Positions 1 through 50,014 of a stretch of DNA of 50,014 nucleotides are shown one piece after another. The notes below the pieces were generated by a model. That model worked only from the letters and a program-made list of their open reading frames with translations. It had not been told where the DNA came from and did not search any database. The position numbers were made by a program, and so were the translations under genes. The DNA lies in contig VGKS01000001.1 in NCBI GenBank assembly GCA_016866935.1, positions 1 through 50,014 on the forward strand. Reading direction: 5' to 3'. Every line of letters begins with the position of its first letter. Position 1 is the stretch's first letter. Source of the stretch: Candidatus Pacearchaeota archaeon (GTDB lineage: Archaea > Nanobdellota > Nanobdellia > Pacearchaeales > GW2011-AR1).

Positions 1-1
1 A

Positions 2-664
2 ATAAACAATACTCAAGATAATACTGAGAAAATAGTAAAGAATTTTATTAAAAGAGCTAAAAATGTTAGTTATATAAAATTCAAAAAAGGTGGCAAGGGC
101 TTTGCAGTAACAGAGGGTTTCAAATACCTTATAGCAAAGAAGTTTGACATGGCTGGTTTCGTAGATGCCGATCTAGCTACCTCCCCGGATGCATTTTATG
201 ATTTAATAAATAATATTAATGGTTACTCCGGAATAATTGGAAATAGATGGTCTAAAAAGTCTAAAATTTATAGAAAGCAACCCGTAATTAGAAGATTGGC
301 AAGTAGAATATACAATTTCTTGTTAAGAATAATGTTCTTTATGAGATATAGTGATACTCAATGTGGGGCAAAACTGTTTAAAGTAAATGATTTAAAAAAA
401 ATAGTGAATAAAATATTCATAACTCAATGGGCTTTTGATATAAATATATTATATCTTTGCAAACTATATGGACTTAGAATAATTGAGTTTCCAACTGCAT
501 GGACTGATGAGGAAAATACAACTGTTGATACAATAAGAGCTTCAGTAAAAATGTTCTCTGGAACGTTAAGACTAAGGCTTATTTATTCTCCTTTTAGCTT
601 TATTGTAAGAGCATACGATAAATTACCAAGAATATTAAAACTAAATCACTCAATCATAGAATAA
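2..664 (+). CDS. Glycosyltransferase family 2 (polyprenol-phosphate sugar synthase-like), 5'-truncated at window edge
   Basis: The frame is open from nt 2 to the stop at 662-664; the ORF track starts only at internal Met 149. Motifs KGGKGFAV, VDADL (DxD), DTQCGAKLF and WAFDI are typical of DPM1/GtrB-like GT2 enzymes. Confidence 0.75.
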   Translation: MNNTQDNTEKIVKNFIKRAKNVSYIKFKKGGKGFAVTEGFKYLIAKKFDMAGFVDADLATSPDAFYDLINNINGYSGIIGNRWSKKSKIYRKQPVIRRLASRIYNFLLRIMFFMRYSDTQCGAKLFKVNDLKKIVNKIFITQWAFDINILYLCKLYGLRIIEFPTAWTDEENTTVDTIRASVKMFSGTLRLRLIYSPFSFIVRAYDKLPRILKLNHSIIE

Positions 665-1671
665 TGGAAGAACCTGAGATACTTATCATCCATTTGAATG
701 GTGAGAAAGTAATAGACAACTGTTTGAATTCAATATACGAAGATGACAAAAAGGCTAAAATAAGTTTACTTTTTAATCAAACTACAGATAATTCTATTAA
801 TATTGTCAAAATGAAGTATCCTTCTGTAAAGATATATTTAACTGATAGGAGAATGGGGTTTGCAGAGGCATCTAATTATTTAGTAAAAAGATCTAAGTCA
901 AAATACATTATATTTCTTAACAACGATACTGTTGTTAGTAAGAACTGGAAGTCTGAAATGTTAAAGACTCTCAAAAGAAATAAAAAATGCATAGCAGTTC
1001 AATCCAAAATAAAATCTTATTACCAAAGAGATAAATTTGAAAATGCTGGAGCTGCTGGAGGTTTTATAGATAAATATGGGTATCCATTTTGCAGAGGAAG
1101 ATTGTTTAACTCTGTTGAAAAAGATAAAGGTCAATATAATGATGAAATAAGAATATTCTGGGGGTGTGGGGTATCTTTGCTTGTAGATAGAAAAGAATTT
1201 ATTAAACTCGGCATGTTTGATGAAAAGTTTTTTATGTATGCTGAAGAGCTTGATTTTTGCTGGAGGGCTAATAATTCTGGGAAAGAAATATGGTTTTGTC
1301 CAAAATCTACAGTATACCATATTGGGAGCTTTAGTATAAAAGAGGAAAAAATAAACCTCAAGAAAGAATACCTTATTTCCAGAAATCATTATATTGCTTT
1401 AATGAAAAATAGCCATTTTCCACAAAGATTGTTGCTTATTTTCCAAAAAACAATGCTTGAAATTATTTCATTGGGAAGATTTCCTGTAAAGAGAGGATTA
1501 CCTTTCTTAATCAGCGTGCCTTATCTTGCCCATTACTTAATTTCAGAGCATAAGAATATGCAACACCATAAAATAAGAGAAGATGTTAAAAAAATGATTT
1601 ATCCAAGAAGTATAGCATTGGACCATTTCTTAAGAGGTAAAAAGACTTTTAAATCACTGAATTTTGCTTGA
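664..1671 (+). CDS. Glycosyltransferase family 2
   Basis: 335 aa with ILIIHLNG..CLNSI N-terminus, FLNNDTVV, AEELDFCWR and STVYHIG motifs of GT2 (rhamnosyltransferase-like). TAATG stop/start overlap with the upstream gene. Confidence 0.8.
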   Translation: MEEPEILIIHLNGEKVIDNCLNSIYEDDKKAKISLLFNQTTDNSINIVKMKYPSVKIYLTDRRMGFAEASNYLVKRSKSKYIIFLNNDTVVSKNWKSEMLKTLKRNKKCIAVQSKIKSYYQRDKFENAGAAGGFIDKYGYPFCRGRLFNSVEKDKGQYNDEIRIFWGCGVSLLVDRKEFIKLGMFDEKFFMYAEELDFCWRANNSGKEIWFCPKSTVYHIGSFSIKEEKINLKKEYLISRNHYIALMKNSHFPQRLLLIFQKTMLEIISLGRFPVKRGLPFLISVPYLAHYLISEHKNMQHHKIREDVKKMIYPRSIALDHFLRGKKTFKSLNFA

Positions 1672-1675
1672 ATTT

Positions 1676-2635
1676 ATGAAAGATCTCACAATAGTTATTC
1701 CCACATACAATGAATCAAAAGATATCGTAGAATGTCTTGATTCTATTTCTAAACAGAAATATGATAAAAAAAAGTTTGAAGTAATAATAGTTGACAATTG
1801 TTCTACAGATAAAACTGTAGAAATTGCAAAAAAATATTCAAAAAAGATAGACTTGAAAATAGTATTTAACAAAATAAAAGACGCTGAGGTAAGTAAAATG
1901 GTTGGATTCAAAAAGGCTAAAGGTCAATATTTTATGTATATGGATGCTGACATGGCTTTTTCTGATGATAGGTTTATAGAAAGAATGACTTTTCCTTTAA
2001 AACATGATAAAGAAATTGCAGGAGTCTTTGTTAAATTTTTAGTAAATAAACAACATCCACCTTTAACAAGAACATTATCTTATGATCCATGGCAACGCGA
2101 CCCCATATTCAGATTCTTCACAGCTTCTCCAAATAAGATAATAACTGAAAAGAAAAGTGGATACTTTGTATGCAGGGTAACAAAAAATACAATACCTCCT
2201 CAAGGTTTGATGATTTATAGGAAAAAGATAATAGAAGAATATACTAAAGATAAAAGGCAACTAATAGATAATGATATACCTGTCGCAATTTTTAATGAAG
2301 GTTATACTAAGTTTGCATATGTACCAGAAACTGGGATATACCATAAATTATTGAGAAGTTTAACAGAGCTATCAAGAAAAAGAATAAGAAATCTTAGAAG
2401 AACTTATTTTCCCAATCAAGAAAAAAGATTGTTCAAATGGATTAATTGGAAAAAAGATTGGTATAAGGCTATGACATGGTTAATCTACACTCACTCTTTC
2501 CTTCCATTTATAACGGCAATATACAAATCTTTAAAGTATAAGGATCTTGCTTTGTTGAATGAACCTGCAATAAATATAGTGTCCACATATTCTATTGTTT
2601 GGGCAGTCTTAGTTAATTTGAAAAATGGAGAATAA
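1676..2635 (+). CDS. Glycosyltransferase family 2
   Basis: TIVIPTYNESKDIVECLDSI, IIVDNCSTDKT and MDADM (DxD) motifs. The ORF track starts at TTG 1664, which overlaps the previous gene; the first ATG is at 1676. Confidence 0.8.
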   Translation: MKDLTIVIPTYNESKDIVECLDSISKQKYDKKKFEVIIVDNCSTDKTVEIAKKYSKKIDLKIVFNKIKDAEVSKMVGFKKAKGQYFMYMDADMAFSDDRFIERMTFPLKHDKEIAGVFVKFLVNKQHPPLTRTLSYDPWQRDPIFRFFTASPNKIITEKKSGYFVCRVTKNTIPPQGLMIYRKKIIEEYTKDKRQLIDNDIPVAIFNEGYTKFAYVPETGIYHKLLRSLTELSRKRIRNLRRTYFPNQEKRLFKWINWKKDWYKAMTWLIYTHSFLPFITAIYKSLKYKDLALLNEPAINIVSTYSIVWAVLVNLKNGE

Positions 2636-3263
2636 AAATAAACTTTATGGTAGAGAAAGGGTATGTGCTTCTATAATTGATAATAAAATTAAAGGAAAAA
2701 CTTTGAATATAGGCGCAGGTGAAATGCAATGGATTGAAAATATACTATTTATAAAAAATAAAAACTTCTTTTCTTCTGATTTGGACGATAAAAACCTTGG
2801 AGTGGAAAATAAAGCAATTAACAAGGTTAAGGCAGATGCTACCAAACTGCCATTTAAGGATGGATATTTTTCTCAAGTAATTATTTTGGATGTACTTGAA
2901 CATATTAAAGATCATCATAAAGCACTAGATGAGATAAATAGAGTACTCAATAAAAATGGAAAGCTTGCGATTTGTGTTCCTAATGATACTTTTCTAAGTT
3001 ATTTTAATCCTGTGCGCTATGTCCAACATGAAAGACATTATACTATCAAAGATATTACAAATCTTCTAACTAAAAAGGGTTTCAAAGTGAAAAGGGTTTT
3101 TGCCGGCGGAGGGATATTTGAATTAGCTGCCCTATATATTCATTTTTTCGCAAAGTATTTCATTAAAAAGAAAGTAAGCCCATTTTCAAAAATAATAGAT
3201 AAAGAATATTTCAAACATAATCAAAAAGGCAATGAAATTGCTATTCTTGCTATAAAGAATTAG
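2625..3263 (+). CDS. Class I SAM-dependent methyltransferase (type 11-like)
   Basis: LNIGAGE glycine-rich motif I, ILDVLEHI, and NKNGKLAICVP post-motif. Confidence 0.7.
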   Translation: MENKNKLYGRERVCASIIDNKIKGKTLNIGAGEMQWIENILFIKNKNFFSSDLDDKNLGVENKAINKVKADATKLPFKDGYFSQVIILDVLEHIKDHHKALDEINRVLNKNGKLAICVPNDTFLSYFNPVRYVQHERHYTIKDITNLLTKKGFKVKRVFAGGGIFELAALYIHFFAKYFIKKKVSPFSKIIDKEYFKHNQKGNEIAILAIKN

Positions 3264-4726
3264 ACTCTTTGGTAGATTATTACTGCAGGCCGCTGCTGAT
3301 TGACATCGAAATAAAATGTCTTTATAGGTATCAGGCCCCCTTGTTCAACAATAGGCTTGAAGTGAATCAAAACCTTTTCATTTGGAGGATAAAACACATT
3401 AACTATCAAGTAATCTGCCTCAAGAGTGAAGTTTGAAAAGTCCGCATCCTGCGGGAATGCTTGCACTCTTCTTTCTGCATAATAGATTGTATATGGCTCT
3501 GTCCACTCTCCTGCAATAATAGAATCTTCTGGAGTATTGTATCTTATCCACTCAAATGCTTCTTTCATCTGCCCATAAGATTCCTTTTTCTCAATCATCA
3601 TCGTATTTGCAAAAGATAGATTTGCAAAAGCAACCCATAGAACAAAGGCAATACATACAATCATAGCAAATTTCTTTTTGTTATTTGCCAAGTAATCGTA
3701 AATAACTGAAACCACTAAAGCAGGCAAGACAAAAAAGACAGATGATAATCCAAGTAAGTATCTATCTTCTGAAGCTTTTATTACAAAAATAAAGAATGAA
3801 AGAACAACTAACAAGAGAATCAAATTAAAGATATGCATCCTGGATTCTTTATGCTTCGAAATGAACCCATAGGACATAACTGTTCTAACTAATATAATTA
3901 TAAGACTTGCATAGAAAAGAAATACTAAAGGCGATTGCAAGATATGATTGATGAATCCAAGAGTATACCATGCAAAATCTTGTTTTTCACCTGCACTAGA
4001 TGCATAAGTACTAGTTGCAGGTAATATAGAACCATAAGCAAATAAATTTATTATGAAGAATAATATTAATGGGATAGCTCCAATAACTCCGCCCATCCAA
4101 AAGTTTTTACTTTTAACTAATTTTACTTTATGAACAAAGATTAAGAAAAGTATAAAGGCAAAGGCAAAAACTGCGTGAGAATACCTAAATAGGACGGCAA
4201 ATGACAGACAAAATACAGAGATGGTCCAGTTCTTAATATTTAGAGATTCATAAGACTTAACAAAAAAGTATATGCTTGCGAGTATCAAGCACATTGAAGG
4301 TATATCCGTCATTGCTCTTGAAGAATAAAATATGTATATCCAAGAAACTGAAGAAAGAGCAGATGCTACCAATCCTACTCTACTACCGTACATCTCCTTT
4401 CCTATTAGGAAAATCAACCAAACTGCGAGAACAGAAGGAATTATGTTTGTGAAAACAATCAGGAAATAATCTGAAAATCCAAACTTTAACATCCAGCTCC
4501 AAATAATGGGAAAAAGCGGCGGACGTATAATTGTTTCATTAATTATGAATGGAGTTTCGTCCCATAAGTGATAAATCATGTTTTTAGCAAGACTTCCATA
4601 TGCCAAAGAGTCCCACCAATGCGCCTGATTTTTTACTATATTAAAAAAATAAAACCTTACGAATAAAGCAATTGCTATAATTCCGTATAAAGCAAATTGC
4701 AACCTATTGATTTTTTTGTCTGCCAT
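3260..4726 (-). CDS. Polytopic membrane glycosyltransferase, GT-C fold (ArnT/PMT-like)
   Basis: 488 aa with more than 10 hydrophobic helices followed by a soluble C-terminal domain. An acidic first-loop motif (HWWDSLAYG) follows TM1, as in ArnT/PMT-type enzymes. Confidence 0.6.
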   Translation of the reverse strand: MADKKINRLQFALYGIIAIALFVRFYFFNIVKNQAHWWDSLAYGSLAKNMIYHLWDETPFIINETIIRPPLFPIIWSWMLKFGFSDYFLIVFTNIIPSVLAVWLIFLIGKEMYGSRVGLVASALSSVSWIYIFYSSRAMTDIPSMCLILASIYFFVKSYESLNIKNWTISVFCLSFAVLFRYSHAVFAFAFILFLIFVHKVKLVKSKNFWMGGVIGAIPLILFFIINLFAYGSILPATSTYASSAGEKQDFAWYTLGFINHILQSPLVFLFYASLIIILVRTVMSYGFISKHKESRMHIFNLILLLVVLSFFIFVIKASEDRYLLGLSSVFFVLPALVVSVIYDYLANNKKKFAMIVCIAFVLWVAFANLSFANTMMIEKKESYGQMKEAFEWIRYNTPEDSIIAGEWTEPYTIYYAERRVQAFPQDADFSNFTLEADYLIVNVFYPPNEKVLIHFKPIVEQGGLIPIKTFYFDVNQQRPAVIIYQRV

Positions 4727-4728
4727 TG

Positions 4729-5895
4729 TTAATTCTTCAATTCGTCCTTTATTATACGATCAAGTCTAGAAGTTAATAAATCCCACTTAAACTGCGAGGC
4801 AAATGAATGAGCATTCCTGCTTATATTTTTGAGATTTTTATTTTTAAGACTTTTAACAGCTTCAACCAAAGAATCAGAGACTCCTACTTTAAAGATCAAA
4901 CCATTTTCATTATTTTTTACTAAATCTCTTATTCCTTCTACATCAGACCCTATACAGATTCTTGAGCGAGCCATTGATTCTATCAGTGACTGAGGCATAC
5001 CCTCTCTTTTGGAAGGAAGGATAAAGATTGACGAAGAGTCGAGCTTTCTTATTTTATTTTTAGAGCCATATATTGCTCTAGAGAATGTTACTCTTTTGGA
5101 CAAGCCTTCCTTCTTTATTAAAGATTTTAGATATTTTTCGTAATTACTTTCAATTGGGCCAACTAATTCAAGAGAATAATCATTTAATTTGGTCAAGGCG
5201 AAAATGGCAGTTTCTAAACTCTTAACAGGGGCTATTCTTCCCAAAAAGAGCATTTTATTATCTTTATTAAATTGAGATTTTGACTTAAAGAAAATTTCAG
5301 GGATACCATTTGGCACGTAAGATAATTTGGTTTTGCTTGTACCTATTTTCAATAAATAAGGTACCTCCCAATGTGAAATTGTTATTATTCTATCAAACTT
5401 ATTTATTTTTCTCGGACCAATAAATTTATCATAGAACCATACCGATAATCTAGCGGGTAAGCCTCTTTCAGAATTATCTTCATTAAAAGGAGCGTGGGTT
5501 ACCAGTATTACTACGCATTTCTTTCCCATCCTCTCAAGCTTTTCTTTTATTTTTAAAGCCGTTGTAGTATGTATGTGCCTATAGACATGAGTAATGATTA
5601 CATCAGGAGAATATTCAATGGCATCGTTATAAAAATTCCAAAACATAAAAGATTCTCCCCCTAATCTGAAGTAAGGGAAGCGCCTAACTTTAACCTTGCT
5701 TATAGTTTCACTAATGGGGACTTTTTCTCTGCTTCCTTTTATGGCTCTGGAAGAAAAAACCTGTACCTCATATCCTTTTTCGGATAGACGAACAGACTCT
5801 TCTCTGACTCTATTCCAAACTCCGCAAATTCCGGATGAAAAGTGACAAAGCTCCAAAATCTTGAGTTTACCCATAATATTGTGAGGAATTTCCAT
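4729..5895 (-). CDS. Glycosyltransferase family 4 (group 1)
   Basis: LFLGRIAPVK and PSKREGMPQSLIESMA (E-x7-E region) motifs. The alternative start Met8 (ATG at 5874) fits the TATA spacing better than Met1 at 5895. Confidence 0.8.
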   Translation of the reverse strand: MEIPHNIMGKLKILELCHFSSGICGVWNRVREESVRLSEKGYEVQVFSSRAIKGSREKVPISETISKVKVRRFPYFRLGGESFMFWNFYNDAIEYSPDVIITHVYRHIHTTTALKIKEKLERMGKKCVVILVTHAPFNEDNSERGLPARLSVWFYDKFIGPRKINKFDRIITISHWEVPYLLKIGTSKTKLSYVPNGIPEIFFKSKSQFNKDNKMLFLGRIAPVKSLETAIFALTKLNDYSLELVGPIESNYEKYLKSLIKKEGLSKRVTFSRAIYGSKNKIRKLDSSSIFILPSKREGMPQSLIESMARSRICIGSDVEGIRDLVKNNENGLIFKVGVSDSLVEAVKSLKNKNLKNISRNAHSFASQFKWDLLTSRLDRIIKDELKN

Positions 5896-5910
5896 TTAAA
5901 AGCTTTTAAA
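5895..5910. promoter_or_regulatory. Back-to-back TATA boxes in a perfect 16-nt palindrome
   Basis: The sequence is TTTAAAAGCTTTTAAA. The right half-site centre is about 25 nt from ATG 5932 (+). The left half-site centre is about 24 nt from ATG 5874 (-). Confidence 0.5.
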
Positions 5911-5931
5911 CCAGATAGTTAATTAGAATAT

Positions 5932-6792
5932 ATGTCAGACAGATTAGTTTCAGTTGTTATTCCTATGTATAATGAGAAAAAAGACATCCCTTATTGCATT
6001 AGAAGCCTTAAAGCGCAAACCCACAAAAAAATAGAATTAATATTAGTTGATGATGGAAGTACCGATACTACCATACGGGTGGCCAATGACACTGCCAGAA
6101 AAGAGAAAATTAAAATAAAAATACTGAACCAAAAACATGGAGGGCCTGGAAAAGCTAGGAACTTTGGAGCAAAAAACTCTAAAGGAGAAATCCTGATATT
6201 TGTTGATTCTGATATGACTTTTGATAAAGATTACATAAAAAATCTCATAAAACCTATCAATAAAGAGGTAATCGGAACAACCCATGATAATGAAATAGTT
6301 CTTAACACTAAGAATATATGGAGCAGATGCTGGGGGCATATACGAGTCTCACCTAAAGATGCAGATAAGGTAAAAATATTTAGAGCAATTGACAGAAAGA
6401 AATTTTTAGATTTAGGAGGATTTGACCCAGATTACGGATATGCAGATGACCAGACTTTATGGTTCAAGCATAAAGTCAAACCGATTGTAGCCAAAAATAC
6501 GGTATGCTATCATAAAAACCCTGAAAACCTTAAACAGATATATTCCCAAAGTAGATGGATTGGAGCTTCCATAGATAATTTATTTACTAGAACAAAGATA
6601 GTAAACAAGTTGTTTCCATTTTTTCTCTATTTAATTTCCCCTATTGCTATTCCAACACTGTCTTTAATGAAATCTATGAAATTAAAGAAAGTTTCTGTAG
6701 TCTTTCCAATGTTTGTTTTTATGACAATAAGGTACTTTGGAACAATATCTGGAATAACAAGAAAAGCATATCTGGACATAAATTACAGGTAA
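5932..6792 (+). CDS. Glycosyltransferase family 2
   Basis: VSVVIPMYNEKKDI, LILVDDGSTDTT and FVDSDM (DxD) motifs, plus C-terminal hydrophobic helices. Confidence 0.8.
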   Translation: MSDRLVSVVIPMYNEKKDIPYCIRSLKAQTHKKIELILVDDGSTDTTIRVANDTARKEKIKIKILNQKHGGPGKARNFGAKNSKGEILIFVDSDMTFDKDYIKNLIKPINKEVIGTTHDNEIVLNTKNIWSRCWGHIRVSPKDADKVKIFRAIDRKKFLDLGGFDPDYGYADDQTLWFKHKVKPIVAKNTVCYHKNPENLKQIYSQSRWIGASIDNLFTRTKIVNKLFPFFLYLISPIAIPTLSLMKSMKLKKVSVVFPMFVFMTIRYFGTISGITRKAYLDINYR

Positions 6793-6793
6793 C

Positions 6794-6801
6794 TTTATAA
6801 A
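6794..6801 (+). promoter_or_regulatory. TATA box of the carbamoyltransferase gene
   Basis: TTTATAAA, with its centre 25.5 nt upstream of ATG 6823. Confidence 0.55.
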
Positions 6802-6822
6802 TTACTATTATAAAGTAAAAAC

Positions 6823-8550
6823 ATGTTTGTCTTAGGACTTAATATAGGACATAATTCTACGGCATGTCTGCTAAAAGATGGAAAGATAATTACTTGCGTG
6901 AGCGAGGAGAGATTTTCAAGAATAAAAAATCATGCAGGCATACCTTTCGCAGGAATAGATTATATCTTGAAGTCTAATGGGTTAGAAATTAAAGACTTGG
7001 CTACGATTGTATTGGACGACCATTATCCCATAATAAATGACCCTAAATTTGTGAAACAATTCTTGGAATCTTATATTCGCAAACCTCTTCATAAAAGAAT
7101 TTTATCTAAAATTGGATATAATTATCCAAATTTTTACTATAATTATAATTTAATGAAAAATCCTAGATCTTCAAATAAAAAAAGAAGAAATGAAGTAAGA
7201 AATTACCTTGCAAGAAAACTTAACTATCCAATAGAAAAGATTATTTTGATAGATCATCATTACGCTCACGCGCTTGCGCCTTGCTTCAATCTTAACAAAA
7301 ACCAAAAAACTCTTGTTTTTACTCTGGACGGGGAAGGAAGCGGAACTTGCGCTACTGTAAATATATTTGATGGTAAAAATCTTAAAAGAATAGCAATGAC
7401 AGATAAAAGCGCTTCTTTAGGATACCTTTATGCAATAACTACTATTATTTTAGGAATGAAACCTCTTGAACATGAATTCAAGGTAATGGGGCTGGCTCCA
7501 TATGCAAAGACAGAAAAAGTAAAGGAAGTTTATGAGGAGCTCAGAAAGATAATATGGGTAGACTCCTTAAAATTTAAGTCAAAATTCAATATGCCTTTTG
7601 TAGACAATTATTTGCTTGATAAAATGAAGTTTGTTAGGTTTGACACATTAGCAGGTGCTGTGCAAATGCTTACTGAAGAGCTAACACTGGAATGGATAAG
7701 AAATGCCATTAAGGCCACAGGAATACATAACATTGCTTTGGCTGGAGGGGTATTTATGAACGTTAAAGCAAACCAAAGAATAGCTAATCTAGACGAAGTT
7801 CAGAGCATTTTTGTTATGCCGAGTTGTGGGGATGAATCTAATGCAATAGGTTCTTGCTTTTTTGGATATAGGGAGCTAAATAAGGATAAAAATATTAACT
7901 TTAGAGCCATAGAAGACTTATATCTTGGACCAGAATGCGACAATAAAGATTTAGAGGATTATCTCAAGAAAAATAAACTGAAAAATTATACTGTAAAAAA
8001 AGTAAAAAAAATAAATAAAGAAGTTGCAAAACTTCTTGCAGAAGGGCAAATAGTAGCAAGATGCAGTGGAAGAAGTGAATGGGGTGCTAGATCACTTGGA
8101 AATAGGGCAATACTTGCTAATCCTAGTGACCCTGAAACAATAAGGATTTTGAATGAAACAATAAAAGACAGAGATTTTTGGATGCCATTCACCCCCAGCA
8201 TTATTGAAGATGATGCTCATAAATACATAAAAAACCCAAAGAAGATAAAAGCTCCTTATATGACTCTAACATTTGACTCTACAAAACTTGCACAAGAGCA
8301 TTTATCTGCAGCTATGCACCCATATGATTTTACACTTAGGCCTCAAATAGTATACAAAAACTGGAACAAAGGATATTATGATCTAATAAAAGAGTTCAAA
8401 AAATTAACAAAGATCGGAGGAATATTAAACACTTCATTCAACCTCCATGGAGAACCTAATGTATTAACTATTAATGATGCCATTCACACACTAGATAATT
8501 CGGCACTTAGATATCTGGCAATTGGAGATTACTTAATTAAAAAGAATTAG
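6823..8550 (+). CDS. Carbamoyltransferase (NodU/CmcH family)
   Basis: LGLNIGHNSTACLL..SEERFSRIKN, DHHYAHA, LAGGVFMNVKAN, RSLGNRAILANP and SFNLHGEP motifs are characteristic of NodU/CmcH O-carbamoyltransferases. Confidence 0.85.
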   Translation: MFVLGLNIGHNSTACLLKDGKIITCVSEERFSRIKNHAGIPFAGIDYILKSNGLEIKDLATIVLDDHYPIINDPKFVKQFLESYIRKPLHKRILSKIGYNYPNFYYNYNLMKNPRSSNKKRRNEVRNYLARKLNYPIEKIILIDHHYAHALAPCFNLNKNQKTLVFTLDGEGSGTCATVNIFDGKNLKRIAMTDKSASLGYLYAITTIILGMKPLEHEFKVMGLAPYAKTEKVKEVYEELRKIIWVDSLKFKSKFNMPFVDNYLLDKMKFVRFDTLAGAVQMLTEELTLEWIRNAIKATGIHNIALAGGVFMNVKANQRIANLDEVQSIFVMPSCGDESNAIGSCFFGYRELNKDKNINFRAIEDLYLGPECDNKDLEDYLKKNKLKNYTVKKVKKINKEVAKLLAEGQIVARCSGRSEWGARSLGNRAILANPSDPETIRILNETIKDRDFWMPFTPSIIEDDAHKYIKNPKKIKAPYMTLTFDSTKLAQEHLSAAMHPYDFTLRPQIVYKNWNKGYYDLIKEFKKLTKIGGILNTSFNLHGEPNVLTINDAIHTLDNSALRYLAIGDYLIKKN

Positions 8551-11240
8551 TAGTACAATACATTTTTATCTTGAAGTGGCAAAATAACACAAGACAAATG
8601 CTCTTCGGTTGACTGCCCTATATTTATCTCCCCATTTAAATATTTCTCAATGCTTATATTAAAGTTTAAATTTTGAGGCTGCCCTCTTAGAGTAACTTCG
8701 CTATCTTCAAGAGTCAAGTACATTTTATTAAAAGGTACAAATGTTGCATCATTTATTGTGAGGCCATCTGATTTTATAATAGCATTAACTGAATCCATTC
8801 TAATTTTTAGAGGAGTATTGCAGCTTTCTTCAGGCGTTTGAGGAGCTATATAAAAAGTAGGATTGATTAAATCTATTTTTCTAAAGATTATTCTTTTATT
8901 TCCACTTATCATAGCAGTAATAGAATCTAAATAAGATACATCCAAGTCCGCTCTTTCGGCTTCAAAAACCTTATTTTGTGTATTATTTACAATTAAATTT
9001 TCTATAACTACTTTTCCTGTAAATATATTAAACTTTACATCATCTATGGAAAAGTCAGCGTTAGTTCTTTCCTTTATTATTTTAGAAATATTATTTACGT
9101 CTGTAAATGAATTGACTGCTACATAGAATAGTAAAATAATCAACAATAAAATACAGATTATGGTTATCTTAAAACCGATATTTCTCAGTCTACTCAATAT
9201 TTTATTTATCTTGAATTCAAGTCTAGGCAATCTATTCTTCCTTTGAACAAATAAAAACAAAGACACTCCAATAATTAAAACCAAAGGAGACAAAATTAAA
9301 CCTAAATAAAATTGTTTTGCTACATACTTTAATTCTATCGAATTATCTCCTTCTGGCGCTTCAAATACTATTCTTCCAAATTCATCCGAATAGATTTCTT
9401 TTTTCTCATGATTAACTTTTAGCACATAATTATCTTTATGCAATAGGTTGATAGTTACATTTTTAGGCTCAGAAAATACGGTGTTAAATTTCAGGCCATT
9501 AGAAAGTCTTAAGTATTCTATTTTTATTTCACCTGAAAATACATAACTTTTATATTTGTTTTCAAAGATAATAAAATGTTCATCTGAATAAACCTCATTT
9601 AAGCCAGCCAGTTCTTCATGATAAACAAGGCTATCGCGCGGAACTAATACCCACCTTACCCCATACTCTCCAAGACCTGACAGATTAATAGTTACCTCTG
9701 ATAGGCCATATTTTGACACAGGTATTCTTTCATAAGTTAAAGTATCTTGAAATGGTTCGTAAGCAAAAACAGAGTCTATCCCAAAATAAGTTGGAAAATT
9801 ATGTGTAAGTGGCCCAAAATATTTCATTTCATTAGAAGCATTTGAATATTTCACGTTAGTAGGGTTATAGGTGCTGTTGGTAAACACTCCGATAAGTCTT
9901 CCCTCCTTATTTTGCAAAGATTCGTACTTATCCAGGTTTAGAGGAAGACTTTCCTCAAACCTTGGCCCTGACAGATTAACTGCTATAAATACATGATAAA
10001 CTATAAGAATAAGAAACAATAAAGAAAAGAGAATAAAGATCTTATTTCGATAACTAATATTCAAGTTTTCATATGCTTTGTCAAGAACTATTGCTCCGAA
10101 TAGGGCCATGAATATATTTGTGAAAAGAGTTATTTTCAAAGGATAACTAAAGTTACTTAGGATAGGTAAAAACGCTCCAAAAGTATAGATTATCCCATAG
10201 TAGCCCATGCTTAGCAATATAGCTAGTATTGCAAGGAAAAATAAAGGATGGATTTTCTTTAAAGACCTCTTTCTATATTTGTATAATCCATATAATCCCC
10301 CTAAAAAGAAGAATATTGAAAATAAGCCTCCTGCGTAATATATTGCTATAACATCTGGTCCGGAATAAAACAAAGGATTATTAGACTTAACAAGTGGAAA
10401 AGGAAGAATAGATCCTTTTACTATATCTATAGGAGAACTCGGAGGGCTTATAATATAATTAATTAAATTTAAGTTGCCGCGCGGAGATTCTGAGGCAATA
10501 TGCAATTGTGAAAGAATAAGAGGTAAAGCCACATATACTGTAATCAGCATAGATAATCCGTACCTACTAAGAATAGAAGCATAATTTTTAAATTCATTTT
10601 TATGCATTAATAACACCAGATAGAGAAACTCGAAAATAACTGAATATACAAAATACTGGGCATTTCCGGAATAAAAATAAAGCCCTCTTATCATCCCTGA
10701 ACTAATGAAAATCTTTTTTGAGGAATCTTTTATCAAAGATTCAGCGAAATGAAGAAGAAGCGGAAGAAAAACAAGCGTAGGAATCAAATAAAACCAGCTT
10801 GAGGAATAAATTAAGATATATCCTGAATATACTACAGCAACACTTGCAAGCATTGAAATGAATTTTCTTTTTACTTTGTTATTAAGAAAAATGTAGATAA
10901 CAAGAAAGCCAATTATGAGGTGAATGAAAACAAATATTTCCATAAATAAGAAAACGTTTCCAAAAACATAATTTGAAAAAATATAAGCCAAGATACTTAT
11001 TGGATAGAAGAAAGGGTATGTCCCAACCTCCAACATCGGGGAACCTAACGATTGATGCATATTTAATACCGGAAGATCAAAATTGAACAGTTGGTCAAAA
11101 CCTTCAAGCAAAACAGGAAGAAACTGCTCTATATTGTCTCCTTGAGTAAAGTTATATGGATGCAACGATTCAATATAAAAGAATATTGCTATGACAATTA
11201 ATATCCCTAAAATGGGGTAGAAAATATCTTGTTTTTTCAT
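8547..11240 (-). CDS. Large polytopic membrane protein, YfhO/GT-C-like (tentative)
   Basis: 897 aa. The N-terminal half has many hydrophobic helices (QGDNIEQFLPVLLEGF.. loop after TM1). This is followed by a soluble middle domain, two further TM segments and a C-terminal domain of about 190 aa. The family call rests on layout only. Confidence 0.45.
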   Translation of the reverse strand: MKKQDIFYPILGILIVIAIFFYIESLHPYNFTQGDNIEQFLPVLLEGFDQLFNFDLPVLNMHQSLGSPMLEVGTYPFFYPISILAYIFSNYVFGNVFLFMEIFVFIHLIIGFLVIYIFLNNKVKRKFISMLASVAVVYSGYILIYSSSWFYLIPTLVFLPLLLHFAESLIKDSSKKIFISSGMIRGLYFYSGNAQYFVYSVIFEFLYLVLLMHKNEFKNYASILSRYGLSMLITVYVALPLILSQLHIASESPRGNLNLINYIISPPSSPIDIVKGSILPFPLVKSNNPLFYSGPDVIAIYYAGGLFSIFFFLGGLYGLYKYRKRSLKKIHPLFFLAILAILLSMGYYGIIYTFGAFLPILSNFSYPLKITLFTNIFMALFGAIVLDKAYENLNISYRNKIFILFSLLFLILIVYHVFIAVNLSGPRFEESLPLNLDKYESLQNKEGRLIGVFTNSTYNPTNVKYSNASNEMKYFGPLTHNFPTYFGIDSVFAYEPFQDTLTYERIPVSKYGLSEVTINLSGLGEYGVRWVLVPRDSLVYHEELAGLNEVYSDEHFIIFENKYKSYVFSGEIKIEYLRLSNGLKFNTVFSEPKNVTINLLHKDNYVLKVNHEKKEIYSDEFGRIVFEAPEGDNSIELKYVAKQFYLGLILSPLVLIIGVSLFLFVQRKNRLPRLEFKINKILSRLRNIGFKITIICILLLIILLFYVAVNSFTDVNNISKIIKERTNADFSIDDVKFNIFTGKVVIENLIVNNTQNKVFEAERADLDVSYLDSITAMISGNKRIIFRKIDLINPTFYIAPQTPEESCNTPLKIRMDSVNAIIKSDGLTINDATFVPFNKMYLTLEDSEVTLRGQPQNLNFNISIEKYLNGEINIGQSTEEHLSCVILPLQDKNVLYY

Positions 11241-11284
11241 TAAAAATTAGATTTATAGCGGTTTAAAATCTCTTCTGTAAGAGG

Positions 11285-11923
11285 TTAGAGCTTTACCACT
11301 CCTGATTTTTCCCACTGTTCTACATATTGAGCGGCTGTCATTACTGCATCCAGTTTAAATCCAAGAGACTTAAGCCCTTCAATATACTTAGGGATGTCAG
11401 CAGGTCTTCCCCATCTTTCAGGACAAACAAGACAAGTCTTGAATTTAGAAAGGACAGAAATATCTTCTTTGGTTATAGGAAGTTTTGTATTTGTATCAAT
11501 CCAGACCCAGTTAAGCATTGGATTACCATTCTCATCCAACTGAGCACCCACATACTCTATTGGCTCTGCTTCGCTAAATCTTATTGAAACTCTTCTCATT
11601 CCTTCTTTTCTTGTTGCTCTATATATATAAGGGAATTCAGCGTCTTGAAAGAACCAATCCTTGACATTATATTTATGCATTAAATCAATAATCCTTTTTT
11701 CATAACCCATTTCCTTGATGTTAAGCACCATCACTCCAGAATGCCTCCAATGCTTAAGATATTCTTCAAAATCGGTGTAAGTCGCCAGTTTAGAATCCTC
11801 AATAGGATCATGAGTCATCAGTAGCTTATCCCCATACCCTCTTAAGTCAAGCTCGACTCCATGGCTAGGATTGACTGTTTTCAAAGCTTCTATCGTGTTT
11901 ATACGATGCCTTATAATTCCCAT
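11285..11923 (-). CDS. Glycerophosphodiester phosphodiesterase-like (GDPD/PLC-like TIM barrel) protein
   Basis: N-terminal RHRINTIEAL..GVELDLR..LLMTHDP matches the HR..N..E-D-R..HD catalytic pattern of GDPD enzymes. Confidence 0.6.
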   Translation of the reverse strand: MGIIRHRINTIEALKTVNPSHGVELDLRGYGDKLLMTHDPIEDSKLATYTDFEEYLKHWRHSGVMVLNIKEMGYEKRIIDLMHKYNVKDWFFQDAEFPYIYRATRKEGMRRVSIRFSEAEPIEYVGAQLDENGNPMLNWVWIDTNTKLPITKEDISVLSKFKTCLVCPERWGRPADIPKYIEGLKSLGFKLDAVMTAAQYVEQWEKSGVVKL

Positions 11924-11943
11924 AAAATTGTATAAAATAACAC

Positions 11944-11951
11944 TTTATAAA
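11944..11951 (-). promoter_or_regulatory. TATA box of the GDPD-like gene
   Basis: TTTATAAA (palindromic), with its centre 24.5 nt upstream of start 11923. Confidence 0.5.
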
Positions 11952-12006
11952 TTAATCTAAGATCATTTTACTTAAAATGCCACACACTTTATAATTTGCC
12001 TAATAA

Positions 12007-12729
12007 TTAATTTAGTTTTTTCTTTAACTCGAAAGTAAACTTCATTGTTCTTTTTATGAATTTTATCCTTGCTTTCCATCCTGTATTCCAGGCGCTTTCT
12101 CCAAAAATCCTCTTTCCAAAGTAAACAGGGAATCTTTTTACCTCATATCCGTATTTCTTAGCAGTATAATATACGAATAAGTCAAACGCGAAATCTTTTG
12201 GAGGATTGGATAGATGCTTCATCAAAGATTTTGGGAAAATATTTGGCTGAGCGTTTATATCATACATAAAACTTCCCAGAACTACTGTTTCAAATATAGA
12301 CATACCTAAAGTATTGACTAATTTATCAGCTAAAGGCCTTCCATAACGTTTTCCCTTCAAAAATATTTTTTTATTTTTGGAAGACTTTATTATTTCTAGA
12401 GCCCTAAAAACATCTTCTGGAGGAGTCTGCATATCTGCATGGGTCCAGCCTACAAATTCTCCTTTAGCAGAAGCAAGGCCTTTCCACAGAGCTGCTCCGT
12501 AGCCAGGTTCAGGTTGGAACACTGACTTTGCAAAAGAATACTTTTTTTTCTTAAGAAGACTCTTGAGAACCTCTTTTGTTTCATCTTTTGAATTGTTATC
12601 TACGAGAATTAATTCAATATTTGGATTATTAAACTTAACAAAGGCATTACTAAATTTCTCTAAAACTATAGAAATATTCTTTGCTTCATTATAACAAGGC
12701 AAAACTATTGAGAGATATGGTTTTTTCAT
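12007..12729 (-). CDS. Glycosyltransferase family 2 (polyprenol-phosphate sugar synthase-like)
   Basis: YLSIVLPCYNEAKNI and LILVDNNSKDET motifs. The 240-aa soluble DPM1/GtrB-like size fits. There is a 1-nt start/stop overlap with the upstream gene. Confidence 0.8.
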   Translation of the reverse strand: MKKPYLSIVLPCYNEAKNISIVLEKFSNAFVKFNNPNIELILVDNNSKDETKEVLKSLLKKKKYSFAKSVFQPEPGYGAALWKGLASAKGEFVGWTHADMQTPPEDVFRALEIIKSSKNKKIFLKGKRYGRPLADKLVNTLGMSIFETVVLGSFMYDINAQPNIFPKSLMKHLSNPPKDFAFDLFVYYTAKKYGYEVKRFPVYFGKRIFGESAWNTGWKARIKFIKRTMKFTFELKKKLN

Positions 12730-13550
12730 TATTTTTTACCGAAATAAGAATGCCAGAAAGCATATTCTTTCTTTTCTTTAGCTTCTGGGTTTTTTTCTGG
12801 CAGAGCAATTGCTTTTTCCCAGTAAAGGTATTCTTCATAATCTGCAGGCACTCCCCATCCAATATATTTTTCTACCGGGAATGAAACCACTTTGTAGCCC
12901 ATTTCTATTGCCACTCCAATCATAGAATCTATATAATATTCTCCCTTTACTGTTACTCCCCTACGCATCAATTCTTCTGCAATCTTTAGAAATTCTTTTC
13001 CGCTTTTGAAACTGAATGAACCCGTAATAGCATAATCATCGTAAGGATTATTTGAAATTGGAACCTTGACTGAAACTCCTTTTATATTATGATCTTTGTC
13101 GATCTTAAGCCAACCCCAGGCCTGAGGGTTTCTAGTCAGGTTAGGCTGTTTAGTGAAGCTCCAGGAAATCATGTCAGGACTTTTAGATTTGATTAAATTT
13201 TGATACTTATGAAGATCATAAACCATTCCAAGGTCACAAGCTCCTACAAAAATAGGCTCATCATAGTCATAGAATTTTCTTGCAACAAGACACGAATTTA
13301 ATTGGCCTATGGGATTTGGGTCAACTATTATTTCCACATCTTTAGATACAGACTTAAGAGCGCTAATTACTTCTTTTTCCTCTAAATGTTCCTGCCTCAC
13401 TACAAAAACCCACTTGTCTGCCGGAGGCATTGATTTGACAGCCTGAATAATCATTGGCGCTCCAGAAACAGGGATAAGTGGCTTTGAAAGTTTGTAACCA
13501 GCATCGGTAAAACGTTTTCCACTTCCGGCCATTAATACCACGTTTATCAT
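12729..13550 (-). CDS. Sugar-phosphate (or alditol/ketose-phosphate) nucleotidyltransferase, GT-A fold
   Basis: N-terminal VVLMAGSGKRF..KPLIPVSG signature of the NTP_transferase family. The substrate cannot be read from the sequence. Confidence 0.7.
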   Translation of the reverse strand: MINVVLMAGSGKRFTDAGYKLSKPLIPVSGAPMIIQAVKSMPPADKWVFVVRQEHLEEKEVISALKSVSKDVEIIVDPNPIGQLNSCLVARKFYDYDEPIFVGACDLGMVYDLHKYQNLIKSKSPDMISWSFTKQPNLTRNPQAWGWLKIDKDHNIKGVSVKVPISNNPYDDYAITGSFSFKSGKEFLKIAEELMRRGVTVKGEYYIDSMIGVAIEMGYKVVSFPVEKYIGWGVPADYEEYLYWEKAIALPEKNPEAKEKKEYAFWHSYFGKK

Positions 13551-14248
13551 TTTTTACCCTGACCGTAATAGGCCCCTTTACCATGCTTACGATTGTAGTG
13601 TCTTTCAAGAAGTGGTTTTGGGATGCTACATGGCATGCCCCCAAGCATATTTTTCATGCTAATTGCCATTTTAGATACTTCTTCAAGAGCAATAGCATTC
13701 TCCACTGCATCATCAACACTTTTTCCCCATACAAAAGGACCGTGATATGCAACCAGGCAAGCTGGAACCTCGAGGTGATTGACTGACCCAAACGCTTCCG
13801 CTATCGCTTTGCCCGTGTTTAATTCGTAATCTAAATTAATTTCAGCGGTGGAAAGGTCTCTTGAAACAGGCACTGTTCCATTAAAATGATCTGCATGGGT
13901 TGTCCCATAGCAATGTAGAGGCATTTTAGCTTGACAGAAAGAAGTAGCGAAAGGAGAATGAGTATGGACTATTCCCTTTATGCCTTTCAAATTCTGGTAG
14001 AGATAAAGATGGGTAGGGGTATCTGAACTTGGCTTATGTTTTCCTTCTATTACAGAACCATCTTCCACATTCACTACAACCATATCATCAGGAGTTAAAG
14101 AATCATAATGGACTCCGCTTGGCTTAATTGCAAAGTATTTTCCATCATCACTTAACCCGCTTACATTTCCAAATGAAAGCTTAACTAAACCTTCCTTAAC
14201 AATTCTTTTGTTAGCTTCTGCAACTCTTGCCTTTAGATCTTCAAACAT
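13547..14248 (-). CDS. araD: L-ribulose-5-phosphate 4-epimerase (class II aldolase fold)
   Basis: Near-collinear with enterobacterial AraD/SgbE/UlaF as I recall them: FEDLK..V.EAN, GNVS, IKPSGV, KPSSDTPTH, GIVHTHS, GTTHADHF.GT.P, HGPFVWGK, NAIALEEV and RKHGKGAYYGQ. Confidence 0.85.
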   Translation of the reverse strand: MFEDLKARVAEANKRIVKEGLVKLSFGNVSGLSDDGKYFAIKPSGVHYDSLTPDDMVVVNVEDGSVIEGKHKPSSDTPTHLYLYQNLKGIKGIVHTHSPFATSFCQAKMPLHCYGTTHADHFNGTVPVSRDLSTAEINLDYELNTGKAIAEAFGSVNHLEVPACLVAYHGPFVWGKSVDDAVENAIALEEVSKMAISMKNMLGGMPCSIPKPLLERHYNRKHGKGAYYGQGKK

Positions 14249-14864
14249 TTTCGAAAGTGAACTTTTTAATTATCTGAGGTTTATTTTCCTCCTTATATAA
14301 AACTATAGAATCAAATACAAATTGACCAGCTAGATTTTGACCAAGTATAGTTTTATGAACAAGGTCAAAAACCTTTTGATCTATGGAAGCCAAACTTAAA
14401 TGAGGTATCCAGTTTTCCCCTACAAAAGGAAATCCATATTTGATAATATTATCTTTCTCTATTTGCCCTGATTTCTTAAAGACATCTGACTCGGAAGAGA
14501 AAAACTTCATTTTATCAGAGATATTAAGGGAATCTAAAAATTCAACCTGCAAGTTCTTAAGATTTTTTGTTGCAAATGATGAAAAATTGTAAGTTATAGT
14601 ATTTCCACCTGTCTGGATATCATTATAGAAGACATGCATTCCTTTTATCTCTGAATTTATCTTTTTTGTTTTTGAAACAAAAGAGCTTATTTTTTCTAAA
14701 ATAATCTTTTCACCATAATCATCCAAATTTAGAAGTACAAGCGTGGTATGGGGGGAATGAGACAGAAACTTTTGGTCTCCAACTAGATTAAAAACAGTTT
14801 CTTTATGATCCATTATTTTTTCATAAACTTTTCTTTCAGGTTCAAGTGCTATGAAATATTTCAT
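14241..14864 (-). CDS. 2H phosphoesterase superfamily protein (LigT/cyclic phosphodiesterase-like)
   Basis: Two H-x-T/S-x motifs at the expected spacing: SPHTTLVL and IPHLSLAS. Confidence 0.6.
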   Translation of the reverse strand: MKYFIALEPERKVYEKIMDHKETVFNLVGDQKFLSHSPHTTLVLLNLDDYGEKIILEKISSFVSKTKKINSEIKGMHVFYNDIQTGGNTITYNFSSFATKNLKNLQVEFLDSLNISDKMKFFSSESDVFKKSGQIEKDNIIKYGFPFVGENWIPHLSLASIDQKVFDLVHKTILGQNLAGQFVFDSIVLYKEENKPQIIKKFTFENV

Positions 14865-17362
14865 TATAATTTAGAGAACATCCTTTCAATTTGATCCCTA
14901 TTTAACTCCAGAAAAAACCTTCCATCTTTAGAAATTACTCCTTTTATCTCATCCAAGTGGTCTATTTTAATTTTATGCCAGTCCTTAACTGGAATATTTG
15001 AATAAGTTCCAACAAGAGACCTAAGGAAAACATTATGAGTACAAACAAGGATTTTTTTGTGGGAGTATCTTCTAAGGTCTTTAACGAATGAAAACATCCT
15101 TTTTTGAACATCTGCATTATTTTCACCTGAAGGAAATGCGGTATCTTCCCCTAGATCCCATGAATCTACTATTCCAGGGTAGTTTTTTTGGAGAAAAGAA
15201 AAGTCCTTACCATCTACTAAACCGTAGTCTACCTCTATAAGGCGTTTATCTTTTTTAGCTTTTTTTGCTTTGGAATGCTCCAAGGTTTCTAGACACCTTT
15301 TTAATGGTGATGAAAATACCAGATCAAAATCGCTAAAATCAAGTTTCTTCTTTAAGTTCTTTATTCCAATGTCAGTTTTTTGACCGAGGAATAATCCTTC
15401 TTTATTCATTTCTGTAGGTGCATGCCTTATGAAAGAGATTTGTTTTCCTGAATAAAAGTAATCTTTAAACTGGCTCTCAAAATCCTTCAAAAATTTCTCT
15501 AAAGAAGATTCTATGCTTTTCTCAAAACCAAAGTTTCTCTTGAGCTTATCAGAATACATTTTTTCGATTAAAGATCTGTGCCAGATTGCGTTTTTCTTAA
15601 ATATTTTGAAATAATTGTCAAGCATTTTATCGAAATCAGGCTTACTGTTTCTTCTATTATATAATTTCAGGAAGTTTAAGATCAAAAACTTGCATATATG
15701 GTAAGAGAATTCTATTTTATGCCGAGAATCCATCTCTTTGAAATTCTTTTCTTCTACCACATTACCTTTTTTATCAAATGCGTATGACCTATAAGAGATA
15801 TTACCACTCTTTAAGTCTTTTAGGTAATCTGAAACGCTTCTTCTTGAATTAAAGAAAAAACTAGGCTGCAATAACTTAACTGAATAGATTCTTTCGATAG
15901 GTTTCTTTGAATATTTCCTGGATCTTTGCCAATCAAAACATGTAAATGGGCTATCCAAACAATGAAGTCTATGCGATTCTATATCGTAAAACATAAGGTG
16001 GAAAACTATACACCTATCATTGAATTTTAATGGTCCAAGAGTGTTATTTATGAGAAATTTTATACCATATTTAGATTCAAGACATTTTGATAAATCTTTA
16101 AAGTCATTTAAAACCTTTAGAAAGTTATCTTTTGAAAGTTTATCAAATATGATTACTGTATCTATATCACTAGCTCCTTCTAAATCATAAGTTTCTGCAA
16201 ATGTTCCTACTAAGTTTCCAGATACCAAAAACTTATTAGACCTAACAATCTTGTTTATTTCATCCACTATATCCTTCCTAATTGTTTCAGATAAGGATGA
16301 ATACCTTGCGCTAGTCTTTAATTCCATAAAAGATTTAATAGGATCATCTGAATTTATCAAGCTAGAGGCTGAAACTATATACCTAGCATTTATCTTTTGG
16401 ATGTTTGTTGGCTTTACCCCTCCATCAAAAATAACTTTTATTCCATTCAGATTAAGAGAGTTTACTTTTTCTAATAGACTCAATGAATCTATGGTGAAAT
16501 TTTGACCTGATTTACCCACTTCTTCGATACCCATTACTTGAATGTAGTCTATTTTTTTGAGATATTTCTTGAGTTTATCTAAATCTGATTTTATTGTAAT
16601 GACAATACCGACTTTTTTATTGAAACTTTTGCATAAATCTATTACTTCATCCAAAACTTCATTAACTTCTAAATGAACCGTTATTACATCAACATACTTA
16701 TGAAGTTTCTTAATCCAGATAGAGGGTGTCTTTGACATAATATGCAACTGCTTTTCAAGAAACCAAACACTGCTTATCTTTTTTATTAGAGGTAAATCTA
16801 TCTCTTCAGCCTCTTCACTCATTGATTTATCTACAAAGTCTATATGGATAAAATCAGAATAATATTTTATTTTTGAATAAACATCTTCTATTGACTCGTC
16901 TTTCTTAAGGTAAACTGCGACACCTACTTTCTTCACGAAATCTGTGAAAGTTATTTTTCTATGCGCAAAATAGCTCAGTAGAAATACTACTCCTGCAGTG
17001 AAAAGCCTGGAAGGGCCATAATTTGAGTTTATTCCTCCAAAAAGAACAGACATTATTAGTAGATTAAGAAGAAAAGCTACGACTGCTATTGATAAGAAAA
17101 TACTAAAAGTTTTTGCATTCCTTCCTTTTGGAACTCTAAAATTAAGCCTGGAATTGAGAAGGAAACTTATGAAAACTCCTGAAATGAAGCCAAGAGGGAT
17201 GCTAATAAGTGAAGGCGATTCTAGAATATTAAGATAATGAACAATTAGGATTTCTAAACCAACCGAGAAAAGGCCTATTATTATGTAATTAATAAGATAT
17301 CTGAACCTATATAGTAAAAACTTAGTTTCCCTTCTAAGACTCTGAGATTTTAAGATTGCCAT
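14864..17362 (-). CDS. Four-domain fusion: GtrA-like membrane domain, ribulose-phosphate-3-epimerase-like TIM barrel, Pol-beta-type nucleotidyltransferase, and histidine phosphatase
   Basis: aa 14-139: 4 TM helices ending in AHRKITF (GtrA-like). aa 146-348: IHIDFVD, LHIMS, ITVHLE, IQVMGIEEVGKSGQNF and IFDGGV (RPE pattern). aa 365-480: GNLVGTF..GASDIDTVIIFD (minimal nucleotidyltransferase). aa 641-825: FIRHAPTEMN, FSSPLKRC, PSGENNADV and LVCTHNVFLRSL (histidine phosphatase/PGAM family). Confidence 0.65.
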   Translation of the reverse strand: MAILKSQSLRRETKFLLYRFRYLINYIIIGLFSVGLEILIVHYLNILESPSLISIPLGFISGVFISFLLNSRLNFRVPKGRNAKTFSIFLSIAVVAFLLNLLIMSVLFGGINSNYGPSRLFTAGVVFLLSYFAHRKITFTDFVKKVGVAVYLKKDESIEDVYSKIKYYSDFIHIDFVDKSMSEEAEEIDLPLIKKISSVWFLEKQLHIMSKTPSIWIKKLHKYVDVITVHLEVNEVLDEVIDLCKSFNKKVGIVITIKSDLDKLKKYLKKIDYIQVMGIEEVGKSGQNFTIDSLSLLEKVNSLNLNGIKVIFDGGVKPTNIQKINARYIVSASSLINSDDPIKSFMELKTSARYSSLSETIRKDIVDEINKIVRSNKFLVSGNLVGTFAETYDLEGASDIDTVIIFDKLSKDNFLKVLNDFKDLSKCLESKYGIKFLINNTLGPLKFNDRCIVFHLMFYDIESHRLHCLDSPFTCFDWQRSRKYSKKPIERIYSVKLLQPSFFFNSRRSVSDYLKDLKSGNISYRSYAFDKKGNVVEEKNFKEMDSRHKIEFSYHICKFLILNFLKLYNRRNSKPDFDKMLDNYFKIFKKNAIWHRSLIEKMYSDKLKRNFGFEKSIESSLEKFLKDFESQFKDYFYSGKQISFIRHAPTEMNKEGLFLGQKTDIGIKNLKKKLDFSDFDLVFSSPLKRCLETLEHSKAKKAKKDKRLIEVDYGLVDGKDFSFLQKNYPGIVDSWDLGEDTAFPSGENNADVQKRMFSFVKDLRRYSHKKILVCTHNVFLRSLVGTYSNIPVKDWHKIKIDHLDEIKGVISKDGRFFLELNRDQIERMFSKL

Positions 17363-18034
17363 TTATATTATCAAAAATATTGCTCCGCCTATGCCATATC
17401 TTCCAAGTTCTTCTACTACGAGCTTATTTCTTTTACAGAACTCTTTAAATGCTTTTCTCACTCCTCTTTCTACCCCTCCTAAATAATTGAAATAATCGTC
17501 TAAAATCAGTATAGTTCCCTTTTGGACCACTTTATCTATAAACTTGAAAGCTTGGCTCGCAGAAGAATGCAAATCGCAATCCATCATAATCATTGCGGCT
17601 TTCTTAATCCCGTATTTTGAAGGGCCTTCTTTAAGAGTGTGATTGAAAAAGCCAGGGACCAGTTTTACTTCAGGAAAATTCCTAAACCTTTTCTTGATTT
17701 GGTGAAAATCTGTTGAAAAGTCAAAGTTTGTATAAAATGGGTGCTCATCTCCTTTTTCAGGGCTCATTCCTTTGAAAGAGTCAAAACCGAAAAACCTCAT
17801 ATTTTTTCCACCCCCTATTTTTCTCCAGTAGGTAGCTGCTCCCTTTATGCTGGTTCCTTCATACACTCCAAATTCCAAGTAATCTCCTTCCACCCCTTCT
17901 ATCTTTTTGTAAAATAGGAACTTCTTTAGAGATTCATGCTTCTCATTATTATGGATTATTTCAGGACCAACCAAATTACTTATTTTGATATAGATGTCTT
18001 GCGCAAAAAGAAATAACTTATGTAAAGATTTCAT
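17363..18034 (-). CDS. TylF/MycF-like SAM-dependent O-methyltransferase
   Basis: GDYLEFGVYEGTS and MMDCDLHSS..GTILILDDY motifs of the macrocin-O-methyltransferase family. Confidence 0.7.
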   Translation of the reverse strand: MKSLHKLFLFAQDIYIKISNLVGPEIIHNNEKHESLKKFLFYKKIEGVEGDYLEFGVYEGTSIKGAATYWRKIGGGKNMRFFGFDSFKGMSPEKGDEHPFYTNFDFSTDFHQIKKRFRNFPEVKLVPGFFNHTLKEGPSKYGIKKAAMIMMDCDLHSSASQAFKFIDKVVQKGTILILDDYFNYLGGVERGVRKAFKEFCKRNKLVVEELGRYGIGGAIFLII

Positions 18035-18055
18035 AAAAAAACCCGCTATTTAGGG

Positions 18056-18063
18056 TATAAATA
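18056..18063 (-). promoter_or_regulatory. TATA box heading the 18034-12007 operon
   Basis: TATAAATA on the plus strand (TATTTATA in gene sense), with its centre 25.5 nt upstream of start 18034. Confidence 0.55.
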
Positions 18064-18072
18064 GATTATTGT

Positions 18073-19743
18073 TTAATTTTTAGATAATATTTTTCCAACA
18101 TAACCCTTCTTGAAATTGGGTTTTAGTTCTTTGAAGATATACTTATTCCACATTCCTTTTAGATTAAGATTGCTATCAAAAACGCTTTGTATGAATAGCA
18201 AATATGTATATAATGAAGAGTAGATCTTTTTCTTCCATCTTAATGACCTAAGGACGTTTTCATAGAGTGGCAAGAAAGAATGCTCTGCTAATTTACTGTT
18301 TACTTTAACCCCTTTTATTTTAACAAATGGGTATGAAACAAAAGATAGATCACCGTATATCCACCCTAGACCATCTTTATAATTTCTAAATTTTTCATAG
18401 TTTTTTATGAAGTATTGCTTTCTGACAAGCAGAGTTTCAATCCTTAACAGATTAACAAATTCTTTTCTTTCGAGAGTTTCATATGAATGCTTGGTTTGAA
18501 GGACCAAATAATTGCCTAGAAAAGATGACTCAACATAATAATCGCAGCAGCTTGCATTTTTCTTGCTATTATTTAAAGACAGCACCTGGAAAGTTTCCTT
18601 GAATTTAAGGTCTTTTGATTTCTTGCTTGCAAAACTTACGAAATCAGCCCCGTCAAGCTTGGGAATTATTTTATTTAGATCTTCATTCAATTCAGAAACA
18701 CTTATATGCGCTACATTCATTTCAGAGGATGTTGGATAAGCAAACTCTTTTTTCTTGCCTTCCATTATTATTTTATTGAATGCGTTTATTATCAACGAAA
18801 CAAGAGAGTAATTCTTTAGACTTTTCTCATAGATATTTTTAGCAATTCTTTTCCTTTGAGGTTCATTTTTAAGATAGAACATTATCTTTTCAAGCAAATC
18901 TTCTTTTGTCTGGAAGGTAGCTATATCTTTTCCTTCTGTAAATAATTCGTAATAACCTTTGCTAAATTCTACAAGTGAAAAAGATTTCGTGAAGCTTATT
19001 TCAGGAAGCCTGTCTAAAACATGAGTCTTTCCCTGATAATTCTTAGAGAATACTATATTTATTTTACTCTGATTGATTATTTTCTTGAATTCCTCATCTG
19101 AGACTTTTCCGCCCCAGATTTTCTTGAATTCCTCGTATTTCTCCCAGCCACTTCCAAATATCCTTACTTTAATCCCATTTTCTACCAGGTATCTGATATA
19201 CTCTGCCCTGTCTGATTTAACTGTTCCAACAAAAGTTACATCGTATATCCTTTCCAAGTTTAAAGGCTTAAAGACCTCGGGATCTGCTCCAAACATCAGA
19301 AAAGCTTTCATCCCGCGTGAAGAATATTCCTTTAGATAATCTGGCTGTGTGGTAAAAAAATAATCTATTAATGGAAAAAACAATAGATTATAGTCATAAA
19401 ACATGTTGTCATCATCCCCGTTAAAGTTGATGAACTGGGTTTTTGGAGAAACTTCTTTTATCTTTAGAAGAGTATCTATATAAAATTCCTCATAAATCAA
19501 CTGGGTAAAGAGGTAATCTGGTTTCTCTTTTTCAATCACTGCGAGAAACTTTCTGTTCATCTCATCCTTGCCTTCATTGTAAAGCACTTCCTGAGGATCA
19601 AAACTTACTACTTCACGAAATAGTTTTCTAAGAGGAGCATCCCACATCTGATACATATGATAGAATTTGTTGTGGCATGTCCAAACAGCAAACATAATCT
19701 TCTTGTCAAACTTCTTGATCATATTTTTTCGATGGTTTATCAT
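18073..19743 (-). CDS. CgeB-like glycosyltransferase (GT1-type fold) with C-terminal extension
   Basis: YDVTFVGTVKSDRAEYIRYLVENGIKVRIFGSGW and the downstream region resemble the CgeB/DUF3880 plus Glyco_trans_1_2 layout. The last roughly 200 aa are unassigned. Confidence 0.5.
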   Translation of the reverse strand: MINHRKNMIKKFDKKIMFAVWTCHNKFYHMYQMWDAPLRKLFREVVSFDPQEVLYNEGKDEMNRKFLAVIEKEKPDYLFTQLIYEEFYIDTLLKIKEVSPKTQFINFNGDDDNMFYDYNLLFFPLIDYFFTTQPDYLKEYSSRGMKAFLMFGADPEVFKPLNLERIYDVTFVGTVKSDRAEYIRYLVENGIKVRIFGSGWEKYEEFKKIWGGKVSDEEFKKIINQSKINIVFSKNYQGKTHVLDRLPEISFTKSFSLVEFSKGYYELFTEGKDIATFQTKEDLLEKIMFYLKNEPQRKRIAKNIYEKSLKNYSLVSLIINAFNKIIMEGKKKEFAYPTSSEMNVAHISVSELNEDLNKIIPKLDGADFVSFASKKSKDLKFKETFQVLSLNNSKKNASCCDYYVESSFLGNYLVLQTKHSYETLERKEFVNLLRIETLLVRKQYFIKNYEKFRNYKDGLGWIYGDLSFVSYPFVKIKGVKVNSKLAEHSFLPLYENVLRSLRWKKKIYSSLYTYLLFIQSVFDSNLNLKGMWNKYIFKELKPNFKKGYVGKILSKN

Positions 19744-19766
19744 TTGAATACCCTACTAGAAAGTAA

Positions 19767-19772
19767 TTTAAA
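19767..19772. promoter_or_regulatory. Single symmetric TATA element shared by divergent genes
   Basis: TTTAAA is the only TATA-like element in the 50-nt spacer 19744-19793. Its centre is 26.5 nt from start 19743 (-) and 24.5 nt from ATG 19794 (+). Confidence 0.5.
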
Positions 19773-19793
19773 CGTTACCATACAGTGTGGACT

Positions 19794-20567
19794 ATGCCAA
19801 AATTGACTAATTTTCTTAAATTAACGAGATCCATACATAATTGGCCAAGCTACCTTATAGATTACTGGTTTAATAAGAAAGGAGTTTTTTCTTACAAAAC
19901 AACTGATGGAAACAAGTTCTTTATAGACTCGCGAAGCGACGATAGGTTCATACTAAATGAAATTTACGTGCATAATATTTATACCAATGGAATATTTAAG
20001 ATAAGAGAGACCGATACTATTGTAGATATAGGAGCTCACATAGGCATATTCTCTATGTATGCTGCTAAAAAAGCAAAAAATGGGCTTGTTTTCTCATACG
20101 AACCTGCTCCTAAAAACTTCTCTCTTTTAAAGAAACACACTGAAATCAACAATATAAAGAATATTAAAATATTCAATTTAGCTGTTGACAATAAAAAAGA
20201 ATTAAAGAAGTTCTATGTTGCTAGAAGTGATAGGCATAGCGGAAGACATTCATTTTACAAGCCAGAAGAGATTTCTGATGAGATAATTGTAAAGTCAACT
20301 ACTTTGGCCAGCATACTAAAAGATAATGGAATAAAAAAAATAAACCTCCTTAAATTTGACTGTGAGGGAGCTGAATATAGAATACTTCTAAATTGCAAAA
20401 AAGAAACTTTGGACAAAATAGACAGAATAACAATGGAATACCATAACCTGGATCAAAAGAGAAATGTATCTGTACTTTCTGAATTCTTAGAAAAAAATGG
20501 ATTCAAAACATTCAAACCAAAACAAGTTTATCCTACTGGAATGTTTTTTGCAATAAAAAGATACTAG
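19794..20567 (+). CDS. FkbM-family methyltransferase
   Basis: IVDIGAHIGIFSMYAAKKA and LKFDCEGAEYRIL motifs. The ORF track starts at GTG 19785; the first ATG at 19794 fits the TATA spacing. Confidence 0.75.
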   Translation: MPKLTNFLKLTRSIHNWPSYLIDYWFNKKGVFSYKTTDGNKFFIDSRSDDRFILNEIYVHNIYTNGIFKIRETDTIVDIGAHIGIFSMYAAKKAKNGLVFSYEPAPKNFSLLKKHTEINNIKNIKIFNLAVDNKKELKKFYVARSDRHSGRHSFYKPEEISDEIIVKSTTLASILKDNGIKKINLLKFDCEGAEYRILLNCKKETLDKIDRITMEYHNLDQKRNVSVLSEFLEKNGFKTFKPKQVYPTGMFFAIKRY

Positions 20568-20624
20568 ACTCTTATTTGCTTTATTTCTTCGTTTATTACC
20601 CAATTCCTATCTAAAAATATAGCA

Positions 20625-21632
20625 TTATCCGTGAGATGAATGAGACATAGAATCTATATTCTTTTCATACCAGTTTATTGTTTTTTTTAAACCTTCTTCC
20701 AATGTATGCATCTTATTTTTAGAGGTCCAGCCAATTTCATTCTTTGCCTTGGTTATGTCTAGTACTTTATTTTTTACACCTACAAATCTGTTTGTATTAT
20801 AAACTATTTTTCCTTGATAACCTGACATTTTCTTTATTGTCTCTGCAAGCTCTTTTATTGTTGTTTCAATTCCTGTTCCTATATTAAGTATATTGCCTTC
20901 GAAATTTTGAGCAGCCATGAGCAATCCATCTATTTGGTCTTCTACAAAAATTAGCTCTCTTGTCTGAGTTCCATCTCCCCATACTTCAACTTCAGGCAAG
21001 TTATTCTTTTTAGCATTACAAAACTTTCCTACTAAAGCAGCTACAACATGAGCAGTCTTGATATTGAAATCATCGTGAGGGCCGTAAAGAGTTGCAAACA
21101 TAGGCATTGTACCCCTCAATTTGTATTGATCTTTGTATGCCTCTATTCCAACTCCCAATAAAAGCTTAGTAAATCCATAAGAGTATACGCTGTCGTGCAA
21201 AGGTCCATGATGTAAATCTTCTTCTTTCAGTTTAGGAATCGCTCCAGGATAACAACAACTGCTTCCTACTGCCACAAACTTTGCCTGTGACTGAAAATTT
21301 CTCCATGCTTCAAGAGTATTAACGTGAATTGCATTGTTTACATGAAATTGCAAACCCGTATGATGCATAGGCCAATCTGCTGCGTGCTGAAGTGCAGCCA
21401 TATGGATAATGAAGTCATATTTTACCCCTTCATGCTGCATAACTTTGTCTGCTTCTGCCTGCTTGGTCAAATCAAATTGTATTGGACCAGATTTGCTTCC
21501 AAAAACAAAATAATGTGCTCCAAGATCTTTTAGTTTATTTGTTAGATTTTTGCCTACAAAACTAGTTCCTCCGGTTATTAGAATCTTTTTTCCTTTCCAG
21601 AAACCTTTATCCATAAAAAGATATTTAGACAT
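20625..21632 (-). CDS. NAD-dependent nucleotide-sugar epimerase/reductase (extended SDR)
   Basis: KILITGGTSFVGKNL Rossmann motif and YSYGFTK (YxxxK). The ORF track starts at TTG 21635; ATG is the next codon, at 21632. Confidence 0.8.
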   Translation of the reverse strand: MSKYLFMDKGFWKGKKILITGGTSFVGKNLTNKLKDLGAHYFVFGSKSGPIQFDLTKQAEADKVMQHEGVKYDFIIHMAALQHAADWPMHHTGLQFHVNNAIHVNTLEAWRNFQSQAKFVAVGSSCCYPGAIPKLKEEDLHHGPLHDSVYSYGFTKLLLGVGIEAYKDQYKLRGTMPMFATLYGPHDDFNIKTAHVVAALVGKFCNAKKNNLPEVEVWGDGTQTRELIFVEDQIDGLLMAAQNFEGNILNIGTGIETTIKELAETIKKMSGYQGKIVYNTNRFVGVKNKVLDITKAKNEIGWTSKNKMHTLEEGLKKTINWYEKNIDSMSHSSHG

Positions 21633-21661
21633 CAATATATAAAGTTTATTATAAATTAAAA

Positions 21662-22462
21662 TTACTTGCGGATAGGCTTATAATCAAACATTGGATCTGA
21701 TTCGTAATCTGCATATGATGCCCTGACTGGAGTTACAAGCCTGACTGCACTGGATCTTTCTGGATGCATTATAGGGTGACTCAAACCAAGAAAGTTGCTC
21801 ATTACGAAAGGAGTTGTATGCGCGGTCAAATAAGACTTATTTCTCTCTACTTCTCCTTCTATCCCGTTAACTAATTGATTCCTTGTAAGGACTCTTGATC
21901 CTCCTTCTGTTACTAATCTCATACCCTTTGCCAAATAGTGTTTAACTCTTTCAATTTCTTCTTGAGGGATTACAGAATGAAATATGCTAATAAGCTCTGC
22001 TTGGGCTCTTGTTACTAATCCCGTATTTTTTAATTCCATTCTTTTCTTTTCTGGCAATGAAGCTACAAATTCTGCTTCTTTCAGACCCTTTCCAACACCG
22101 CCAAGATACTCTGCTAAAGAGATTCCACCGTTAGAAACGTGGAAATCAGCGTAAGGTCTTGCCCCTGCTAAAATTGCATCTCTTATTCTGTGAATTTCTT
22201 CCAATGGTGCAAAAGGAGTAGTGGTGTCTCTCAAAGTTTCGCCGTGTGGAGCTTCATTATGAAATTCTTCACATACTTCTCTTTGCCATGTTTGCCATGG
22301 AGTGGTGTCTTTAGGAGTGGGATTACCTCCAATTACATTTGCAGACAATCTGTAAGGTAAAACAGGATAAGTGAGGTCATAACGAGAAAATAGAAATTCG
22401 TCTGTTTCTGCAGATTGTACGACTGCGGCACTTGGATGATAATTAACTACTAATTTGTGCAT
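21662..22462 (-). CDS. Hypothetical protein with degenerate Nudix-box-like motif
   Basis: 266-aa intact ORF. GGNPTPKDTTPWQTWQREVCEEF (aa 45-67) approximates GX5EX7REUXEEXGU with a 1-residue shift. Its A/P/R/T-rich composition is unlike the K/I/N-rich neighbours. Confidence 0.5.
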   Translation of the reverse strand: MHKLVVNYHPSAAVVQSAETDEFLFSRYDLTYPVLPYRLSANVIGGNPTPKDTTPWQTWQREVCEEFHNEAPHGETLRDTTTPFAPLEEIHRIRDAILAGARPYADFHVSNGGISLAEYLGGVGKGLKEAEFVASLPEKKRMELKNTGLVTRAQAELISIFHSVIPQEEIERVKHYLAKGMRLVTEGGSRVLTRNQLVNGIEGEVERNKSYLTAHTTPFVMSNFLGLSHPIMHPERSSAVRLVTPVRASYADYESDPMFDYKPIRK

Positions 22463-22474
22463 AATTGATTGCGC

Positions 22475-22972
22475 TTATTTTGAGTTTATAATCTTTTCTA
22501 TTATTTTTGAAGTAGAGATGTTTTCGAAACCTGCAGGGGCTATCCTATTAAGAACAACTATTGAAACACCAAATTTGTCTGCTATAAGTTTTCTTCCTTC
22601 GATATCAAAAGAGTCATCATTTATAATATAACTGTTTGGTCTTAATTCCATAAACATCTTTTCAATTCCCTTATGACTTTTTGGAGCATCTGAAATGTTA
22701 TCCAAAAGACAATAATCTACTGGTTTGAAGGAATCTACAGTCTTTAGACGAATATTTTCATTAAGAATTGGTCGACTATCCCCTTTATTCATTTTTGTTA
22801 ATTTGTCTGATCCTACTAAAACTACCAAAATATCCCCTTGGGATTTACAATCTTCAAAAAAGAGGATGTGGCCTGCATGTGTTAAATCAAAACCTCCCGA
22901 ACATGCCACTATCTTCTTTTCAGGGTATTTTTTTCTTAGACTTTTTAGCTCTTCAAAACCAGATAAGATCAT
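22475..22972 (-). CDS. Cytidylyltransferase-family (HxGH) nucleotidyltransferase, RfaE-domain-II/TagD/RibL-like
   Basis: ACSGGFDLTHAGHILFF (HxGH), VLVGSDKLTKMNKGDSRPI and KPVDY motifs. The ORF track starts at TTG 22990; ATG 22972 lies 25 nt from the TATA centre. Confidence 0.7.
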   Translation of the reverse strand: MILSGFEELKSLRKKYPEKKIVACSGGFDLTHAGHILFFEDCKSQGDILVVLVGSDKLTKMNKGDSRPILNENIRLKTVDSFKPVDYCLLDNISDAPKSHKGIEKMFMELRPNSYIINDDSFDIEGRKLIADKFGVSIVVLNRIAPAGFENISTSKIIEKIINSK

Positions 22973-22993
22973 AAAAATTTTACCTGACAATCA

Positions 22994-23000
22994 TTTATAA
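22994..23000 (-). promoter_or_regulatory. TATA box of the cytidylyltransferase-like gene
   Basis: TTTATAA, with its centre 25 nt upstream of ATG 22972. Confidence 0.45.
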
Positions 23001-23020
23001 TGTTTACGGTAACCAATTAG

Positions 23021-23028
23021 TTTATATA
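23021..23028 (+). promoter_or_regulatory. TATA box of the SDR/fusion gene pair
   Basis: TTTATATA, with its centre 25.5 nt upstream of ATG 23050. Confidence 0.55.
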
Positions 23029-23049
23029 CGCTTATTTCAGATTAAAATC

Positions 23050-24006
23050 ATGTTTAAAGAAAAGGTATTAATCACCGGAGGAGCTGGCTATATAGGAAGC
23101 GTTATTACAGAGCATTTACTATCTGCAGGATACAAAGTAACATGCCTGGACAATTTAAGCCTGGGACAAAAGTCACTATTTTCCTATGCACATAACCCAA
23201 ATTTTAATTTCATTTATGGAGATGTAAGAAATAAAGAATTGATGGAAAAAGTAATTCCTGAATTTGATGTAATCATACCCCTTGCCGCTATTGTGGGTAT
23301 GCCTGCATGCGATGCAAAACCTATGGAAGCTAAGTCAACTAATTATGAGGCAATTGTAATGCTTGATAAAATTAGAAAACCTCATCAAAAGATAATCTAT
23401 CCCACTACAAACAGCGGTTATGGAACTAAATCAGGAACAGTATTCTGCACGGAGGAGACTCCTTTGGAGCCAATATCATTATACGGAAACACAAAAGTGA
23501 ATGCTGAAAGATATTTGCTTGAATCAGGAAAGAATGGCAAGCCGGCAATTACATTGAGACTTGCCACTGTATTTGGGACTTCTCCAAGAATGAGGACTGA
23601 CCTCTTGGTTAATGATTTTGTTCTGAAGGCGATGAGAGATGGGTACATTATTATTTACGAAAAAGACTTCAAGAGAAACTATATCCACATAAGAGATGTA
23701 GCACGATGCTTTGAGCATTGCATCAAAAATTTTGATGCTATGAAAAATGAGCCTTACAATGTAGGACTAGACGATGCGAACCTCTCAAAGGCAGAACTTG
23801 CTGAGAAAATAAAAGGATATATAAAAAAGTTTGAGATTGTATACAAAGAAGTTGGAGAAGACCCTGACAAAAGAAACTATATCGTATCAAATAAGAAAAT
23901 AATTAATGCGGGATTCGCTCCAGTTTATTCATTAGATGACGGAATAAAAGAGCTTATCAAAGGCTATAGCCTTTTAATGAAAAATGATCCTTACAAAAAT
24001 GTATAA
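23050..24006 (+). CDS. NAD-dependent nucleotide-sugar epimerase/dehydratase (extended SDR)
   Basis: VLITGGAGYIGSVI and YGNTKVNAE (YxxxK) motifs. TAATG overlap with the downstream gene. Confidence 0.8.
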   Translation: MFKEKVLITGGAGYIGSVITEHLLSAGYKVTCLDNLSLGQKSLFSYAHNPNFNFIYGDVRNKELMEKVIPEFDVIIPLAAIVGMPACDAKPMEAKSTNYEAIVMLDKIRKPHQKIIYPTTNSGYGTKSGTVFCTEETPLEPISLYGNTKVNAERYLLESGKNGKPAITLRLATVFGTSPRMRTDLLVNDFVLKAMRDGYIIIYEKDFKRNYIHIRDVARCFEHCIKNFDAMKNEPYNVGLDDANLSKAELAEKIKGYIKKFEIVYKEVGEDPDKRNYIVSNKKIINAGFAPVYSLDDGIKELIKGYSLLMKNDPYKNV

Positions 24007-26120
24007 TGGAATCAACACTACAGGATAAACCCTCAATAAGATCTGCTTTAGAAGAAAAGAATAAGAAAAAGTTAGATGTAAGTGCCTTAATACTAGCAGG
24101 AGGATTTGGGACAAGGTTAAGATCTGTAGTAAATGATGTTCCAAAGCCTATGGCTTTAATTGCAGGAAAACCATTTTTAGAACACCAAATAAGATACCTC
24201 AAAGAACAGGGAATAACAAACATTGTTATTGCAGTCCACTATGAATCTGATAAGATAAAATCCTATTTTGGAGATGGAAGATTATGGTATGTTGATATAA
24301 CTTATTCTGACGAGGATATCCCGCTAGGGACTGCTGGAGCAATAGCAAATGCAAAAAAGTATTTTGATGATACATTTATAGTATTAAATGGAGACACTTA
24401 TTCTCCGCTTGACATCGAAAAGATGCTTGAATTTCACAAAGCTAAGAGAAGCAACTTTACCATGGCCCTTCACAAATCCGAAGATGTTTCAGAATATGGC
24501 AAAGTATTGCTTGAAGGGAACAAAATAACTGGATTAATGGAAAAAGAGCATATAGGAAACGGCTTCATAAATAGAGGAATTTACATTTTCGAACCAAGGA
24601 TATTCAATTATATAGAAGAAGGAAAAAATGTTTCTTTAGAAAAAGAGATATTTCCTTTGATAATAAAAGAAAACTCTCTATTTGGATACTTTGACGAATC
24701 TTATTTTATAGATATAGGGAGACCTGAAACTTATTACAAGTTCAAACAAGATATGATAAAGTCAATTTTTGTCAAAAAAGATTTGTCTATAAAAGATGCA
24801 CTCTACAAGATAGGGGAAACAGGAATCAATCTTATACTTGTAGTTGATGAAGAAGGAAAACTAAAGGGTGTATTCAATGAAAGATTTGGAAGAGATCATT
24901 TCCTAAGAGGTGGAAGCGTAAACGACCCTGTTGAAAAAGCAATGATTATCGATCCAGTTATTGGCCGAACAGATGATGAAAAGTTAAAAATAGATGAATT
25001 ATTAATGTCAGGAATAAACCATCTTCCAATTGTAGATTTAAACGGTGTTGTCAGGGATGTAGAATTCAGAAAGGAAAAAATTACAAATTCCACCTCTACC
25101 CCTATAGTAAGGGGTCGTGCTCCATTAAGAATAAGCTTCTCTGGAGGAGGAACTGACCTCCCTAGCTTCTTTGAGAAACATGGAGGGGTTGTAATAAGCG
25201 CAACAATTGACAAATATTGCTATGCTACTTTAGTAAAGAGGGCTGATTCCAAAATAATAATAGATTCTGACATGACTGAAGAAAATGACGTATTTGTGGA
25301 TAGTATAAAGGACCTTAAATATGACGGCAACTTTGACCTTATCAAAGCAATAATAAAAGTTATTAAACCTGATTTTGGATTTGAGATATATCTCCATAAT
25401 GATGTACCTCCTGGAAGAGGCCTTGGTTCCTCTGCAAGTCTAAGCGTTTTATTGATAAGTATGTTTGCCCAAATGCAGGACTTAAAATTTGATGATTATA
25501 AGATAGCAGAGCTTGCTTACAAAGCAGAGAGAGAAGAACTAAAAATAAAAGGTGGATGGCAGGATCAGTATGCTGCTATAACAGGTGGTTTCAATTTCAT
25601 GGAATTTAATGGTGACAAAACCATAATTTACCCTCTTAGACTTAAAGAACACATTACGTACGAGCTAAATGAAAGAATGATGCTCTGTTATGTTGGCAAC
25701 GACCACAGCTCTGCAGAACTCCATGAATCCCAACAGCAGTCGATTCAACAAAATGAAACAGAGATTGTAAACTGTCTAAATGAAACCAAAAAATTTGCAG
25801 TAGAGATAAAAGACTATATCCTCACTAACAATCTTGATGCAATAGGAAGCATACTCCATAAATCTTGGATGAATAAAAAGAAACTTTCTAACAAAATGGC
25901 TAATCCAAGAATAGACAAGTTGTACGAAACAGGCCTAAAAAACGGAGCCCTTGGCGGAAGGCTCCTAGGAGCAGGTGGCGGAGGATACCTATTATTTTTC
26001 TATTCTCCAAGAAAGAGAAACCAGTTAAGGAGAGCTTTAGAAAAAGATGGAGGAAAAATACTTGACTTTAATTTTGAATCTGGCGGAACAGTAGTTTGGA
26101 AGGTAAAATCTAAATTTTAA
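24006..26120 (+). CDS. Fusion of sugar-1-phosphate nucleotidyltransferase (HddC/ManC-like), CBS pair and GHMP sugar kinase (HddA/fucokinase-like)
   Basis: aa 25-248: LILAGGFGTRLRS..PKPM and LGTAGAI (NTP_transferase). aa 255-356: two CBS-like repeats. aa 368-704: RAPLRISFSGGGTDLPSF..GGVVISATIDKY, PPGRGLGSSASLSV and GAGGGGYLLFF (GHMP kinase, COG2605-like). Confidence 0.8.
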   Translation: MESTLQDKPSIRSALEEKNKKKLDVSALILAGGFGTRLRSVVNDVPKPMALIAGKPFLEHQIRYLKEQGITNIVIAVHYESDKIKSYFGDGRLWYVDITYSDEDIPLGTAGAIANAKKYFDDTFIVLNGDTYSPLDIEKMLEFHKAKRSNFTMALHKSEDVSEYGKVLLEGNKITGLMEKEHIGNGFINRGIYIFEPRIFNYIEEGKNVSLEKEIFPLIIKENSLFGYFDESYFIDIGRPETYYKFKQDMIKSIFVKKDLSIKDALYKIGETGINLILVVDEEGKLKGVFNERFGRDHFLRGGSVNDPVEKAMIIDPVIGRTDDEKLKIDELLMSGINHLPIVDLNGVVRDVEFRKEKITNSTSTPIVRGRAPLRISFSGGGTDLPSFFEKHGGVVISATIDKYCYATLVKRADSKIIIDSDMTEENDVFVDSIKDLKYDGNFDLIKAIIKVIKPDFGFEIYLHNDVPPGRGLGSSASLSVLLISMFAQMQDLKFDDYKIAELAYKAEREELKIKGGWQDQYAAITGGFNFMEFNGDKTIIYPLRLKEHITYELNERMMLCYVGNDHSSAELHESQQQSIQQNETEIVNCLNETKKFAVEIKDYILTNNLDAIGSILHKSWMNKKKLSNKMANPRIDKLYETGLKNGALGGRLLGAGGGGYLLFFYSPRKRNQLRRALEKDGGKILDFNFESGGTVVWKVKSKF

Positions 26121-26149
26121 AATCTATTTAATTATTATTTAAATCAAAA

Positions 26150-27685
26150 CTAGATTTTGCTTAACTTCATTTTTTTAAGAAAACTTTTTACTAATGACAA
26201 ATCGTAGCGGTCTAGGCTTCCTATGGCAAATAATGCAAGGAAATAAATTAAAGAATAAACCACTAACATCATCAGTGAAGGAATTATGGCACTTATTCCA
26301 AGATAATATTTAATGAATAATAATAGGATCCCCATAATCAATGCAAGCCCGATTACTCTTATAGATAGTCTTCTGGCCAGCTTTATTCTTACATAATAAT
26401 AAGACTGGAATGTGGCTAAAAAGAATAAAATTATCCATACTATGCTTGTTGCCCAAGCTACTCCAGTCATCCCGTACTTTGTTACCAGAATAACCCCTAA
26501 AATTAGATTAATAGATCCGATAATTATAAGATTAAACAAGATAGTCCTTGATTTACCCTTCATAGAAAGAAGGTTTGTAGATATACTTGTTAATGAAGAG
26601 AAGATTCCTCCTATTGCAAGAATCCTTAAGGCAGGACTGGCGGACAAATACATATCTCCGAATAGAACAGATACCAAAGTTTCTGGGAATACAATCATCG
26701 CAGTGAATATAGGAACATTAAGAATTAATATCCATTTAGAGATCTGTTTGCTAATTTCTTCTATAACATTATCATTTTTCTTTGAATATTCCTTAAGAAT
26801 TAAAGGTAAGAAGAGCTGCATGAATAATTCAGGCGCAACCCCTAAGAGAGATACTATGGTAAATGCTGCCCCATAAATTCCTACACTAGAAACATCTAAA
26901 AAGTAACCTAAGACCAGGGAGTCTATCCAATAAACAAGAGATGCAATCAAACCTGCAAACATCATCGGCCACGAATAAGAGAATAGAGCTTTCCTAATGG
27001 GGGTTGTTTTTTCTTTATCAAGATTTTCTTCAGAGTATATCTTCTTTAGCATAACTCTTACAGTAAAATAGGCGAATATTGCCATTACAATTACCCCTAT
27101 CATATAAGATCCAACTATGGCTTGACTTCTGAAACCAAGAGATATAAGAAGAATTATCCCTAAAAGTTTTGAGAGATTGTGTACTACGTTTATTATCAAG
27201 GTGTAGCGGAATATTTGTTGTTTAGCCCTTATTATAGAAAGAAAGATATTAGAAACCAGTGTCAAAATTATTGTAAAGCTAAAAGCTTTAAGAAAAGGAG
27301 TAAGTTTTGGATCCCTAAATAGAGTTTCTGCGATATACTCTGAGGAAAAAAACATCAATACAGTGGCAACTAATGCAGAGATTAGAGTAATATTAATACA
27401 AATCCTAACCAGAAACTTCAATTTCTTGAAGTCTTTGCTGTAAATTGAAAAATATCTCAACAATCCGTCAGATAACCCTAATGACGCTGCAGTAGAAAAA
27501 AGAGTGACTATTACAATCGCAAGGGAAAATATACCATAAGATTCAGGACCGAAGTTTCTTGCAATAATAAATTTGTATATGTAAGTAAGCAATTTTGATA
27601 AAAAGACTCCTACAAATACTATTACGGATCCTTTTGCAAGAAGAGCCAGGGATTTACCAATTTCTTCTCCGTCTTTAGTTACCAT
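26150..27685 (-). CDS. Wzx-like oligosaccharide/polysaccharide flippase (MOP superfamily)
   Basis: 511 aa with about 14 hydrophobic helices. The N-terminal ..LAKGSVIVFVGVFLSKLLTYIYKFIIARNFGPESYG pattern is typical of polysaccharide biosynthesis (Wzx/RfbX) proteins. Confidence 0.7.
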   Translation of the reverse strand: MVTKDGEEIGKSLALLAKGSVIVFVGVFLSKLLTYIYKFIIARNFGPESYGIFSLAIVIVTLFSTAASLGLSDGLLRYFSIYSKDFKKLKFLVRICINITLISALVATVLMFFSSEYIAETLFRDPKLTPFLKAFSFTIILTLVSNIFLSIIRAKQQIFRYTLIINVVHNLSKLLGIILLISLGFRSQAIVGSYMIGVIVMAIFAYFTVRVMLKKIYSEENLDKEKTTPIRKALFSYSWPMMFAGLIASLVYWIDSLVLGYFLDVSSVGIYGAAFTIVSLLGVAPELFMQLFLPLILKEYSKKNDNVIEEISKQISKWILILNVPIFTAMIVFPETLVSVLFGDMYLSASPALRILAIGGIFSSLTSISTNLLSMKGKSRTILFNLIIIGSINLILGVILVTKYGMTGVAWATSIVWIILFFLATFQSYYYVRIKLARRLSIRVIGLALIMGILLLFIKYYLGISAIIPSLMMLVVYSLIYFLALFAIGSLDRYDLSLVKSFLKKMKLSKI

Positions 27686-27706
27686 TATTTATTTAATTCA
27701 AGGAGT

Positions 27707-27714
27707 TATTTAAA
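27707..27714 (-). promoter_or_regulatory. TATA box of the flippase gene
   Basis: TATTTAAA on the plus strand, with its centre 25.5 nt upstream of start 27685. Confidence 0.5.
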
Positions 27715-27725
27715 ACCCTTTAGGA

Positions 27726-29522
27726 CTAGGTTTTAATCATTTGATATAATATAACAAATAAAGATAATATGGAGAAGATTATTGCTAAGATAATGATTGT
27801 AAAAGAAGCATTATCAAGAAGACTGGAAAAAGGGTCAACAGTTTTATAATTAAAGGTATAATCATTCATATTTTTATACAAATAAGGTACGAAGTAAAAG
27901 CTTTGGGACTGTTTAATTTGTTCTAGAATGTTTTGAGGTATCCTAAGGTCCGCTGAATAAACCTTATAGTATTCTTGTGGAATTCCTGTAAATAACTCAT
28001 TTCCATTGAAACTAGGAGATTCTATTATTGAAACAACATCCGCTGTTTCTGCAATTGAATTAATAAAAGACTCTGAAGATGCGTTTAAATTAGGATTATT
28101 TGCCACCCATCCCCAGCCACAATCCTCTACAACACATTCTATAAAATAGACCTTCATTGGTGGAACTGCAGACATATTTTGTGCGAAAACTTGTTGAAAT
28201 AAGGGAACTGATTGCTCAAAATTCAAGTAAGTTTTATCTGTAGCCAACCACATTGAACGGGCAGTATAAATTCTAGAGTCAAATATAATTAAACTTGAGT
28301 CGCTTACTTTATAATTAATTAATGATTTAAGTTCTGCATTGGGTCCCTTGGAAAAATAGTGAGATGGGGTTCCGTTAGAGATACCTAAAAAATATATTGT
28401 AATAAGTAAGAATCCAAATAAGGCAATTATTTTTAGATTTTTAGTCTTTAAGTTGTTTAATGAATTACTTAGACCAAGGCCTGCTGGTATTGCTAGTAGA
28501 ATATACATAAATGCAAAGTGTTTTTGCAAAGGTGCTCCTGCACTTTGAAGGATAAATGGAATTAATAAGAATATAAGAACAAAAGAGAAAACCTTTCTAT
28601 TATTTTTGTATAAACTGAATAGCCCTATAATAGCAAATATTACTAAAACCGGGTCTGTAACTAGTGGAAGTTTATAGTTGTTGTAGTTTTTTAAGTTAAA
28701 TAAGTTATCAAAAAATGAGTTTTCTTGTCCTCCAAGACCACCATATAACTCTTGGGTTGCATTAAGATGAACTAGCCTACTAAAATAAACATCTACAATT
28801 CCTTTCTGATTATATAGAATGTAATTGAAGGATAAAAATGGAAAAGCAAATAGAATTAGTATTGCTAAGAATAAAAGGCAGTTTTTGACTGTTAAGAATT
28901 TATGTCCTTTAGAAAGACCACTATATAAGGCATATACTCCAAATGAAATTATAAAGAACGGGGCATTATATTTTGTTAATAATGCTAAACCAAAGAAAAT
29001 TGAAAATACTAAAAGAAGTCGATATGATGGTTTTTCCATAAACAACATTCCAAAATATATTCCTGAAAAAATAAAGAAAAATACAACCAAACTTTGTTCT
29101 GTAAATGTCATTCTTATCAAAAAACTAGAAAATGTTACAAACAACGCTACAAAAAAAGACTGTTTTTTATTTTTTAATAATTGATTAGAAATTAAGTAAG
29201 CCAGAGGAATAAGTAGAGTTCCTGCAATCATAGGCCAAAATCTTGCTGCGAATGTAGAATAACCAAATACATTGTAAGCGAGATCCGTCAAATAAAAGAA
29301 TAATGGAGGATTTGAATGTGTTGATATTATTTTTGCCCCAATTATTCCAGCGCTCTGGGATGCATATACCATATCATCTGCTAAAACATCTAAATTTATA
29401 GCTCCAATAAACCTCAAAATTAGCCCTATAAAAGTTAGGTAAAGGGTATATCTCGCGTATTTCGCTTCTTCTGAAAGAAACAAAAGTTTAATTCTTTTCT
29501 TTAAAGCATGAATTTTGCCCAT
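27726..29522 (-). CDS. Polytopic membrane glycosyltransferase, GT-C fold (ArnT/PMT_2-like)
   Basis: 598 aa with about 12 N-terminal TM helices, a soluble domain of about 200 aa and a terminal TM. An acidic first loop (LDVLADDMVYASQ) follows TM1. Confidence 0.6.
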   Translation of the reverse strand: MGKIHALKKRIKLLFLSEEAKYARYTLYLTFIGLILRFIGAINLDVLADDMVYASQSAGIIGAKIISTHSNPPLFFYLTDLAYNVFGYSTFAARFWPMIAGTLLIPLAYLISNQLLKNKKQSFFVALFVTFSSFLIRMTFTEQSLVVFFFIFSGIYFGMLFMEKPSYRLLLVFSIFFGLALLTKYNAPFFIISFGVYALYSGLSKGHKFLTVKNCLLFLAILILFAFPFLSFNYILYNQKGIVDVYFSRLVHLNATQELYGGLGGQENSFFDNLFNLKNYNNYKLPLVTDPVLVIFAIIGLFSLYKNNRKVFSFVLIFLLIPFILQSAGAPLQKHFAFMYILLAIPAGLGLSNSLNNLKTKNLKIIALFGFLLITIYFLGISNGTPSHYFSKGPNAELKSLINYKVSDSSLIIFDSRIYTARSMWLATDKTYLNFEQSVPLFQQVFAQNMSAVPPMKVYFIECVVEDCGWGWVANNPNLNASSESFINSIAETADVVSIIESPSFNGNELFTGIPQEYYKVYSADLRIPQNILEQIKQSQSFYFVPYLYKNMNDYTFNYKTVDPFSSLLDNASFTIIILAIIFSILSLFVILYQMIKT

Positions 29523-29542
29523 ATATTCTGGAAATTAAGTTC

Positions 29543-29550
29543 ATTTAAAT
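29543..29550. promoter_or_regulatory. Single palindromic TATA box shared by divergent genes
   Basis: ATTTAAAT sits at the midpoint of the 50-nt spacer 29523-29572. Its centre is 24.5 nt from start 29522 (-) and 26.5 nt from ATG 29573 (+). Confidence 0.55.
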
Positions 29551-29572
29551 AGTTATTTTATCCTCACCTAGA

Positions 29573-30313
29573 ATGGTTAAAGAAAAATCAAGAAACGAGT
29601 TTGCAAAGTTCTTTAGTTCAAATGATTATATAAAACTTAAAAACCAATTGTTCAATTATAAATTTAGAAAATATATGCTAGCCACTGCTTATAAAAAACA
29701 TTCGGGCCAAAAAGAAAAGATAATACTTGATGTTGGATGCGGCATTTCTCCAGTTTCTCCAGATTATCATAAAACAGTTTTTATTGATTCTGATAAAAAT
29801 GCAATGAAATTACTAAAAAGTTCTGGAAAAAAGACTTTATTAGGAGATGTAGAAAAGATTCCGGTAAGAACTGGGTATGCTAATGCTCTGTTTTCCTCAG
29901 AAGTTCTTGAACACGTTCCAAATTATAAGAAAGGAATAAAGGAATTTTATAGGGTTCTGAAAAAAGATGGACTATTATTTATTACTGTTCCAACCCATAT
30001 GAAATATTGGGCTTTTGACGACGATTATGTTGGTCATTTAAGGAGATTTGACCCTTATAAATTGGCAAATGAAATTAGACATGAAGGCTTTGATATATTA
30101 GAAAATAAACCAATTGGAAGTTTAATAGAAAGGGAATTGACTAAGCTTTTAGTTAGAAAAGCTATGAAGGGGGATAATCAGAAGATAGGAAGAATAAAAA
30201 TGAAAGCATTTGGTGCTATAAACAAAGTACTCTTTGGATTAATATGGACAGCTCACATATTAAACAATCATAAAAATTCAAGCATTGTAATGATTGTGGC
30301 TAGAAAGAAATAA
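29573..30313 (+). CDS. Class I SAM-dependent methyltransferase (type 11-like)
   Basis: ILDVGCGISP motif I, SSEVLEHV, and KKDGLLFITVP. Confidence 0.7.
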   Translation: MVKEKSRNEFAKFFSSNDYIKLKNQLFNYKFRKYMLATAYKKHSGQKEKIILDVGCGISPVSPDYHKTVFIDSDKNAMKLLKSSGKKTLLGDVEKIPVRTGYANALFSSEVLEHVPNYKKGIKEFYRVLKKDGLLFITVPTHMKYWAFDDDYVGHLRRFDPYKLANEIRHEGFDILENKPIGSLIERELTKLLVRKAMKGDNQKIGRIKMKAFGAINKVLFGLIWTAHILNNHKNSSIVMIVARKK

Positions 30314-30314
30314 A

Positions 30315-31085
30315 TTATTTCTTGAAATTATTTAGGTCGTATTTCGGATAAGATCTAATTTTATACTTTGTAAGCATATATTTCAATAACTCTCTTAGAA
30401 TTTTAAGGCCATAACTTATTACTTTAACATTGCATTTCTCGTCTCCGTAAAATGTAGGAATGACTATTTCTCTTATTTTCTTCTTAGATCTAACGAATTG
30501 CATTATTATTTCTGAGTCAAAATGAAATCCATCAGAATCTAGATTAAGAGGAATTTTTTTGAGAGCTTGTAATGAGTAAGCTCTAAAACCTGAGTGGAAC
30601 TCAGTTAATCTTGTTCTTAGAACAGTATTCTCTATTGTTGTTAGGAAAATATTTCCTAAATATTTGTATATTGGCATTCCTCCTTTTATAGGGTGTCCAG
30701 CCATTCTTGAGCCGAATACAAAATCAGCATTATTTTCTTCTATTGGTTTTATTAATTTCATAATATACTCTGGAGGATATTGGGCATCTCCGTGAATCAT
30801 TACTACAATATCATATCCTTTCTTCATTGCGTAATTGTATCCCCACTTTTGGTTTCCACCGTATCCTTTATTCTTTTGGTGTTTTATTATAGTCAAGTTC
30901 TTTTTTTTGTTTCTTAGTTTATATTCATTGGCTACAATTGAAGTAAAATCCTTTGATGAGTCATCTGCTATAACTACTTCTGAACATCTTTTCCAGACTT
31001 CTGAAGGCATTCTATCTAAAAGAGATTTTATAGTGGCTTCTGCATTGTATGCAACAACTAAAACCATTAATTTTTTCTTGACCAT
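30315..31085 (-). CDS. Glycosyltransferase family 2 (DPM1-like)
   Basis: LMVLVVAYNAEATI, VVIADDSSKD, NKGYGGNQK and IHGDAQYPPE motifs. Confidence 0.8.
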   Translation of the reverse strand: MVKKKLMVLVVAYNAEATIKSLLDRMPSEVWKRCSEVVIADDSSKDFTSIVANEYKLRNKKKNLTIIKHQKNKGYGGNQKWGYNYAMKKGYDIVVMIHGDAQYPPEYIMKLIKPIEENNADFVFGSRMAGHPIKGGMPIYKYLGNIFLTTIENTVLRTRLTEFHSGFRAYSLQALKKIPLNLDSDGFHFDSEIIMQFVRSKKKIREIVIPTFYGDEKCNVKVISYGLKILRELLKYMLTKYKIRSYPKYDLNNFKK

Positions 31086-31105
31086 AAAATTAGAAATTTT
31101 GAGCC

Positions 31106-31114
31106 TATAAAAAA
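31106..31114 (-). promoter_or_regulatory. TATA box of GT2 gene 30315-31085
   Basis: TATAAAAAA on the plus strand, with its centre about 25 nt upstream of start 31085. Confidence 0.45.
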
Positions 31115-31126
31115 CCTGTTATAATC

Positions 31127-31134
31127 TTTAAATA
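31127..31134 (+). promoter_or_regulatory. TATA box of the FAD oxidoreductase gene
   Basis: TTTAAATA, with its centre 25.5 nt upstream of ATG 31156. Confidence 0.5.
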
Positions 31135-31155
31135 TGGTAATTGTGCATCAATTCC

Positions 31156-32331
31156 ATGAAATATGTCATAATCGGTTCTGGGGTAATTGGTTCTGCTATC
31201 GCTAGAGAACTTGTAAGCAGAAAAATTGGAGACGTATTAGTCTTGGATAAAGAATCACTTCCTGCACAACACACCTCTGGAAGAAATTCTGGAGTAATCC
31301 ACTCCGGGTTAAATCAGAAACCTGGGAGTCTAAAGGCTAGATTATGTCTGCAAGGCAGTAGCATGCTTAGACGCTATTGTCGCGAAAATGGTGTACCTAT
31401 AGAAGAGTGCGGAACAATATTGGTTGCTAACGATAATGATGAAAGAAGAAGACTTAGAGAATTAGAGAGTTCTGCTGTTGCTTGTGGAGTTCCAGGTGTA
31501 AGAATAATATCTAAGGATGAGCTAAAAGAGCGCGAGCCCTTTGCTCGTGGTCTCGAAGGACTATTTTCTCCAACAGGGGCGATTGTTGCCAGCAGTAAAC
31601 TTGTTTATGCTTTAATGAGGGATGCTGAGTATAATGGAGCCGCATACCAATTTGATACAGAAGTTACTAGAATAGGTGAAAAAGAAATTGACACCTCAAA
31701 AGGAAAAATATGTTTTGACTTTTTGATTAATTGCGGAGGGTTACATGCAGATAACTTAGCACATACCGCGGGTTTAGGGAGGGGTTACTCAGTAATACCT
31801 TTTAGAGGGGATTATAGAGAAGTTGAAGCCAAGGTTAATGGCATGATTTACCACGTACCAGATCTTAGATTTCCATTTTTAGGAGTACACCTGACTAAGA
31901 CAGTTGATCAAAAAGTTATAGCTGGACCTACTGCCACACTATCCCTTGCAGGAAGGGAGGGTTATGCTAGAGGATTTAAAAGTAGATTCTTTTTAGAAAC
32001 TGCAAATTCGCTTGGATTTTGGATGTGGGCTGCTAGAACTCTTTCTAGCGGATCTCAACTAAGACAAGTAGTGCATAATCTGAAAATCTCGAGAGACGAA
32101 GAAGCTTTTTTGGCAGATGTAGCTCAAATTTACACTGGAGAGGTTCAACTAAAAGATAATTATAGATCTGGAATTCGCCCGCAAATAGTTAACCGAGGTG
32201 GTAGGCTTGTAGAGGATTTCCTAATTGATAGATCTGACTGTCAGTTACACATCCTAAATGCAGTCTCTCCTGGTTTTACTGCAAGCCTTGCATTTGCCAA
32301 ATATGTTGTTGACAACTACGCCACCAGATAA
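31156..32331 (+). CDS. FAD-dependent oxidoreductase, L-2-hydroxyglutarate oxidase (LhgO)-like
   Basis: KYVIIGSGVIGSAIARE dinucleotide-binding motif and GRNSGVIHSGLNQKPGSLKARLC as in the LhgO/DAO family. The ORF track starts at TTG 31141; ATG 31156 fits the promoter spacing. Confidence 0.7.
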   Translation: MKYVIIGSGVIGSAIARELVSRKIGDVLVLDKESLPAQHTSGRNSGVIHSGLNQKPGSLKARLCLQGSSMLRRYCRENGVPIEECGTILVANDNDERRRLRELESSAVACGVPGVRIISKDELKEREPFARGLEGLFSPTGAIVASSKLVYALMRDAEYNGAAYQFDTEVTRIGEKEIDTSKGKICFDFLINCGGLHADNLAHTAGLGRGYSVIPFRGDYREVEAKVNGMIYHVPDLRFPFLGVHLTKTVDQKVIAGPTATLSLAGREGYARGFKSRFFLETANSLGFWMWAARTLSSGSQLRQVVHNLKISRDEEAFLADVAQIYTGEVQLKDNYRSGIRPQIVNRGGRLVEDFLIDRSDCQLHILNAVSPGFTASLAFAKYVVDNYATR

Positions 32332-32339
32332 TTTTTAAA
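32332..32339 (+). promoter_or_regulatory. TATA box of the small membrane protein gene
   Basis: TTTTTAAA, with its centre 25.5 nt upstream of ATG 32361. Confidence 0.45.
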
Positions 32340-32360
32340 TTGCAGATTAACAAAAATATA

Positions 32361-32639
32361 ATGGTACTAGTGAAGATCTTAGGCTTAATTGATTTTATTG
32401 CAGCCATCATTTTTCTATGCATGATATTTTCTCTTGACTTACCATTACAATTGCTGCTTGTAACAGGAGGACTATTATTTATGAAAAGTTTATTTATATT
32501 GAAAGGTGACTTCTTAAGCGCTATAGATTTAGTAGCTTCTATAACTCTTTTTGTAGGTATTTTCTTTATGCCCTGGGCTTTTTTACTTTGGATATTAAGC
32601 CTTTTCCTTATGTCTAAGGGAGCGGCTAGTTTTCTATAA
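32361..32639 (+). CDS. Small membrane protein (3 predicted TM helices), function unknown
   Basis: Hydrophobic 92-aa ORF. The start is moved from TTG 32340 to ATG 32361 on promoter spacing. Confidence 0.45.
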   Translation: MVLVKILGLIDFIAAIIFLCMIFSLDLPLQLLLVTGGLLFMKSLFILKGDFLSAIDLVASITLFVGIFFMPWAFLLWILSLFLMSKGAASFL

Positions 32640-32640
32640 T

Positions 32641-33084
32641 TTATAAGATAAGAGTTCTTAATTTTCTAATAGCAAAGAACTCTCTGGAATCTAAAACGTC
32701 ATGTCTAACCATCCAAACTAAATCTAGTAGTGAATGGAATATCATTCCTATGAAAATGAAATAGAATGGTGAGAAAAATAGAGCGATTACACCAATAAGG
32801 AGATGGGCTTCTATCGTATGAAAAAAGTGAAAGTCTCCTTTTTCACACATACCTAAATCTGATTTTTGTTCTAATATTTGGTCTCTTCTTTCATATCCGT
32901 GATTTAATGCTTCTATAGGGTTCCATTTTTTATGCACAAAAGCAGAATAAAGATAATGGTCGAAATCTGTGAATACAGATGCAAACCAAATAAGAAAAAC
33001 AGAAATATAACTGGTTTCTGGAGAGATGAGTTTAAAGATTATACAAAATACTATTCCGAATAATATGTGCCAGCGTGGAAGCAT
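32641..33084 (-). CDS. Membrane-bound metal-dependent hydrolase-like protein (YdjM/DUF457-like)
   Basis: 4 TM helices with conserved-looking H (RWHILFG), DFDHY and HSLLD motifs. It lies directly downstream of secD. Confidence 0.45.
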   Translation of the reverse strand: MLPRWHILFGIVFCIIFKLISPETSYISVFLIWFASVFTDFDHYLYSAFVHKKWNPIEALNHGYERRDQILEQKSDLGMCEKGDFHFFHTIEAHLLIGVIALFFSPFYFIFIGMIFHSLLDLVWMVRHDVLDSREFFAIRKLRTLIL

Positions 33085-34602
33085 TTATTTTTCACCTATC
33101 TTTCTGATTATATCAGCAAAGGCTGGGCGTGTTATTAATATTCCTACGCTTACTCCAACAATAGTAGTTAAAGCGAATCCCTTAAGCATTCCTGCACCTG
33201 TCCAGAATAATGGCAACATAGATGCAACATTTGTTGCGAAAGATCCTAAGATAATAAAGAATGCAAGTTTTATTCCTTCTCTAAAATTAGATTGTTCATT
33301 CTTTTTTGAAGCATCAAGCAATATTATCTGGTCTCCGACTCCTGTTCCTATTCCTGCAATTATTCCTGCAATACCAGGGGCATCTAAATTCCAGCCCAAT
33401 AATGATGCTATTCCTAAAGTAATAAAGGCTTCTGAAAACATAGTTAATATAACTGATAAAGAAAGATTGACTTTTCTATATCTAACAAATATTATAATTG
33501 AAACTAGTAAGAAAACGGCTATTCCTAATAAGATTAAACTCTTTGTGAATTCCTTACCTAATGCAGGTGAGATTGTATCTATTTTTATAATTTCTAATTT
33601 GTAAGGTAGACTTCCTGTAATTAAAATTGTTTGAAGCTTATGCATTTGGATTCTTGCATCTGCAACTGCTAGATCTGAAGTAGTTCCAGTACCTGAACCT
33701 TGAATAGAAATCTGAGTCGTTACTTGACCTTTAAGGCCTGAACTAATTCTTAACTGATCAACTATTTCTCCATCTAAAATAAGAGTCAAATTTTCTGTAA
33801 GATATTGGCCGCCTGATGACGAGTCTAGAGGTATTGATCTTGTTATATCTGCATGGCGTTGTGCAGCTTCTGCACTCAAAGTTATAGTGAAACTGAATCT
33901 ACTTGCATATGTGCCATCACCCAATGGTTCTGCAGCATATACTGCTGATTGAGTTGCATCATTTCTAAATACATGAGTTATGTCTTCGTTTCCTCCGGTA
34001 AAGGCAGTCACATTACCTATTTTTGCTTCAAACTTTCCTTGTTCAGATATTAATGAACGAAGATTCTCTGGAGTAGCTCCTGCAACTTCTATTAAAAGAT
34101 ATCTTGCCCCTCCTAAATCGCTGACAGGTCTTACAATTATATCTCTAAGACCGAAAACATTAAGTCTCTGGCTTGTTATATCTGCTAAGTCTTGTAATTC
34201 TTCTTGGTTTAATGTAACGTTTTGTGCAGATATAATTGCTCTAGCACCTCCGCTTAAATCTAAGCCAGTCTTAATTTTAGATCTGGGCAAATTATCTACT
34301 GTAATGTAAGATATATTTTCGTCTAAAAATATGAAAGAGTCTTTATCTGTAATTATAGAAATTCTTTTATCTTCAGAACCATTCAGTAGTTTTTCAGATG
34401 CTATAGAATAATCTTCTAAAGAGTTTATTTTTTGAGAATTTATTTCTCTAATTATCATTCCAGGTCTTAGTCCTGATTCAAAAGCTTTTGATTCCGTATC
34501 TAAATTTTTGACCTCAATCCCACTCTTAAGAGTTGGAGATATCATTAACAAGGATAGGATTAACATAATTATCAATACCCAAATACGAAATGTAAGTTTC
34601 AT
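33085..34602 (-). CDS. secD: Protein-export membrane protein SecD
   Basis: N-terminal TM, a large periplasmic-type domain with GLDLSGGARA, and a C-terminal 5-TM bundle. ATGA overlap with secF. Confidence 0.85.
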   Translation of the reverse strand: MKLTFRIWVLIIMLILSLLMISPTLKSGIEVKNLDTESKAFESGLRPGMIIREINSQKINSLEDYSIASEKLLNGSEDKRISIITDKDSFIFLDENISYITVDNLPRSKIKTGLDLSGGARAIISAQNVTLNQEELQDLADITSQRLNVFGLRDIIVRPVSDLGGARYLLIEVAGATPENLRSLISEQGKFEAKIGNVTAFTGGNEDITHVFRNDATQSAVYAAEPLGDGTYASRFSFTITLSAEAAQRHADITRSIPLDSSSGGQYLTENLTLILDGEIVDQLRISSGLKGQVTTQISIQGSGTGTTSDLAVADARIQMHKLQTILITGSLPYKLEIIKIDTISPALGKEFTKSLILLGIAVFLLVSIIIFVRYRKVNLSLSVILTMFSEAFITLGIASLLGWNLDAPGIAGIIAGIGTGVGDQIILLDASKKNEQSNFREGIKLAFFIILGSFATNVASMLPLFWTGAGMLKGFALTTIVGVSVGILITRPAFADIIRKIGEK

Positions 34603-35501
34603 TTTTTACGCTCCTCATACCACTTTAGGACAGCTGCATTAAACAACCATGTGTTGATTATATCAGCACATAATCCGAAACTAAGAATTAAGAATATTTG
34701 TCTGAATGAATCTGGTAAACCAGTTACTAAGAAGAATGCAGGAAGAAGAGCAATTAGAGCTGTACCTGTAATGAAAATACCTGTCTTGAATGCCCCAAAT
34801 ATTCTTTGATTGACTGTACCCTCTCTTCTTTTCAAAACACGGCTTGTCAATAATATGTCTGTGTCTACACTATAACCCATAAGCATTAGAAACGCTGCAA
34901 TTCCTGCCGCAGATAATTTAATTCCCAAGGCATCTACTAATGCTAAAGGCATTATTATATTCCCTAAAACCGCTACAACTATTGCTGCACTACGAATAAG
35001 CTGTCTAAATAGGAAGAAAACAACTATGCTTATCAAAACAAAAGAAATAATTATTGCAATTATTAGTTGTTTATAGAAATTAGCGCTTAAACTTGAACCT
35101 GTGAATTCTATGCTGGAATTGTTTGCAGTTAATTCAAATCCTAAAAATTCTTCTACGGCAGATTTTAACTCCTCTGGTTGAGATGTTGTATCTATAATTA
35201 GAGCTACTAATCTTCCTGAAGTTAGATCTCTAATTTCCCTAATGCTTAAATCTGAAAATTCCTTTTCTAAAAAGGCCCTAAGATCTTCTATAGGGACATC
35301 TACATTGTTTAATGTTAAAGTTGTTCCACCTGCTAAAGTAGAATCTTTGTAAATAAATTCTCCATTCTTAGAATAAAACACCCCAAGATAAACTAAAGAA
35401 ATAACTAATAGAATTACAGGTATAAAAAAGAGTAATTTGTACCTCTTTTCATACCAAGCTTCGAATTTACTCGTAGTATTTAATTGTTGGGTATTTTCCA
35501 T
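34599..35501 (-). CDS. secF: Protein-export membrane protein SecF
   Basis: SecF-type topology (TM, a loop of about 100 aa, then 5 TM). The ORF-track N-terminus (35502-35567) is a read-through of tRNA-Gly; the true start is MENTQQ.. at 35501. Confidence 0.85.
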   Translation of the reverse strand: MENTQQLNTTSKFEAWYEKRYKLLFFIPVILLVISLVYLGVFYSKNGEFIYKDSTLAGGTTLTLNNVDVPIEDLRAFLEKEFSDLSIREIRDLTSGRLVALIIDTTSQPEELKSAVEEFLGFELTANNSSIEFTGSSLSANFYKQLIIAIIISFVLISIVVFFLFRQLIRSAAIVVAVLGNIIMPLALVDALGIKLSAAGIAAFLMLMGYSVDTDILLTSRVLKRREGTVNQRIFGAFKTGIFITGTALIALLPAFFLVTGLPDSFRQIFLILSFGLCADIINTWLFNAAVLKWYEERKK

Positions 35502-35509
35502 TTTTTGAA

Positions 35510-35581
35510 TGCGCCGACTGGGGATCGAACCCAGATCATCTGCGTGGAAGGCAGACGCACTAACCATTATGCTATCGGCGC
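35510..35581 (-). tRNA. tRNA-Gly (anticodon UCC)
   Basis: GCGCCGA-TA-GCAT..GTGC-G-TCTGC-CTTCCAC-GCAGA-TGAT-CTGGG-TTCGATC-CCCAG-TCGGCGC-A folds as a canonical cloverleaf. No CCA is encoded. Confidence 0.9.
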
Positions 35582-35605
35582 TTTATATTCTTTCATCTGG
35601 GAGTG

Positions 35606-35612
35606 TTTTAAA
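35606..35612. promoter_or_regulatory. TATA element shared by tRNA-Gly (-) and the methyltransferase gene (+)
   Basis: TTTTAAA, with its centre 28 nt from the tRNA-Gly 5' end (35581) and 26 nt from ATG 35635. Confidence 0.5.
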
Positions 35613-35634
35613 GCTTATGTTTACTAAAATAATT

Positions 35635-36237
35635 ATGAAAAAACAACAGATTATCTGGAATAGCTTATATAAGGAGGGATTGACTTGGAAAAAGAATAGT
35701 AAGATAGATCAAGATATAAGAAATAAGTCCGTTTTAGAGCTAGGTGTTGGGAATGGAAAAACTTTGAAAGCGATATTGAATAAAAATCCAAAACAAGTTG
35801 TTGCTATAGATATTTCGAAAGAAGCAATAAATTCAATTAAATTTAGAAAAAAGAATTTATCCTTAATAACAAAGGATTTTCTTAAGTTCAATACTAAAGA
35901 TAAATTTGATATGGTATTTAGCCATTATTTTCTAAATAATTTTGAAGAAAAAGAAAGAAAAGAAGCAGTAAGAAGAATAAAATTACTTCTTAATAAAAAT
36001 GGAATAATTTTATTTGAGGATTTTATGGTTGGAGACTTAAGACATAAAGGGGCGGAAATAGAAGAAAACACTATTGAAAAGCAAAATGGAATTATCTGTC
36101 ATTTTTTTACAAAAAATGAAATAGAGAAATTATTTGAAGGAATGGGTGTGGAGAGTAATGAAAAAATATTCAATCCAGTTAGAGGCAATAAATCTGTTAG
36201 AAGGAAAATTATCAAAGCGAAAATAACAAAATTGTAA
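35635..36237 (+). CDS. Class I SAM-dependent methyltransferase
   Basis: VLELGVGNGKTL motif I, AIDIS, FDMVFSHYFL and NKNGIILFEDF. The ORF-track N-terminus overlaps tRNA-Gly. ATG 35635 is preferred over 35617 on TATA spacing. Confidence 0.65.
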   Translation: MKKQQIIWNSLYKEGLTWKKNSKIDQDIRNKSVLELGVGNGKTLKAILNKNPKQVVAIDISKEAINSIKFRKKNLSLITKDFLKFNTKDKFDMVFSHYFLNNFEEKERKEAVRRIKLLLNKNGIILFEDFMVGDLRHKGAEIEENTIEKQNGIICHFFTKNEIEKLFEGMGVESNEKIFNPVRGNKSVRRKIIKAKITKL

Positions 36238-36416
36238 CGCACCCGGTAGGTCCTCGTAGTGTAAAACACCACGGGAACTCCAACTTTGCAGTTGAAGTAT
36301 TTGAAAATCCTATCAATTAACGCACCCGGTAGGTCCTCGTAGTGTAAAACACCACGGGAACTCCAACTTTGCAGTTGAAGTATTTGAAAATCCTATCAAT
36401 TAACGCACCCGGTAGG
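36238..36416 (-). repeat. Two identical 83-bp tandem units plus a third 13-nt copy that is the 3' end of tRNA-Arg
   Basis: 36238-36320 and 36321-36403 are identical base for base. Each starts with CGCACCCGGTAGG, the reverse complement of the tRNA-Arg 3' terminal 13 nt. The same 13-mer at 36404-36416 is the real tRNA end. Confidence 0.95.
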
Positions 36417-36478
36417 ATTTGAACCTACGACCTACGCCTTAGGAGGGAGTTGCTCTATCCAGGCTGAGCTACGGGTGC
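36404..36478 (-). tRNA. tRNA-Arg (anticodon CCU)
   Basis: GCACCCG-TA-GCTC-AGCCTGGATA-GAGC-A-ACTCC-CTCCTAA-GGCGT-AGGTC-GTAGG-TTCAAAT-CCTAC-CGGGTGC-G. There is one U29-C41 mismatch in the anticodon stem. No CCA is encoded. Confidence 0.75.
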
Positions 36479-36483
36479 AAAAA

Positions 36484-36568
36484 TGCGGGAGGGAGGATTC
36501 GAACCTCCGAAGGCACTAAGCACAACAGCTCTTGAGGCTGTCCCGTTTGACCGCTCCGGAACCCCCGC
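36484..36568 (-). tRNA. tRNA-Leu (anticodon CAA)
   Basis: GCGGGGG acceptor, 3-bp D stem, anticodon arm ACAGC-CTCAAGA-GCTGT, long variable arm, T arm GGAGG-TTCGAAT-CCTCC and discriminator A. It is separated from tRNA-Arg only by TTTTT. Confidence 0.85.
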
Positions 36569-36592
36569 TTAAAGAAATGGTGAGTAGTAAGC

Positions 36593-36600
36593 TTTATAAA
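36593..36600. promoter_or_regulatory. Single palindromic TATA box between divergent tRNA-Leu and 5S rRNA genes
   Basis: TTTATAAA, with its centre 28.5 nt from the tRNA-Leu 5' end (36568) and about 24.5 nt from the 5S 5' end (36621). Confidence 0.55.
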
Positions 36601-36620
36601 TCTGATATTTAGAGAGATTG

Positions 36621-36737
36621 TGAAGACGGCCATAGTGCTGGGGAAACACCTGTTCTCATTCCGAACACAGAAGTTAAGCCCTTCACGTCCGCTTGTTGTA
36701 GTCTCCGTCAAGAGGCGAACCAAGGATGCTGTCTTCG
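36621..36737 (+). rRNA. rrf: 5S ribosomal RNA
   Basis: Helix I pairs GAAGACGGC with GCTGTCTTC. The conserved core GCCATAG..GGGAAACACC..CATTCCGAACACAGAAGTTAAGCC is present. The ends are approximate to within about 2 nt. Confidence 0.85.
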
Positions 36738-36748
36738 TTTTCTTTTTT
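36738..36748 (+). terminator. Oligo-T terminator after the 5S rRNA
   Basis: TTTTCTTTTTT lies immediately after helix I of the 5S. Archaeal RNA polymerase terminates at T runs. Confidence 0.5.
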
Positions 36749-36800
36749 ATTATAAAGAATATATCCCTCTAATTCTTAGTAGCTTCGTGATTAATTTCAA

Positions 36801-37178
36801 ATGAATCCATTTTTCTCAATAAGTTTAATTACAACTTTCTTAATCCTTAGAAGTTGGGCCTATTTTGGATATAGGGCTAATGATTATTTTGACAAGAAAG
36901 AAGATCCTAACACTTTAATTGTGTGGCTTAGAATAAAGACAGGATTTGCGTGGCTTTTGATACACTTTGGAGTTTTAATTTTCTTTATGGCTGCTCTGCT
37001 AATTTATTTTAACGGGTTAACCTGGATTAATAGAGTAGTTTTAGGAATTAGTTTAAGCATAATTCTTGATCAGATATTTCCTTTGATAGGTAAGTGGTAT
37101 TATTTTGGTAAAAAAATGTTTTTTGTATCTATTTTATTACATATAATAACTATAATACTAGCAATTAGATTCGGTTAA
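36801..37178 (+). CDS. Small membrane protein (4 predicted TM helices), function unknown
   Basis: Hydrophobic 125-aa ORF. No TATA box lies at the usual distance, so the start and expression are less certain. Confidence 0.4.
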   Translation: MNPFFSISLITTFLILRSWAYFGYRANDYFDKKEDPNTLIVWLRIKTGFAWLLIHFGVLIFFMAALLIYFNGLTWINRVVLGISLSIILDQIFPLIGKWYYFGKKMFFVSILLHIITIILAIRFG

Positions 37179-37376
37179 TCAGGCTTTCTTGAACTTCGAT
37201 ACTTCTTCAAGAACATCTGCATGTCCTAGAATAGCTGCTCTGCAGCAGTATCTCTCTAAACCTAAATCTGTCAAAACCTTACCAGCTTCTTCTCCGGTGC
37301 TAGTTCTCTTTTTGTATTCTTCCCACATCTGACCGATAGGCTTACCACATCCAAAACATCTTACTGGAATTATCAT
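37179..37376 (-). CDS. rpoN: DNA-directed RNA polymerase subunit N (Rpo10)
   Basis: MIIPVRCFGCGKPIG..W..Y plus a C-terminal CCR motif, the signature of RpoN/Rpb10. Confidence 0.9.
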   Translation of the reverse strand: MIIPVRCFGCGKPIGQMWEEYKKRTSTGEEAGKVLTDLGLERYCCRAAILGHADVLEEVSKFKKA

Positions 37377-37397
37377 ACCAATACTGTTATTTGACCA

Positions 37398-37405
37398 TTT
37401 TTAAA
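37398..37405 (-). promoter_or_regulatory. TATA box of rpoN
   Basis: TTTTTAAA, with its centre 25.5 nt upstream of start 37376. Confidence 0.5.
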
Positions 37406-37431
37406 CGTTACTACAATAAGATAATGCAAAG

Positions 37432-37440
37432 TTTATTATA
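37432..37440 (+). promoter_or_regulatory. TATA box of the ABC transporter ATPase gene
   Basis: TTTATTATA, with its centre 26 nt upstream of ATG 37462. Confidence 0.45.
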
Positions 37441-37461
37441 TTAGAAACAAAGATTTTGTAT

Positions 37462-38178
37462 ATGGCTCAAGGTCTAATCACCCTCAAGGAAGTTACTAAA
37501 TATTACTACATGGGAGACTCGATTGTAAAGGCTGTTGACGGCATAAGCATCAAGATACAAAAAGGGGACTTTGTTGCAATAATGGGTCCCTCTGGGAGTG
37601 GAAAATCAACAGCCATGAACTTGGTCGGTTCTCTTGATTTGGCGACTGAGGGAAAAATAATGCTTGAAGGGGAAGATATCAGGAAATTTAGCGAATCAGA
37701 ACTTGCTAAACTAAGAGGAAAGAAGATTGGATTTATTTTCCAAAGCTTTAATTTAATACCTAACTTAACTGCCCTTGAGAATGTTATGCTTCCAATGCTT
37801 TTTCAGAATATAGAAAAAGAAGAAAGGATAAAAAGGGGCAAAAATCTTCTAAAGATTGTCGAGCTTGGGGAAAGAATGAATCATTATCCGGCCGAATTAA
37901 GTGGAGGACAGCAGCAAAGAGTTGCTATTGCAAGAGCCTTGGCAAATGACCCTGAAATAATACTTGCAGATGAACCCACTGGAAATTTAGATACTAAAAC
38001 TGGAGAGAATGTTATGAATCTCCTCGTAGAATTGAATAATAAAGGCAAGACAATAATCCTCATAACCCACTCTCATGAAGTTGCCACAAAACATGCAAAA
38101 AAAATATACTGGCTCAAAGACGGCAAAGTTGAGAAAGTTACAACAAAGAAAGGAATCTCGCACACAAGTAAAAAGTAG
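37462..38178 (+). CDS. ABC transporter ATP-binding protein (MacB/LolD-type)
   Basis: Walker A GPSGSGKST, signature LSGGQQQRVAIARAL and Walker B ILADEPTGNLD. The ORF track starts at TTG 37456; ATG is at 37462. Confidence 0.9.
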   Translation: MAQGLITLKEVTKYYYMGDSIVKAVDGISIKIQKGDFVAIMGPSGSGKSTAMNLVGSLDLATEGKIMLEGEDIRKFSESELAKLRGKKIGFIFQSFNLIPNLTALENVMLPMLFQNIEKEERIKRGKNLLKIVELGERMNHYPAELSGGQQQRVAIARALANDPEIILADEPTGNLDTKTGENVMNLLVELNNKGKTIILITHSHEVATKHAKKIYWLKDGKVEKVTTKKGISHTSKK

Positions 38179-38211
38179 TCGCTGGTTGGTAGTTCAAGAA
38201 ACGGGCAAGAC

Positions 38212-38218
38212 TTATAAA
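38212..38218 (+). promoter_or_regulatory. TATA box upstream of the surface protein/permease genes
   Basis: TTATAAA, with its centre 25 nt upstream of ATG 38240. Confidence 0.5.
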
Positions 38219-38239
38219 CCATAATTGTGCAAGCAAAAC

Positions 38240-39073
38240 ATGAATAAGGCATATATTTTATTAGCAATTGGATTAATTTTATTTGCAGGAACAGCATATG
38301 CAATTTCTGTAGATTCTGTAATGGTTGACGAGGTGGCTCCCGGACAAGAAGGAATAATAAGAATTAATGTAGAAAACGATGGTAATGATAATATTGAATC
38401 TTTATCCATTAGGATTAACTTTCCTAACTCTAACATAATCCCTGTTGGGCGCTCAGAAGAATTTTTGAGTACCCTAGAAGAAGACGAGGAAGAATCTTTT
38501 ATTTTCAGATTTAAAGTTTCAAACGTTTTATCTGCTGGAACATATTTAATAGAATATGATTTATCTTATGAACAGGATAACTCTGATATAGAACAAAGTG
38601 GAAACATAGGAATTGTAGTATCTGCTGAGCCAGAAATAGAGATTTCTGCAAATACTCAAAACTCTGTAGTTGGAATACCTGGAGAACTACAGATAAGAAT
38701 AATAAACAAAGGTCTTGCGGATGCAAGATTTGTTAACTTGAAGATTGAGAGTAAAGATTTAATTTTCTTATCTGAAAATTCGGAGTATATTGGAACAATA
38801 GACTCTGATGACTTCGAAACAAGTTCTTTTGAGGTTATTTATTCAAATAAATTTCCTTCGATTAATGTAAGAATTACTTACAAAGATTTCAACAATGAAG
38901 AACAAGAAATAATAAAAACTGCTTCGCTAAGAGCATATACCAATAAGGAAGCTGTAGAGAAAGGTATTTTAACAAAAAATAATGCCTCTAGATATGTCCG
39001 GGTTATTATACTGTTTTTCTTTTTATGGATTATATATAGATTCATTAAAAAAAGACGCAAGAAAAGAGATTGA
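38240..39073 (+). CDS. Membrane-anchored extracellular beta-sandwich protein (COG1361/CARDB-like)
   Basis: Signal peptide MNKAYILLAIGLILFAGTAYA, two Ig-like repeats (..IGTIDSDDFETSSFEV..), and a C-terminal TM with a KKRRKKRD tail. The start is moved from TTG 38225 to ATG 38240. Confidence 0.55.
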   Translation: MNKAYILLAIGLILFAGTAYAISVDSVMVDEVAPGQEGIIRINVENDGNDNIESLSIRINFPNSNIIPVGRSEEFLSTLEEDEEESFIFRFKVSNVLSAGTYLIEYDLSYEQDNSDIEQSGNIGIVVSAEPEIEISANTQNSVVGIPGELQIRIINKGLADARFVNLKIESKDLIFLSENSEYIGTIDSDDFETSSFEVIYSNKFPSINVRITYKDFNNEEQEIIKTASLRAYTNKEAVEKGILTKNNASRYVRVIILFFFLWIIYRFIKKRRKKRD

Positions 39074-39091
39074 CTTCTTTGGGAGAAGTAA

Positions 39092-40312
39092 ATGTTCTTA
39101 GATTATATTCATATTGCTTTCAAGAATTTAAGAAGAAGGGGAATAAGGAGTTGGTTGACATTGCTAGGAATATTCATAGGTATTGCAACGGTAGTTTCAT
39201 TGATAAGCCTAGGAGGGGGATTAAGACAGGCTATAGTTTCACAATTTGGAATCAGCTCTACCGAGGTTATACAAGTTCAAGCAGGAGGTCTTAATTCTTT
39301 TGGGCCGCCTGGGACAAGCGTAACTAACCCTTTAACTGAAGGTGATGTTGATGCTATTGAAAGATTAGGATATGTAGAAGCGGCAATTCCTAGACAGATA
39401 GTCACAGTCAAAGTAGAATACAACGACTTTTTAGAAATAGGAACTGCTACAAATATAGTGGATGGAAAAAACAGAGATTTATTATATGAAATATTAGATA
39501 TAGAAACAGTAGAGGGAAAATTACTTGATGAAGGAGATAATGGAAAGGTAGTGCTTGGAAATAACTTTTATTTTGAAGATAAAAACAGTTTTAAAAAAGA
39601 GATCAGAGTAGGCAATAGTATAATAATAAATGAAAGAAAATTTAAAGTAAATGGAATATTAAAGAAAAAGGGTAGTTTTATTTTTGACCAAATAATTATT
39701 CTAAATGACAATGATCTTAGATCAATATCAGCTTATGGGGATAGTGTAGACTTAATAGCGGTTAAAGTAAAAAATAAGGAACTAGTTGCTTCTGCAGAAA
39801 AAGATATAGAAAACTTATTGAGAGATAGAAGAAAAGTTAAAGTTGGAGAAGAAGATTTCGAAGTTTCCACTCCTCAAGCCGCTCTTTCAACAGTAGATCA
39901 AGTTCTAACAGGAATACAAATCTTTGTAGTTATGATTGCTGCGATATCTATAGTAGTCGGGTCTCTTGGAATAGTTAACACAATGACTACATCTGTTCTG
40001 GAGAGAACTAAGGAGATAGGGATAATGAAAGCGATAGGTGCTAAAAATTCAGATATTTTCTATCAGTTCTTCATAGAGGCAGGTTTACTTGGACTTGTTG
40101 GAGGGACATTAGGGATATTATTTGGAATAGTTATAGGTTATTTCGGGACATTTTCTATAAACTCTTTTTTGGGAGCAGCTACGACTCCTGAAATAAGTTG
40201 GACATTGATAACATTCACATTTCTTGGGAGTTTTATCATAGGAGCGATATCTGGAATAATCCCTGCTATAAGAGCTGCTAATCAGAAACCTGTGGAGGCA
40301 TTAAGAAGCTGA
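39092..40312 (+). CDS. ABC transporter permease, FtsX/MacB-type
   Basis: TM1, a large extracytoplasmic domain, then 3 C-terminal TM helices with ERTKEIGIMKAIGA and a ..PAIRAANQKPVEALR end (FtsX domain). Confidence 0.85.
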   Translation: MFLDYIHIAFKNLRRRGIRSWLTLLGIFIGIATVVSLISLGGGLRQAIVSQFGISSTEVIQVQAGGLNSFGPPGTSVTNPLTEGDVDAIERLGYVEAAIPRQIVTVKVEYNDFLEIGTATNIVDGKNRDLLYEILDIETVEGKLLDEGDNGKVVLGNNFYFEDKNSFKKEIRVGNSIIINERKFKVNGILKKKGSFIFDQIIILNDNDLRSISAYGDSVDLIAVKVKNKELVASAEKDIENLLRDRRKVKVGEEDFEVSTPQAALSTVDQVLTGIQIFVVMIAAISIVVGSLGIVNTMTTSVLERTKEIGIMKAIGAKNSDIFYQFFIEAGLLGLVGGTLGILFGIVIGYFGTFSINSFLGAATTPEISWTLITFTFLGSFIIGAISGIIPAIRAANQKPVEALRS

Positions 40313-41523
40313 TGATAAATAAAGAATTGATAAAGTATTCTCTAAAACATATCGTCCATAGAAAAGCAAGAAGTTTTCTTACAATATTCTCGATATTTGT
40401 AGGAATAGTTACCATATTCATATTTGTTAGTTTTGGACAAGGATTATTTGATTATGTTAATGATCTGCAGTCTAGCTCTGGTGCTGACAAAATAAGGATA
40501 ATCCCTAAAGGCATAGGTGCTCCTGGATTAGATACTACATTCTCTTTGACTGAAGATGATATAGAATCTATTGAAAAAACTGCAGGAGTTTATGAAGCAA
40601 CTGGGATGTACTCGAGAGCTGCAGAAGTCGTAAAGGGAAGAACTAAAAGATTTGTCTTTTTGGTAACTTATAACCCTGATGATTCTGGTTTAATAAAAGA
40701 AGTATTTACTATAGATATCGATTCTGGAAGAGATTTAAGGAATGGGGATGATGGAAAAGTTTTACTTGGACATAACTATAAGGTAGAAAATAAGATATTC
40801 TTGGAAGCTCTAACTTTGAATGATAATATAGAAGTTCAAGGTCAAAGATTGAAAATAATAGGTTTTTTTGATGAAGTAGGAAATCCGCAAGATGATTCTA
40901 ATATTTATATAACAAATAATTATTTTGAAAAGTTATACCCTGGTAGTTCTGGAAAGTATAATCAGATTATTGCTAGAGTTGATGCTAGAAATATCCCTCA
41001 AATAATTGATAGGATTGAGGATAATTTGAGAAAATCTAGAGGTCTTGATGAAGGTAAAGAAGACTTTTTTGTTGCATCATTTGAAGAATTACTCGAACAG
41101 ATTACTAGTGCATTAGATTATATTGTTTACTTTGTATTATTTATTGCGCTTATATCTGTCTTGGTATCTGCAGTAAATACAGCAAATACTACAATAACTT
41201 CCGTACTTGAAAGAATAAAAGAGATAGGAGTAATGAAGGCTATAGGTGCTAAAAATTCAGAAGTATTTGCTATATTTGTATTTGAATCAGGGTTCCTGGG
41301 ATTTGTTGCTGGAGTTTTGGGTATAATTTTTGGGTTCTTAATCACTTATGCTACTGGGGCGTTTCTTGATGCATCAGGATGGGGTTTCTTGAGCCCCCAT
41401 TATTCTTTAGAATTATTTTTAGGATGTATTCTCTTTGCTGCATTGACTGGAGCAGTATCTGGAATAATTCCAGCTTGGAGATCCTCTAAGATAAGACCTG
41501 TAAGAGCATTAAGATACGAATAA
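40312..41523 (+). CDS. ABC transporter permease, FtsX/MacB-type (paralogue)
   Basis: Same architecture as the previous permease: ERIKEIGVMKAIGA and ..PAWRSSKIRPVRALR. 1-nt start/stop overlap with the previous permease. Confidence 0.85.
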   Translation: MINKELIKYSLKHIVHRKARSFLTIFSIFVGIVTIFIFVSFGQGLFDYVNDLQSSSGADKIRIIPKGIGAPGLDTTFSLTEDDIESIEKTAGVYEATGMYSRAAEVVKGRTKRFVFLVTYNPDDSGLIKEVFTIDIDSGRDLRNGDDGKVLLGHNYKVENKIFLEALTLNDNIEVQGQRLKIIGFFDEVGNPQDDSNIYITNNYFEKLYPGSSGKYNQIIARVDARNIPQIIDRIEDNLRKSRGLDEGKEDFFVASFEELLEQITSALDYIVYFVLFIALISVLVSAVNTANTTITSVLERIKEIGVMKAIGAKNSEVFAIFVFESGFLGFVAGVLGIIFGFLITYATGAFLDASGWGFLSPHYSLELFLGCILFAALTGAVSGIIPAWRSSKIRPVRALRYE

Positions 41524-41526
41524 GAA

Positions 41527-42384
41527 TTAACGATTAAATTTTTGCATCATTTGATGCTTTGCTTTTTTTCTTCTACGAACAAACCAATATAAAATTATGC
41601 AAATTAAGACAATCCAAAAGATTATTGTTCCATTGGATTTTGAGGAATTTTCTTTTGTGTTCTCAAAAGCATATTCACTAGATTCTATTTCTTTTATTAT
41701 TTGTCTGCGCTCAGATATTTCGTCATTATACTCTAGTTCAACTAATATTTTTCCAGAACTTGGAACTGCATCAAAAGTTATAGTAGTATCTTCGTTAGAA
41801 TCTAAATCTCCTAAGATTTTAACATTTCCACCTTCTACTGCAATAGTATCTTGTTTAGGAATTCTTACAGTCATTGCTTGAGCATTTTTTTTTCCAATGT
41901 TTACTATTCCGAGTGACATTTTTTTAGTTGAGAATGAATAACTGTCAAGAGTTACTATAAAGTCGGTTCTTACTTCTTCTACAGAAATATTAAAGTCATT
42001 TATCTTTGCTAGTTGAGACTCAGAATTTATCCAAGTTTTAAGACTTAACTTATGGTCTCCATCTAAAACTGTCGAATCAACTCTTACTTTGTAAGGAACA
42101 ATCCAAAATGAGTTGAAATCTCTTTGATATGTTCCTCCTTGTATAAATTGAATCTTGCTATAACCTGGATCTAGAGTAAAAGGATAATTTTCCAAAAACT
42201 CCAGACTTATCCTACCACATTCAGGATTTTCTGTTCCAGATATTTGGAATACTAGCTTTACAGCTTCTCCAGGAATAGCCTCTACAGGATCTTGATTAAT
42301 AAGTATTGGATTCAAACTGCATAATGCGGAAGAGAATTGGATAAAAAACAAGCTAACAACTATTATCATCAAAACCTTTTTCAT
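41527..42384 (-). CDS. Membrane-anchored extracellular beta-sandwich protein (COG1361/CARDB-like, paralogue)
   Basis: Signal peptide, two Ig-like repeats (..LGDLDSNEDTTITFDA..), and a C-terminal TM with an RRRKKAKH tail. The layout matches 38240-39073. Confidence 0.55.
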   Translation of the reverse strand: MKKVLMIIVVSLFFIQFSSALCSLNPILINQDPVEAIPGEAVKLVFQISGTENPECGRISLEFLENYPFTLDPGYSKIQFIQGGTYQRDFNSFWIVPYKVRVDSTVLDGDHKLSLKTWINSESQLAKINDFNISVEEVRTDFIVTLDSYSFSTKKMSLGIVNIGKKNAQAMTVRIPKQDTIAVEGGNVKILGDLDSNEDTTITFDAVPSSGKILVELEYNDEISERRQIIKEIESSEYAFENTKENSSKSNGTIIFWIVLICIILYWFVRRRKKAKHQMMQKFNR

Positions 42385-42406
42385 AATCTTATTTATTATC
42401 TATAGC

Positions 42407-42414
42407 TTATAAAT
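42407..42414 (-). promoter_or_regulatory. TATA box of gene 41527-42384
   Basis: TTATAAAT, with its centre 26.5 nt upstream of start 42384. Confidence 0.45.
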
Positions 42415-42447
42415 GTTACAGAAAAAATAAACTTAACCTCATAAAAA

Positions 42448-42455
42448 TTTATAAA
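42448..42455 (+). promoter_or_regulatory. TATA box of the zinc-ribbon gene (leadered transcript)
   Basis: TTTATAAA, with its centre 38.5 nt upstream of ATG 42490. An AGAGG Shine-Dalgarno-like motif lies 5-9 nt before the ATG. Confidence 0.4.
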
Positions 42456-42489
42456 GAGATAATTATTGAGTGAGAGATAAAGAGGAAAA

Positions 42490-42675
42490 ATGGTGAGTAA
42501 ATGTGTTTATTGCAGATCTGAAATTACTGATGGCAGGGCTGTTGATGTTTGCACTCCTTGTGGTCACGGAATCTGGGGCAAGAAAATGTTCGAAGCTATA
42601 ATAAGTAATATGGGTTCCGCTCGAGATAAAGGGGACCTTTATCAGGGAAGTGTAACCTCTAATAAAGCCCTATAA
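42490..42675 (+). CDS. Small zinc-ribbon protein, function unknown
   Basis: 61 aa with a CxxC..CxxC pattern (CVYC..CTPC). It has its own TATA box and an SD-like motif. Confidence 0.45.
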   Translation: MVSKCVYCRSEITDGRAVDVCTPCGHGIWGKKMFEAIISNMGSARDKGDLYQGSVTSNKAL

Positions 42676-42688
42676 TTCTTACGTAAGC

Positions 42689-42696
42689 TTTTTAAA
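42689..42696 (+). promoter_or_regulatory. TATA box heading the ribosomal protein/RNAP operon
   Basis: TTTTTAAA, with its centre 25.5 nt upstream of ATG 42718. Confidence 0.55.
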
Positions 42697-42717
42697 GGTC
42701 TCTCATCAGGTATTTCT

Positions 42718-42984
42718 ATGTTAACTAATAAGAATATCAGAGCTCGCGGAAAAATATCATTTACAAAATATTTTCAGCAGTTTAACGAAGGAGATAGCGT
42801 AGCTATTGTTAGAGATTTAGCTGTTCAAAGTCCCGGATTTCCTAAAAGGATGCAAGGTAGAACAGGAATTGTAATTGGTAAGAGAGGGGAATCTTACGTT
42901 GTTTCAATAAAGGACTTTACAAAACCCAAAACTTACATTGTTAAACCAGTACATTTAAAGAAAATTGAGGTAACCAATAAATGA
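42718..42984 (+). CDS. rpl21e: 50S ribosomal protein L21e
   Basis: RARGKISFTKYFQQFNEGDSVAI..FPKRMQGRTGIVIGKRGESYVV..VHLKK matches the eL21 pattern. Confidence 0.9.
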   Translation: MLTNKNIRARGKISFTKYFQQFNEGDSVAIVRDLAVQSPGFPKRMQGRTGIVIGKRGESYVVSIKDFTKPKTYIVKPVHLKKIEVTNK

Positions 42985-43280
42985 TATTGAAAATGACTCC
43001 TGTACATTTGGGAGATGTAAAAGAATTAGCCGGAGATTTAGAATCAAAGCCTGAATTAAGAGATTATTTGAAAGAATTTTCTAAATTAGATAAAAAGAAA
43101 GCAGATGCTCTTTTAGAATCTTTAAGAGGACTTGGAAATTTGAAGATGAAAGAAGATTTGATTGTAAAAATAGTTGACTTACTTCCAAAAGATTCAGATT
43201 CCTTGATTAAAATACTGAATGATGTTTCACTTGATGAAAAAGAGATTAACGATATTTTAGCGGTGGTTAAGGAGTACTAA
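42981..43280 (+). CDS. rpoF: DNA-directed RNA polymerase subunit F (Rpo4)-like
   Basis: 99-aa acidic helical protein in the conserved position between L21e and DUF655. It carries the ..IVDLLPKDSDSLIKIL.. motif typical of Rpo4. Confidence 0.6.
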   Translation: MILKMTPVHLGDVKELAGDLESKPELRDYLKEFSKLDKKKADALLESLRGLGNLKMKEDLIVKIVDLLPKDSDSLIKILNDVSLDEKEINDILAVVKEY

Positions 43281-43282
43281 AC

Positions 43283-43822
43283 ATGATGAAGAAAGACGAT
43301 TATGCTTTAGTATTAGATTATCTTGCAAACGGTTATCCTATGGCTGGAAATATGAGACCAGTTGTTCAAGCAATAGGAACTCAACACCTTGCATTACTTG
43401 AATTAGCGCCTGTTAGAGGAGCACAAATTTCAGTTAAAGAAAAGGTTTATATAGGTCCGGAAAAGAGAGACAAGATATATTACATTATCGGTAGATTACG
43501 TATCGATAAGTTAACAGAAAGCGCTAAGATCCAATTACAAGAGTTCATTGAAACTTATGTTGGGGAGCATGAACAAGAATTTGTAAAATTCTTTAATTCT
43601 GCTCAAGCAATCAACACAAGACTTCACCAACTTGAACTTCTTCCTGGATTTGGTCGCAAACACACACAAGAATTGCTTAATGTCAGAAGCGAAAAAACTT
43701 TTGAGTCTTTCGATGAGATAAGACAAAGAGTGAAAAGCGCTCCTGATCCTAAGAAAGCTATAGAAAAAAGAATTCTTGAAGAGTTAACTGAAAACCCAAG
43801 ACAAAGGTTATTCGTAATGTAA
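43283..43822 (+). CDS. DUF655/COG1491 nucleic-acid-binding protein (OB fold plus HhH)
   Basis: DYALVLDYLANGYP.. N-terminus and C-terminal LELLPGFGRKHTQELL (HhH). It sits in the conserved neighbourhood after rpoF. Confidence 0.7.
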   Translation: MMKKDDYALVLDYLANGYPMAGNMRPVVQAIGTQHLALLELAPVRGAQISVKEKVYIGPEKRDKIYYIIGRLRIDKLTESAKIQLQEFIETYVGEHEQEFVKFFNSAQAINTRLHQLELLPGFGRKHTQELLNVRSEKTFESFDEIRQRVKSAPDPKKAIEKRILEELTENPRQRLFVM

Positions 43823-43826
43823 ACAA

Positions 43827-44345
43827 ATGGCAGAAGAAAAAATAACAAAAGAAGCACCGAAGAAAGAACCTAAGTTGGACTATAAGTTGAAACAGCAGAA
43901 AGAAGAAGAATTTTTAGAGTCGCTTGTTAGAATCCATGGAAAAGATATTCCTGGAAACAAAAAGATATACACTGGATTGACTTACATAAAGGGGATATCT
44001 TGGTCAATTTCAAATGCTATATGCAAGCTATTGAAATTGAATAAAAGTACAAAGATTTCTGAACTTTCCAAGAAACAGATTGATGAAATAGAGTTATTCT
44101 TGCAGAAGCCAAACTTCTACGAATACATGAAAAACAGACAAAGAGATTATGATACCGGGGAATCTAAGCATTTATTCACAAACGAACTTGATATGGTAAA
44201 GGACTTTGACATAAAGAGAATGAGGCAAATAAAAAGTTACAAAGGTATGCGTCATGCTCTTAAACAACCAGTTAGAGGGCAGAGAACAAGAAGCCACTTT
44301 AGAACAACTGGTGTATCTGTGGGGGTAAAGAAGAAAGCCAAATGA
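43827..44345 (+). CDS. rps13: 30S ribosomal protein S13 (uS13)
   Basis: VRIHGKDIPGNKKIYTGLTYIKGI and ..GMRHALKQPVRGQRTRSHFR motifs, with a K/E-rich N-terminal extension of about 28 aa. Confidence 0.9.
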   Translation: MAEEKITKEAPKKEPKLDYKLKQQKEEEFLESLVRIHGKDIPGNKKIYTGLTYIKGISWSISNAICKLLKLNKSTKISELSKKQIDEIELFLQKPNFYEYMKNRQRDYDTGESKHLFTNELDMVKDFDIKRMRQIKSYKGMRHALKQPVRGQRTRSHFRTTGVSVGVKKKAK

Positions 44346-44818
44346 TCCGTAAAAAAAATAAGTTCTCTTGGCCAAGAAAGCTTTACGATAAGACTAGAAT
44401 AAGTGACGAAAATAAACTTGTTGAAGAATATGGTTTGAAAAATAAAAGAGAAATATGGAAAGCTGAAGCTAAAATTAAATATTTCAGAGACAGAGCTAAG
44501 TTTTTAATTACAGAATCAACTCAGGAACAAGAGCAATTCTTTGCTAAGCTTAGAAGCATTGGATTAAGCGTTAAAACTGTTGCAGATGTACTTGCATTAA
44601 ACAAAGAAGATTTGCTTAAGAGAAGACTTGCTACTGTTGTTTGGAAGAAAGGATTAGCTAATACTGCGAGACAAGCAAGACAATTCATAGTTCACAAACA
44701 AGTTTTTGTTGAAGGAAAAGCAGTTGACGTTCCCTCGTATATTGTTCCAACAGAGCTTGAATCAAACATTACATTAAAAGCTAAATCTATCAAAGTAGCT
44801 AAGGAGAAAACAGAATGA
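44342..44818 (+). CDS. rps4: 30S ribosomal protein S4 (uS4)
   Basis: ..EEYGLKNKREIWKAE.. and the S4 RNA-binding domain ..RRLATVVWKKGLANTARQARQFIVHKQVFVEGK. ATGA overlaps on both sides. Confidence 0.9.
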   Translation: MIRKKNKFSWPRKLYDKTRISDENKLVEEYGLKNKREIWKAEAKIKYFRDRAKFLITESTQEQEQFFAKLRSIGLSVKTVADVLALNKEDLLKRRLATVVWKKGLANTARQARQFIVHKQVFVEGKAVDVPSYIVPTELESNITLKAKSIKVAKEKTE

Positions 44819-45318
44819 AGAAAAATGTTGAAACAAAAGAGGTAAAGGGACAAAAAATGGAAGAAGTTAAAGAAATTGAAAACACTGAAGAAGCTCAAGA
44901 AGAAACTGATGTTGTTGAAACAAAAGAGAAGGAAGAAAAAGTTGAAGTTGTTCCTGGCATAGCTTACGTATTTGGAAGTTATAACAATACAATTGTACAT
45001 ATTACAGACTTATCCGGAAGCACAATTACAAGAATAAGTGGTGGAATGGTTACAAAACACTCTCGTCTTAAGGCTAACCCTACAACTGCTATGTTCGTTG
45101 CTAAAAGAGCTGCAGAATTCGCTCGTGACGCTGGAATAAATGCTTTGTACATAAGAACACGTGGAAAGACGAATTCTCCTGGAATTGGTCCTGGTGCACA
45201 TGCCGCAGTTAAAACATTAAGCAAGGAAGGATTCAAGATACTTGGAGTCCTAGATACTCATAGAGTTCCTAGAGGCGGACCTAAGAAGAAAGGAGGTAAG
45301 AGAGGAAGAAGGGTTTAA
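44815..45318 (+). CDS. rps11: 30S ribosomal protein S11 (uS11)
   Basis: GIAYVFGSYNNTIVHITD and ..RTRGKTNSPGIGPGAHAAVKTL.. motifs, preceded by an E/K-rich extension of about 47 aa. Confidence 0.9.
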   Translation: MKKNVETKEVKGQKMEEVKEIENTEEAQEETDVVETKEKEEKVEVVPGIAYVFGSYNNTIVHITDLSGSTITRISGGMVTKHSRLKANPTTAMFVAKRAAEFARDAGINALYIRTRGKTNSPGIGPGAHAAVKTLSKEGFKILGVLDTHRVPRGGPKKKGGKRGRRV

Positions 45319-45325
45319 TGCATAA

Positions 45326-45333
45326 TTTAAAAA
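45326..45333 (+). promoter_or_regulatory. Internal TATA box upstream of rpoD
   Basis: TTTAAAAA, with its centre 25.5 nt upstream of ATG 45355. Confidence 0.45.
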
Positions 45334-45354
45334 GCCAACTTTCAAATAAATAAC

Positions 45355-46053
45355 ATGGAAATCGTTTCAAAAACACCCGAAAGAATAATCATTAGAACGG
45401 ATATGAATTATTCAATACTTAATGCTATTAGAAGAAGCGTTGAAGAAGTTCCTACTCTTGCTATTGATGAAGTTGAAATATTCAAGAATGACTCTGCGTT
45501 ATATGATGAAGTTCTGGCTCATAGAATAGGTCTTGTTCCGATAAAGAATGATGGAAAAGTAACCTCAAAGACAACAGGATCTTTATCTTTGAAAAAGACA
45601 GGTCCTTGCACAGTTTATTCAGGAGATTTCAAGGGAGATTTGAAAGTTGTTTACAATTCAATTCCATTGACGATATTGGAGAAGGATCAAGAAATAGAAA
45701 TTGTTGCTCACGCTAGTGTTGCATCTGGAATAGAACACACAAAGCATGTTCCTGGATTAATATACTACAGAAACTTGTTTGAAGTAAAAACAGGTAATGT
45801 AAAAATAGATTCAATTGTTCAAGAACGCTCTGGGGCAATAAAAAATGAGAAGAAAGGAAATAAGTGGATTTGCGATCTTAATGATAACCAAGTTGATGAA
45901 ATAAAGAAAATAGACAAGGACTCAATTTCCGATAGCAAAGAATTTATTTTATTTATAGAATCATTCGGAATGATTGAGGCTGATAAAATATGGACGCGAG
46001 CAATTGAAACATTACAGGAAAATTTAGAAGCTTTTGAAAAATCTTTGAAGTAA
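45355..46053 (+). CDS. rpoD: DNA-directed RNA polymerase subunit D (Rpo3)
   Basis: ..NAIRRSVEEVPTLAIDEVEIFKNDSALYDEVLAHRIGLVP.. is the dimerisation-domain signature. It lies in the conserved position after S11. No Cys cluster for an Fe-S domain is present. Confidence 0.85.
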   Translation: MEIVSKTPERIIIRTDMNYSILNAIRRSVEEVPTLAIDEVEIFKNDSALYDEVLAHRIGLVPIKNDGKVTSKTTGSLSLKKTGPCTVYSGDFKGDLKVVYNSIPLTILEKDQEIEIVAHASVASGIEHTKHVPGLIYYRNLFEVKTGNVKIDSIVQERSGAIKNEKKGNKWICDLNDNQVDEIKKIDKDSISDSKEFILFIESFGMIEADKIWTRAIETLQENLEAFEKSLK

Positions 46054-46054
46054 A

Positions 46055-46423
46055 ATGATAAGCAACACATCTATATCGAAAAGAATTCCAAGAAAAATGG
46101 ACTCATATATAGTTGATACTATTTTTGCTGCCAAGAAATCAAAGAAATGGAATAAAGTTGCACAAATTGTTTCTGGCGGGAGAAGAAGATATTCAAACAT
46201 TAACATAACTAGAATAGAAAAAGAAGCAAATGATGGAGATGTTATAGTTGTTCCAGGCAAGGTTCTAGGAAATGGAAATATAACTAAAAAAATAAAAATT
46301 TGCGCATTATATTTTTCAGAATCAGCCCATCAGAAAATAAAACAAGGAAAAGCTGAAGCAATAAAACTAGTTGATGAAATAAAGAAAAATCCAGAAGCAC
46401 AAGGAGTGAAAATATTAATATGA
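46055..46423 (+). CDS. rpl18e: 50S ribosomal protein L18e (eL18)
   Basis: ..WNKVAQIVSGGRRRYSNINI..DVIVVPGKVLGNG.. motifs, in the conserved position after rpoD. Confidence 0.8.
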   Translation: MISNTSISKRIPRKMDSYIVDTIFAAKKSKKWNKVAQIVSGGRRRYSNINITRIEKEANDGDVIVVPGKVLGNGNITKKIKICALYFSESAHQKIKQGKAEAIKLVDEIKKNPEAQGVKILI

Positions 46424-46824
46424 ATAGGATAGTAATTGATGGAAACAACGCAATTTTGGGAAGACTTGCTAGTTTCGCAGCTAAGCAAGCATTGCTTGGA
46501 AAAGAAGTTTCAGTAGTTAATTGCGAAAAAGTAGTTGTATCCGGAAGTAGAAAAATAATAGTTGCAAAATATCATTCATTAAGAACTAAAGGTGGATCTT
46601 CGTTGAAAGGACCTAAATTTCCTTCAGTACCATATATGATTGTAAAAAGGACCATAAGAGGAATGCTTTCTCACAAACAAGGAAGAGGGGCAGATGCTTT
46701 TGATAAAATAAGATGTTATGACGGAGTCCCTAAGGAACTTTTAGAATCTAAAAAAGAAATTGTTGCTCAATCAACAGGAATGATTTCATTGACTTTAGCA
46801 GAAATAAGCGAGGAATTAAGATGA
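46420..46824 (+). CDS. rpl13: 50S ribosomal protein L13 (uL13)
   Basis: VIDGNNAILGRLASFAAKQALLGKEVSVVNCEKVVVSG and ..TIRGMLSHKQGRG.. motifs. Confidence 0.9.
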   Translation: MNRIVIDGNNAILGRLASFAAKQALLGKEVSVVNCEKVVVSGSRKIIVAKYHSLRTKGGSSLKGPKFPSVPYMIVKRTIRGMLSHKQGRGADAFDKIRCYDGVPKELLESKKEIVAQSTGMISLTLAEISEELR

Positions 46825-47225
46825 AAGCATTAATTAGAACGGCTGGAAAGAGAAAAACATCAGTGGCTAAAATAAAGTTAACGGAAGGGAATGGAAAAGT
46901 CCATTATAACAATGGAATAATAGAAAACATGAAAATGTTTCACAAACTTTCACTGCTTGAACCAATAAGAATGTATGAATCTACAGTTGGTAAGATGCCT
47001 TATGACATTTATTTGAAGGTTGTTGGTGGTGGAAAGGAGTCTCAGATTCAAGCAGCAAGACTTGCAATTGCAAAATCTTTAGTTGCCGTTTCAAAAAGCT
47101 CTGAACTAAAAGAAGCTTATTTGAAATATGATAGACATATGCTTGTTGCTGATGTAAGAAGAAAAGAACAAAGAAAGCCTGGAGACTCAAAAGCTAGAGC
47201 TAAGAGGCAGAAGTCTTATCGTTAA
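46821..47225 (+). CDS. rps9: 30S ribosomal protein S9 (uS9)
   Basis: GKRKTSVAKIKL.EGNGKV..N and a C-terminal ..DVRRKEQRKPGDSKARAKRQKSYR. Confidence 0.9.
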   Translation: MKALIRTAGKRKTSVAKIKLTEGNGKVHYNNGIIENMKMFHKLSLLEPIRMYESTVGKMPYDIYLKVVGGGKESQIQAARLAIAKSLVAVSKSSELKEAYLKYDRHMLVADVRRKEQRKPGDSKARAKRQKSYR

Positions 47226-47229
47226 AAAT

Positions 47230-47547
47230 ATGGTTAAAAAACAAAAAAATAAAGAGATGAAAGCTAAATCAGTTAGATTTAGCCAAAGAAAAGAAAGTTG
47301 GATGAGAATTATTGTTCTAATTGTTACTGGAATAATATTAGTATTATGGAGATATTTGATTGGCGCTTTCATAATAATTAACTTTGTTTATTCCATATTT
47401 TCAGGTAAAAGGCTTAGAGAATTAGCTGAATTAAGCGAAATATGGAACACTCAATGGTATCTATTCCAGAAGTATATGACTTTCGTGACAAATACAAGGC
47501 CATTTCCATTTACATCTCTTGCAAAGAACATCAGTAAATACGAGTAA
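47230..47547 (+). CDS. Small membrane protein, DUF4389-like
   Basis: Two TM helices followed by ..SGKRLRELAELSEIWNTQWYLFQKYMTFVTNTRPFPF, resembling the DUF4389 pattern as I recall it. Low certainty. Confidence 0.4.
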   Translation: MVKKQKNKEMKAKSVRFSQRKESWMRIIVLIVTGIILVLWRYLIGAFIIINFVYSIFSGKRLRELAELSEIWNTQWYLFQKYMTFVTNTRPFPFTSLAKNISKYE

Positions 47548-47563
47548 TCTTCCTTACAAAACC

Positions 47564-47570
47564 TTTTAAA
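47564..47570 (+). promoter_or_regulatory. Possible TATA box upstream of xerA
   Basis: TTTTAAA, with its centre 28 nt upstream of ATG 47595. An AGGAGGT motif at 47572-47578 could instead serve TTG 47589 on a read-through transcript. Confidence 0.35.
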
Positions 47571-47594
47571 CAGGAGGTATATTTTATCTTGGAG

Positions 47595-48425
47595 ATGGTG
47601 ATGGACGCTTTAGGTAAATTACACACAGAATTGAAACTTAGAGGATTTTCTCCTTTGACAGTTAGAAATTACTCATTCTTTGTGGACAAATTTCTGAAAC
47701 AAACTAATAAGCCAGTAGAACAGCTTAATCAAGAAGATGTAAGGACCTATTTAGCTGCAATGTTTGACGATAAAAGCAAAAATACAATTATGCTTGCTGC
47801 AGCTGCTCTAAAATTCTTTTTTGTGGAGATATTAAAGAAGGAAGTAGGAGAAATTAAAATGCCAAAGAAAGATAAGAAACTTCCGGAAGTTTTGACAAGA
47901 GATGAAGTATCAAAATTATTAAAATCTGCTGAAACTCGTAAGTCTAGATTGATTATTTCCCTTCTCTACTCTTCAGGCTTACGTGTATCTGAATTAGTTA
48001 ATCTAAAACCTCAAGATTTGAATTTTGCTGAAAATACTGGATGGGTAAGAGGAGGTAAAGGAAGTAAAGATAGGATGTTTACTGTATCTCCAGGTCTAGC
48101 TAATGAATTACATGAATATTTGAAGAAAAGAAATGGAGCAAAATATCTTTTCTCTCAAGATGAACCTTTAACAACAAGAAACGTTCAGAAAATTGTTAAA
48201 CACCTACGCCACAGAGCAGACATCCAGAAAAAAATTACTCCACACACATTAAGACACAGCTTTGCAACTCATTTGCTTGAGTCAGGAACAGATATCAGAA
48301 TGATTCAGGCATTACTTGGACATAGTTCTCTGAATACAACCCAACTTTATACTCACATTTCAAGTGAACAGATAAAAAAAATACAAAATCCTCTTGATAG
48401 TCTGATGAACAATAAGATACAATAA
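47595..48425 (+). CDS. xerA: Tyrosine recombinase XerA (XerC/D-like)
   Basis: N-terminal SAM-like core-binding domain (..LRGFSPLTVRNYSFFV..). Catalytic region ..SGLRVSEL.., HTLRHSFATHLLESGTDIRMIQALLGHSSLNTTQLYTH. The start is ambiguous (TTG 47589, ATG 47595 or ATG 47601). Confidence 0.85.
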   Translation: MVMDALGKLHTELKLRGFSPLTVRNYSFFVDKFLKQTNKPVEQLNQEDVRTYLAAMFDDKSKNTIMLAAAALKFFFVEILKKEVGEIKMPKKDKKLPEVLTRDEVSKLLKSAETRKSRLIISLLYSSGLRVSELVNLKPQDLNFAENTGWVRGGKGSKDRMFTVSPGLANELHEYLKKRNGAKYLFSQDEPLTTRNVQKIVKHLRHRADIQKKITPHTLRHSFATHLLESGTDIRMIQALLGHSSLNTTQLYTHISSEQIKKIQNPLDSLMNNKIQ

Positions 48426-48430
48426 TTAAG

Positions 48431-48438
48431 TTTATAAT
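48431..48438 (+). promoter_or_regulatory. TATA box of GT2 gene 48460-49335
   Basis: TTTATAAT, with its centre 25.5 nt upstream of ATG 48460. Confidence 0.5.
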
Positions 48439-48459
48439 GCGATTTATTCTCGGTAAAAT

Positions 48460-49335
48460 ATGGAAACTACTGTGATTATTACTTCATTTAAAGAACCTAA
48501 AACTATAGGCAGGGCCATTGAAGCATTTCAGAAACAAAAAACTAAAAAGAAATTTGATATTTTAGTTTCTGCTCCTGATAAAGAAACGCTAGATGTTGCT
48601 AAAAAGTACGACGTGAAAATATTCAAGGATCCTGGAAAGGGAAAAATGTTTGCTTTGAATATTTTATTCAAAAAGGTAAAATCTGATATATTAATACTTA
48701 CAGATGGAGATGTTTATGTTAATGATAAGGCAATAGAAGAAATATTAAATTTATTTGAAAACCCGAATATTGGTTGTGTTACAGGGAGGCCTGTTCCAAT
48801 AGAAAACAGAAAAACAAAGTATGGATATTGGGCTAATTTCCTATTTGATGCTGCTCACAAAATACGTCAAAAAGCATTCAAAAACAAGAAATTTATTGAA
48901 TGCTCTGGATATTTATTTGCATTTAGAAAAGATCAGATAAAAAAAATACCTCTTGACGTTGCAGAAGACAGCATAATACCTTTCTTCTTTGCCCATAGAG
49001 GGTATTTAATTGGATACGCAAGTAAGGCAGAAGTTTACGTAAAAAATGTAAATAATTGGAAAGACTGGGTAAAACAAAAGATAAGGACAAGCAAAGCTCA
49101 TGAAACTCTTGAAAAATATATCAACACTAGAAAAATAAGAAGAGTTAAAACTTTTTCAACTGAAAGCAAGGGAATATTTTCTCTTTTTGTATATCCCAGA
49201 ACTCCAAAACAAGTATTGTGGAGTATTGAACTAGCATTTGCAAGATTGTACATGTGGGCACGCACATTCTGGGATACAAAAGCTAAATCAAAACATTACG
49301 GCGATAATTGGGAAAGAGTAGATTCTACGAAGTAA
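48460..49335 (+). CDS. Glycosyltransferase family 2
   Basis: TTVIITSFKEPKTIGRAIEAF, LTDGDVYV (DxD) and CSGYLFAFRK motifs. Confidence 0.75.
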   Translation: METTVIITSFKEPKTIGRAIEAFQKQKTKKKFDILVSAPDKETLDVAKKYDVKIFKDPGKGKMFALNILFKKVKSDILILTDGDVYVNDKAIEEILNLFENPNIGCVTGRPVPIENRKTKYGYWANFLFDAAHKIRQKAFKNKKFIECSGYLFAFRKDQIKKIPLDVAEDSIIPFFFAHRGYLIGYASKAEVYVKNVNNWKDWVKQKIRTSKAHETLEKYINTRKIRRVKTFSTESKGIFSLFVYPRTPKQVLWSIELAFARLYMWARTFWDTKAKSKHYGDNWERVDSTK

Positions 49336-49468
49336 TTAGCCGAAAAATCCTGTTATATAAACCGAACTTCTTAGCATTGCTTAAAGATTTAATCACAAAC
49401 TAAAAGATTAAGCAAGAATTAGCCGAACTCATTTAGTGTGCTGGAAGTTTTAAGCGTTGATTGAATGT

Positions 49469-49795
49469 TTAATTATGTCCTAAATAAACTATTTTGTAAG
49501 AATCTGCATCTGAGGTATGAGGATCTACTCTTACTATGTCTCCAGGCACTAAATCTCTTAGGTTTACTTTTCCCTTAGGCAAGGTCACTAAACCTTCATC
49601 TCCGCGAGATTCTGAAGCTGCTGAAAATAAATCAGGTCTTCCATGAGGACGTTGCCCCAATAAATGATACCTGTTATCTCTTTTGTACCTTCCTATAAAG
49701 AAATCAGTCGTTGGTTCCCTATTATTTTCTCCTTTAACATGAGGTCTGCCTCTTACTTCATGATAGCCTCCATTTCCTTTGTCATCTAGTACCAT
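49469..49795 (-). CDS. Hypothetical protein (G/R/P/D-rich, no recognisable family)
   Basis: Intact 108-aa ORF. A TATA-like TTAAAAA (49817-49823) has its centre 25 nt upstream of start 49795. The composition is unlike neighbouring K/I/N-rich proteins. Confidence 0.5.
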   Translation of the reverse strand: MVLDDKGNGGYHEVRGRPHVKGENNREPTTDFFIGRYKRDNRYHLLGQRPHGRPDLFSAASESRGDEGLVTLPKGKVNLRDLVPGDIVRVDPHTSDADSYKIVYLGHN

Positions 49796-49911
49796 ACTCT
49801 AATGATTTTATCCATCTTTTTAAGGATTATTGTGATTTGATAAGATAAGTTCGTTTTAATGAGGTTTTAGGCACCGCCGAGTTCTCTTAATGTATCTTGT
49901 ACGAACTATTG

Positions 49912-50013
49912 CTAAGAATTGCTTAAAATACCATCTAAATCTCTTTTTTCTACTTTAGCAGATCTTTTACATAATTCCCTTATAGCTTCAAACCCTTCAA
50001 AGTTAACACCTTT
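49912..50013 (-). CDS. Possible 3' end of a CDS that continues beyond the window
   Basis: The minus-strand frame is open from the window edge to TAG at 49912-49914 (..KGVNFEGFEAIRELCKRSAKVEKRDLDGILSNS*). Only 33 codons are visible and no family can be called. Confidence 0.25.
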   Translation of the reverse strand, partial: KGVNFEGFEAIRELCKRSAKVEKRDLDGILSNS

Positions 50014-50014
50014 T

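What the first reader, a model, noticed from the sequence alone, without database searches (positions are those of the whole stretch)
12007..18063. Translationally coupled six-gene operon pairing two pentulose-5-phosphate epimerase activities with nucleotidyltransferases and phosphoesterases
Seen in the sequence: on the minus strand, one TATA box (18056-18063) is followed by six genes in this order. They are a TylF-like O-methyltransferase, the 832-aa fusion protein, a 2H phosphoesterase, AraD, an NTP-transferase and a GT2. The junctions are 0-nt, 1-nt, 8-nt, 4-nt and 1-nt gaps or overlaps, so there is no room for internal promoters. Established knowledge: AraD interconverts L-ribulose-5-P and D-xylulose-5-P, and ribulose-phosphate 3-epimerase interconverts D-ribulose-5-P and D-xylulose-5-P. 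Ketopentose or pentitol phosphates are nucleotide-activated for bacterial teichoic acids and capsules, for example CDP-ribitol via TarI/TarJ and CDP-D-arabinitol from D-xylulose-5-P in pneumococci. Inference: the operon could channel pentose-phosphate-pathway Ru5P into a nucleotide-activated L-pentulose or pentitol phosphate donor for a teichoic-acid-like phosphodiester decoration of the archaeal surface. The 2H, histidine-phosphatase and neighbouring GDPD-like phosphoesterases fit phosphodiester chemistry. I know of no described archaeal pathway of this kind, but that needs a literature and database check.
Basis: partly seen in the sequence, partly recalled or inferred. Interest (0 to 1): 0.7.

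Follow-up and report, generated by a model that had tools for sequence, protein, structure and literature searches.

The report
Conserved pentulose-phosphate to lipid-linked sugar cassette
The six overlapping genes are real and form the core of an uncharacterised gene cassette, shared by tiny archaea and many bacterial phyla, that most likely turns a five-carbon keto-sugar phosphate into a lipid-carried sugar used to decorate the cell surface.

Summary
Six minus-strand ORFs (12007-18034) have junctions of 0, -1, -8, -4 and -1 nt, and the domain calls hold: TylF-like methyltransferase, an 832-aa GtrA/RPE-like/pol-beta NTase/His-phosphatase fusion, 2H phosphoesterase, AraD, an RmlA-type NTP-transferase and a GT2.

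The unit is not specific to archaea. Around the NTase-HisPhos bait in 90 loci, spanning DPANN archaea, a haloarchaeon and more than ten bacterial phyla, the other parts recur: GtrA and RPE 83/90, NTP-transferase 83, 2H 82, the downstream 212-aa protein 72, GT2 70. AraD is optional (53/90) and the methyltransferase is rare (7/90). Varying domain fusions tie the parts to one pathway.

- The GT2 is of the Dol-P-mannose synthase/ArnC type.
- The 212-aa protein has a GDPD/PI-PLC-like fold.
- A large polytopic membrane protein usually lies next to the cassette.
- No reductase and no TagF/LicD-type transferase is present.

The likely product is therefore a polyprenyl-phosphate-linked sugar for glycosylation outside the membrane, not a teichoic-acid-like pentitol phosphate. 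A sister cassette on proteobacterial plasmids uses a phosphoribulokinase-like kinase and a RuBP-5-phosphatase-like HAD instead, which points to ketopentose chemistry. No paper describing either cassette was found.

The parts
18056..18063 (-). TATA-like octamer TATTTATA, 21 nt upstream of the methyltransferase ATG. A possible archaeal promoter for a leaderless transcript.
   Evidence: Sequence read. The motif is not enriched over chance in the window, so this is position-based inference only.
17363..18034 (-). TylF-like O-methyltransferase, 223 aa. An accessory gene, not part of the conserved cassette.
   Evidence: PF05711, E 4e-14. Present near the cassette in only 7 of 90 loci.
16913..17362 (-). 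Fusion protein residues 1-150: GtrA/DPMS-type transmembrane domain. Probably the membrane and polyprenyl-phosphate-binding partner of the soluble GT2, or a flippase.
   Evidence: PF04138, E 6e-14. Three or more hydrophobic segments. In all but a few, mostly contig-edge, relatives it is fused to the RPE-like domain. The GT2 aligns to P. furiosus DPMS only up to the point where that enzyme's own transmembrane domain begins.
16331..16912 (-). Fusion protein residues 151-344: divergent ribulose-phosphate 3-epimerase-like barrel.
   Evidence: PF00834, E 3e-20. Aligns to human RPE 3QC3 with H-x-D, H and D conserved. These residues are kept in 76-78 of 78 relatives. Scores are below the NCBIfam equivalog cut-offs.
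15443..16330 (-). Fusion protein residues 345-640: pol-beta-type nucleotidyltransferase followed by a helical domain. A family of its own.
   Evidence: PF01909 matches 22 of 26 members, and G42/S43/D55/D57 are invariant. The AF2 model has pLDDT 93 and pTM 0.90. No sequence relative in the PDB. 256 clusters at 50% identity among 1.84 billion representatives.
14864..15442 (-). Fusion protein residues 641-832: histidine phosphatase (branch 1), fused to the NTase in nearly every relative.
   Evidence: PF00300, E 5e-27. The nearest NCBIfam model is alpha-ribazole-5'-phosphate phosphatase. RH...H catalytic residues are conserved. Foldseek top hits are histidine phosphatases.
14241..14864 (-). 2H phosphoesterase (cyclic phosphodiesterase type), 207 aa.
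   Evidence: PF13563, E 2e-4. H39-x-T41 and H155-x-S/T157 are kept in 70-71 of 71 relatives. Fused to NTase-HisPhos or to HisPhos in 10 loci.
13547..14248 (-). L-ribulose-5-phosphate 4-epimerase (AraD), 233 aa. An optional member of the cassette.
   Evidence: NF006047, 298.8 bits, above its cut-off of 257. Full-length alignment to E. coli AraD 1JDI with all catalytic and Zn residues kept. Present in 53 of 90 loci.
12729..13550 (-). RmlA/GlmU-type sugar-phosphate nucleotidylyltransferase, 273 aa.
   Evidence: PF00483 and PF12804. Best PDB relatives are RmlA enzymes. GxGxR...K is invariant. Present in 83 of 90 loci. Fused to GT2 once and to NTase-HisPhos once.
12007..12729 (-). DPMS/ArnC-type GT2 without a transmembrane domain, 240 aa. 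A predicted polyprenyl-phosphate glycosyltransferase.
   Evidence: PF00535, E 3e-22. Best PDB match is P. furiosus Dol-P-Man synthase 5MLZ (residues 25-251), followed by ArnC. It carries H-A-D-x-Q (65/65 relatives) where those enzymes have D-A-D-L-Q.
11285..11923 (-). p212: a highly conserved GDPD/PI-PLC-like TIM-barrel protein with no Pfam family. A core member of the cassette that lies outside the reported coordinates.
   Evidence: 1297 homologues; none of the 120 best listed has a Pfam hit or any name but 'hypothetical protein'. AF2 pLDDT 96. Foldseek finds GDPDs at TMq 0.6-0.75 and E about 3e-5. H6, R7, N9, E24, D26, R28 and H38 are invariant. Present in 72 of 90 loci.
8547..11240 (-). p897: polytopic membrane protein with about 12-14 transmembrane segments plus a large soluble part. 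A candidate GT-C-type transferase that would use the lipid-linked donor.
   Evidence: Hydropathy scan. Homologues lie next to the cassette in 5 loci, including archaeal and planctomycete ones. At the same position other loci carry PMT_2 or DUF6798 proteins. GT-C identity was not shown.

Best explanation
The operon is the core of a widely distributed biosynthetic cassette. It takes a ketopentose 5-phosphate from the pentose-phosphate pathway, converts it into a nucleotide sugar, and loads that sugar onto a polyprenyl phosphate. A neighbouring polytopic glycosyltransferase (p897 here; PMT_2 or DUF6798 proteins elsewhere) then uses the lipid-linked sugar to decorate a surface glycan or protein outside the membrane. 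It would be a 'three-component' glycosylation system with its own, unusual donor-synthesis branch.

**Shown**
- The gene set, its conservation and its fusions.
- Intact catalytic motifs in every member.
- The DPMS/ArnC affinity of the GT2.
- The GDPD-like fold of p212.

**Inferred order of steps**
1. The RPE-like domain, and AraD where present, set the configuration at C3 and C4 of the pentulose 5-phosphate.
2. The pol-beta NTase puts a nucleotidyl phosphate on O1.
3. The fused histidine phosphatase removes the 5-phosphate, which frees O5 so that the furanose ring can close.
4. The PI-PLC/GDPD-like p212 lets the anomeric 2-OH attack the phosphodiester, giving a 1,2-cyclic phosphate.
5. The 2H enzyme opens the cyclic phosphate to the anomeric 2-phosphate, as CPDase does with ADP-ribose 1'',2''-cyclic phosphate.
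6. The RmlA-type transferase makes the NDP-pentulofuranose.
7. The GT2, docked on the GtrA/DPMS transmembrane domain, makes the polyprenyl-P-pentulofuranose.
8. The TylF-like enzyme of this genome would add an O-methyl group.

The general function carries the stated confidence. The specific cyclic-phosphate route is a working hypothesis, at roughly 0.2-0.25.
For: **Co-occurrence.** In 90 loci found with the NTase-HisPhos bait: GtrA 83, RPE 83, NTP-transferase 83, 2H 82, p212 72, GT2 70, AraD 53. Most absences fall on truncated contigs.

**Conserved order and fusions.** The fusions link every step: GtrA-RPE, NTase-HisPhos, GtrA-RPE-NTase-HisPhos, 2H-NTase-HisPhos, HisPhos-2H, NTase-HisPhos-NTPtr, NTPtr-GT2 and GT2-2H.

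**Catalytic residues.** They are invariant in all families.

**Ketopentose origin.**
- AraD is bona fide.
- RPE metal ligands are kept.
- The sister 'type B' cassette on E. coli, Hirschia and Azospirillum plasmids keeps the GT2 (E 1e-95), p212 (1e-74), the NTP-transferase (1e-83) and GtrA.
- It replaces RPE, NTase, HisPhos and 2H with three other parts: a phosphoribulokinase-family kinase (205 bits), a HAD closest to ribulose-1,5-bisphosphate 5-phosphatase (E 2e-49), and a second, catalytically intact NTP-transferase domain.
- Both versions thus have two nucleotidyl-transfer steps and a distal phosphatase.
- The enzymology of RuBP 5-phosphatase and Ru1P is described in PMC9700705.

**Lipid-linked output.**
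- The GT2 aligns to PfDPMS 5MLZ residues 25-251 and to ArnC, including the DAD-LQ-x-PPE signature region, and lacks a transmembrane domain.
- Pfam defines PF04138 as the GtrA/DPMS transmembrane domain.
- 32 of 42 loci with full flanks have a protein of at least 430 aa and at least 8 transmembrane segments within 5 kb, several of them PMT_2.
- The window is a glycan island with flippase, epimerase and glycosyltransferase genes.

**Sugar-1-phosphate-type nucleotidyltransferase**.

**p212** has a GDPD-like fold and the HR/N/ExD/HD motif. NCBI names its plasmid homologues as PI-PLC/GDPD family.
Against: - There are no biochemical data for any member.
- The RPE-like domain is divergent: TIGR01163 scores 67 bits against a cut-off of 213, and the loop following the H-x-D motif differs. 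It may act on another ketose phosphate.
- AraD is missing from complete cassettes (for example L004, L006, L009), so the sugar's configuration cannot be the same everywhere, or AraD is encoded elsewhere.
- The substrates of the NTase, 2H and p212 are inferred only from family chemistry.
- Type B has no 2H, so the ring-opening step is unassigned there.
- Gemmatimonadota loci, and some planctomycete loci, lack GT2 and/or p212 nearby.
- GT2 enzymes normally use NDP-aldoses. No NDP-ketopentose or polyprenyl-P-ketopentose is known to me.
- p897 was not shown to be a GT-C.
- An NTase-only Foldseek search could not be run.
Confidence: 0.55

Rival explanations
1. The lipid-linked product is an aldopentofuranose, and the 5-phosphate is carried through activation. 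The pentulose-5-P is isomerised to a pentose-5-P (p212 or the RPE-like barrel would be the isomerase), activated at C1, and transferred by the GT2 to polyprenyl phosphate as pentofuranosyl-5-phosphate. The histidine phosphatase then removes the 5-phosphate, as in mycobacterial DPPR to DPR and in the Und-P-Ribf systems. The 2H enzyme would salvage 1,2-cyclic phosphate breakdown products, analogous to 5-phosphoribosyl 1,2-cyclic phosphate.
For: - The nearest curated model for the HisPhos is alpha-ribazole-5'-phosphate phosphatase, which removes a ribosyl 5-phosphate.
- Known pentofuranose three-component systems dephosphorylate after transfer to the lipid (PMC11127046).
- In archaea the phosphatase is tethered to the membrane through the GtrA domain.
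- Planctomycete 2H homologues show faint DUF1045 matches.
Against: - No recognisable aldose-ketose isomerase and no anomeric kinase is present.
- p212 keeps phosphodiesterase-type residues, not isomerase-type ones.
- The HisPhos is always fused to the NTase, not to the GT2 or GtrA, in bacteria.
- Type B makes a ketose 1-phosphate (PRK plus RuBP-5-phosphatase homologues), which does not lead simply to an aldose donor.
Confidence: 0.15
2. The cassette makes a nucleotide-activated pentulose or pentitol 5-phosphate (CDP-ribitol or CDP-arabinitol style), and the pentulose- or pentitol-phosphate is transferred as a phosphodiester, teichoic-acid-like decoration. The pol-beta NTase could act as a LicD/FKRP-like phosphotransferase, or p212 as a transesterase, possibly onto a polyprenyl-P-hexose made by the GT2.
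For: - Two pentulose-5-P epimerases sit with an NTP-transferase.
- Three phosphoesterase types are present: 2H, HisPhos and GDPD-like.
- LicD/FKRP phosphotransferases share the NTase fold (own knowledge).
- Both cassette types have two nucleotidyl-transfer-type enzymes.
Against: - No reductase was found in the cassette genes or in the neighbourhoods inspected, so no pentitol.
- The NTP-transferase is RmlA/GlmU-like, not IspD/TarI-like.
- There is no TagF, LicD (PF04991) or LtaS-type transferase.
- The model gives no role to a phosphomonoesterase fused to the NTase.
- The PRK plus RuBP-5-phosphatase pair in type B removes the very 5-phosphate that this model needs.
Confidence: 0.12
3. The cassette makes a soluble glycoside, a compatible-solute-type product. 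This would parallel glucosyl-3-phosphoglycerate synthase plus its histidine-phosphatase (GpgS/GpgP): the GT2 glycosylates a phosphorylated small acceptor and the HisPhos removes the phosphate.
For: The top NCBIfam hit of the GT2 is glucosyl-3-phosphoglycerate synthase (E 5e-13, far below its cut-off). Mycobacterial GpgP (Rv2419c) is among the structural matches of the HisPhos domain.
Against: - A GtrA/DPMS transmembrane domain is always present.
- The best structural-sequence match of the GT2 is Dol-P-Man synthase, then ArnC.
- Adjacent polytopic and PMT_2 proteins and the surrounding glycan-island context point to a membrane pathway.
Confidence: 0.05
4. There is no single pathway. A 2H/NTase/phosphatase RNA-end or nucleotide-repair module merely lies next to unrelated glycosylation genes.
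For: 2H, NTase and phosphatase domains are typical of RNA-repair systems (own knowledge). The NTase family has no characterised relative.
Against: The module is fused to the GtrA-RPE protein, to the NTP-transferase and (through 2H) to the GT2 in different lineages. It co-occurs with them in more than 80 of 90 loci across domains of life.
Confidence: 0.03

Closest known systems
Three-component periplasmic glycosylation systems (GtrA/GtrB/Gtr-type; CsbB-GtcA-YfhO; ArnC-ArnE/F-ArnT; PpgS-Rv3632-Rv3779)
   Same: They combine a GT2 polyprenyl-phosphate sugar synthase related to DPMS/ArnC, a small GtrA-family membrane partner and a polytopic GT-C-type transferase that acts outside the membrane. The same three kinds of protein are found here.
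   Different: - Those systems take a ready-made housekeeping nucleotide sugar.
- This cassette carries five or six extra enzymes that build its own donor from a pentulose phosphate.
- Here the GtrA domain is fused to an epimerase-like barrel.
- The GT2 has no membrane anchor.
- The GT2 has H-A-D in place of D-A-D.
Lipid-linked pentofuranose pathways: mycobacterial DPPR to DPR to DPA, and the Und-P-Ribf/Xylf three-component systems (Kelly et al. 2024, PMC11127046)
   Same: A pentose-phosphate-pathway-derived five-carbon sugar is loaded on polyprenyl phosphate. The pathway includes a distal 5-phosphatase step and epimerases that diversify the sugar, followed by flipping and GT-C transfer.
   Different: - Those pathways use PRPP and a UbiA-type polyprenyl phosphoribose synthase, and epimerise at the lipid stage with SDR or DprE1/E2 enzymes.
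- They use MATE or SMR flippases and GT136/Emb/Aft transferases.
- This cassette has no UbiA-type enzyme.
- It has a nucleotide-sugar step and a GT2.
- Its epimerases act on sugar phosphates (RPE, AraD).
NDP-heptose pathway (GmhA, HldE/HddA kinase, GmhB phosphatase, HldE/HddC nucleotidyltransferase)
   Same: The logic is the same: a ketose phosphate from the pentose-phosphate pathway, installation of an anomeric phosphate, removal of the distal phosphate by a dedicated phosphatase, then an RmlA/GlmU-type nucleotidyltransferase.
   Different: The enzyme families are entirely different for the isomerase, kinase and phosphatase steps. This cassette has no isomerase and no kinase. It has a pol-beta NTase, a 2H enzyme and a GDPD-like enzyme instead.
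CDP-ribitol and CDP-D-arabinitol synthesis (TarI/TarJ, Bcs1, AbpA/AbpB)
   Same: The starting material is Ru5P or Xu5P and the product is activated with a nucleotide.
   Different: Those pathways need a reductase and an IspD-type cytidylyltransferase, and they feed TagF/LicD-type phosphotransferases. None of these was found here.
Non-carboxylating pentose bisphosphate pathway of haloarchaea (RuBP 5-phosphatase, ribulose-1-phosphate aldolase; Sato et al. 2022, PMC9700705)
   Same: The sister 'type B' cassette contains a PRK-family kinase, a HAD closest to RuBP 5-phosphatase and a class II aldolase-fold protein. These are the enzymes that move the phosphate of a ribulose from C5 to C1.
   Different: That pathway is catabolic and ends in DHAP plus glycolaldehyde. 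In type B the enzymes are embedded with two nucleotidyltransferase domains, a GT2, GtrA and p212. The window's own cassette (type A) has none of these three enzymes.
2H cyclic phosphodiesterases (CPDase acting on ADP-ribose 1'',2''-cyclic phosphate) and PI-PLC/GDPD-fold cyclising phosphodiesterases
   Same: Together these two families make and open sugar or inositol 1,2-cyclic phosphates. The cassette has one member of each fold, with catalytic residues intact.
   Different: They are not known to work in sugar activation. p212 matches no GDPD or PI-PLC sequence profile. The substrate is unknown.

Membership tests
Ribulose-phosphate 3-epimerase (PF00834 / TIGR01163) | Sequence profile match above the curated thresholds. 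| tested here: inconclusive
   The Pfam gathering score is passed (72.8 bits against 21.1). All NCBIfam RPE models fall far below their cut-offs (TIGR01163 66.9 against 212.6; NF004076 92.9 against 165).
Ribulose-phosphate 3-epimerase (PF00834 / TIGR01163) | Metal-binding and catalytic His, Asp, His, Asp of the barrel. | tested here: met
   The alignment to human RPE 3QC3 shows IHID, LHIM and FDGG matching LHLD, MHMM and VDGG. These residues are kept in 76-78 of 78 relatives.
Ribulose-phosphate 3-epimerase (PF00834 / TIGR01163) | Interconversion of D-Ru5P and D-Xu5P. | not testable with these tools
   The MDG-FVPN loop after H-x-D is replaced (VDKSMSEEA), and the domain is nearly always fused to a membrane domain. 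Substrate unknown.
L-ribulose-5-phosphate 4-epimerase AraD | Curated profile score. | tested here: met
   NF006047 (subfamily) scores 298.8 bits, above its cut-off of 257. The stricter equivalog TIGR00760 scores 279.9, below its cut-off of 389.1.
L-ribulose-5-phosphate 4-epimerase AraD | Zn ligands D76, H95, H97 and H171, and acid/base residues D120 and Y229 (E. coli numbering). | tested here: met
   Full-length alignment to 1JDI. The residues are invariant in 52-53 of 53 cassette AraDs.
2H phosphoesterase superfamily | Two H-x-T/S motifs. | tested here: met
   PHTTL and PHLSL, with the His residues kept in 70/71 and 71/71 relatives.
2H phosphoesterase superfamily | Pfam PF13563 gathering score. 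| tested here: not met
   The window protein scores 21.9 bits, below the threshold of 27. Precomputed PF13563 hits are listed for homologues in L003, L004 and L007.
Histidine phosphatase superfamily, branch 1 | Profile match plus the RH(G/A) motif, the second Arg, Glu and the distal His. | tested here: met
   PF00300, 95 bits. R302, H303, R345, E366 and H432 are invariant in 58 sequences. Foldseek top hits are histidine phosphatases.
Pol-beta-type nucleotidyltransferase (PF01909) | G-[SG] ... D-x-D motif on the minimal NTase fold. | tested here: met
   G42, S43, D55 and D57 are invariant. The window domain itself is below threshold (14.2 bits against 21), but 22 of 26 relatives match PF01909, with a best E of 2.4e-5. 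Structural confirmation of the isolated domain was not possible.
Glycerophosphodiester phosphodiesterase / PI-PLC-like TIM barrels | Fold. | tested here: met
   The AF2 model has pLDDT 96. The 13 best Foldseek hits are all GDPDs: E 3e-5 to 3e-4, TMq 0.58-0.75.
Glycerophosphodiester phosphodiesterase / PI-PLC-like TIM barrels | Sequence-profile membership (PF03009 or a related family). | tested here: not met
   No Pfam or NCBIfam hit for p212 or for 38 relatives, even at E<=1. No PDB sequence hit.
Glycerophosphodiester phosphodiesterase / PI-PLC-like TIM barrels | Catalytic H-R, E-x-D and H-D residues. | tested here: inconclusive
   H6-R7, N9, E24-x-D26 and H38-D39 are invariant and lie in the same order as the GDPD motifs. 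The correspondence was judged by eye, not by a residue-level structural alignment.
DPMS/ArnC/GtrB-type polyprenyl-phosphate glycosyltransferases (GT2) | GT-A domain aligning with DPMS/ArnC through the D-A-D-L-Q-x-P-P-E region and the interface helices. | tested here: met
   Aligns to 5MLZ (E 5e-11, residues 6-233 against 25-251), then to ArnC structures.
DPMS/ArnC/GtrB-type polyprenyl-phosphate glycosyltransferases (GT2) | Canonical D-x-D metal and nucleotide motif. | tested here: not met
   The first Asp is His: H97-A-D99-x-Q101 in 65 of 65 relatives. This variant is specific to the family.
DPMS/ArnC/GtrB-type polyprenyl-phosphate glycosyltransferases (GT2) | Membrane domain that binds the polyprenyl phosphate. 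| tested here: inconclusive
   Absent from the GT2 itself. A GtrA/DPMS transmembrane domain is encoded in trans in the fusion protein. An interaction between the two was not tested.
Three-component extracytoplasmic glycosylation system | Polyprenyl-P sugar synthase, GtrA-type membrane protein and GT-C transferase encoded together. | tested here: inconclusive
   The first two are present. A polytopic protein is adjacent in 32 of 42 loci with full flanks, and it is PMT_2 in at least three. p897 of this window has no family match.
CDP-alditol / teichoic-acid-type pathway | Pentulose-5-P reductase, IspD/TarI-type cytidylyltransferase and TagF/LicD-type phosphotransferase. | tested here: not met
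   None of the three was detected in the cassette genes or in the neighbourhoods inspected.

The most novel reading that the evidence does not exclude
The cassette encodes a previously unknown way of activating a ketopentose as a glycosyl donor. The phosphate of a pentulose 5-phosphate would be relocated to the anomeric C2 through three steps: a nucleotidylated O1, loss of the 5-phosphate, and a 1,2-cyclic phosphate made by a PI-PLC/GDPD-like enzyme and opened by a 2H enzyme. The products would be an NDP-pentulofuranose and then a polyprenyl-phosphate-pentulofuranose.

This would supply the missing biosynthetic origin of xylulofuranose- or ribulofuranose-type residues. Such residues are known in some O antigens, capsules and chlorovirus N-glycans, and their donor is undefined (PMC7685785). 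It would also predict such sugars on the surfaces of DPANN archaea, SAR11, Planctomycetota and candidate-phyla bacteria.
Probability: 0.22. Interest if true: 0.88.

Novelty: new variant of a known kind. Interest (0 to 1): 0.7.

Why it matters
If the reading is right, one compact and horizontally mobile cassette gives very different microbes the ability to make a dedicated lipid-linked five-carbon sugar for surface decoration. The carriers include host-dependent DPANN archaea and Patescibacteria, SAR11, Planctomycetota and a haloarchaeon.

- It would add a nucleotide-sugar/GT2 route for pentose-type sugars to the recently defined PRPP-based route.
- It would assign functions to three families that now have none: the NTase-HisPhos family, the p212 family (more than 1,000 homologues; all of the best 120 unnamed or 'hypothetical') and the GtrA-RPE fusion.
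- It would offer a concrete, testable candidate for the unknown activated donor of ketopentofuranoses.
- Cultured carriers and an E. coli plasmid version make it experimentally tractable.

Tried and rejected
- **PDB sequence searches.** Searches with the NTase domain and with p212, as single sequences and as profiles, gave nothing significant.
- **Foldseek of the NTase+HisPhos model.** It returned only histidine phosphatases in the 50 rows shown, so the NTase domain could not be placed structurally.
- **Pfam on 38 p212 relatives at E<=1.** Only noise.
- **p212 as a PRPP-dependent glycan phosphoribosyltransferase.** The idea came from distant p212 homologues lying next to HAD phosphatases in LPS loci. 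It was not supported: the prototype 7SHG is absent from the 50 best Foldseek hits, which are GDPDs and other TIM barrels. It was not tested further.
- **hhalign of type B's extra regions.** The PRK N- and C-terminal extensions and the aldolase C-terminal extension were compared with all type A domains. There was no relationship apart from aldolase to AraD.
- **TATA enrichment.** None.
- **Phage collection.** No p212 homologue.
- **E. coli complete genomes.** The type B cassette is in only 2 of 5,426, both on plasmids, so no link to the Xulf-containing serogroups O95 and O97 could be made.
- **Gemmatimonadota loci without GT2 or p212.** Their neighbours (DsbD, PAP2, ABC transporter, methyltransferase) did not reveal a replacement.
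- **Literature.** They combined GtrA, RPE, AraD, PRK, xylulose, undecaprenyl and O-antigen, and found no description of either cassette. Only open-access papers are covered.

Full report
**1. Observation**

The window has six tightly packed minus-strand ORFs exactly where the finding places them: 17363-18034, 14864-17362, 14241-14864, 13547-14248, 12729-13550 and 12007-12729. Their junctions are 0, -1, -8, -4 and -1 nt. Profile searches confirm each call.

| ORF | Call |
|---|---|
| 17363-18034 | TylF-like methyltransferase |
| 14864-17362 | 832-aa protein: GtrA/DPMS transmembrane domain, ribulose-phosphate-3-epimerase-like barrel, C-terminal histidine phosphatase |
| 14241-14864 | weak but real 2H phosphoesterase |
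| 13547-14248 | AraD |
| 12729-13550 | NTP-transferase |
| 12007-12729 | GT2 |

The unassigned middle of the fusion (about residues 345-640) is a pol-beta-type nucleotidyltransferase. GS...DxD is invariant, and PF01909 matches 22 of 26 relatives.

TATTTATA lies 21 nt upstream of the first ATG. In this 32% G+C window TTTATA is no more frequent than in shuffled sequence: 99 sites against 112 +/- 11. Seven further TTTAWA hexamers lie inside the coding sequence. The promoter call is therefore plausible by position but is not evidence in itself.

The window is archaeal. It encodes DUF655, an Rpb3/RpoD-type subunit and a 5S rRNA. The closest relatives of the operon are Woesearchaeota and Nanoarchaeota MAGs. 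The surroundings form a glycan-biosynthesis island.

**2. What the unit really is**

The fusion protein has full-length homologues in DPANN archaea and in the cultured haloarchaeon Halobaculum sp. P14. In bacteria its halves occur as separate proteins. Gene neighbourhoods showed the same set of partners in Halobaculum, in a 652-kb DPANN contig and in Planctomycetota.

A scan of one genome per species, using the NTase-HisPhos part as bait, returned 80 further loci. They come from:
- Woesearchaeota and Nanoarchaeota
- Planctomycetota, including Limnoglobus roseus PX52
- Verrucomicrobiota
- Pelagibacteraceae (SAR11) and other Alphaproteobacteria
- Bacteroidota
- Gemmatimonadota
- Patescibacteria and Gracilibacteria
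- Spirochaetia, Armatimonadia, Sumerlaeia and Neomarinimicrobiota
- a vicinamibacterial (Acidobacteriota) MAG, and Beta- and Gammaproteobacteria

Searching the ORFs of all 90 loci with the window's proteins gave these counts:

| Component | Loci with a hit (of 90) |
|---|---|
| GtrA | 83 |
| RPE-like | 83 |
| NTP-transferase | 83 |
| 2H | 82 |
| p212 (212-aa protein downstream of the finding) | 72 |
| GT2 | 70 |
| AraD | 53 |
| TylF-like methyltransferase | 7 |
| upstream 556-aa glycosyltransferase | 2 |

Many of the absences fall on short contigs. Gene order is largely conserved.

The fusion pattern is informative:
- GtrA-RPE is nearly always one protein.
- NTase-HisPhos is nearly always one protein.
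- Individual lineages also show GtrA-RPE-NTase-HisPhos, GtrA-RPE-NTase, 2H-NTase-HisPhos, HisPhos-2H, NTase-HisPhos-2H, NTase-HisPhos-NTP-transferase, NTP-transferase-GT2 and GT2-2H.

These fusions link every component into one pathway. The NTase domain family is discrete: 256 clusters at 50% identity among 1.84 billion representatives, nearly all in this architecture.

**3. State of the catalytic sites**

- **AraD.** It aligns over its full length, at about 55% identity, with E. coli AraD. It keeps D76, H95, H97, D120, H171 and Y229. It passes the NF006047 cut-off.
- **RPE-like domain.** It keeps the H-x-D, H and D ligands but scores far below the NCBIfam RPE cut-offs. It also has a different loop after H-x-D, so its substrate is open.
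- **Other enzymes.** The two HxT/S motifs of the 2H enzyme, the RH...H set of the phosphatase and the GxGxR...K motif of the NTP-transferase are essentially invariant.
- **NTP-transferase.** Its nearest solved relatives are RmlA enzymes and its nearest models are GlmU/RmlA types. That makes it a sugar-1-phosphate-type enzyme rather than an IspD/TarI type.
- **GT2.** It aligns best with the catalytic domain and interface helices of P. furiosus Dol-P-mannose synthase (5MLZ residues 25-251), then with ArnC. The alignment includes the DAD-LQ-x-PPE region. The GT2 lacks a membrane domain and carries H-A-D in all 65 relatives. Pfam defines PF04138 as the GtrA/DPMS transmembrane domain. The GT2 plus the GtrA domain therefore looks like a split DPMS-type polyprenyl-phosphate glycosyltransferase.
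- **p212.** Its AlphaFold model (pLDDT 96) is a TIM barrel whose 13 best matches are glycerophosphodiester phosphodiesterases. Its invariant H6-R7, N9, E24-x-D26 and H38-D39 follow the order of the GDPD catalytic motifs.
- **p897.** The 897-aa protein downstream has about 12-14 transmembrane segments.
- **Polytopic neighbours.** Among loci with 5-kb flanks, 32 of 42 have a large polytopic protein within 5 kb, mostly directly adjacent. Where Pfam recognises them they are PMT_2 (GT-C) or DUF6798.

**4. A sister cassette**

A tblastn search with p212 against plasmids found a second version on plasmids of E. coli, Hirschia baltica and Azospirillum brasilense.

- It shares the GT2 (E 1e-95 against the family profile), p212 (1e-74), GtrA and the NTP-transferase (1e-83).
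- It lacks the RPE-like, NTase, HisPhos and 2H parts.
- In their place it has:
  - a tandem NTP-transferase with two intact domains;
  - a 660-705-aa protein with a phosphoribulokinase-family domain (205 bits);
  - a HAD hydrolase whose best model is the haloarchaeal ribulose-1,5-bisphosphate 5-phosphatase (E 2e-49);
  - a class II aldolase-fold protein.

The RuBP 5-phosphatase and Ru1P aldolase were characterised by Sato et al. 2022 (PMC9700705).

This natural replacement matters for three reasons. First, it points independently to ketopentose phosphates. Second, it shows that both versions pair a distal-phosphate phosphatase with two nucleotidyl-transfer-type enzymes. Third, it shows that p212, the NTP-transferase, the GT2 and GtrA form the common downstream part.

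**5. Mechanism**

What is well supported is the general function: a ketopentose 5-phosphate is converted into a nucleotide sugar, then into a polyprenyl-phosphate-linked sugar, which a polytopic transferase uses outside the membrane.

The step-by-step scheme is inference.
1. Pentulose 5-phosphates cannot cyclise, because O5 is blocked. A glycosyl donor therefore requires loss of the 5-phosphate and a phosphate at the anomeric C2.
2. I propose that the NTase nucleotidylates O1.
3. The fused phosphatase then removes the 5-phosphate.
4. p212 forms a 1,2-cyclic phosphate. PI-PLC and some GDPD-fold enzymes are cyclising phosphodiesterases (established knowledge).
5. The 2H enzyme opens the ring to the anomeric phosphate, as CPDase converts ADP-ribose 1'',2''-cyclic phosphate to the 1''-phosphate (established knowledge).
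6. The RmlA-type enzyme and the GT2 then act.

In type B, the kinase plus the first NTP-transferase domain would do the job of the NTase, and the HAD would do that of the HisPhos.

Weak points of the scheme:
- Type B has no 2H enzyme.
- AraD is optional.
- NDP-ketopentoses are unknown to me.
- The isolated NTase domain could not be compared with known structures.

**6. Comparison with what is known**

The system resembles the three-component Gtr/Arn/CsbB-type systems. It also resembles the lipid-linked pentofuranose systems just described by Kelly et al. 2024 (PMC11127046). Those use PRPP, a UbiA-type synthase and lipid-stage epimerases. This cassette uses sugar-phosphate epimerases, a nucleotide sugar and a GT2.

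Reviews state that the activated form of xylulofuranose, and the genes for it, are unknown (PMC7685785). Xylulofuranose, partly methylated, also occurs in chlorovirus N-glycans (PMC9614988). No paper on either cassette was found in ten searches of the open-access library.

**7. Verdict**

The pentulose-phosphate origin and the nucleotide activation are right. The pentitol or teichoic-like output and the archaeal specificity are not.
- The finding is best filed as a new variant of a known kind: extracytoplasmic glycosylation from a polyprenyl-phosphate donor, with an uncharacterised and chemically unusual donor-synthesis module that is widespread in uncultured and ecologically important lineages.
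- Interest is 0.7.

Noticed in passing
L091 (E. coli plasmid NZ_CP145712) 6022-14984; L092 (Hirschia baltica pHbal01) about 8650-21830; L093 (Azospirillum brasilense p5) 8157-15541: A sister 'type B' cassette: class II aldolase-like protein, tandem double NTP-transferase, GtrA, GT2, a p212 homologue, a PRK-family kinase with about 360 aa of unassigned N-terminal sequence, and a RuBP-5-phosphatase-like HAD. Found in only 2 of 5,426 complete E. coli genomes, both on small plasmids.
   Followed up: partly
window 12007-12729 (GT2 residues 97-101): The cassette GT2 has H-A-D-x-Q in 65 of 65 relatives, at the position where Dol-P-Man synthase and ArnC have D-A-D-L-Q. This may reflect an unusual donor or metal site.
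   Followed up: partly
window 3260-4726 (-) and 27726-29522 (-): Two further PMT_2-family (GT-C) membrane glycosyltransferases lie in the same window. Either could use a lipid-linked donor instead of, or as well as, p897.
   Followed up: no
window 24006-26120 (+): A 704-aa protein combining NTP_transferase and GHMP-kinase domains (from the annotation of the identical contig L001). This is a second, independent sugar kinase/nucleotidyltransferase in the island.
   Followed up: no
window 6823-8550 (+): A carbamoyltransferase (Carbam_trans_N/C) converges on the 3' end of p897. It may carry out O-carbamoylation of a glycan.
   Followed up: no
window 11924-12006 and 11241-11284: The 83-nt and 44-nt gaps before p212 and p897 contain their own TTTATA/TATAAA motifs. 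These two genes may be transcribed separately from the six-gene block.
   Followed up: partly
L094 (Scandinavium goeteborgense plasmid) 8911-10180; L095 (Azospirillum lipoferum plasmid) 8905-10291: Distant p212 homologues (24-26% identity) sit directly upstream of HAD-family phosphatases, with WavE-family genes close by, in LPS-type clusters. There is no RPE, NTase or PRK, so the p212 fold may have a wider role in glycan assembly.
   Followed up: no
L069, L076, L079 (two Gemmatimonadota MAGs and one unclassified bacterium): The cassette is reduced to GtrA-RPE, NTase-HisPhos, 2H and NTP-transferase, with no GT2 or p212 within 9 kb. Neighbours of L069 and L079 include DsbD, PAP2 and ABC-transporter genes.
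   Followed up: partly
L003 (Halobaculum sp. P14) 10001-12916; also P0028, P0032, P0038: Some fusion proteins (about 970-1000 aa) carry an extra N-terminal GtrA-like domain, giving two GtrA domains in one polypeptide. Many bacterial loci instead encode a second, free-standing GtrA.
   Followed up: no
window 35510-36737: An RNA cluster: tRNA-Gly, tRNA-Arg and tRNA-Leu on the minus strand and a 5S rRNA on the plus strand (36622-36737). An archaeal RpoD/ribosomal-protein-type gene cluster and a tyrosine recombinase (47589-48425) lie downstream.
   Followed up: no
window 12001-14000: The AraD/NTP-transferase segment has the highest G+C of the region (0.368 against about 0.32). This fits the patchy phylogenetic distribution and a horizontally acquired cassette.
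   Followed up: no

What the first reader, a model, noticed from the sequence alone, without database searches (positions are those of the whole stretch)
14864..17362. 832-aa four-domain fusion: GtrA membrane module, RPE-like barrel, Pol-beta-type nucleotidyltransferase and histidine phosphatase
There are four recognisable modules in one uninterrupted ORF. A GtrA-like 4-TM domain spans aa 14-139 (nt about 16946-17323). An RPE-like TIM barrel spans aa 146-348 and retains the His/Asp positions (IHIDFVD, LHIM, FDGG). A minimal nucleotidyltransferase spans aa 365-480 with G-x-n-SDID, followed by an unassigned helical region of about 155 aa. A histidine phosphatase spans aa 641-825 with the RHA..SSPL..H pattern. 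GtrA-family proteins are normally stand-alone small membrane proteins implicated in handling of lipid-linked sugars. Tethering three soluble enzymes to one suggests a membrane-localised metabolon. I do not recognise this architecture from any characterised protein.
Basis: partly seen in the sequence, partly recalled or inferred. Interest (0 to 1): 0.65.

Follow-up and report, generated by a model that had tools for sequence, protein, structure and literature searches.

The report
Membrane-anchored four-enzyme fusion for surface sugars
A tiny lake-water archaeon has welded two neighbouring genes of a rare, unstudied sugar-making gene cassette into one membrane-anchored four-part enzyme, which probably helps turn a five-carbon sugar phosphate into a lipid-linked sugar for the cell surface.

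Summary
The 832-aa ORF (14864-17362, minus strand) is real. Contigs from four separate lake-water samples span all three domain junctions without differences. More than 30 independent DPANN-archaeal clusters show the same architecture.

Pfam supports three modules: GtrA, RPE-like and histidine phosphatase. The fourth misses Pfam's threshold here but passes in relatives. It folds confidently (pLDDT 93.5) as a two-domain Pol-beta nucleotidyltransferase, closest to ANT(9)/AadA. Catalytic residues of all three enzyme modules are conserved.

The protein fuses two adjacent genes of a conserved cassette:
- GtrA-RPE
- AraD-like epimerase
- 2H phosphoesterase
- NT-histidine phosphatase
- RmlA-like nucleotidyltransferase
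- DPMS-like GT2 without a membrane domain
- an unannotated GDPD-fold protein

In Planctomycetes these genes are separate; elsewhere they are fused in other combinations. A sister cassette in CPR bacteria replaces the epimerase, NT, phosphatase and 2H parts with a phosphoribulokinase-like domain and a RuBP-5-phosphatase-like HAD.

Best reading: a membrane-tethered supply line converts pentulose phosphate into a polyprenyl-phosphate-linked sugar for GT-C transferases. The exact chemistry is inferred. No characterised homologue or paper was found.

The parts
14864..17362 (-). 832-aa four-module fusion protein (P0001)
   Evidence: Single ORF. The start ATG directly follows the TAA of the upstream TylF gene. 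Its TAA stop overlaps the ATG of the downstream 2H gene as TAATG.
16946..17323 (-). GtrA/DPMS-type transmembrane module (aa 14-139)
   Evidence: PF04138, 52.6 bits, full profile 2-117. Hydrophobic segments at aa 22-47, 50-71 and 83-113. Conserved polar residues E37, N70, N74, N100, R119, H134 and R135.
16313..16927 (-). RPE-like (ribulose-phosphate 3-epimerase family) TIM barrel (aa 146-350)
   Evidence: PF00834, 72.8 bits. Far below the NCBIfam Rpe equivalog cut-off: 66.9 bits against 212.6. Metal and catalytic residues H173, D175, H207 and D313 are invariant, and the phosphate-loop residues G283, S285, G286, G314, G315 and S333 are conserved.
15443..16312 (-). Pol-beta-type nucleotidyltransferase core (about aa 365-480) plus C-terminal helical domain (about aa 481-640), an AadA/ANT(9)-like two-domain fold
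   Evidence: AF2 pLDDT 93.5. Foldseek top hits are 6xz0 ANT(9) and AadA entries. It is the most conserved part of the family: S381, G386, D399, D401, K446, H455, H464, H467, F473, C475, W478, R507, R508 and N563. The family has only 256 clusters at 50% identity among 1.84 billion proteins.
14888..15442 (-). Histidine phosphatase (branch 1) domain (aa 641-825)
   Evidence: PF00300, 95.3 bits. Best NCBIfam and PDB relatives are CobC alpha-ribazole phosphatase and the PspA phosphoserine phosphatase. Catalytic R646, H647, R689, E710 and H776 are invariant.
14241..14864 (-). 2H phosphoesterase (cyclic phosphodiesterase superfamily), cassette member
   Evidence: Weak PF13563 hit here and a clear one in the L003 orthologue (1.8e-16). 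Both HxT/S motifs are conserved (H39, H155). It is fused to NT-HisPhos in other lineages.
13547..14248 (-). AraD-like L-ribulose-5-phosphate 4-epimerase (class II aldolase family)
   Evidence: PF00596, 1e-48. NCBIfam NF006047 AraD subfamily, 298.8 bits against a cut-off of 257.
12729..13550 (-). RmlA/GlmU-like sugar-phosphate nucleotidyltransferase
   Evidence: PF00483 and PF12804. Weak PDB matches to RmlA. Orthologues are in every cassette form, at 35-77% identity. It is fused to NT-HisPhos in P0243 and P0244.
12007..12729 (-). GT2 glycosyltransferase, DPMS/ArnC-like catalytic domain without a membrane segment
   Evidence: PF00535. The best solved relative is P. furiosus dolichol-phosphate mannose synthase 5mlz (E 5e-11, aa 6-233), followed by ArnC. 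No hydrophobic segment.
11285..11923 (-). GDPD-fold phosphodiesterase-like protein, a family without a Pfam or NCBIfam model
   Evidence: No HMM hit. At least 1297 homologues. AF2 pLDDT 96.4. All of the top 15 Foldseek hits are glycerophosphodiester phosphodiesterases (E 4e-5, TMq 0.75). Invariant residues include H6, E24, D26, R28, H38 and E118; R7 is nearly invariant.
17363..18034 (-). TylF-type O-methyltransferase, abutting the fusion gene
   Evidence: PF05711, 4e-14. An orthologue (37% identity) sits in the CPR sister cassettes L009 and L011.
8547..11240 (-). 897-aa polytopic membrane protein next to the cassette; candidate transferase, unassigned
   Evidence: About 12 or more hydrophobic segments. 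Only a weak DUF748 hit. No BLAST similarity to the polytopic proteins beside other cassettes.
3260..4726 (-). GT-C glycosyltransferase (PMT_2), a user of polyprenyl-phosphate sugars
   Evidence: PF13231, 5e-18. Polytopic.
27726..29522 (-). Second GT-C glycosyltransferase (PMT_2/PMT)
   Evidence: PF13231, 2.6e-15, and PF02366.

Best explanation
The 832-aa protein is a genuine gene fusion in DPANN archaea of the Woesearchaeota/Nanoarchaeota type. It joins two neighbouring genes of a conserved, uncharacterised glycan-precursor cassette. One gene encodes a GtrA membrane module plus an RPE-like epimerase. The other encodes an AadA-like nucleotidyltransferase plus a histidine phosphatase.

Proposed function. 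Together with the adjacent 2H phosphoesterase, AraD-like 4-epimerase, RmlA-like nucleotidyltransferase, DPMS-like GT2 and GDPD-fold protein, the fusion converts a pentulose 5-phosphate into an activated sugar. That sugar is loaded onto polyprenyl (dolichyl) phosphate at the cytoplasmic face of the membrane. It is then flipped and used by GT-C transferases to decorate surface glycans.

Proposed steps, all inferred:
1. The RPE-like and AraD-like enzymes set the configuration (Ru5P, Xu5P, L-Ru5P).
2. The NT domain nucleotidylates the sugar.
3. The phosphatase domain removes the 5-phosphate so the pentulose can cyclise.
4. The GDPD-fold and 2H enzymes process the resulting phosphodiester or cyclic phosphate.
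5. The RmlA-like enzyme makes the NDP-sugar.
6. The GT2, docked on a GtrA-type membrane module, makes the lipid-linked sugar.
7. The TylF-type enzyme may O-methylate it.

What is shown: the anatomy, the conservation of catalytic residues, the cassette and its alternative fusions.

What is inferred: the substrates, the order of steps and the membrane metabolon.
For: The fusion is real and conserved, and catalytic residues of all three enzyme modules are invariant.

The cassette is conserved across domains of life. It occurs in archaeal loci L001-L004, L012 and L013 and in Planctomycetes L006 and L008, where GtrA-RPE (356 aa) and NT-HisPhos (516 aa) are separate genes.

Independent fusions link the same parts:
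- GtrA-GtrA-RPE-NT-HP
- GtrA-RPE-NT plus HP-2H
- 2H-NT-HP
- NT-HP-2H
- NT-HP-NTP_transf_3
- RPE-NT-HP

Support for the sugar-to-lipid logic:
- The AraD assignment is above the NCBIfam subfamily cut-off.
- The GT2 is closest to P. furiosus DPMS and to ArnC and lacks a membrane domain. PF04138 is by definition the GtrA/DPMS membrane domain.
- GT-C genes lie in the window and directly beside the cassette in L013, as PMT_2 and YfhO.
- The whole 1-30 kb region is a glycan island.

Support from the CPR sister cassette. It keeps the GDPD-like protein (54% identity), GT2 (52%), NTP_transferase (38%), GtrA and TylF. It replaces RPE, AraD, NT-HP and 2H with three things: a phosphoribulokinase-like domain; a HAD whose best NCBIfam match is the haloarchaeal RuBP 5-phosphatase; and a second NTP_transferase. 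This points to a pentulose phosphate that loses its 5-phosphate. RuBP 5-phosphatase is known to yield cyclised ribulose-1-phosphate (PMC9700705).
Against: - No enzyme of the cassette has been assayed, so every substrate is inferred.
- The window's NT domain fails Pfam's threshold, and its match to AadA/ANT(9) is at fold level only (E about 0.015, 10% identity).
- The RPE-like domain scores far below the housekeeping Rpe equivalog cut-offs, so its substrate may not be Ru5P.
- The AraD-like gene was not found in some cassette loci (L002, L004/L012).
- No GT-C is conserved at sequence level beside the cassettes.
- The RuBP-phosphatase and PRK matches in the sister cassette are below their curated cut-offs.
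- The need for four phosphoryl-handling enzymes has no precedent in known NDP-sugar routes.
Confidence: 0.6

Rival explanations
1. The cassette does not make a glycosyl donor. Instead it installs a phosphodiester-linked pentulose, pentitol or pentose phosphate on a glycan or lipid, in teichoic-acid or fukutin/LicD style, or it makes a soluble phosphodiester or glycoside. The NT domain would act as a phosphotransferase. The GDPD-like, 2H and histidine phosphatase enzymes would trim or recycle phosphodiesters. The GT2 with the phosphatase would act like glucosyl-3-phosphoglycerate synthase and phosphatase.
For: Three phosphoester hydrolase types, plus a GDPD fold, are typical of phosphodiester chemistry. 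The RmlA-like enzyme also hits the MobA/IspD-type NTP_transf_3 family, whose members make CDP-alcohols. The GT2 has weaker hits to GpgS, and the phosphatase domain resembles GpgP-type enzymes.
Against: - The profile of the NT family shows no relation to a LicD protein: hhalign probability 0.2%.
- The GT2's best match over its whole length is DPMS, then ArnC.
- One or two GtrA modules are always present.
- GT-C genes flank the cassette in L013.
Confidence: 0.22
2. The NT, 2H and histidine phosphatase trio is an RNA or nucleotide end-processing or signalling unit of the 2'-5' or cyclic-phosphate type. It would have landed next to glycan genes by chance, and the fusion would have no pathway meaning.
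For: 2H enzymes and Pol-beta nucleotidyltransferases are best known from RNA repair and nucleotide signalling. Lower-ranked fold hits include CD-NTases and MNT antitoxins.
Against: The trio is found only inside this cassette. It is fused in turn to GtrA, RPE and the sugar-phosphate NTP_transferase, in three phyla. The family is tiny. No RNA-binding or ligase partner was seen.
Confidence: 0.04
3. The long ORF is an assembly chimera or hides a frameshift, and the true genes are separate.
For: One low-depth unitig in run X5 carries a 1-nt deletion in an A5 run at 16427. Some relatives do split the protein at the helical/HisPhos boundary.
Against: Contigs from four independent samples span every junction identically. 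More than 30 independent clusters share the full architecture. Where the protein is split, HisPhos is fused to 2H instead, which is a different real arrangement and not a broken gene.
Confidence: 0.01

Closest known systems
Three-component extracytoplasmic glycosylation systems: GtrA/GtrB/GtrC of Shigella and Salmonella phages, CsbB/GtcA/YfhO, and ArnC/ArnE-F/ArnT
   Same: All combine a GT2 polyprenyl-phosphate sugar synthase, a small GtrA-type membrane protein and a GT-C transferase. The cassette has a DPMS/ArnC-like GT2 and one or two GtrA modules. PMT_2 or YfhO GT-C genes lie in the window or beside the cassette.
   Different: Here the GtrA module is covalently joined to three soluble enzymes, and the GT2 has no membrane segment. 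The cassette carries its own unprecedented precursor-supply enzymes: RPE-like, AraD-like, AadA-like NT, 2H, GDPD-fold and histidine phosphatase. No dedicated GT-C is conserved.
Pyrococcus furiosus dolichol-phosphate mannose synthase (PDB 5mlz)
   Same: It is the best solved relative of the cassette GT2 (E 5e-11 over the whole catalytic domain). Its membrane domain belongs to the same Pfam family as the fusion's N-terminal module (PF04138, GtrA/DPMS TM).
   Different: In DPMS the GT2 and the membrane domain are one chain. Here they are on separate proteins, and the membrane domain is fused to other enzymes. The sugar is unlikely to be mannose.
Pentofuranose side-chain pathways: polyprenyl-phosphoribose synthase with a fused phosphatase, a flippase and GT136 (C. 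youngae O1/O2), and mycobacterial DPPRS/Rv3807c/DprE1-E2/Rv3789 (PMC11127046)
   Same: These are lipid-linked five-carbon sugar donors made at the membrane. They include a 5-phosphate removal step, auxiliary epimerases and a phosphatase fused to a membrane enzyme.
   Different: Those routes start from PRPP with a UbiA-type transferase and epimerise the lipid-linked sugar with SDR or FAD enzymes. This cassette has no UbiA-type enzyme. It uses sugar-phosphate epimerases, two nucleotidyltransferases and a Leloir-type GT2.
ANT(9) and ANT(3'')(9) AadA aminoglycoside O-nucleotidyltransferases
   Same: They share the two-domain fold of a Pol-beta NT core plus a helical domain, with a G[ST]...DxD motif. 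They nucleotidylate hydroxyls of sugar-like small molecules.
   Different: Identity is about 10%, Foldseek E is only about 0.015, and there is no sequence-level match. The window's domain has its own invariant His/Cys/Trp/Arg set and a glycan-biosynthesis context, not a resistance context.
Haloarchaeal non-carboxylating pentose bisphosphate pathway: RuBP 5-phosphatase plus ribulose-1-phosphate aldolase (PMC9700705)
   Same: The CPR sister cassette combines a HAD whose best match is RuBP 5-phosphatase with a class II aldolase-family enzyme, plus a phosphoribulokinase-like domain. In the window's cassette the histidine phosphatase and the AraD-like enzyme occupy the corresponding places.
   Different: The haloarchaeal route is catabolic and has no nucleotidyltransferase, GT2 or GtrA. 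The matches are below the curated cut-offs.

Membership tests
GtrA/DPMS transmembrane domain (PF04138) | HMM match above Pfam's gathering score over the full model | tested here: met
   52.6 bits against 26.1, profile positions 2-117 of 117.
GtrA/DPMS transmembrane domain (PF04138) | Four membrane helices with both ends cytoplasmic | tested here: inconclusive
   A strict hydropathy scan gives three segments (aa 22-47, 50-71, 83-113). The fourth (about aa 115-139) is weaker. Topology was not testable.
GtrA/DPMS transmembrane domain (PF04138) | Flipping or binding of a polyprenyl-phosphate sugar | not testable with these tools
   Biochemical property.
Ribulose-phosphate 3-epimerase family (PF00834) | HMM match above the gathering score | tested here: met
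   72.8 bits against 21.1.
Ribulose-phosphate 3-epimerase family (PF00834) | His/Asp/His/Asp metal and acid-base set, and phosphate-binding loops | tested here: met
   H173, D175, H207 and D313 are invariant in 42/42. G283, S285, G286, G314, G315 and S333 are conserved.
Housekeeping Rpe (TIGR01163 equivalog) | Score above the equivalog cut-off | tested here: not met
   66.9 bits against 212.6, and NF004076 92.9 against 165. It is a divergent family member, not the housekeeping orthologue.
Pol-beta-type nucleotidyltransferase (PF01909 NTP_transf_2) | HMM match above the gathering score | tested here: not met
   The window's copy scores 10.6 bits against 21. Orthologous domains pass: 22.1, 28.5, 30.4 and 30.6 bits.
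Pol-beta-type nucleotidyltransferase (PF01909 NTP_transf_2) | hG[GS]...DxD motif and the alpha-beta NT fold | tested here: met
   G386-T387 (Ser in 57 of 63 sequences), with D399 and D401 each conserved in 62/63. The confident model's top fold hits are all NT-fold proteins.
ANT(9)/AadA aminoglycoside nucleotidyltransferases | Sequence-level homology and aminoglycoside-binding residues | tested here: not met
   No PDB sequence hit to the mid region. Fold match only, at 10% identity. It has the same fold type but is not a member.
Histidine phosphatase superfamily branch 1 (PF00300) | HMM match above the gathering score, with the RH(G/A)...R...E...H catalytic set | tested here: met
   95.3 bits against 21.7. 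R646, H647, R689, E710 and H776 are invariant in 54/54.
CobC alpha-ribazole phosphatase (TIGR03162) | Score above the equivalog cut-off | tested here: not met
   87.1 bits against 162.9.
LicD/fukutin-type phosphotransferases | Profile-level homology to a LicD protein | tested here: not met
   hhalign probability 0.2% against the LicD of L010. This is a weak test because the template was a single sequence.
Gtr-type three-component glycosylation system | GT2 polyprenyl-phosphate sugar synthase | tested here: met
   Best solved relatives are DPMS (E 5e-11) and ArnC. This is by similarity only.
Gtr-type three-component glycosylation system | Dedicated GT-C transferase linked to the cassette | tested here: inconclusive
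   There are two PMT_2 genes in the window but 7-10 kb away. PMT_2 and YfhO are adjacent in L013. Polytopic neighbours elsewhere share no detectable similarity.

The most novel reading that the evidence does not exclude
The cassette is the unknown route to a lipid-linked pentulofuranose donor of the xylulose or ribulose type. No donor pathway for such sugars is known (PMC7685785).

Because a hemiketal C2-OH cannot be phosphorylated directly, the pathway would move phosphate onto the anomeric carbon indirectly:
1. The AadA-like NT domain nucleotidylates the C1-OH, acting as a 'kinase surrogate'. In CPR bacteria a phosphoribulokinase plus a second NTP_transferase would do this job.
2. The fused histidine phosphatase removes the 5-phosphate so the ring closes.
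3. The GDPD-fold enzyme forms a 1,2-cyclic phosphate.
4. The 2H enzyme opens it to the 2-phosphate.
5. The RmlA-like enzyme and the split DPMS-like synthase then make the NDP-linked and the dolichyl-phosphate-linked pentulofuranose.
Probability: 0.12. Interest if true: 0.85.

Novelty: new variant of a known kind. Interest (0 to 1): 0.62.

Why it matters
DPANN archaea and CPR bacteria live attached to other cells, so their surface glycans are central to that lifestyle, yet these glycans are almost unknown.

This cassette is shared, in two forms, by DPANN, CPR and Planctomycetes. It contains two enzyme families with no usable annotation:
- a small AadA-like nucleotidyltransferase family;
- a GDPD-fold family with at least 1297 members and no Pfam or NCBIfam model.

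The repeated fusions give a ready-made map of which enzymes act together. If the product is a pentulose-type or otherwise unusual five-carbon sugar on a lipid carrier, this would reveal a new way of making glycosyl donors and would add tools for glycoengineering. Bremerella cremea, a cultured Planctomycete, carries the unfused cassette, so the pathway can be tested experimentally.

Tried and rejected
- **Sequence search of the mid region against the PDB** found only the RPE and phosphatase domains. Fold search was needed.
- **Pfam and NCBIfam searches of the 212-aa neighbour** gave nothing. A PDB profile search gave only noise. Structure prediction and Foldseek identified the GDPD fold.
- **A conserved GT-C beside the cassettes** was looked for. 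BLASTP and tblastn of the window's 897-aa and PMT_2 proteins against the polytopic neighbours in L006, L008, L009, L010 and L013 found no similarity.
- **A LicD/fukutin relationship for the NT domain** was tested and not supported.
- **Literature searches** for the fusion, the cassette and pentulofuranose biosynthesis found no paper describing it. The archaeal fusion survey PMC11237513 mentions other Rpe and histidine-phosphatase fusions, not this one.
- **Chimera or frameshift** was rejected from the read and contig evidence.
- **An RNA-repair reading of 2H plus NT** was rejected on context.

Full report
**Observation**

The minus-strand ORF 14864-17362 is uninterrupted and encodes 832 aa. 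Pfam places three domains above their gathering scores:
- GtrA/DPMS TM, aa 26-139, 52.6 bits.
- Ribul_P_3_epim, aa 164-335, 72.8 bits.
- His_Phos_1, aa 643-804, 95.3 bits.

The nucleotidyltransferase call is only E = 0.76 in this copy. The orthologous domain passes the threshold in several family members.

An AlphaFold2 model of aa 350-640, built on 75 homologues, is very confident (pLDDT 93.5, pTM 0.90). Its best PDB fold matches are the two-domain aminoglycoside nucleotidyltransferases ANT(9) and AadA (E about 0.015, probability 0.99, TMq 0.46). Other Pol-beta-fold proteins follow.

In an alignment of 63 homologues this unit is the most conserved part of the protein. Conserved positions include S381, G386, D399, D401, K446, H455, H464, H467, F473, C475, W478, R507, R508 and N563.

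The catalytic sets of the other two enzymes are invariant:
- RPE-like: H173, D175, H207, D313.
- Histidine phosphatase: R646, H647, R689, E710, H776.

**Artefact check**

The sequence occurs in at least 14 lake-water metagenome runs. A 26.5-kb contig in one run, and overlapping unitigs in three other samples, cover 14600-17600 and all three domain junctions with no differences. The only exception is a 1-nt deletion in an A5 run at 16427, in one low-depth unitig.

At least 26 clusters of 827-844 aa at 46-54% identity have the same architecture. Four of them lie in Woesearchaeota or Nanoarchaeota MAGs. The window itself is archaeal: it carries an S13-S4-S11-RpoD-L18e-L13 operon and a DUF655 protein.

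**Context**

The gene sits in a tightly packed minus-strand operon. Its start follows the stop of a TylF-type methyltransferase directly (TAAATG). Its stop overlaps the next start (TAATG).

Downstream genes, in order:
- A 2H phosphoesterase with both HxT/S motifs.
- An AraD-like L-ribulose-5-phosphate 4-epimerase: 298.8 bits against the subfamily cut-off of 257.
- An RmlA/GlmU-like nucleotidyltransferase.
- A 240-aa GT2 with no membrane segment. Its best solved relative is the catalytic domain of P. furiosus dolichol-phosphate mannose synthase, followed by ArnC.
- A 212-aa protein with no Pfam or NCBIfam hit.
- An 897-aa polytopic membrane protein.

The 212-aa protein has at least 1297 homologues in DPANN, CPR and Planctomycetes. 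It folds confidently (pLDDT 96.4). It matches glycerophosphodiester phosphodiesterases in all of its top 15 fold hits (E 4e-5, TMq 0.75). Its invariant residues include the pattern H6 / E24-x-D26 / H38, with R7 nearly invariant.

The surrounding 30 kb is a glycan island. It carries two PMT_2 GT-C transferases, a Wzx-type flippase, several GT2 and GT4 genes, methyltransferases, a carbamoyltransferase and nucleotide-sugar enzymes.

**The cassette elsewhere**

The same set of genes recurs in archaeal loci L001-L004, L012 and L013. It also recurs in Planctomycetes: Bremerella cremea L006 and a further MAG, L008.

In Bremerella, GtrA-RPE (356 aa) and NT-HisPhos (516 aa) are separate genes. They are 33-34% identical to the two halves of the window's protein. 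The 832-aa protein is therefore a fusion of two cassette genes.

Other lineages fuse the parts differently:
- GtrA-GtrA-RPE-NT-HisPhos, about 930-1003 aa.
- GtrA-RPE-NT (638 aa) followed by HisPhos-2H (416 aa).
- 2H-NT-HisPhos.
- NT-HisPhos-2H.
- NT-HisPhos-NTP_transf_3.
- RPE-NT-HisPhos.

The NT-helical family is small, with 256 clusters at 50% identity among 1.84 billion proteins. Every architecture I examined belongs to this cassette. Such repeated, independent fusions are the classical signature of enzymes that act in one pathway.

**A sister cassette**

CPR bacteria (L009, L010, L011) and another archaeon keep the GDPD-like protein (54% identity), the GT2 (52%), the RmlA-like enzyme (38%), a GtrA and often the TylF methyltransferase (37%). 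They lack RPE, AraD, NT-HisPhos and 2H.

In their place stand:
- A second NTP_transferase paralogue.
- A different class II aldolase-family protein.
- A HAD phosphatase whose best NCBIfam match is the haloarchaeal ribulose-1,5-bisphosphate 5-phosphatase (171 bits, below the cut-off of 330).
- In two of three loci, a phosphoribulokinase-like domain (188 bits, cut-off 236). It is fused to a membrane domain in one locus and to the aldolase-like protein in the other.

The haloarchaeal phosphatase is known to convert RuBP to ribulose-1-phosphate, which cyclises (PMC9700705). This independent line also points to a pentulose phosphate that loses its 5-phosphate as the pathway's key intermediate. It suggests that the histidine phosphatase domain of the fusion plays the HAD's role.

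**Mechanism**

Shown:
- Four modules in one chain, all with intact catalytic residues.
- A conserved operon and its alternative fusions.
- A DPMS-like GT2 that lacks its own membrane domain, next to proteins carrying the GtrA/DPMS membrane domain.
- GT-C genes nearby, and adjacent in L013.

Inferred, in order:
1. The RPE-like and AraD-like enzymes interconvert D-Ru5P, D-Xu5P and L-Ru5P.
2. The AadA-like NT transfers a nucleotidyl group to the sugar.
3. The histidine phosphatase removes the 5-phosphate.
4. The GDPD-fold and 2H enzymes handle a phosphodiester or cyclic-phosphate intermediate. From general knowledge, 2H enzymes open cyclic phosphates, and some GDPD-fold enzymes form them.
5. The RmlA-like enzyme makes an NDP-sugar.
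6. The GT2, docked on a GtrA-type membrane module, loads the sugar onto dolichyl phosphate. It is then flipped and transferred by a GT-C enzyme.
7. The sugar may be O-methylated by the TylF-type enzyme.

I give the general statement about 0.6 and the detailed order much less.

The most novel reading is that the indirect phosphoryl chemistry exists to place phosphate on the anomeric C2 of a pentulofuranose, a sugar class whose donor biosynthesis is unknown (PMC7685785). I give it about 0.12.

**Comparison with what is known**

The overall logic resembles two known kinds of system:
- The GtrA/GtrB/GtrC, CsbB/GtcA/YfhO and ArnC/ArnT three-component systems.
- The lipid-linked pentofuranose pathways (PMC11127046).

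Those use PRPP and a UbiA-type enzyme or ordinary NDP-hexoses. None has this precursor module or a GtrA fused to soluble enzymes.

The individual domains are divergent members of their superfamilies. They fall below the equivalog cut-offs for Rpe and CobC. The NT is AadA-like in fold only.

I found no paper describing the protein or the cassette. I treated it as a lead and re-derived the evidence here.

**Verdict**

The fusion is real and conserved, and it is informative as a Rosetta stone for an uncharacterised glycan-precursor pathway. It is a new variant of a known kind of system, lipid-linked extracytoplasmic glycosylation, with a precursor-supply chemistry that may prove new.

Noticed in passing
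window 11285-11923 (-): A 212-aa protein with no Pfam or NCBIfam model has at least 1297 homologues in DPANN, CPR and Planctomycetes. It has a confident GDPD (glycerophosphodiester phosphodiesterase) fold with an H6 / E24-x-D26 / H38 pattern. This is an unannotated family that deserves a model of its own.
   Followed up: yes
L009 5217-9010; L011 5163-8997; L010 7247-8999: A sister cassette in CPR bacteria has a HAD phosphatase whose best match is haloarchaeal RuBP 5-phosphatase. It also has a phosphoribulokinase-like domain, fused to a membrane domain in a 709-aa protein (L009) or to a class II aldolase-like protein in a 1059-aa protein (L011). These sit next to the GDPD-like protein, two NTP_transferases, GtrA, TylF and GT2.
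   Followed up: partly
window 8547-11240 (-): An 897-aa polytopic membrane protein with about 12 or more hydrophobic segments lies directly downstream of the cassette. It has only a weak DUF748 hit. It may be an unrecognised GT-C-type transferase.
   Followed up: partly
window 24006-26120 (+): A 704-aa fusion of a sugar-phosphate nucleotidyltransferase, a CBS domain and a GHMP kinase: kinase and pyrophosphorylase in one chain, within the same glycan island.
   Followed up: no
window 16427: One low-depth unitig of run X5 lacks one A of an A5 run inside the RPE-like domain. The other contig of X5 covering the site and the contigs of the other three runs laid agree with the window. It is probably a sequencing error or a rare variant.
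   Followed up: partly
window 6823-8550 (+): A NodU/CmcH-type carbamoyltransferase (575 aa) sits among the glycosyltransferases, suggesting carbamoylated sugars in this archaeon's glycans.
   Followed up: no
window 35510-36737 and 47589-48425: Three tRNA genes (Gly-TCC, Arg-CCT, Leu-CAA) lie next to a 5S rRNA gene. A tyrosine recombinase (Phage_integrase, 278 aa) lies just after the archaeal r-protein/RpoD operon.
   Followed up: no
L012 11749-13248 (-): In the split-form archaeal cassette, a B12-binding radical SAM gene is inserted between the GT2 and the GDPD-like gene. This hints at further modification, possibly C-methylation, of the product in that lineage.
   Followed up: no
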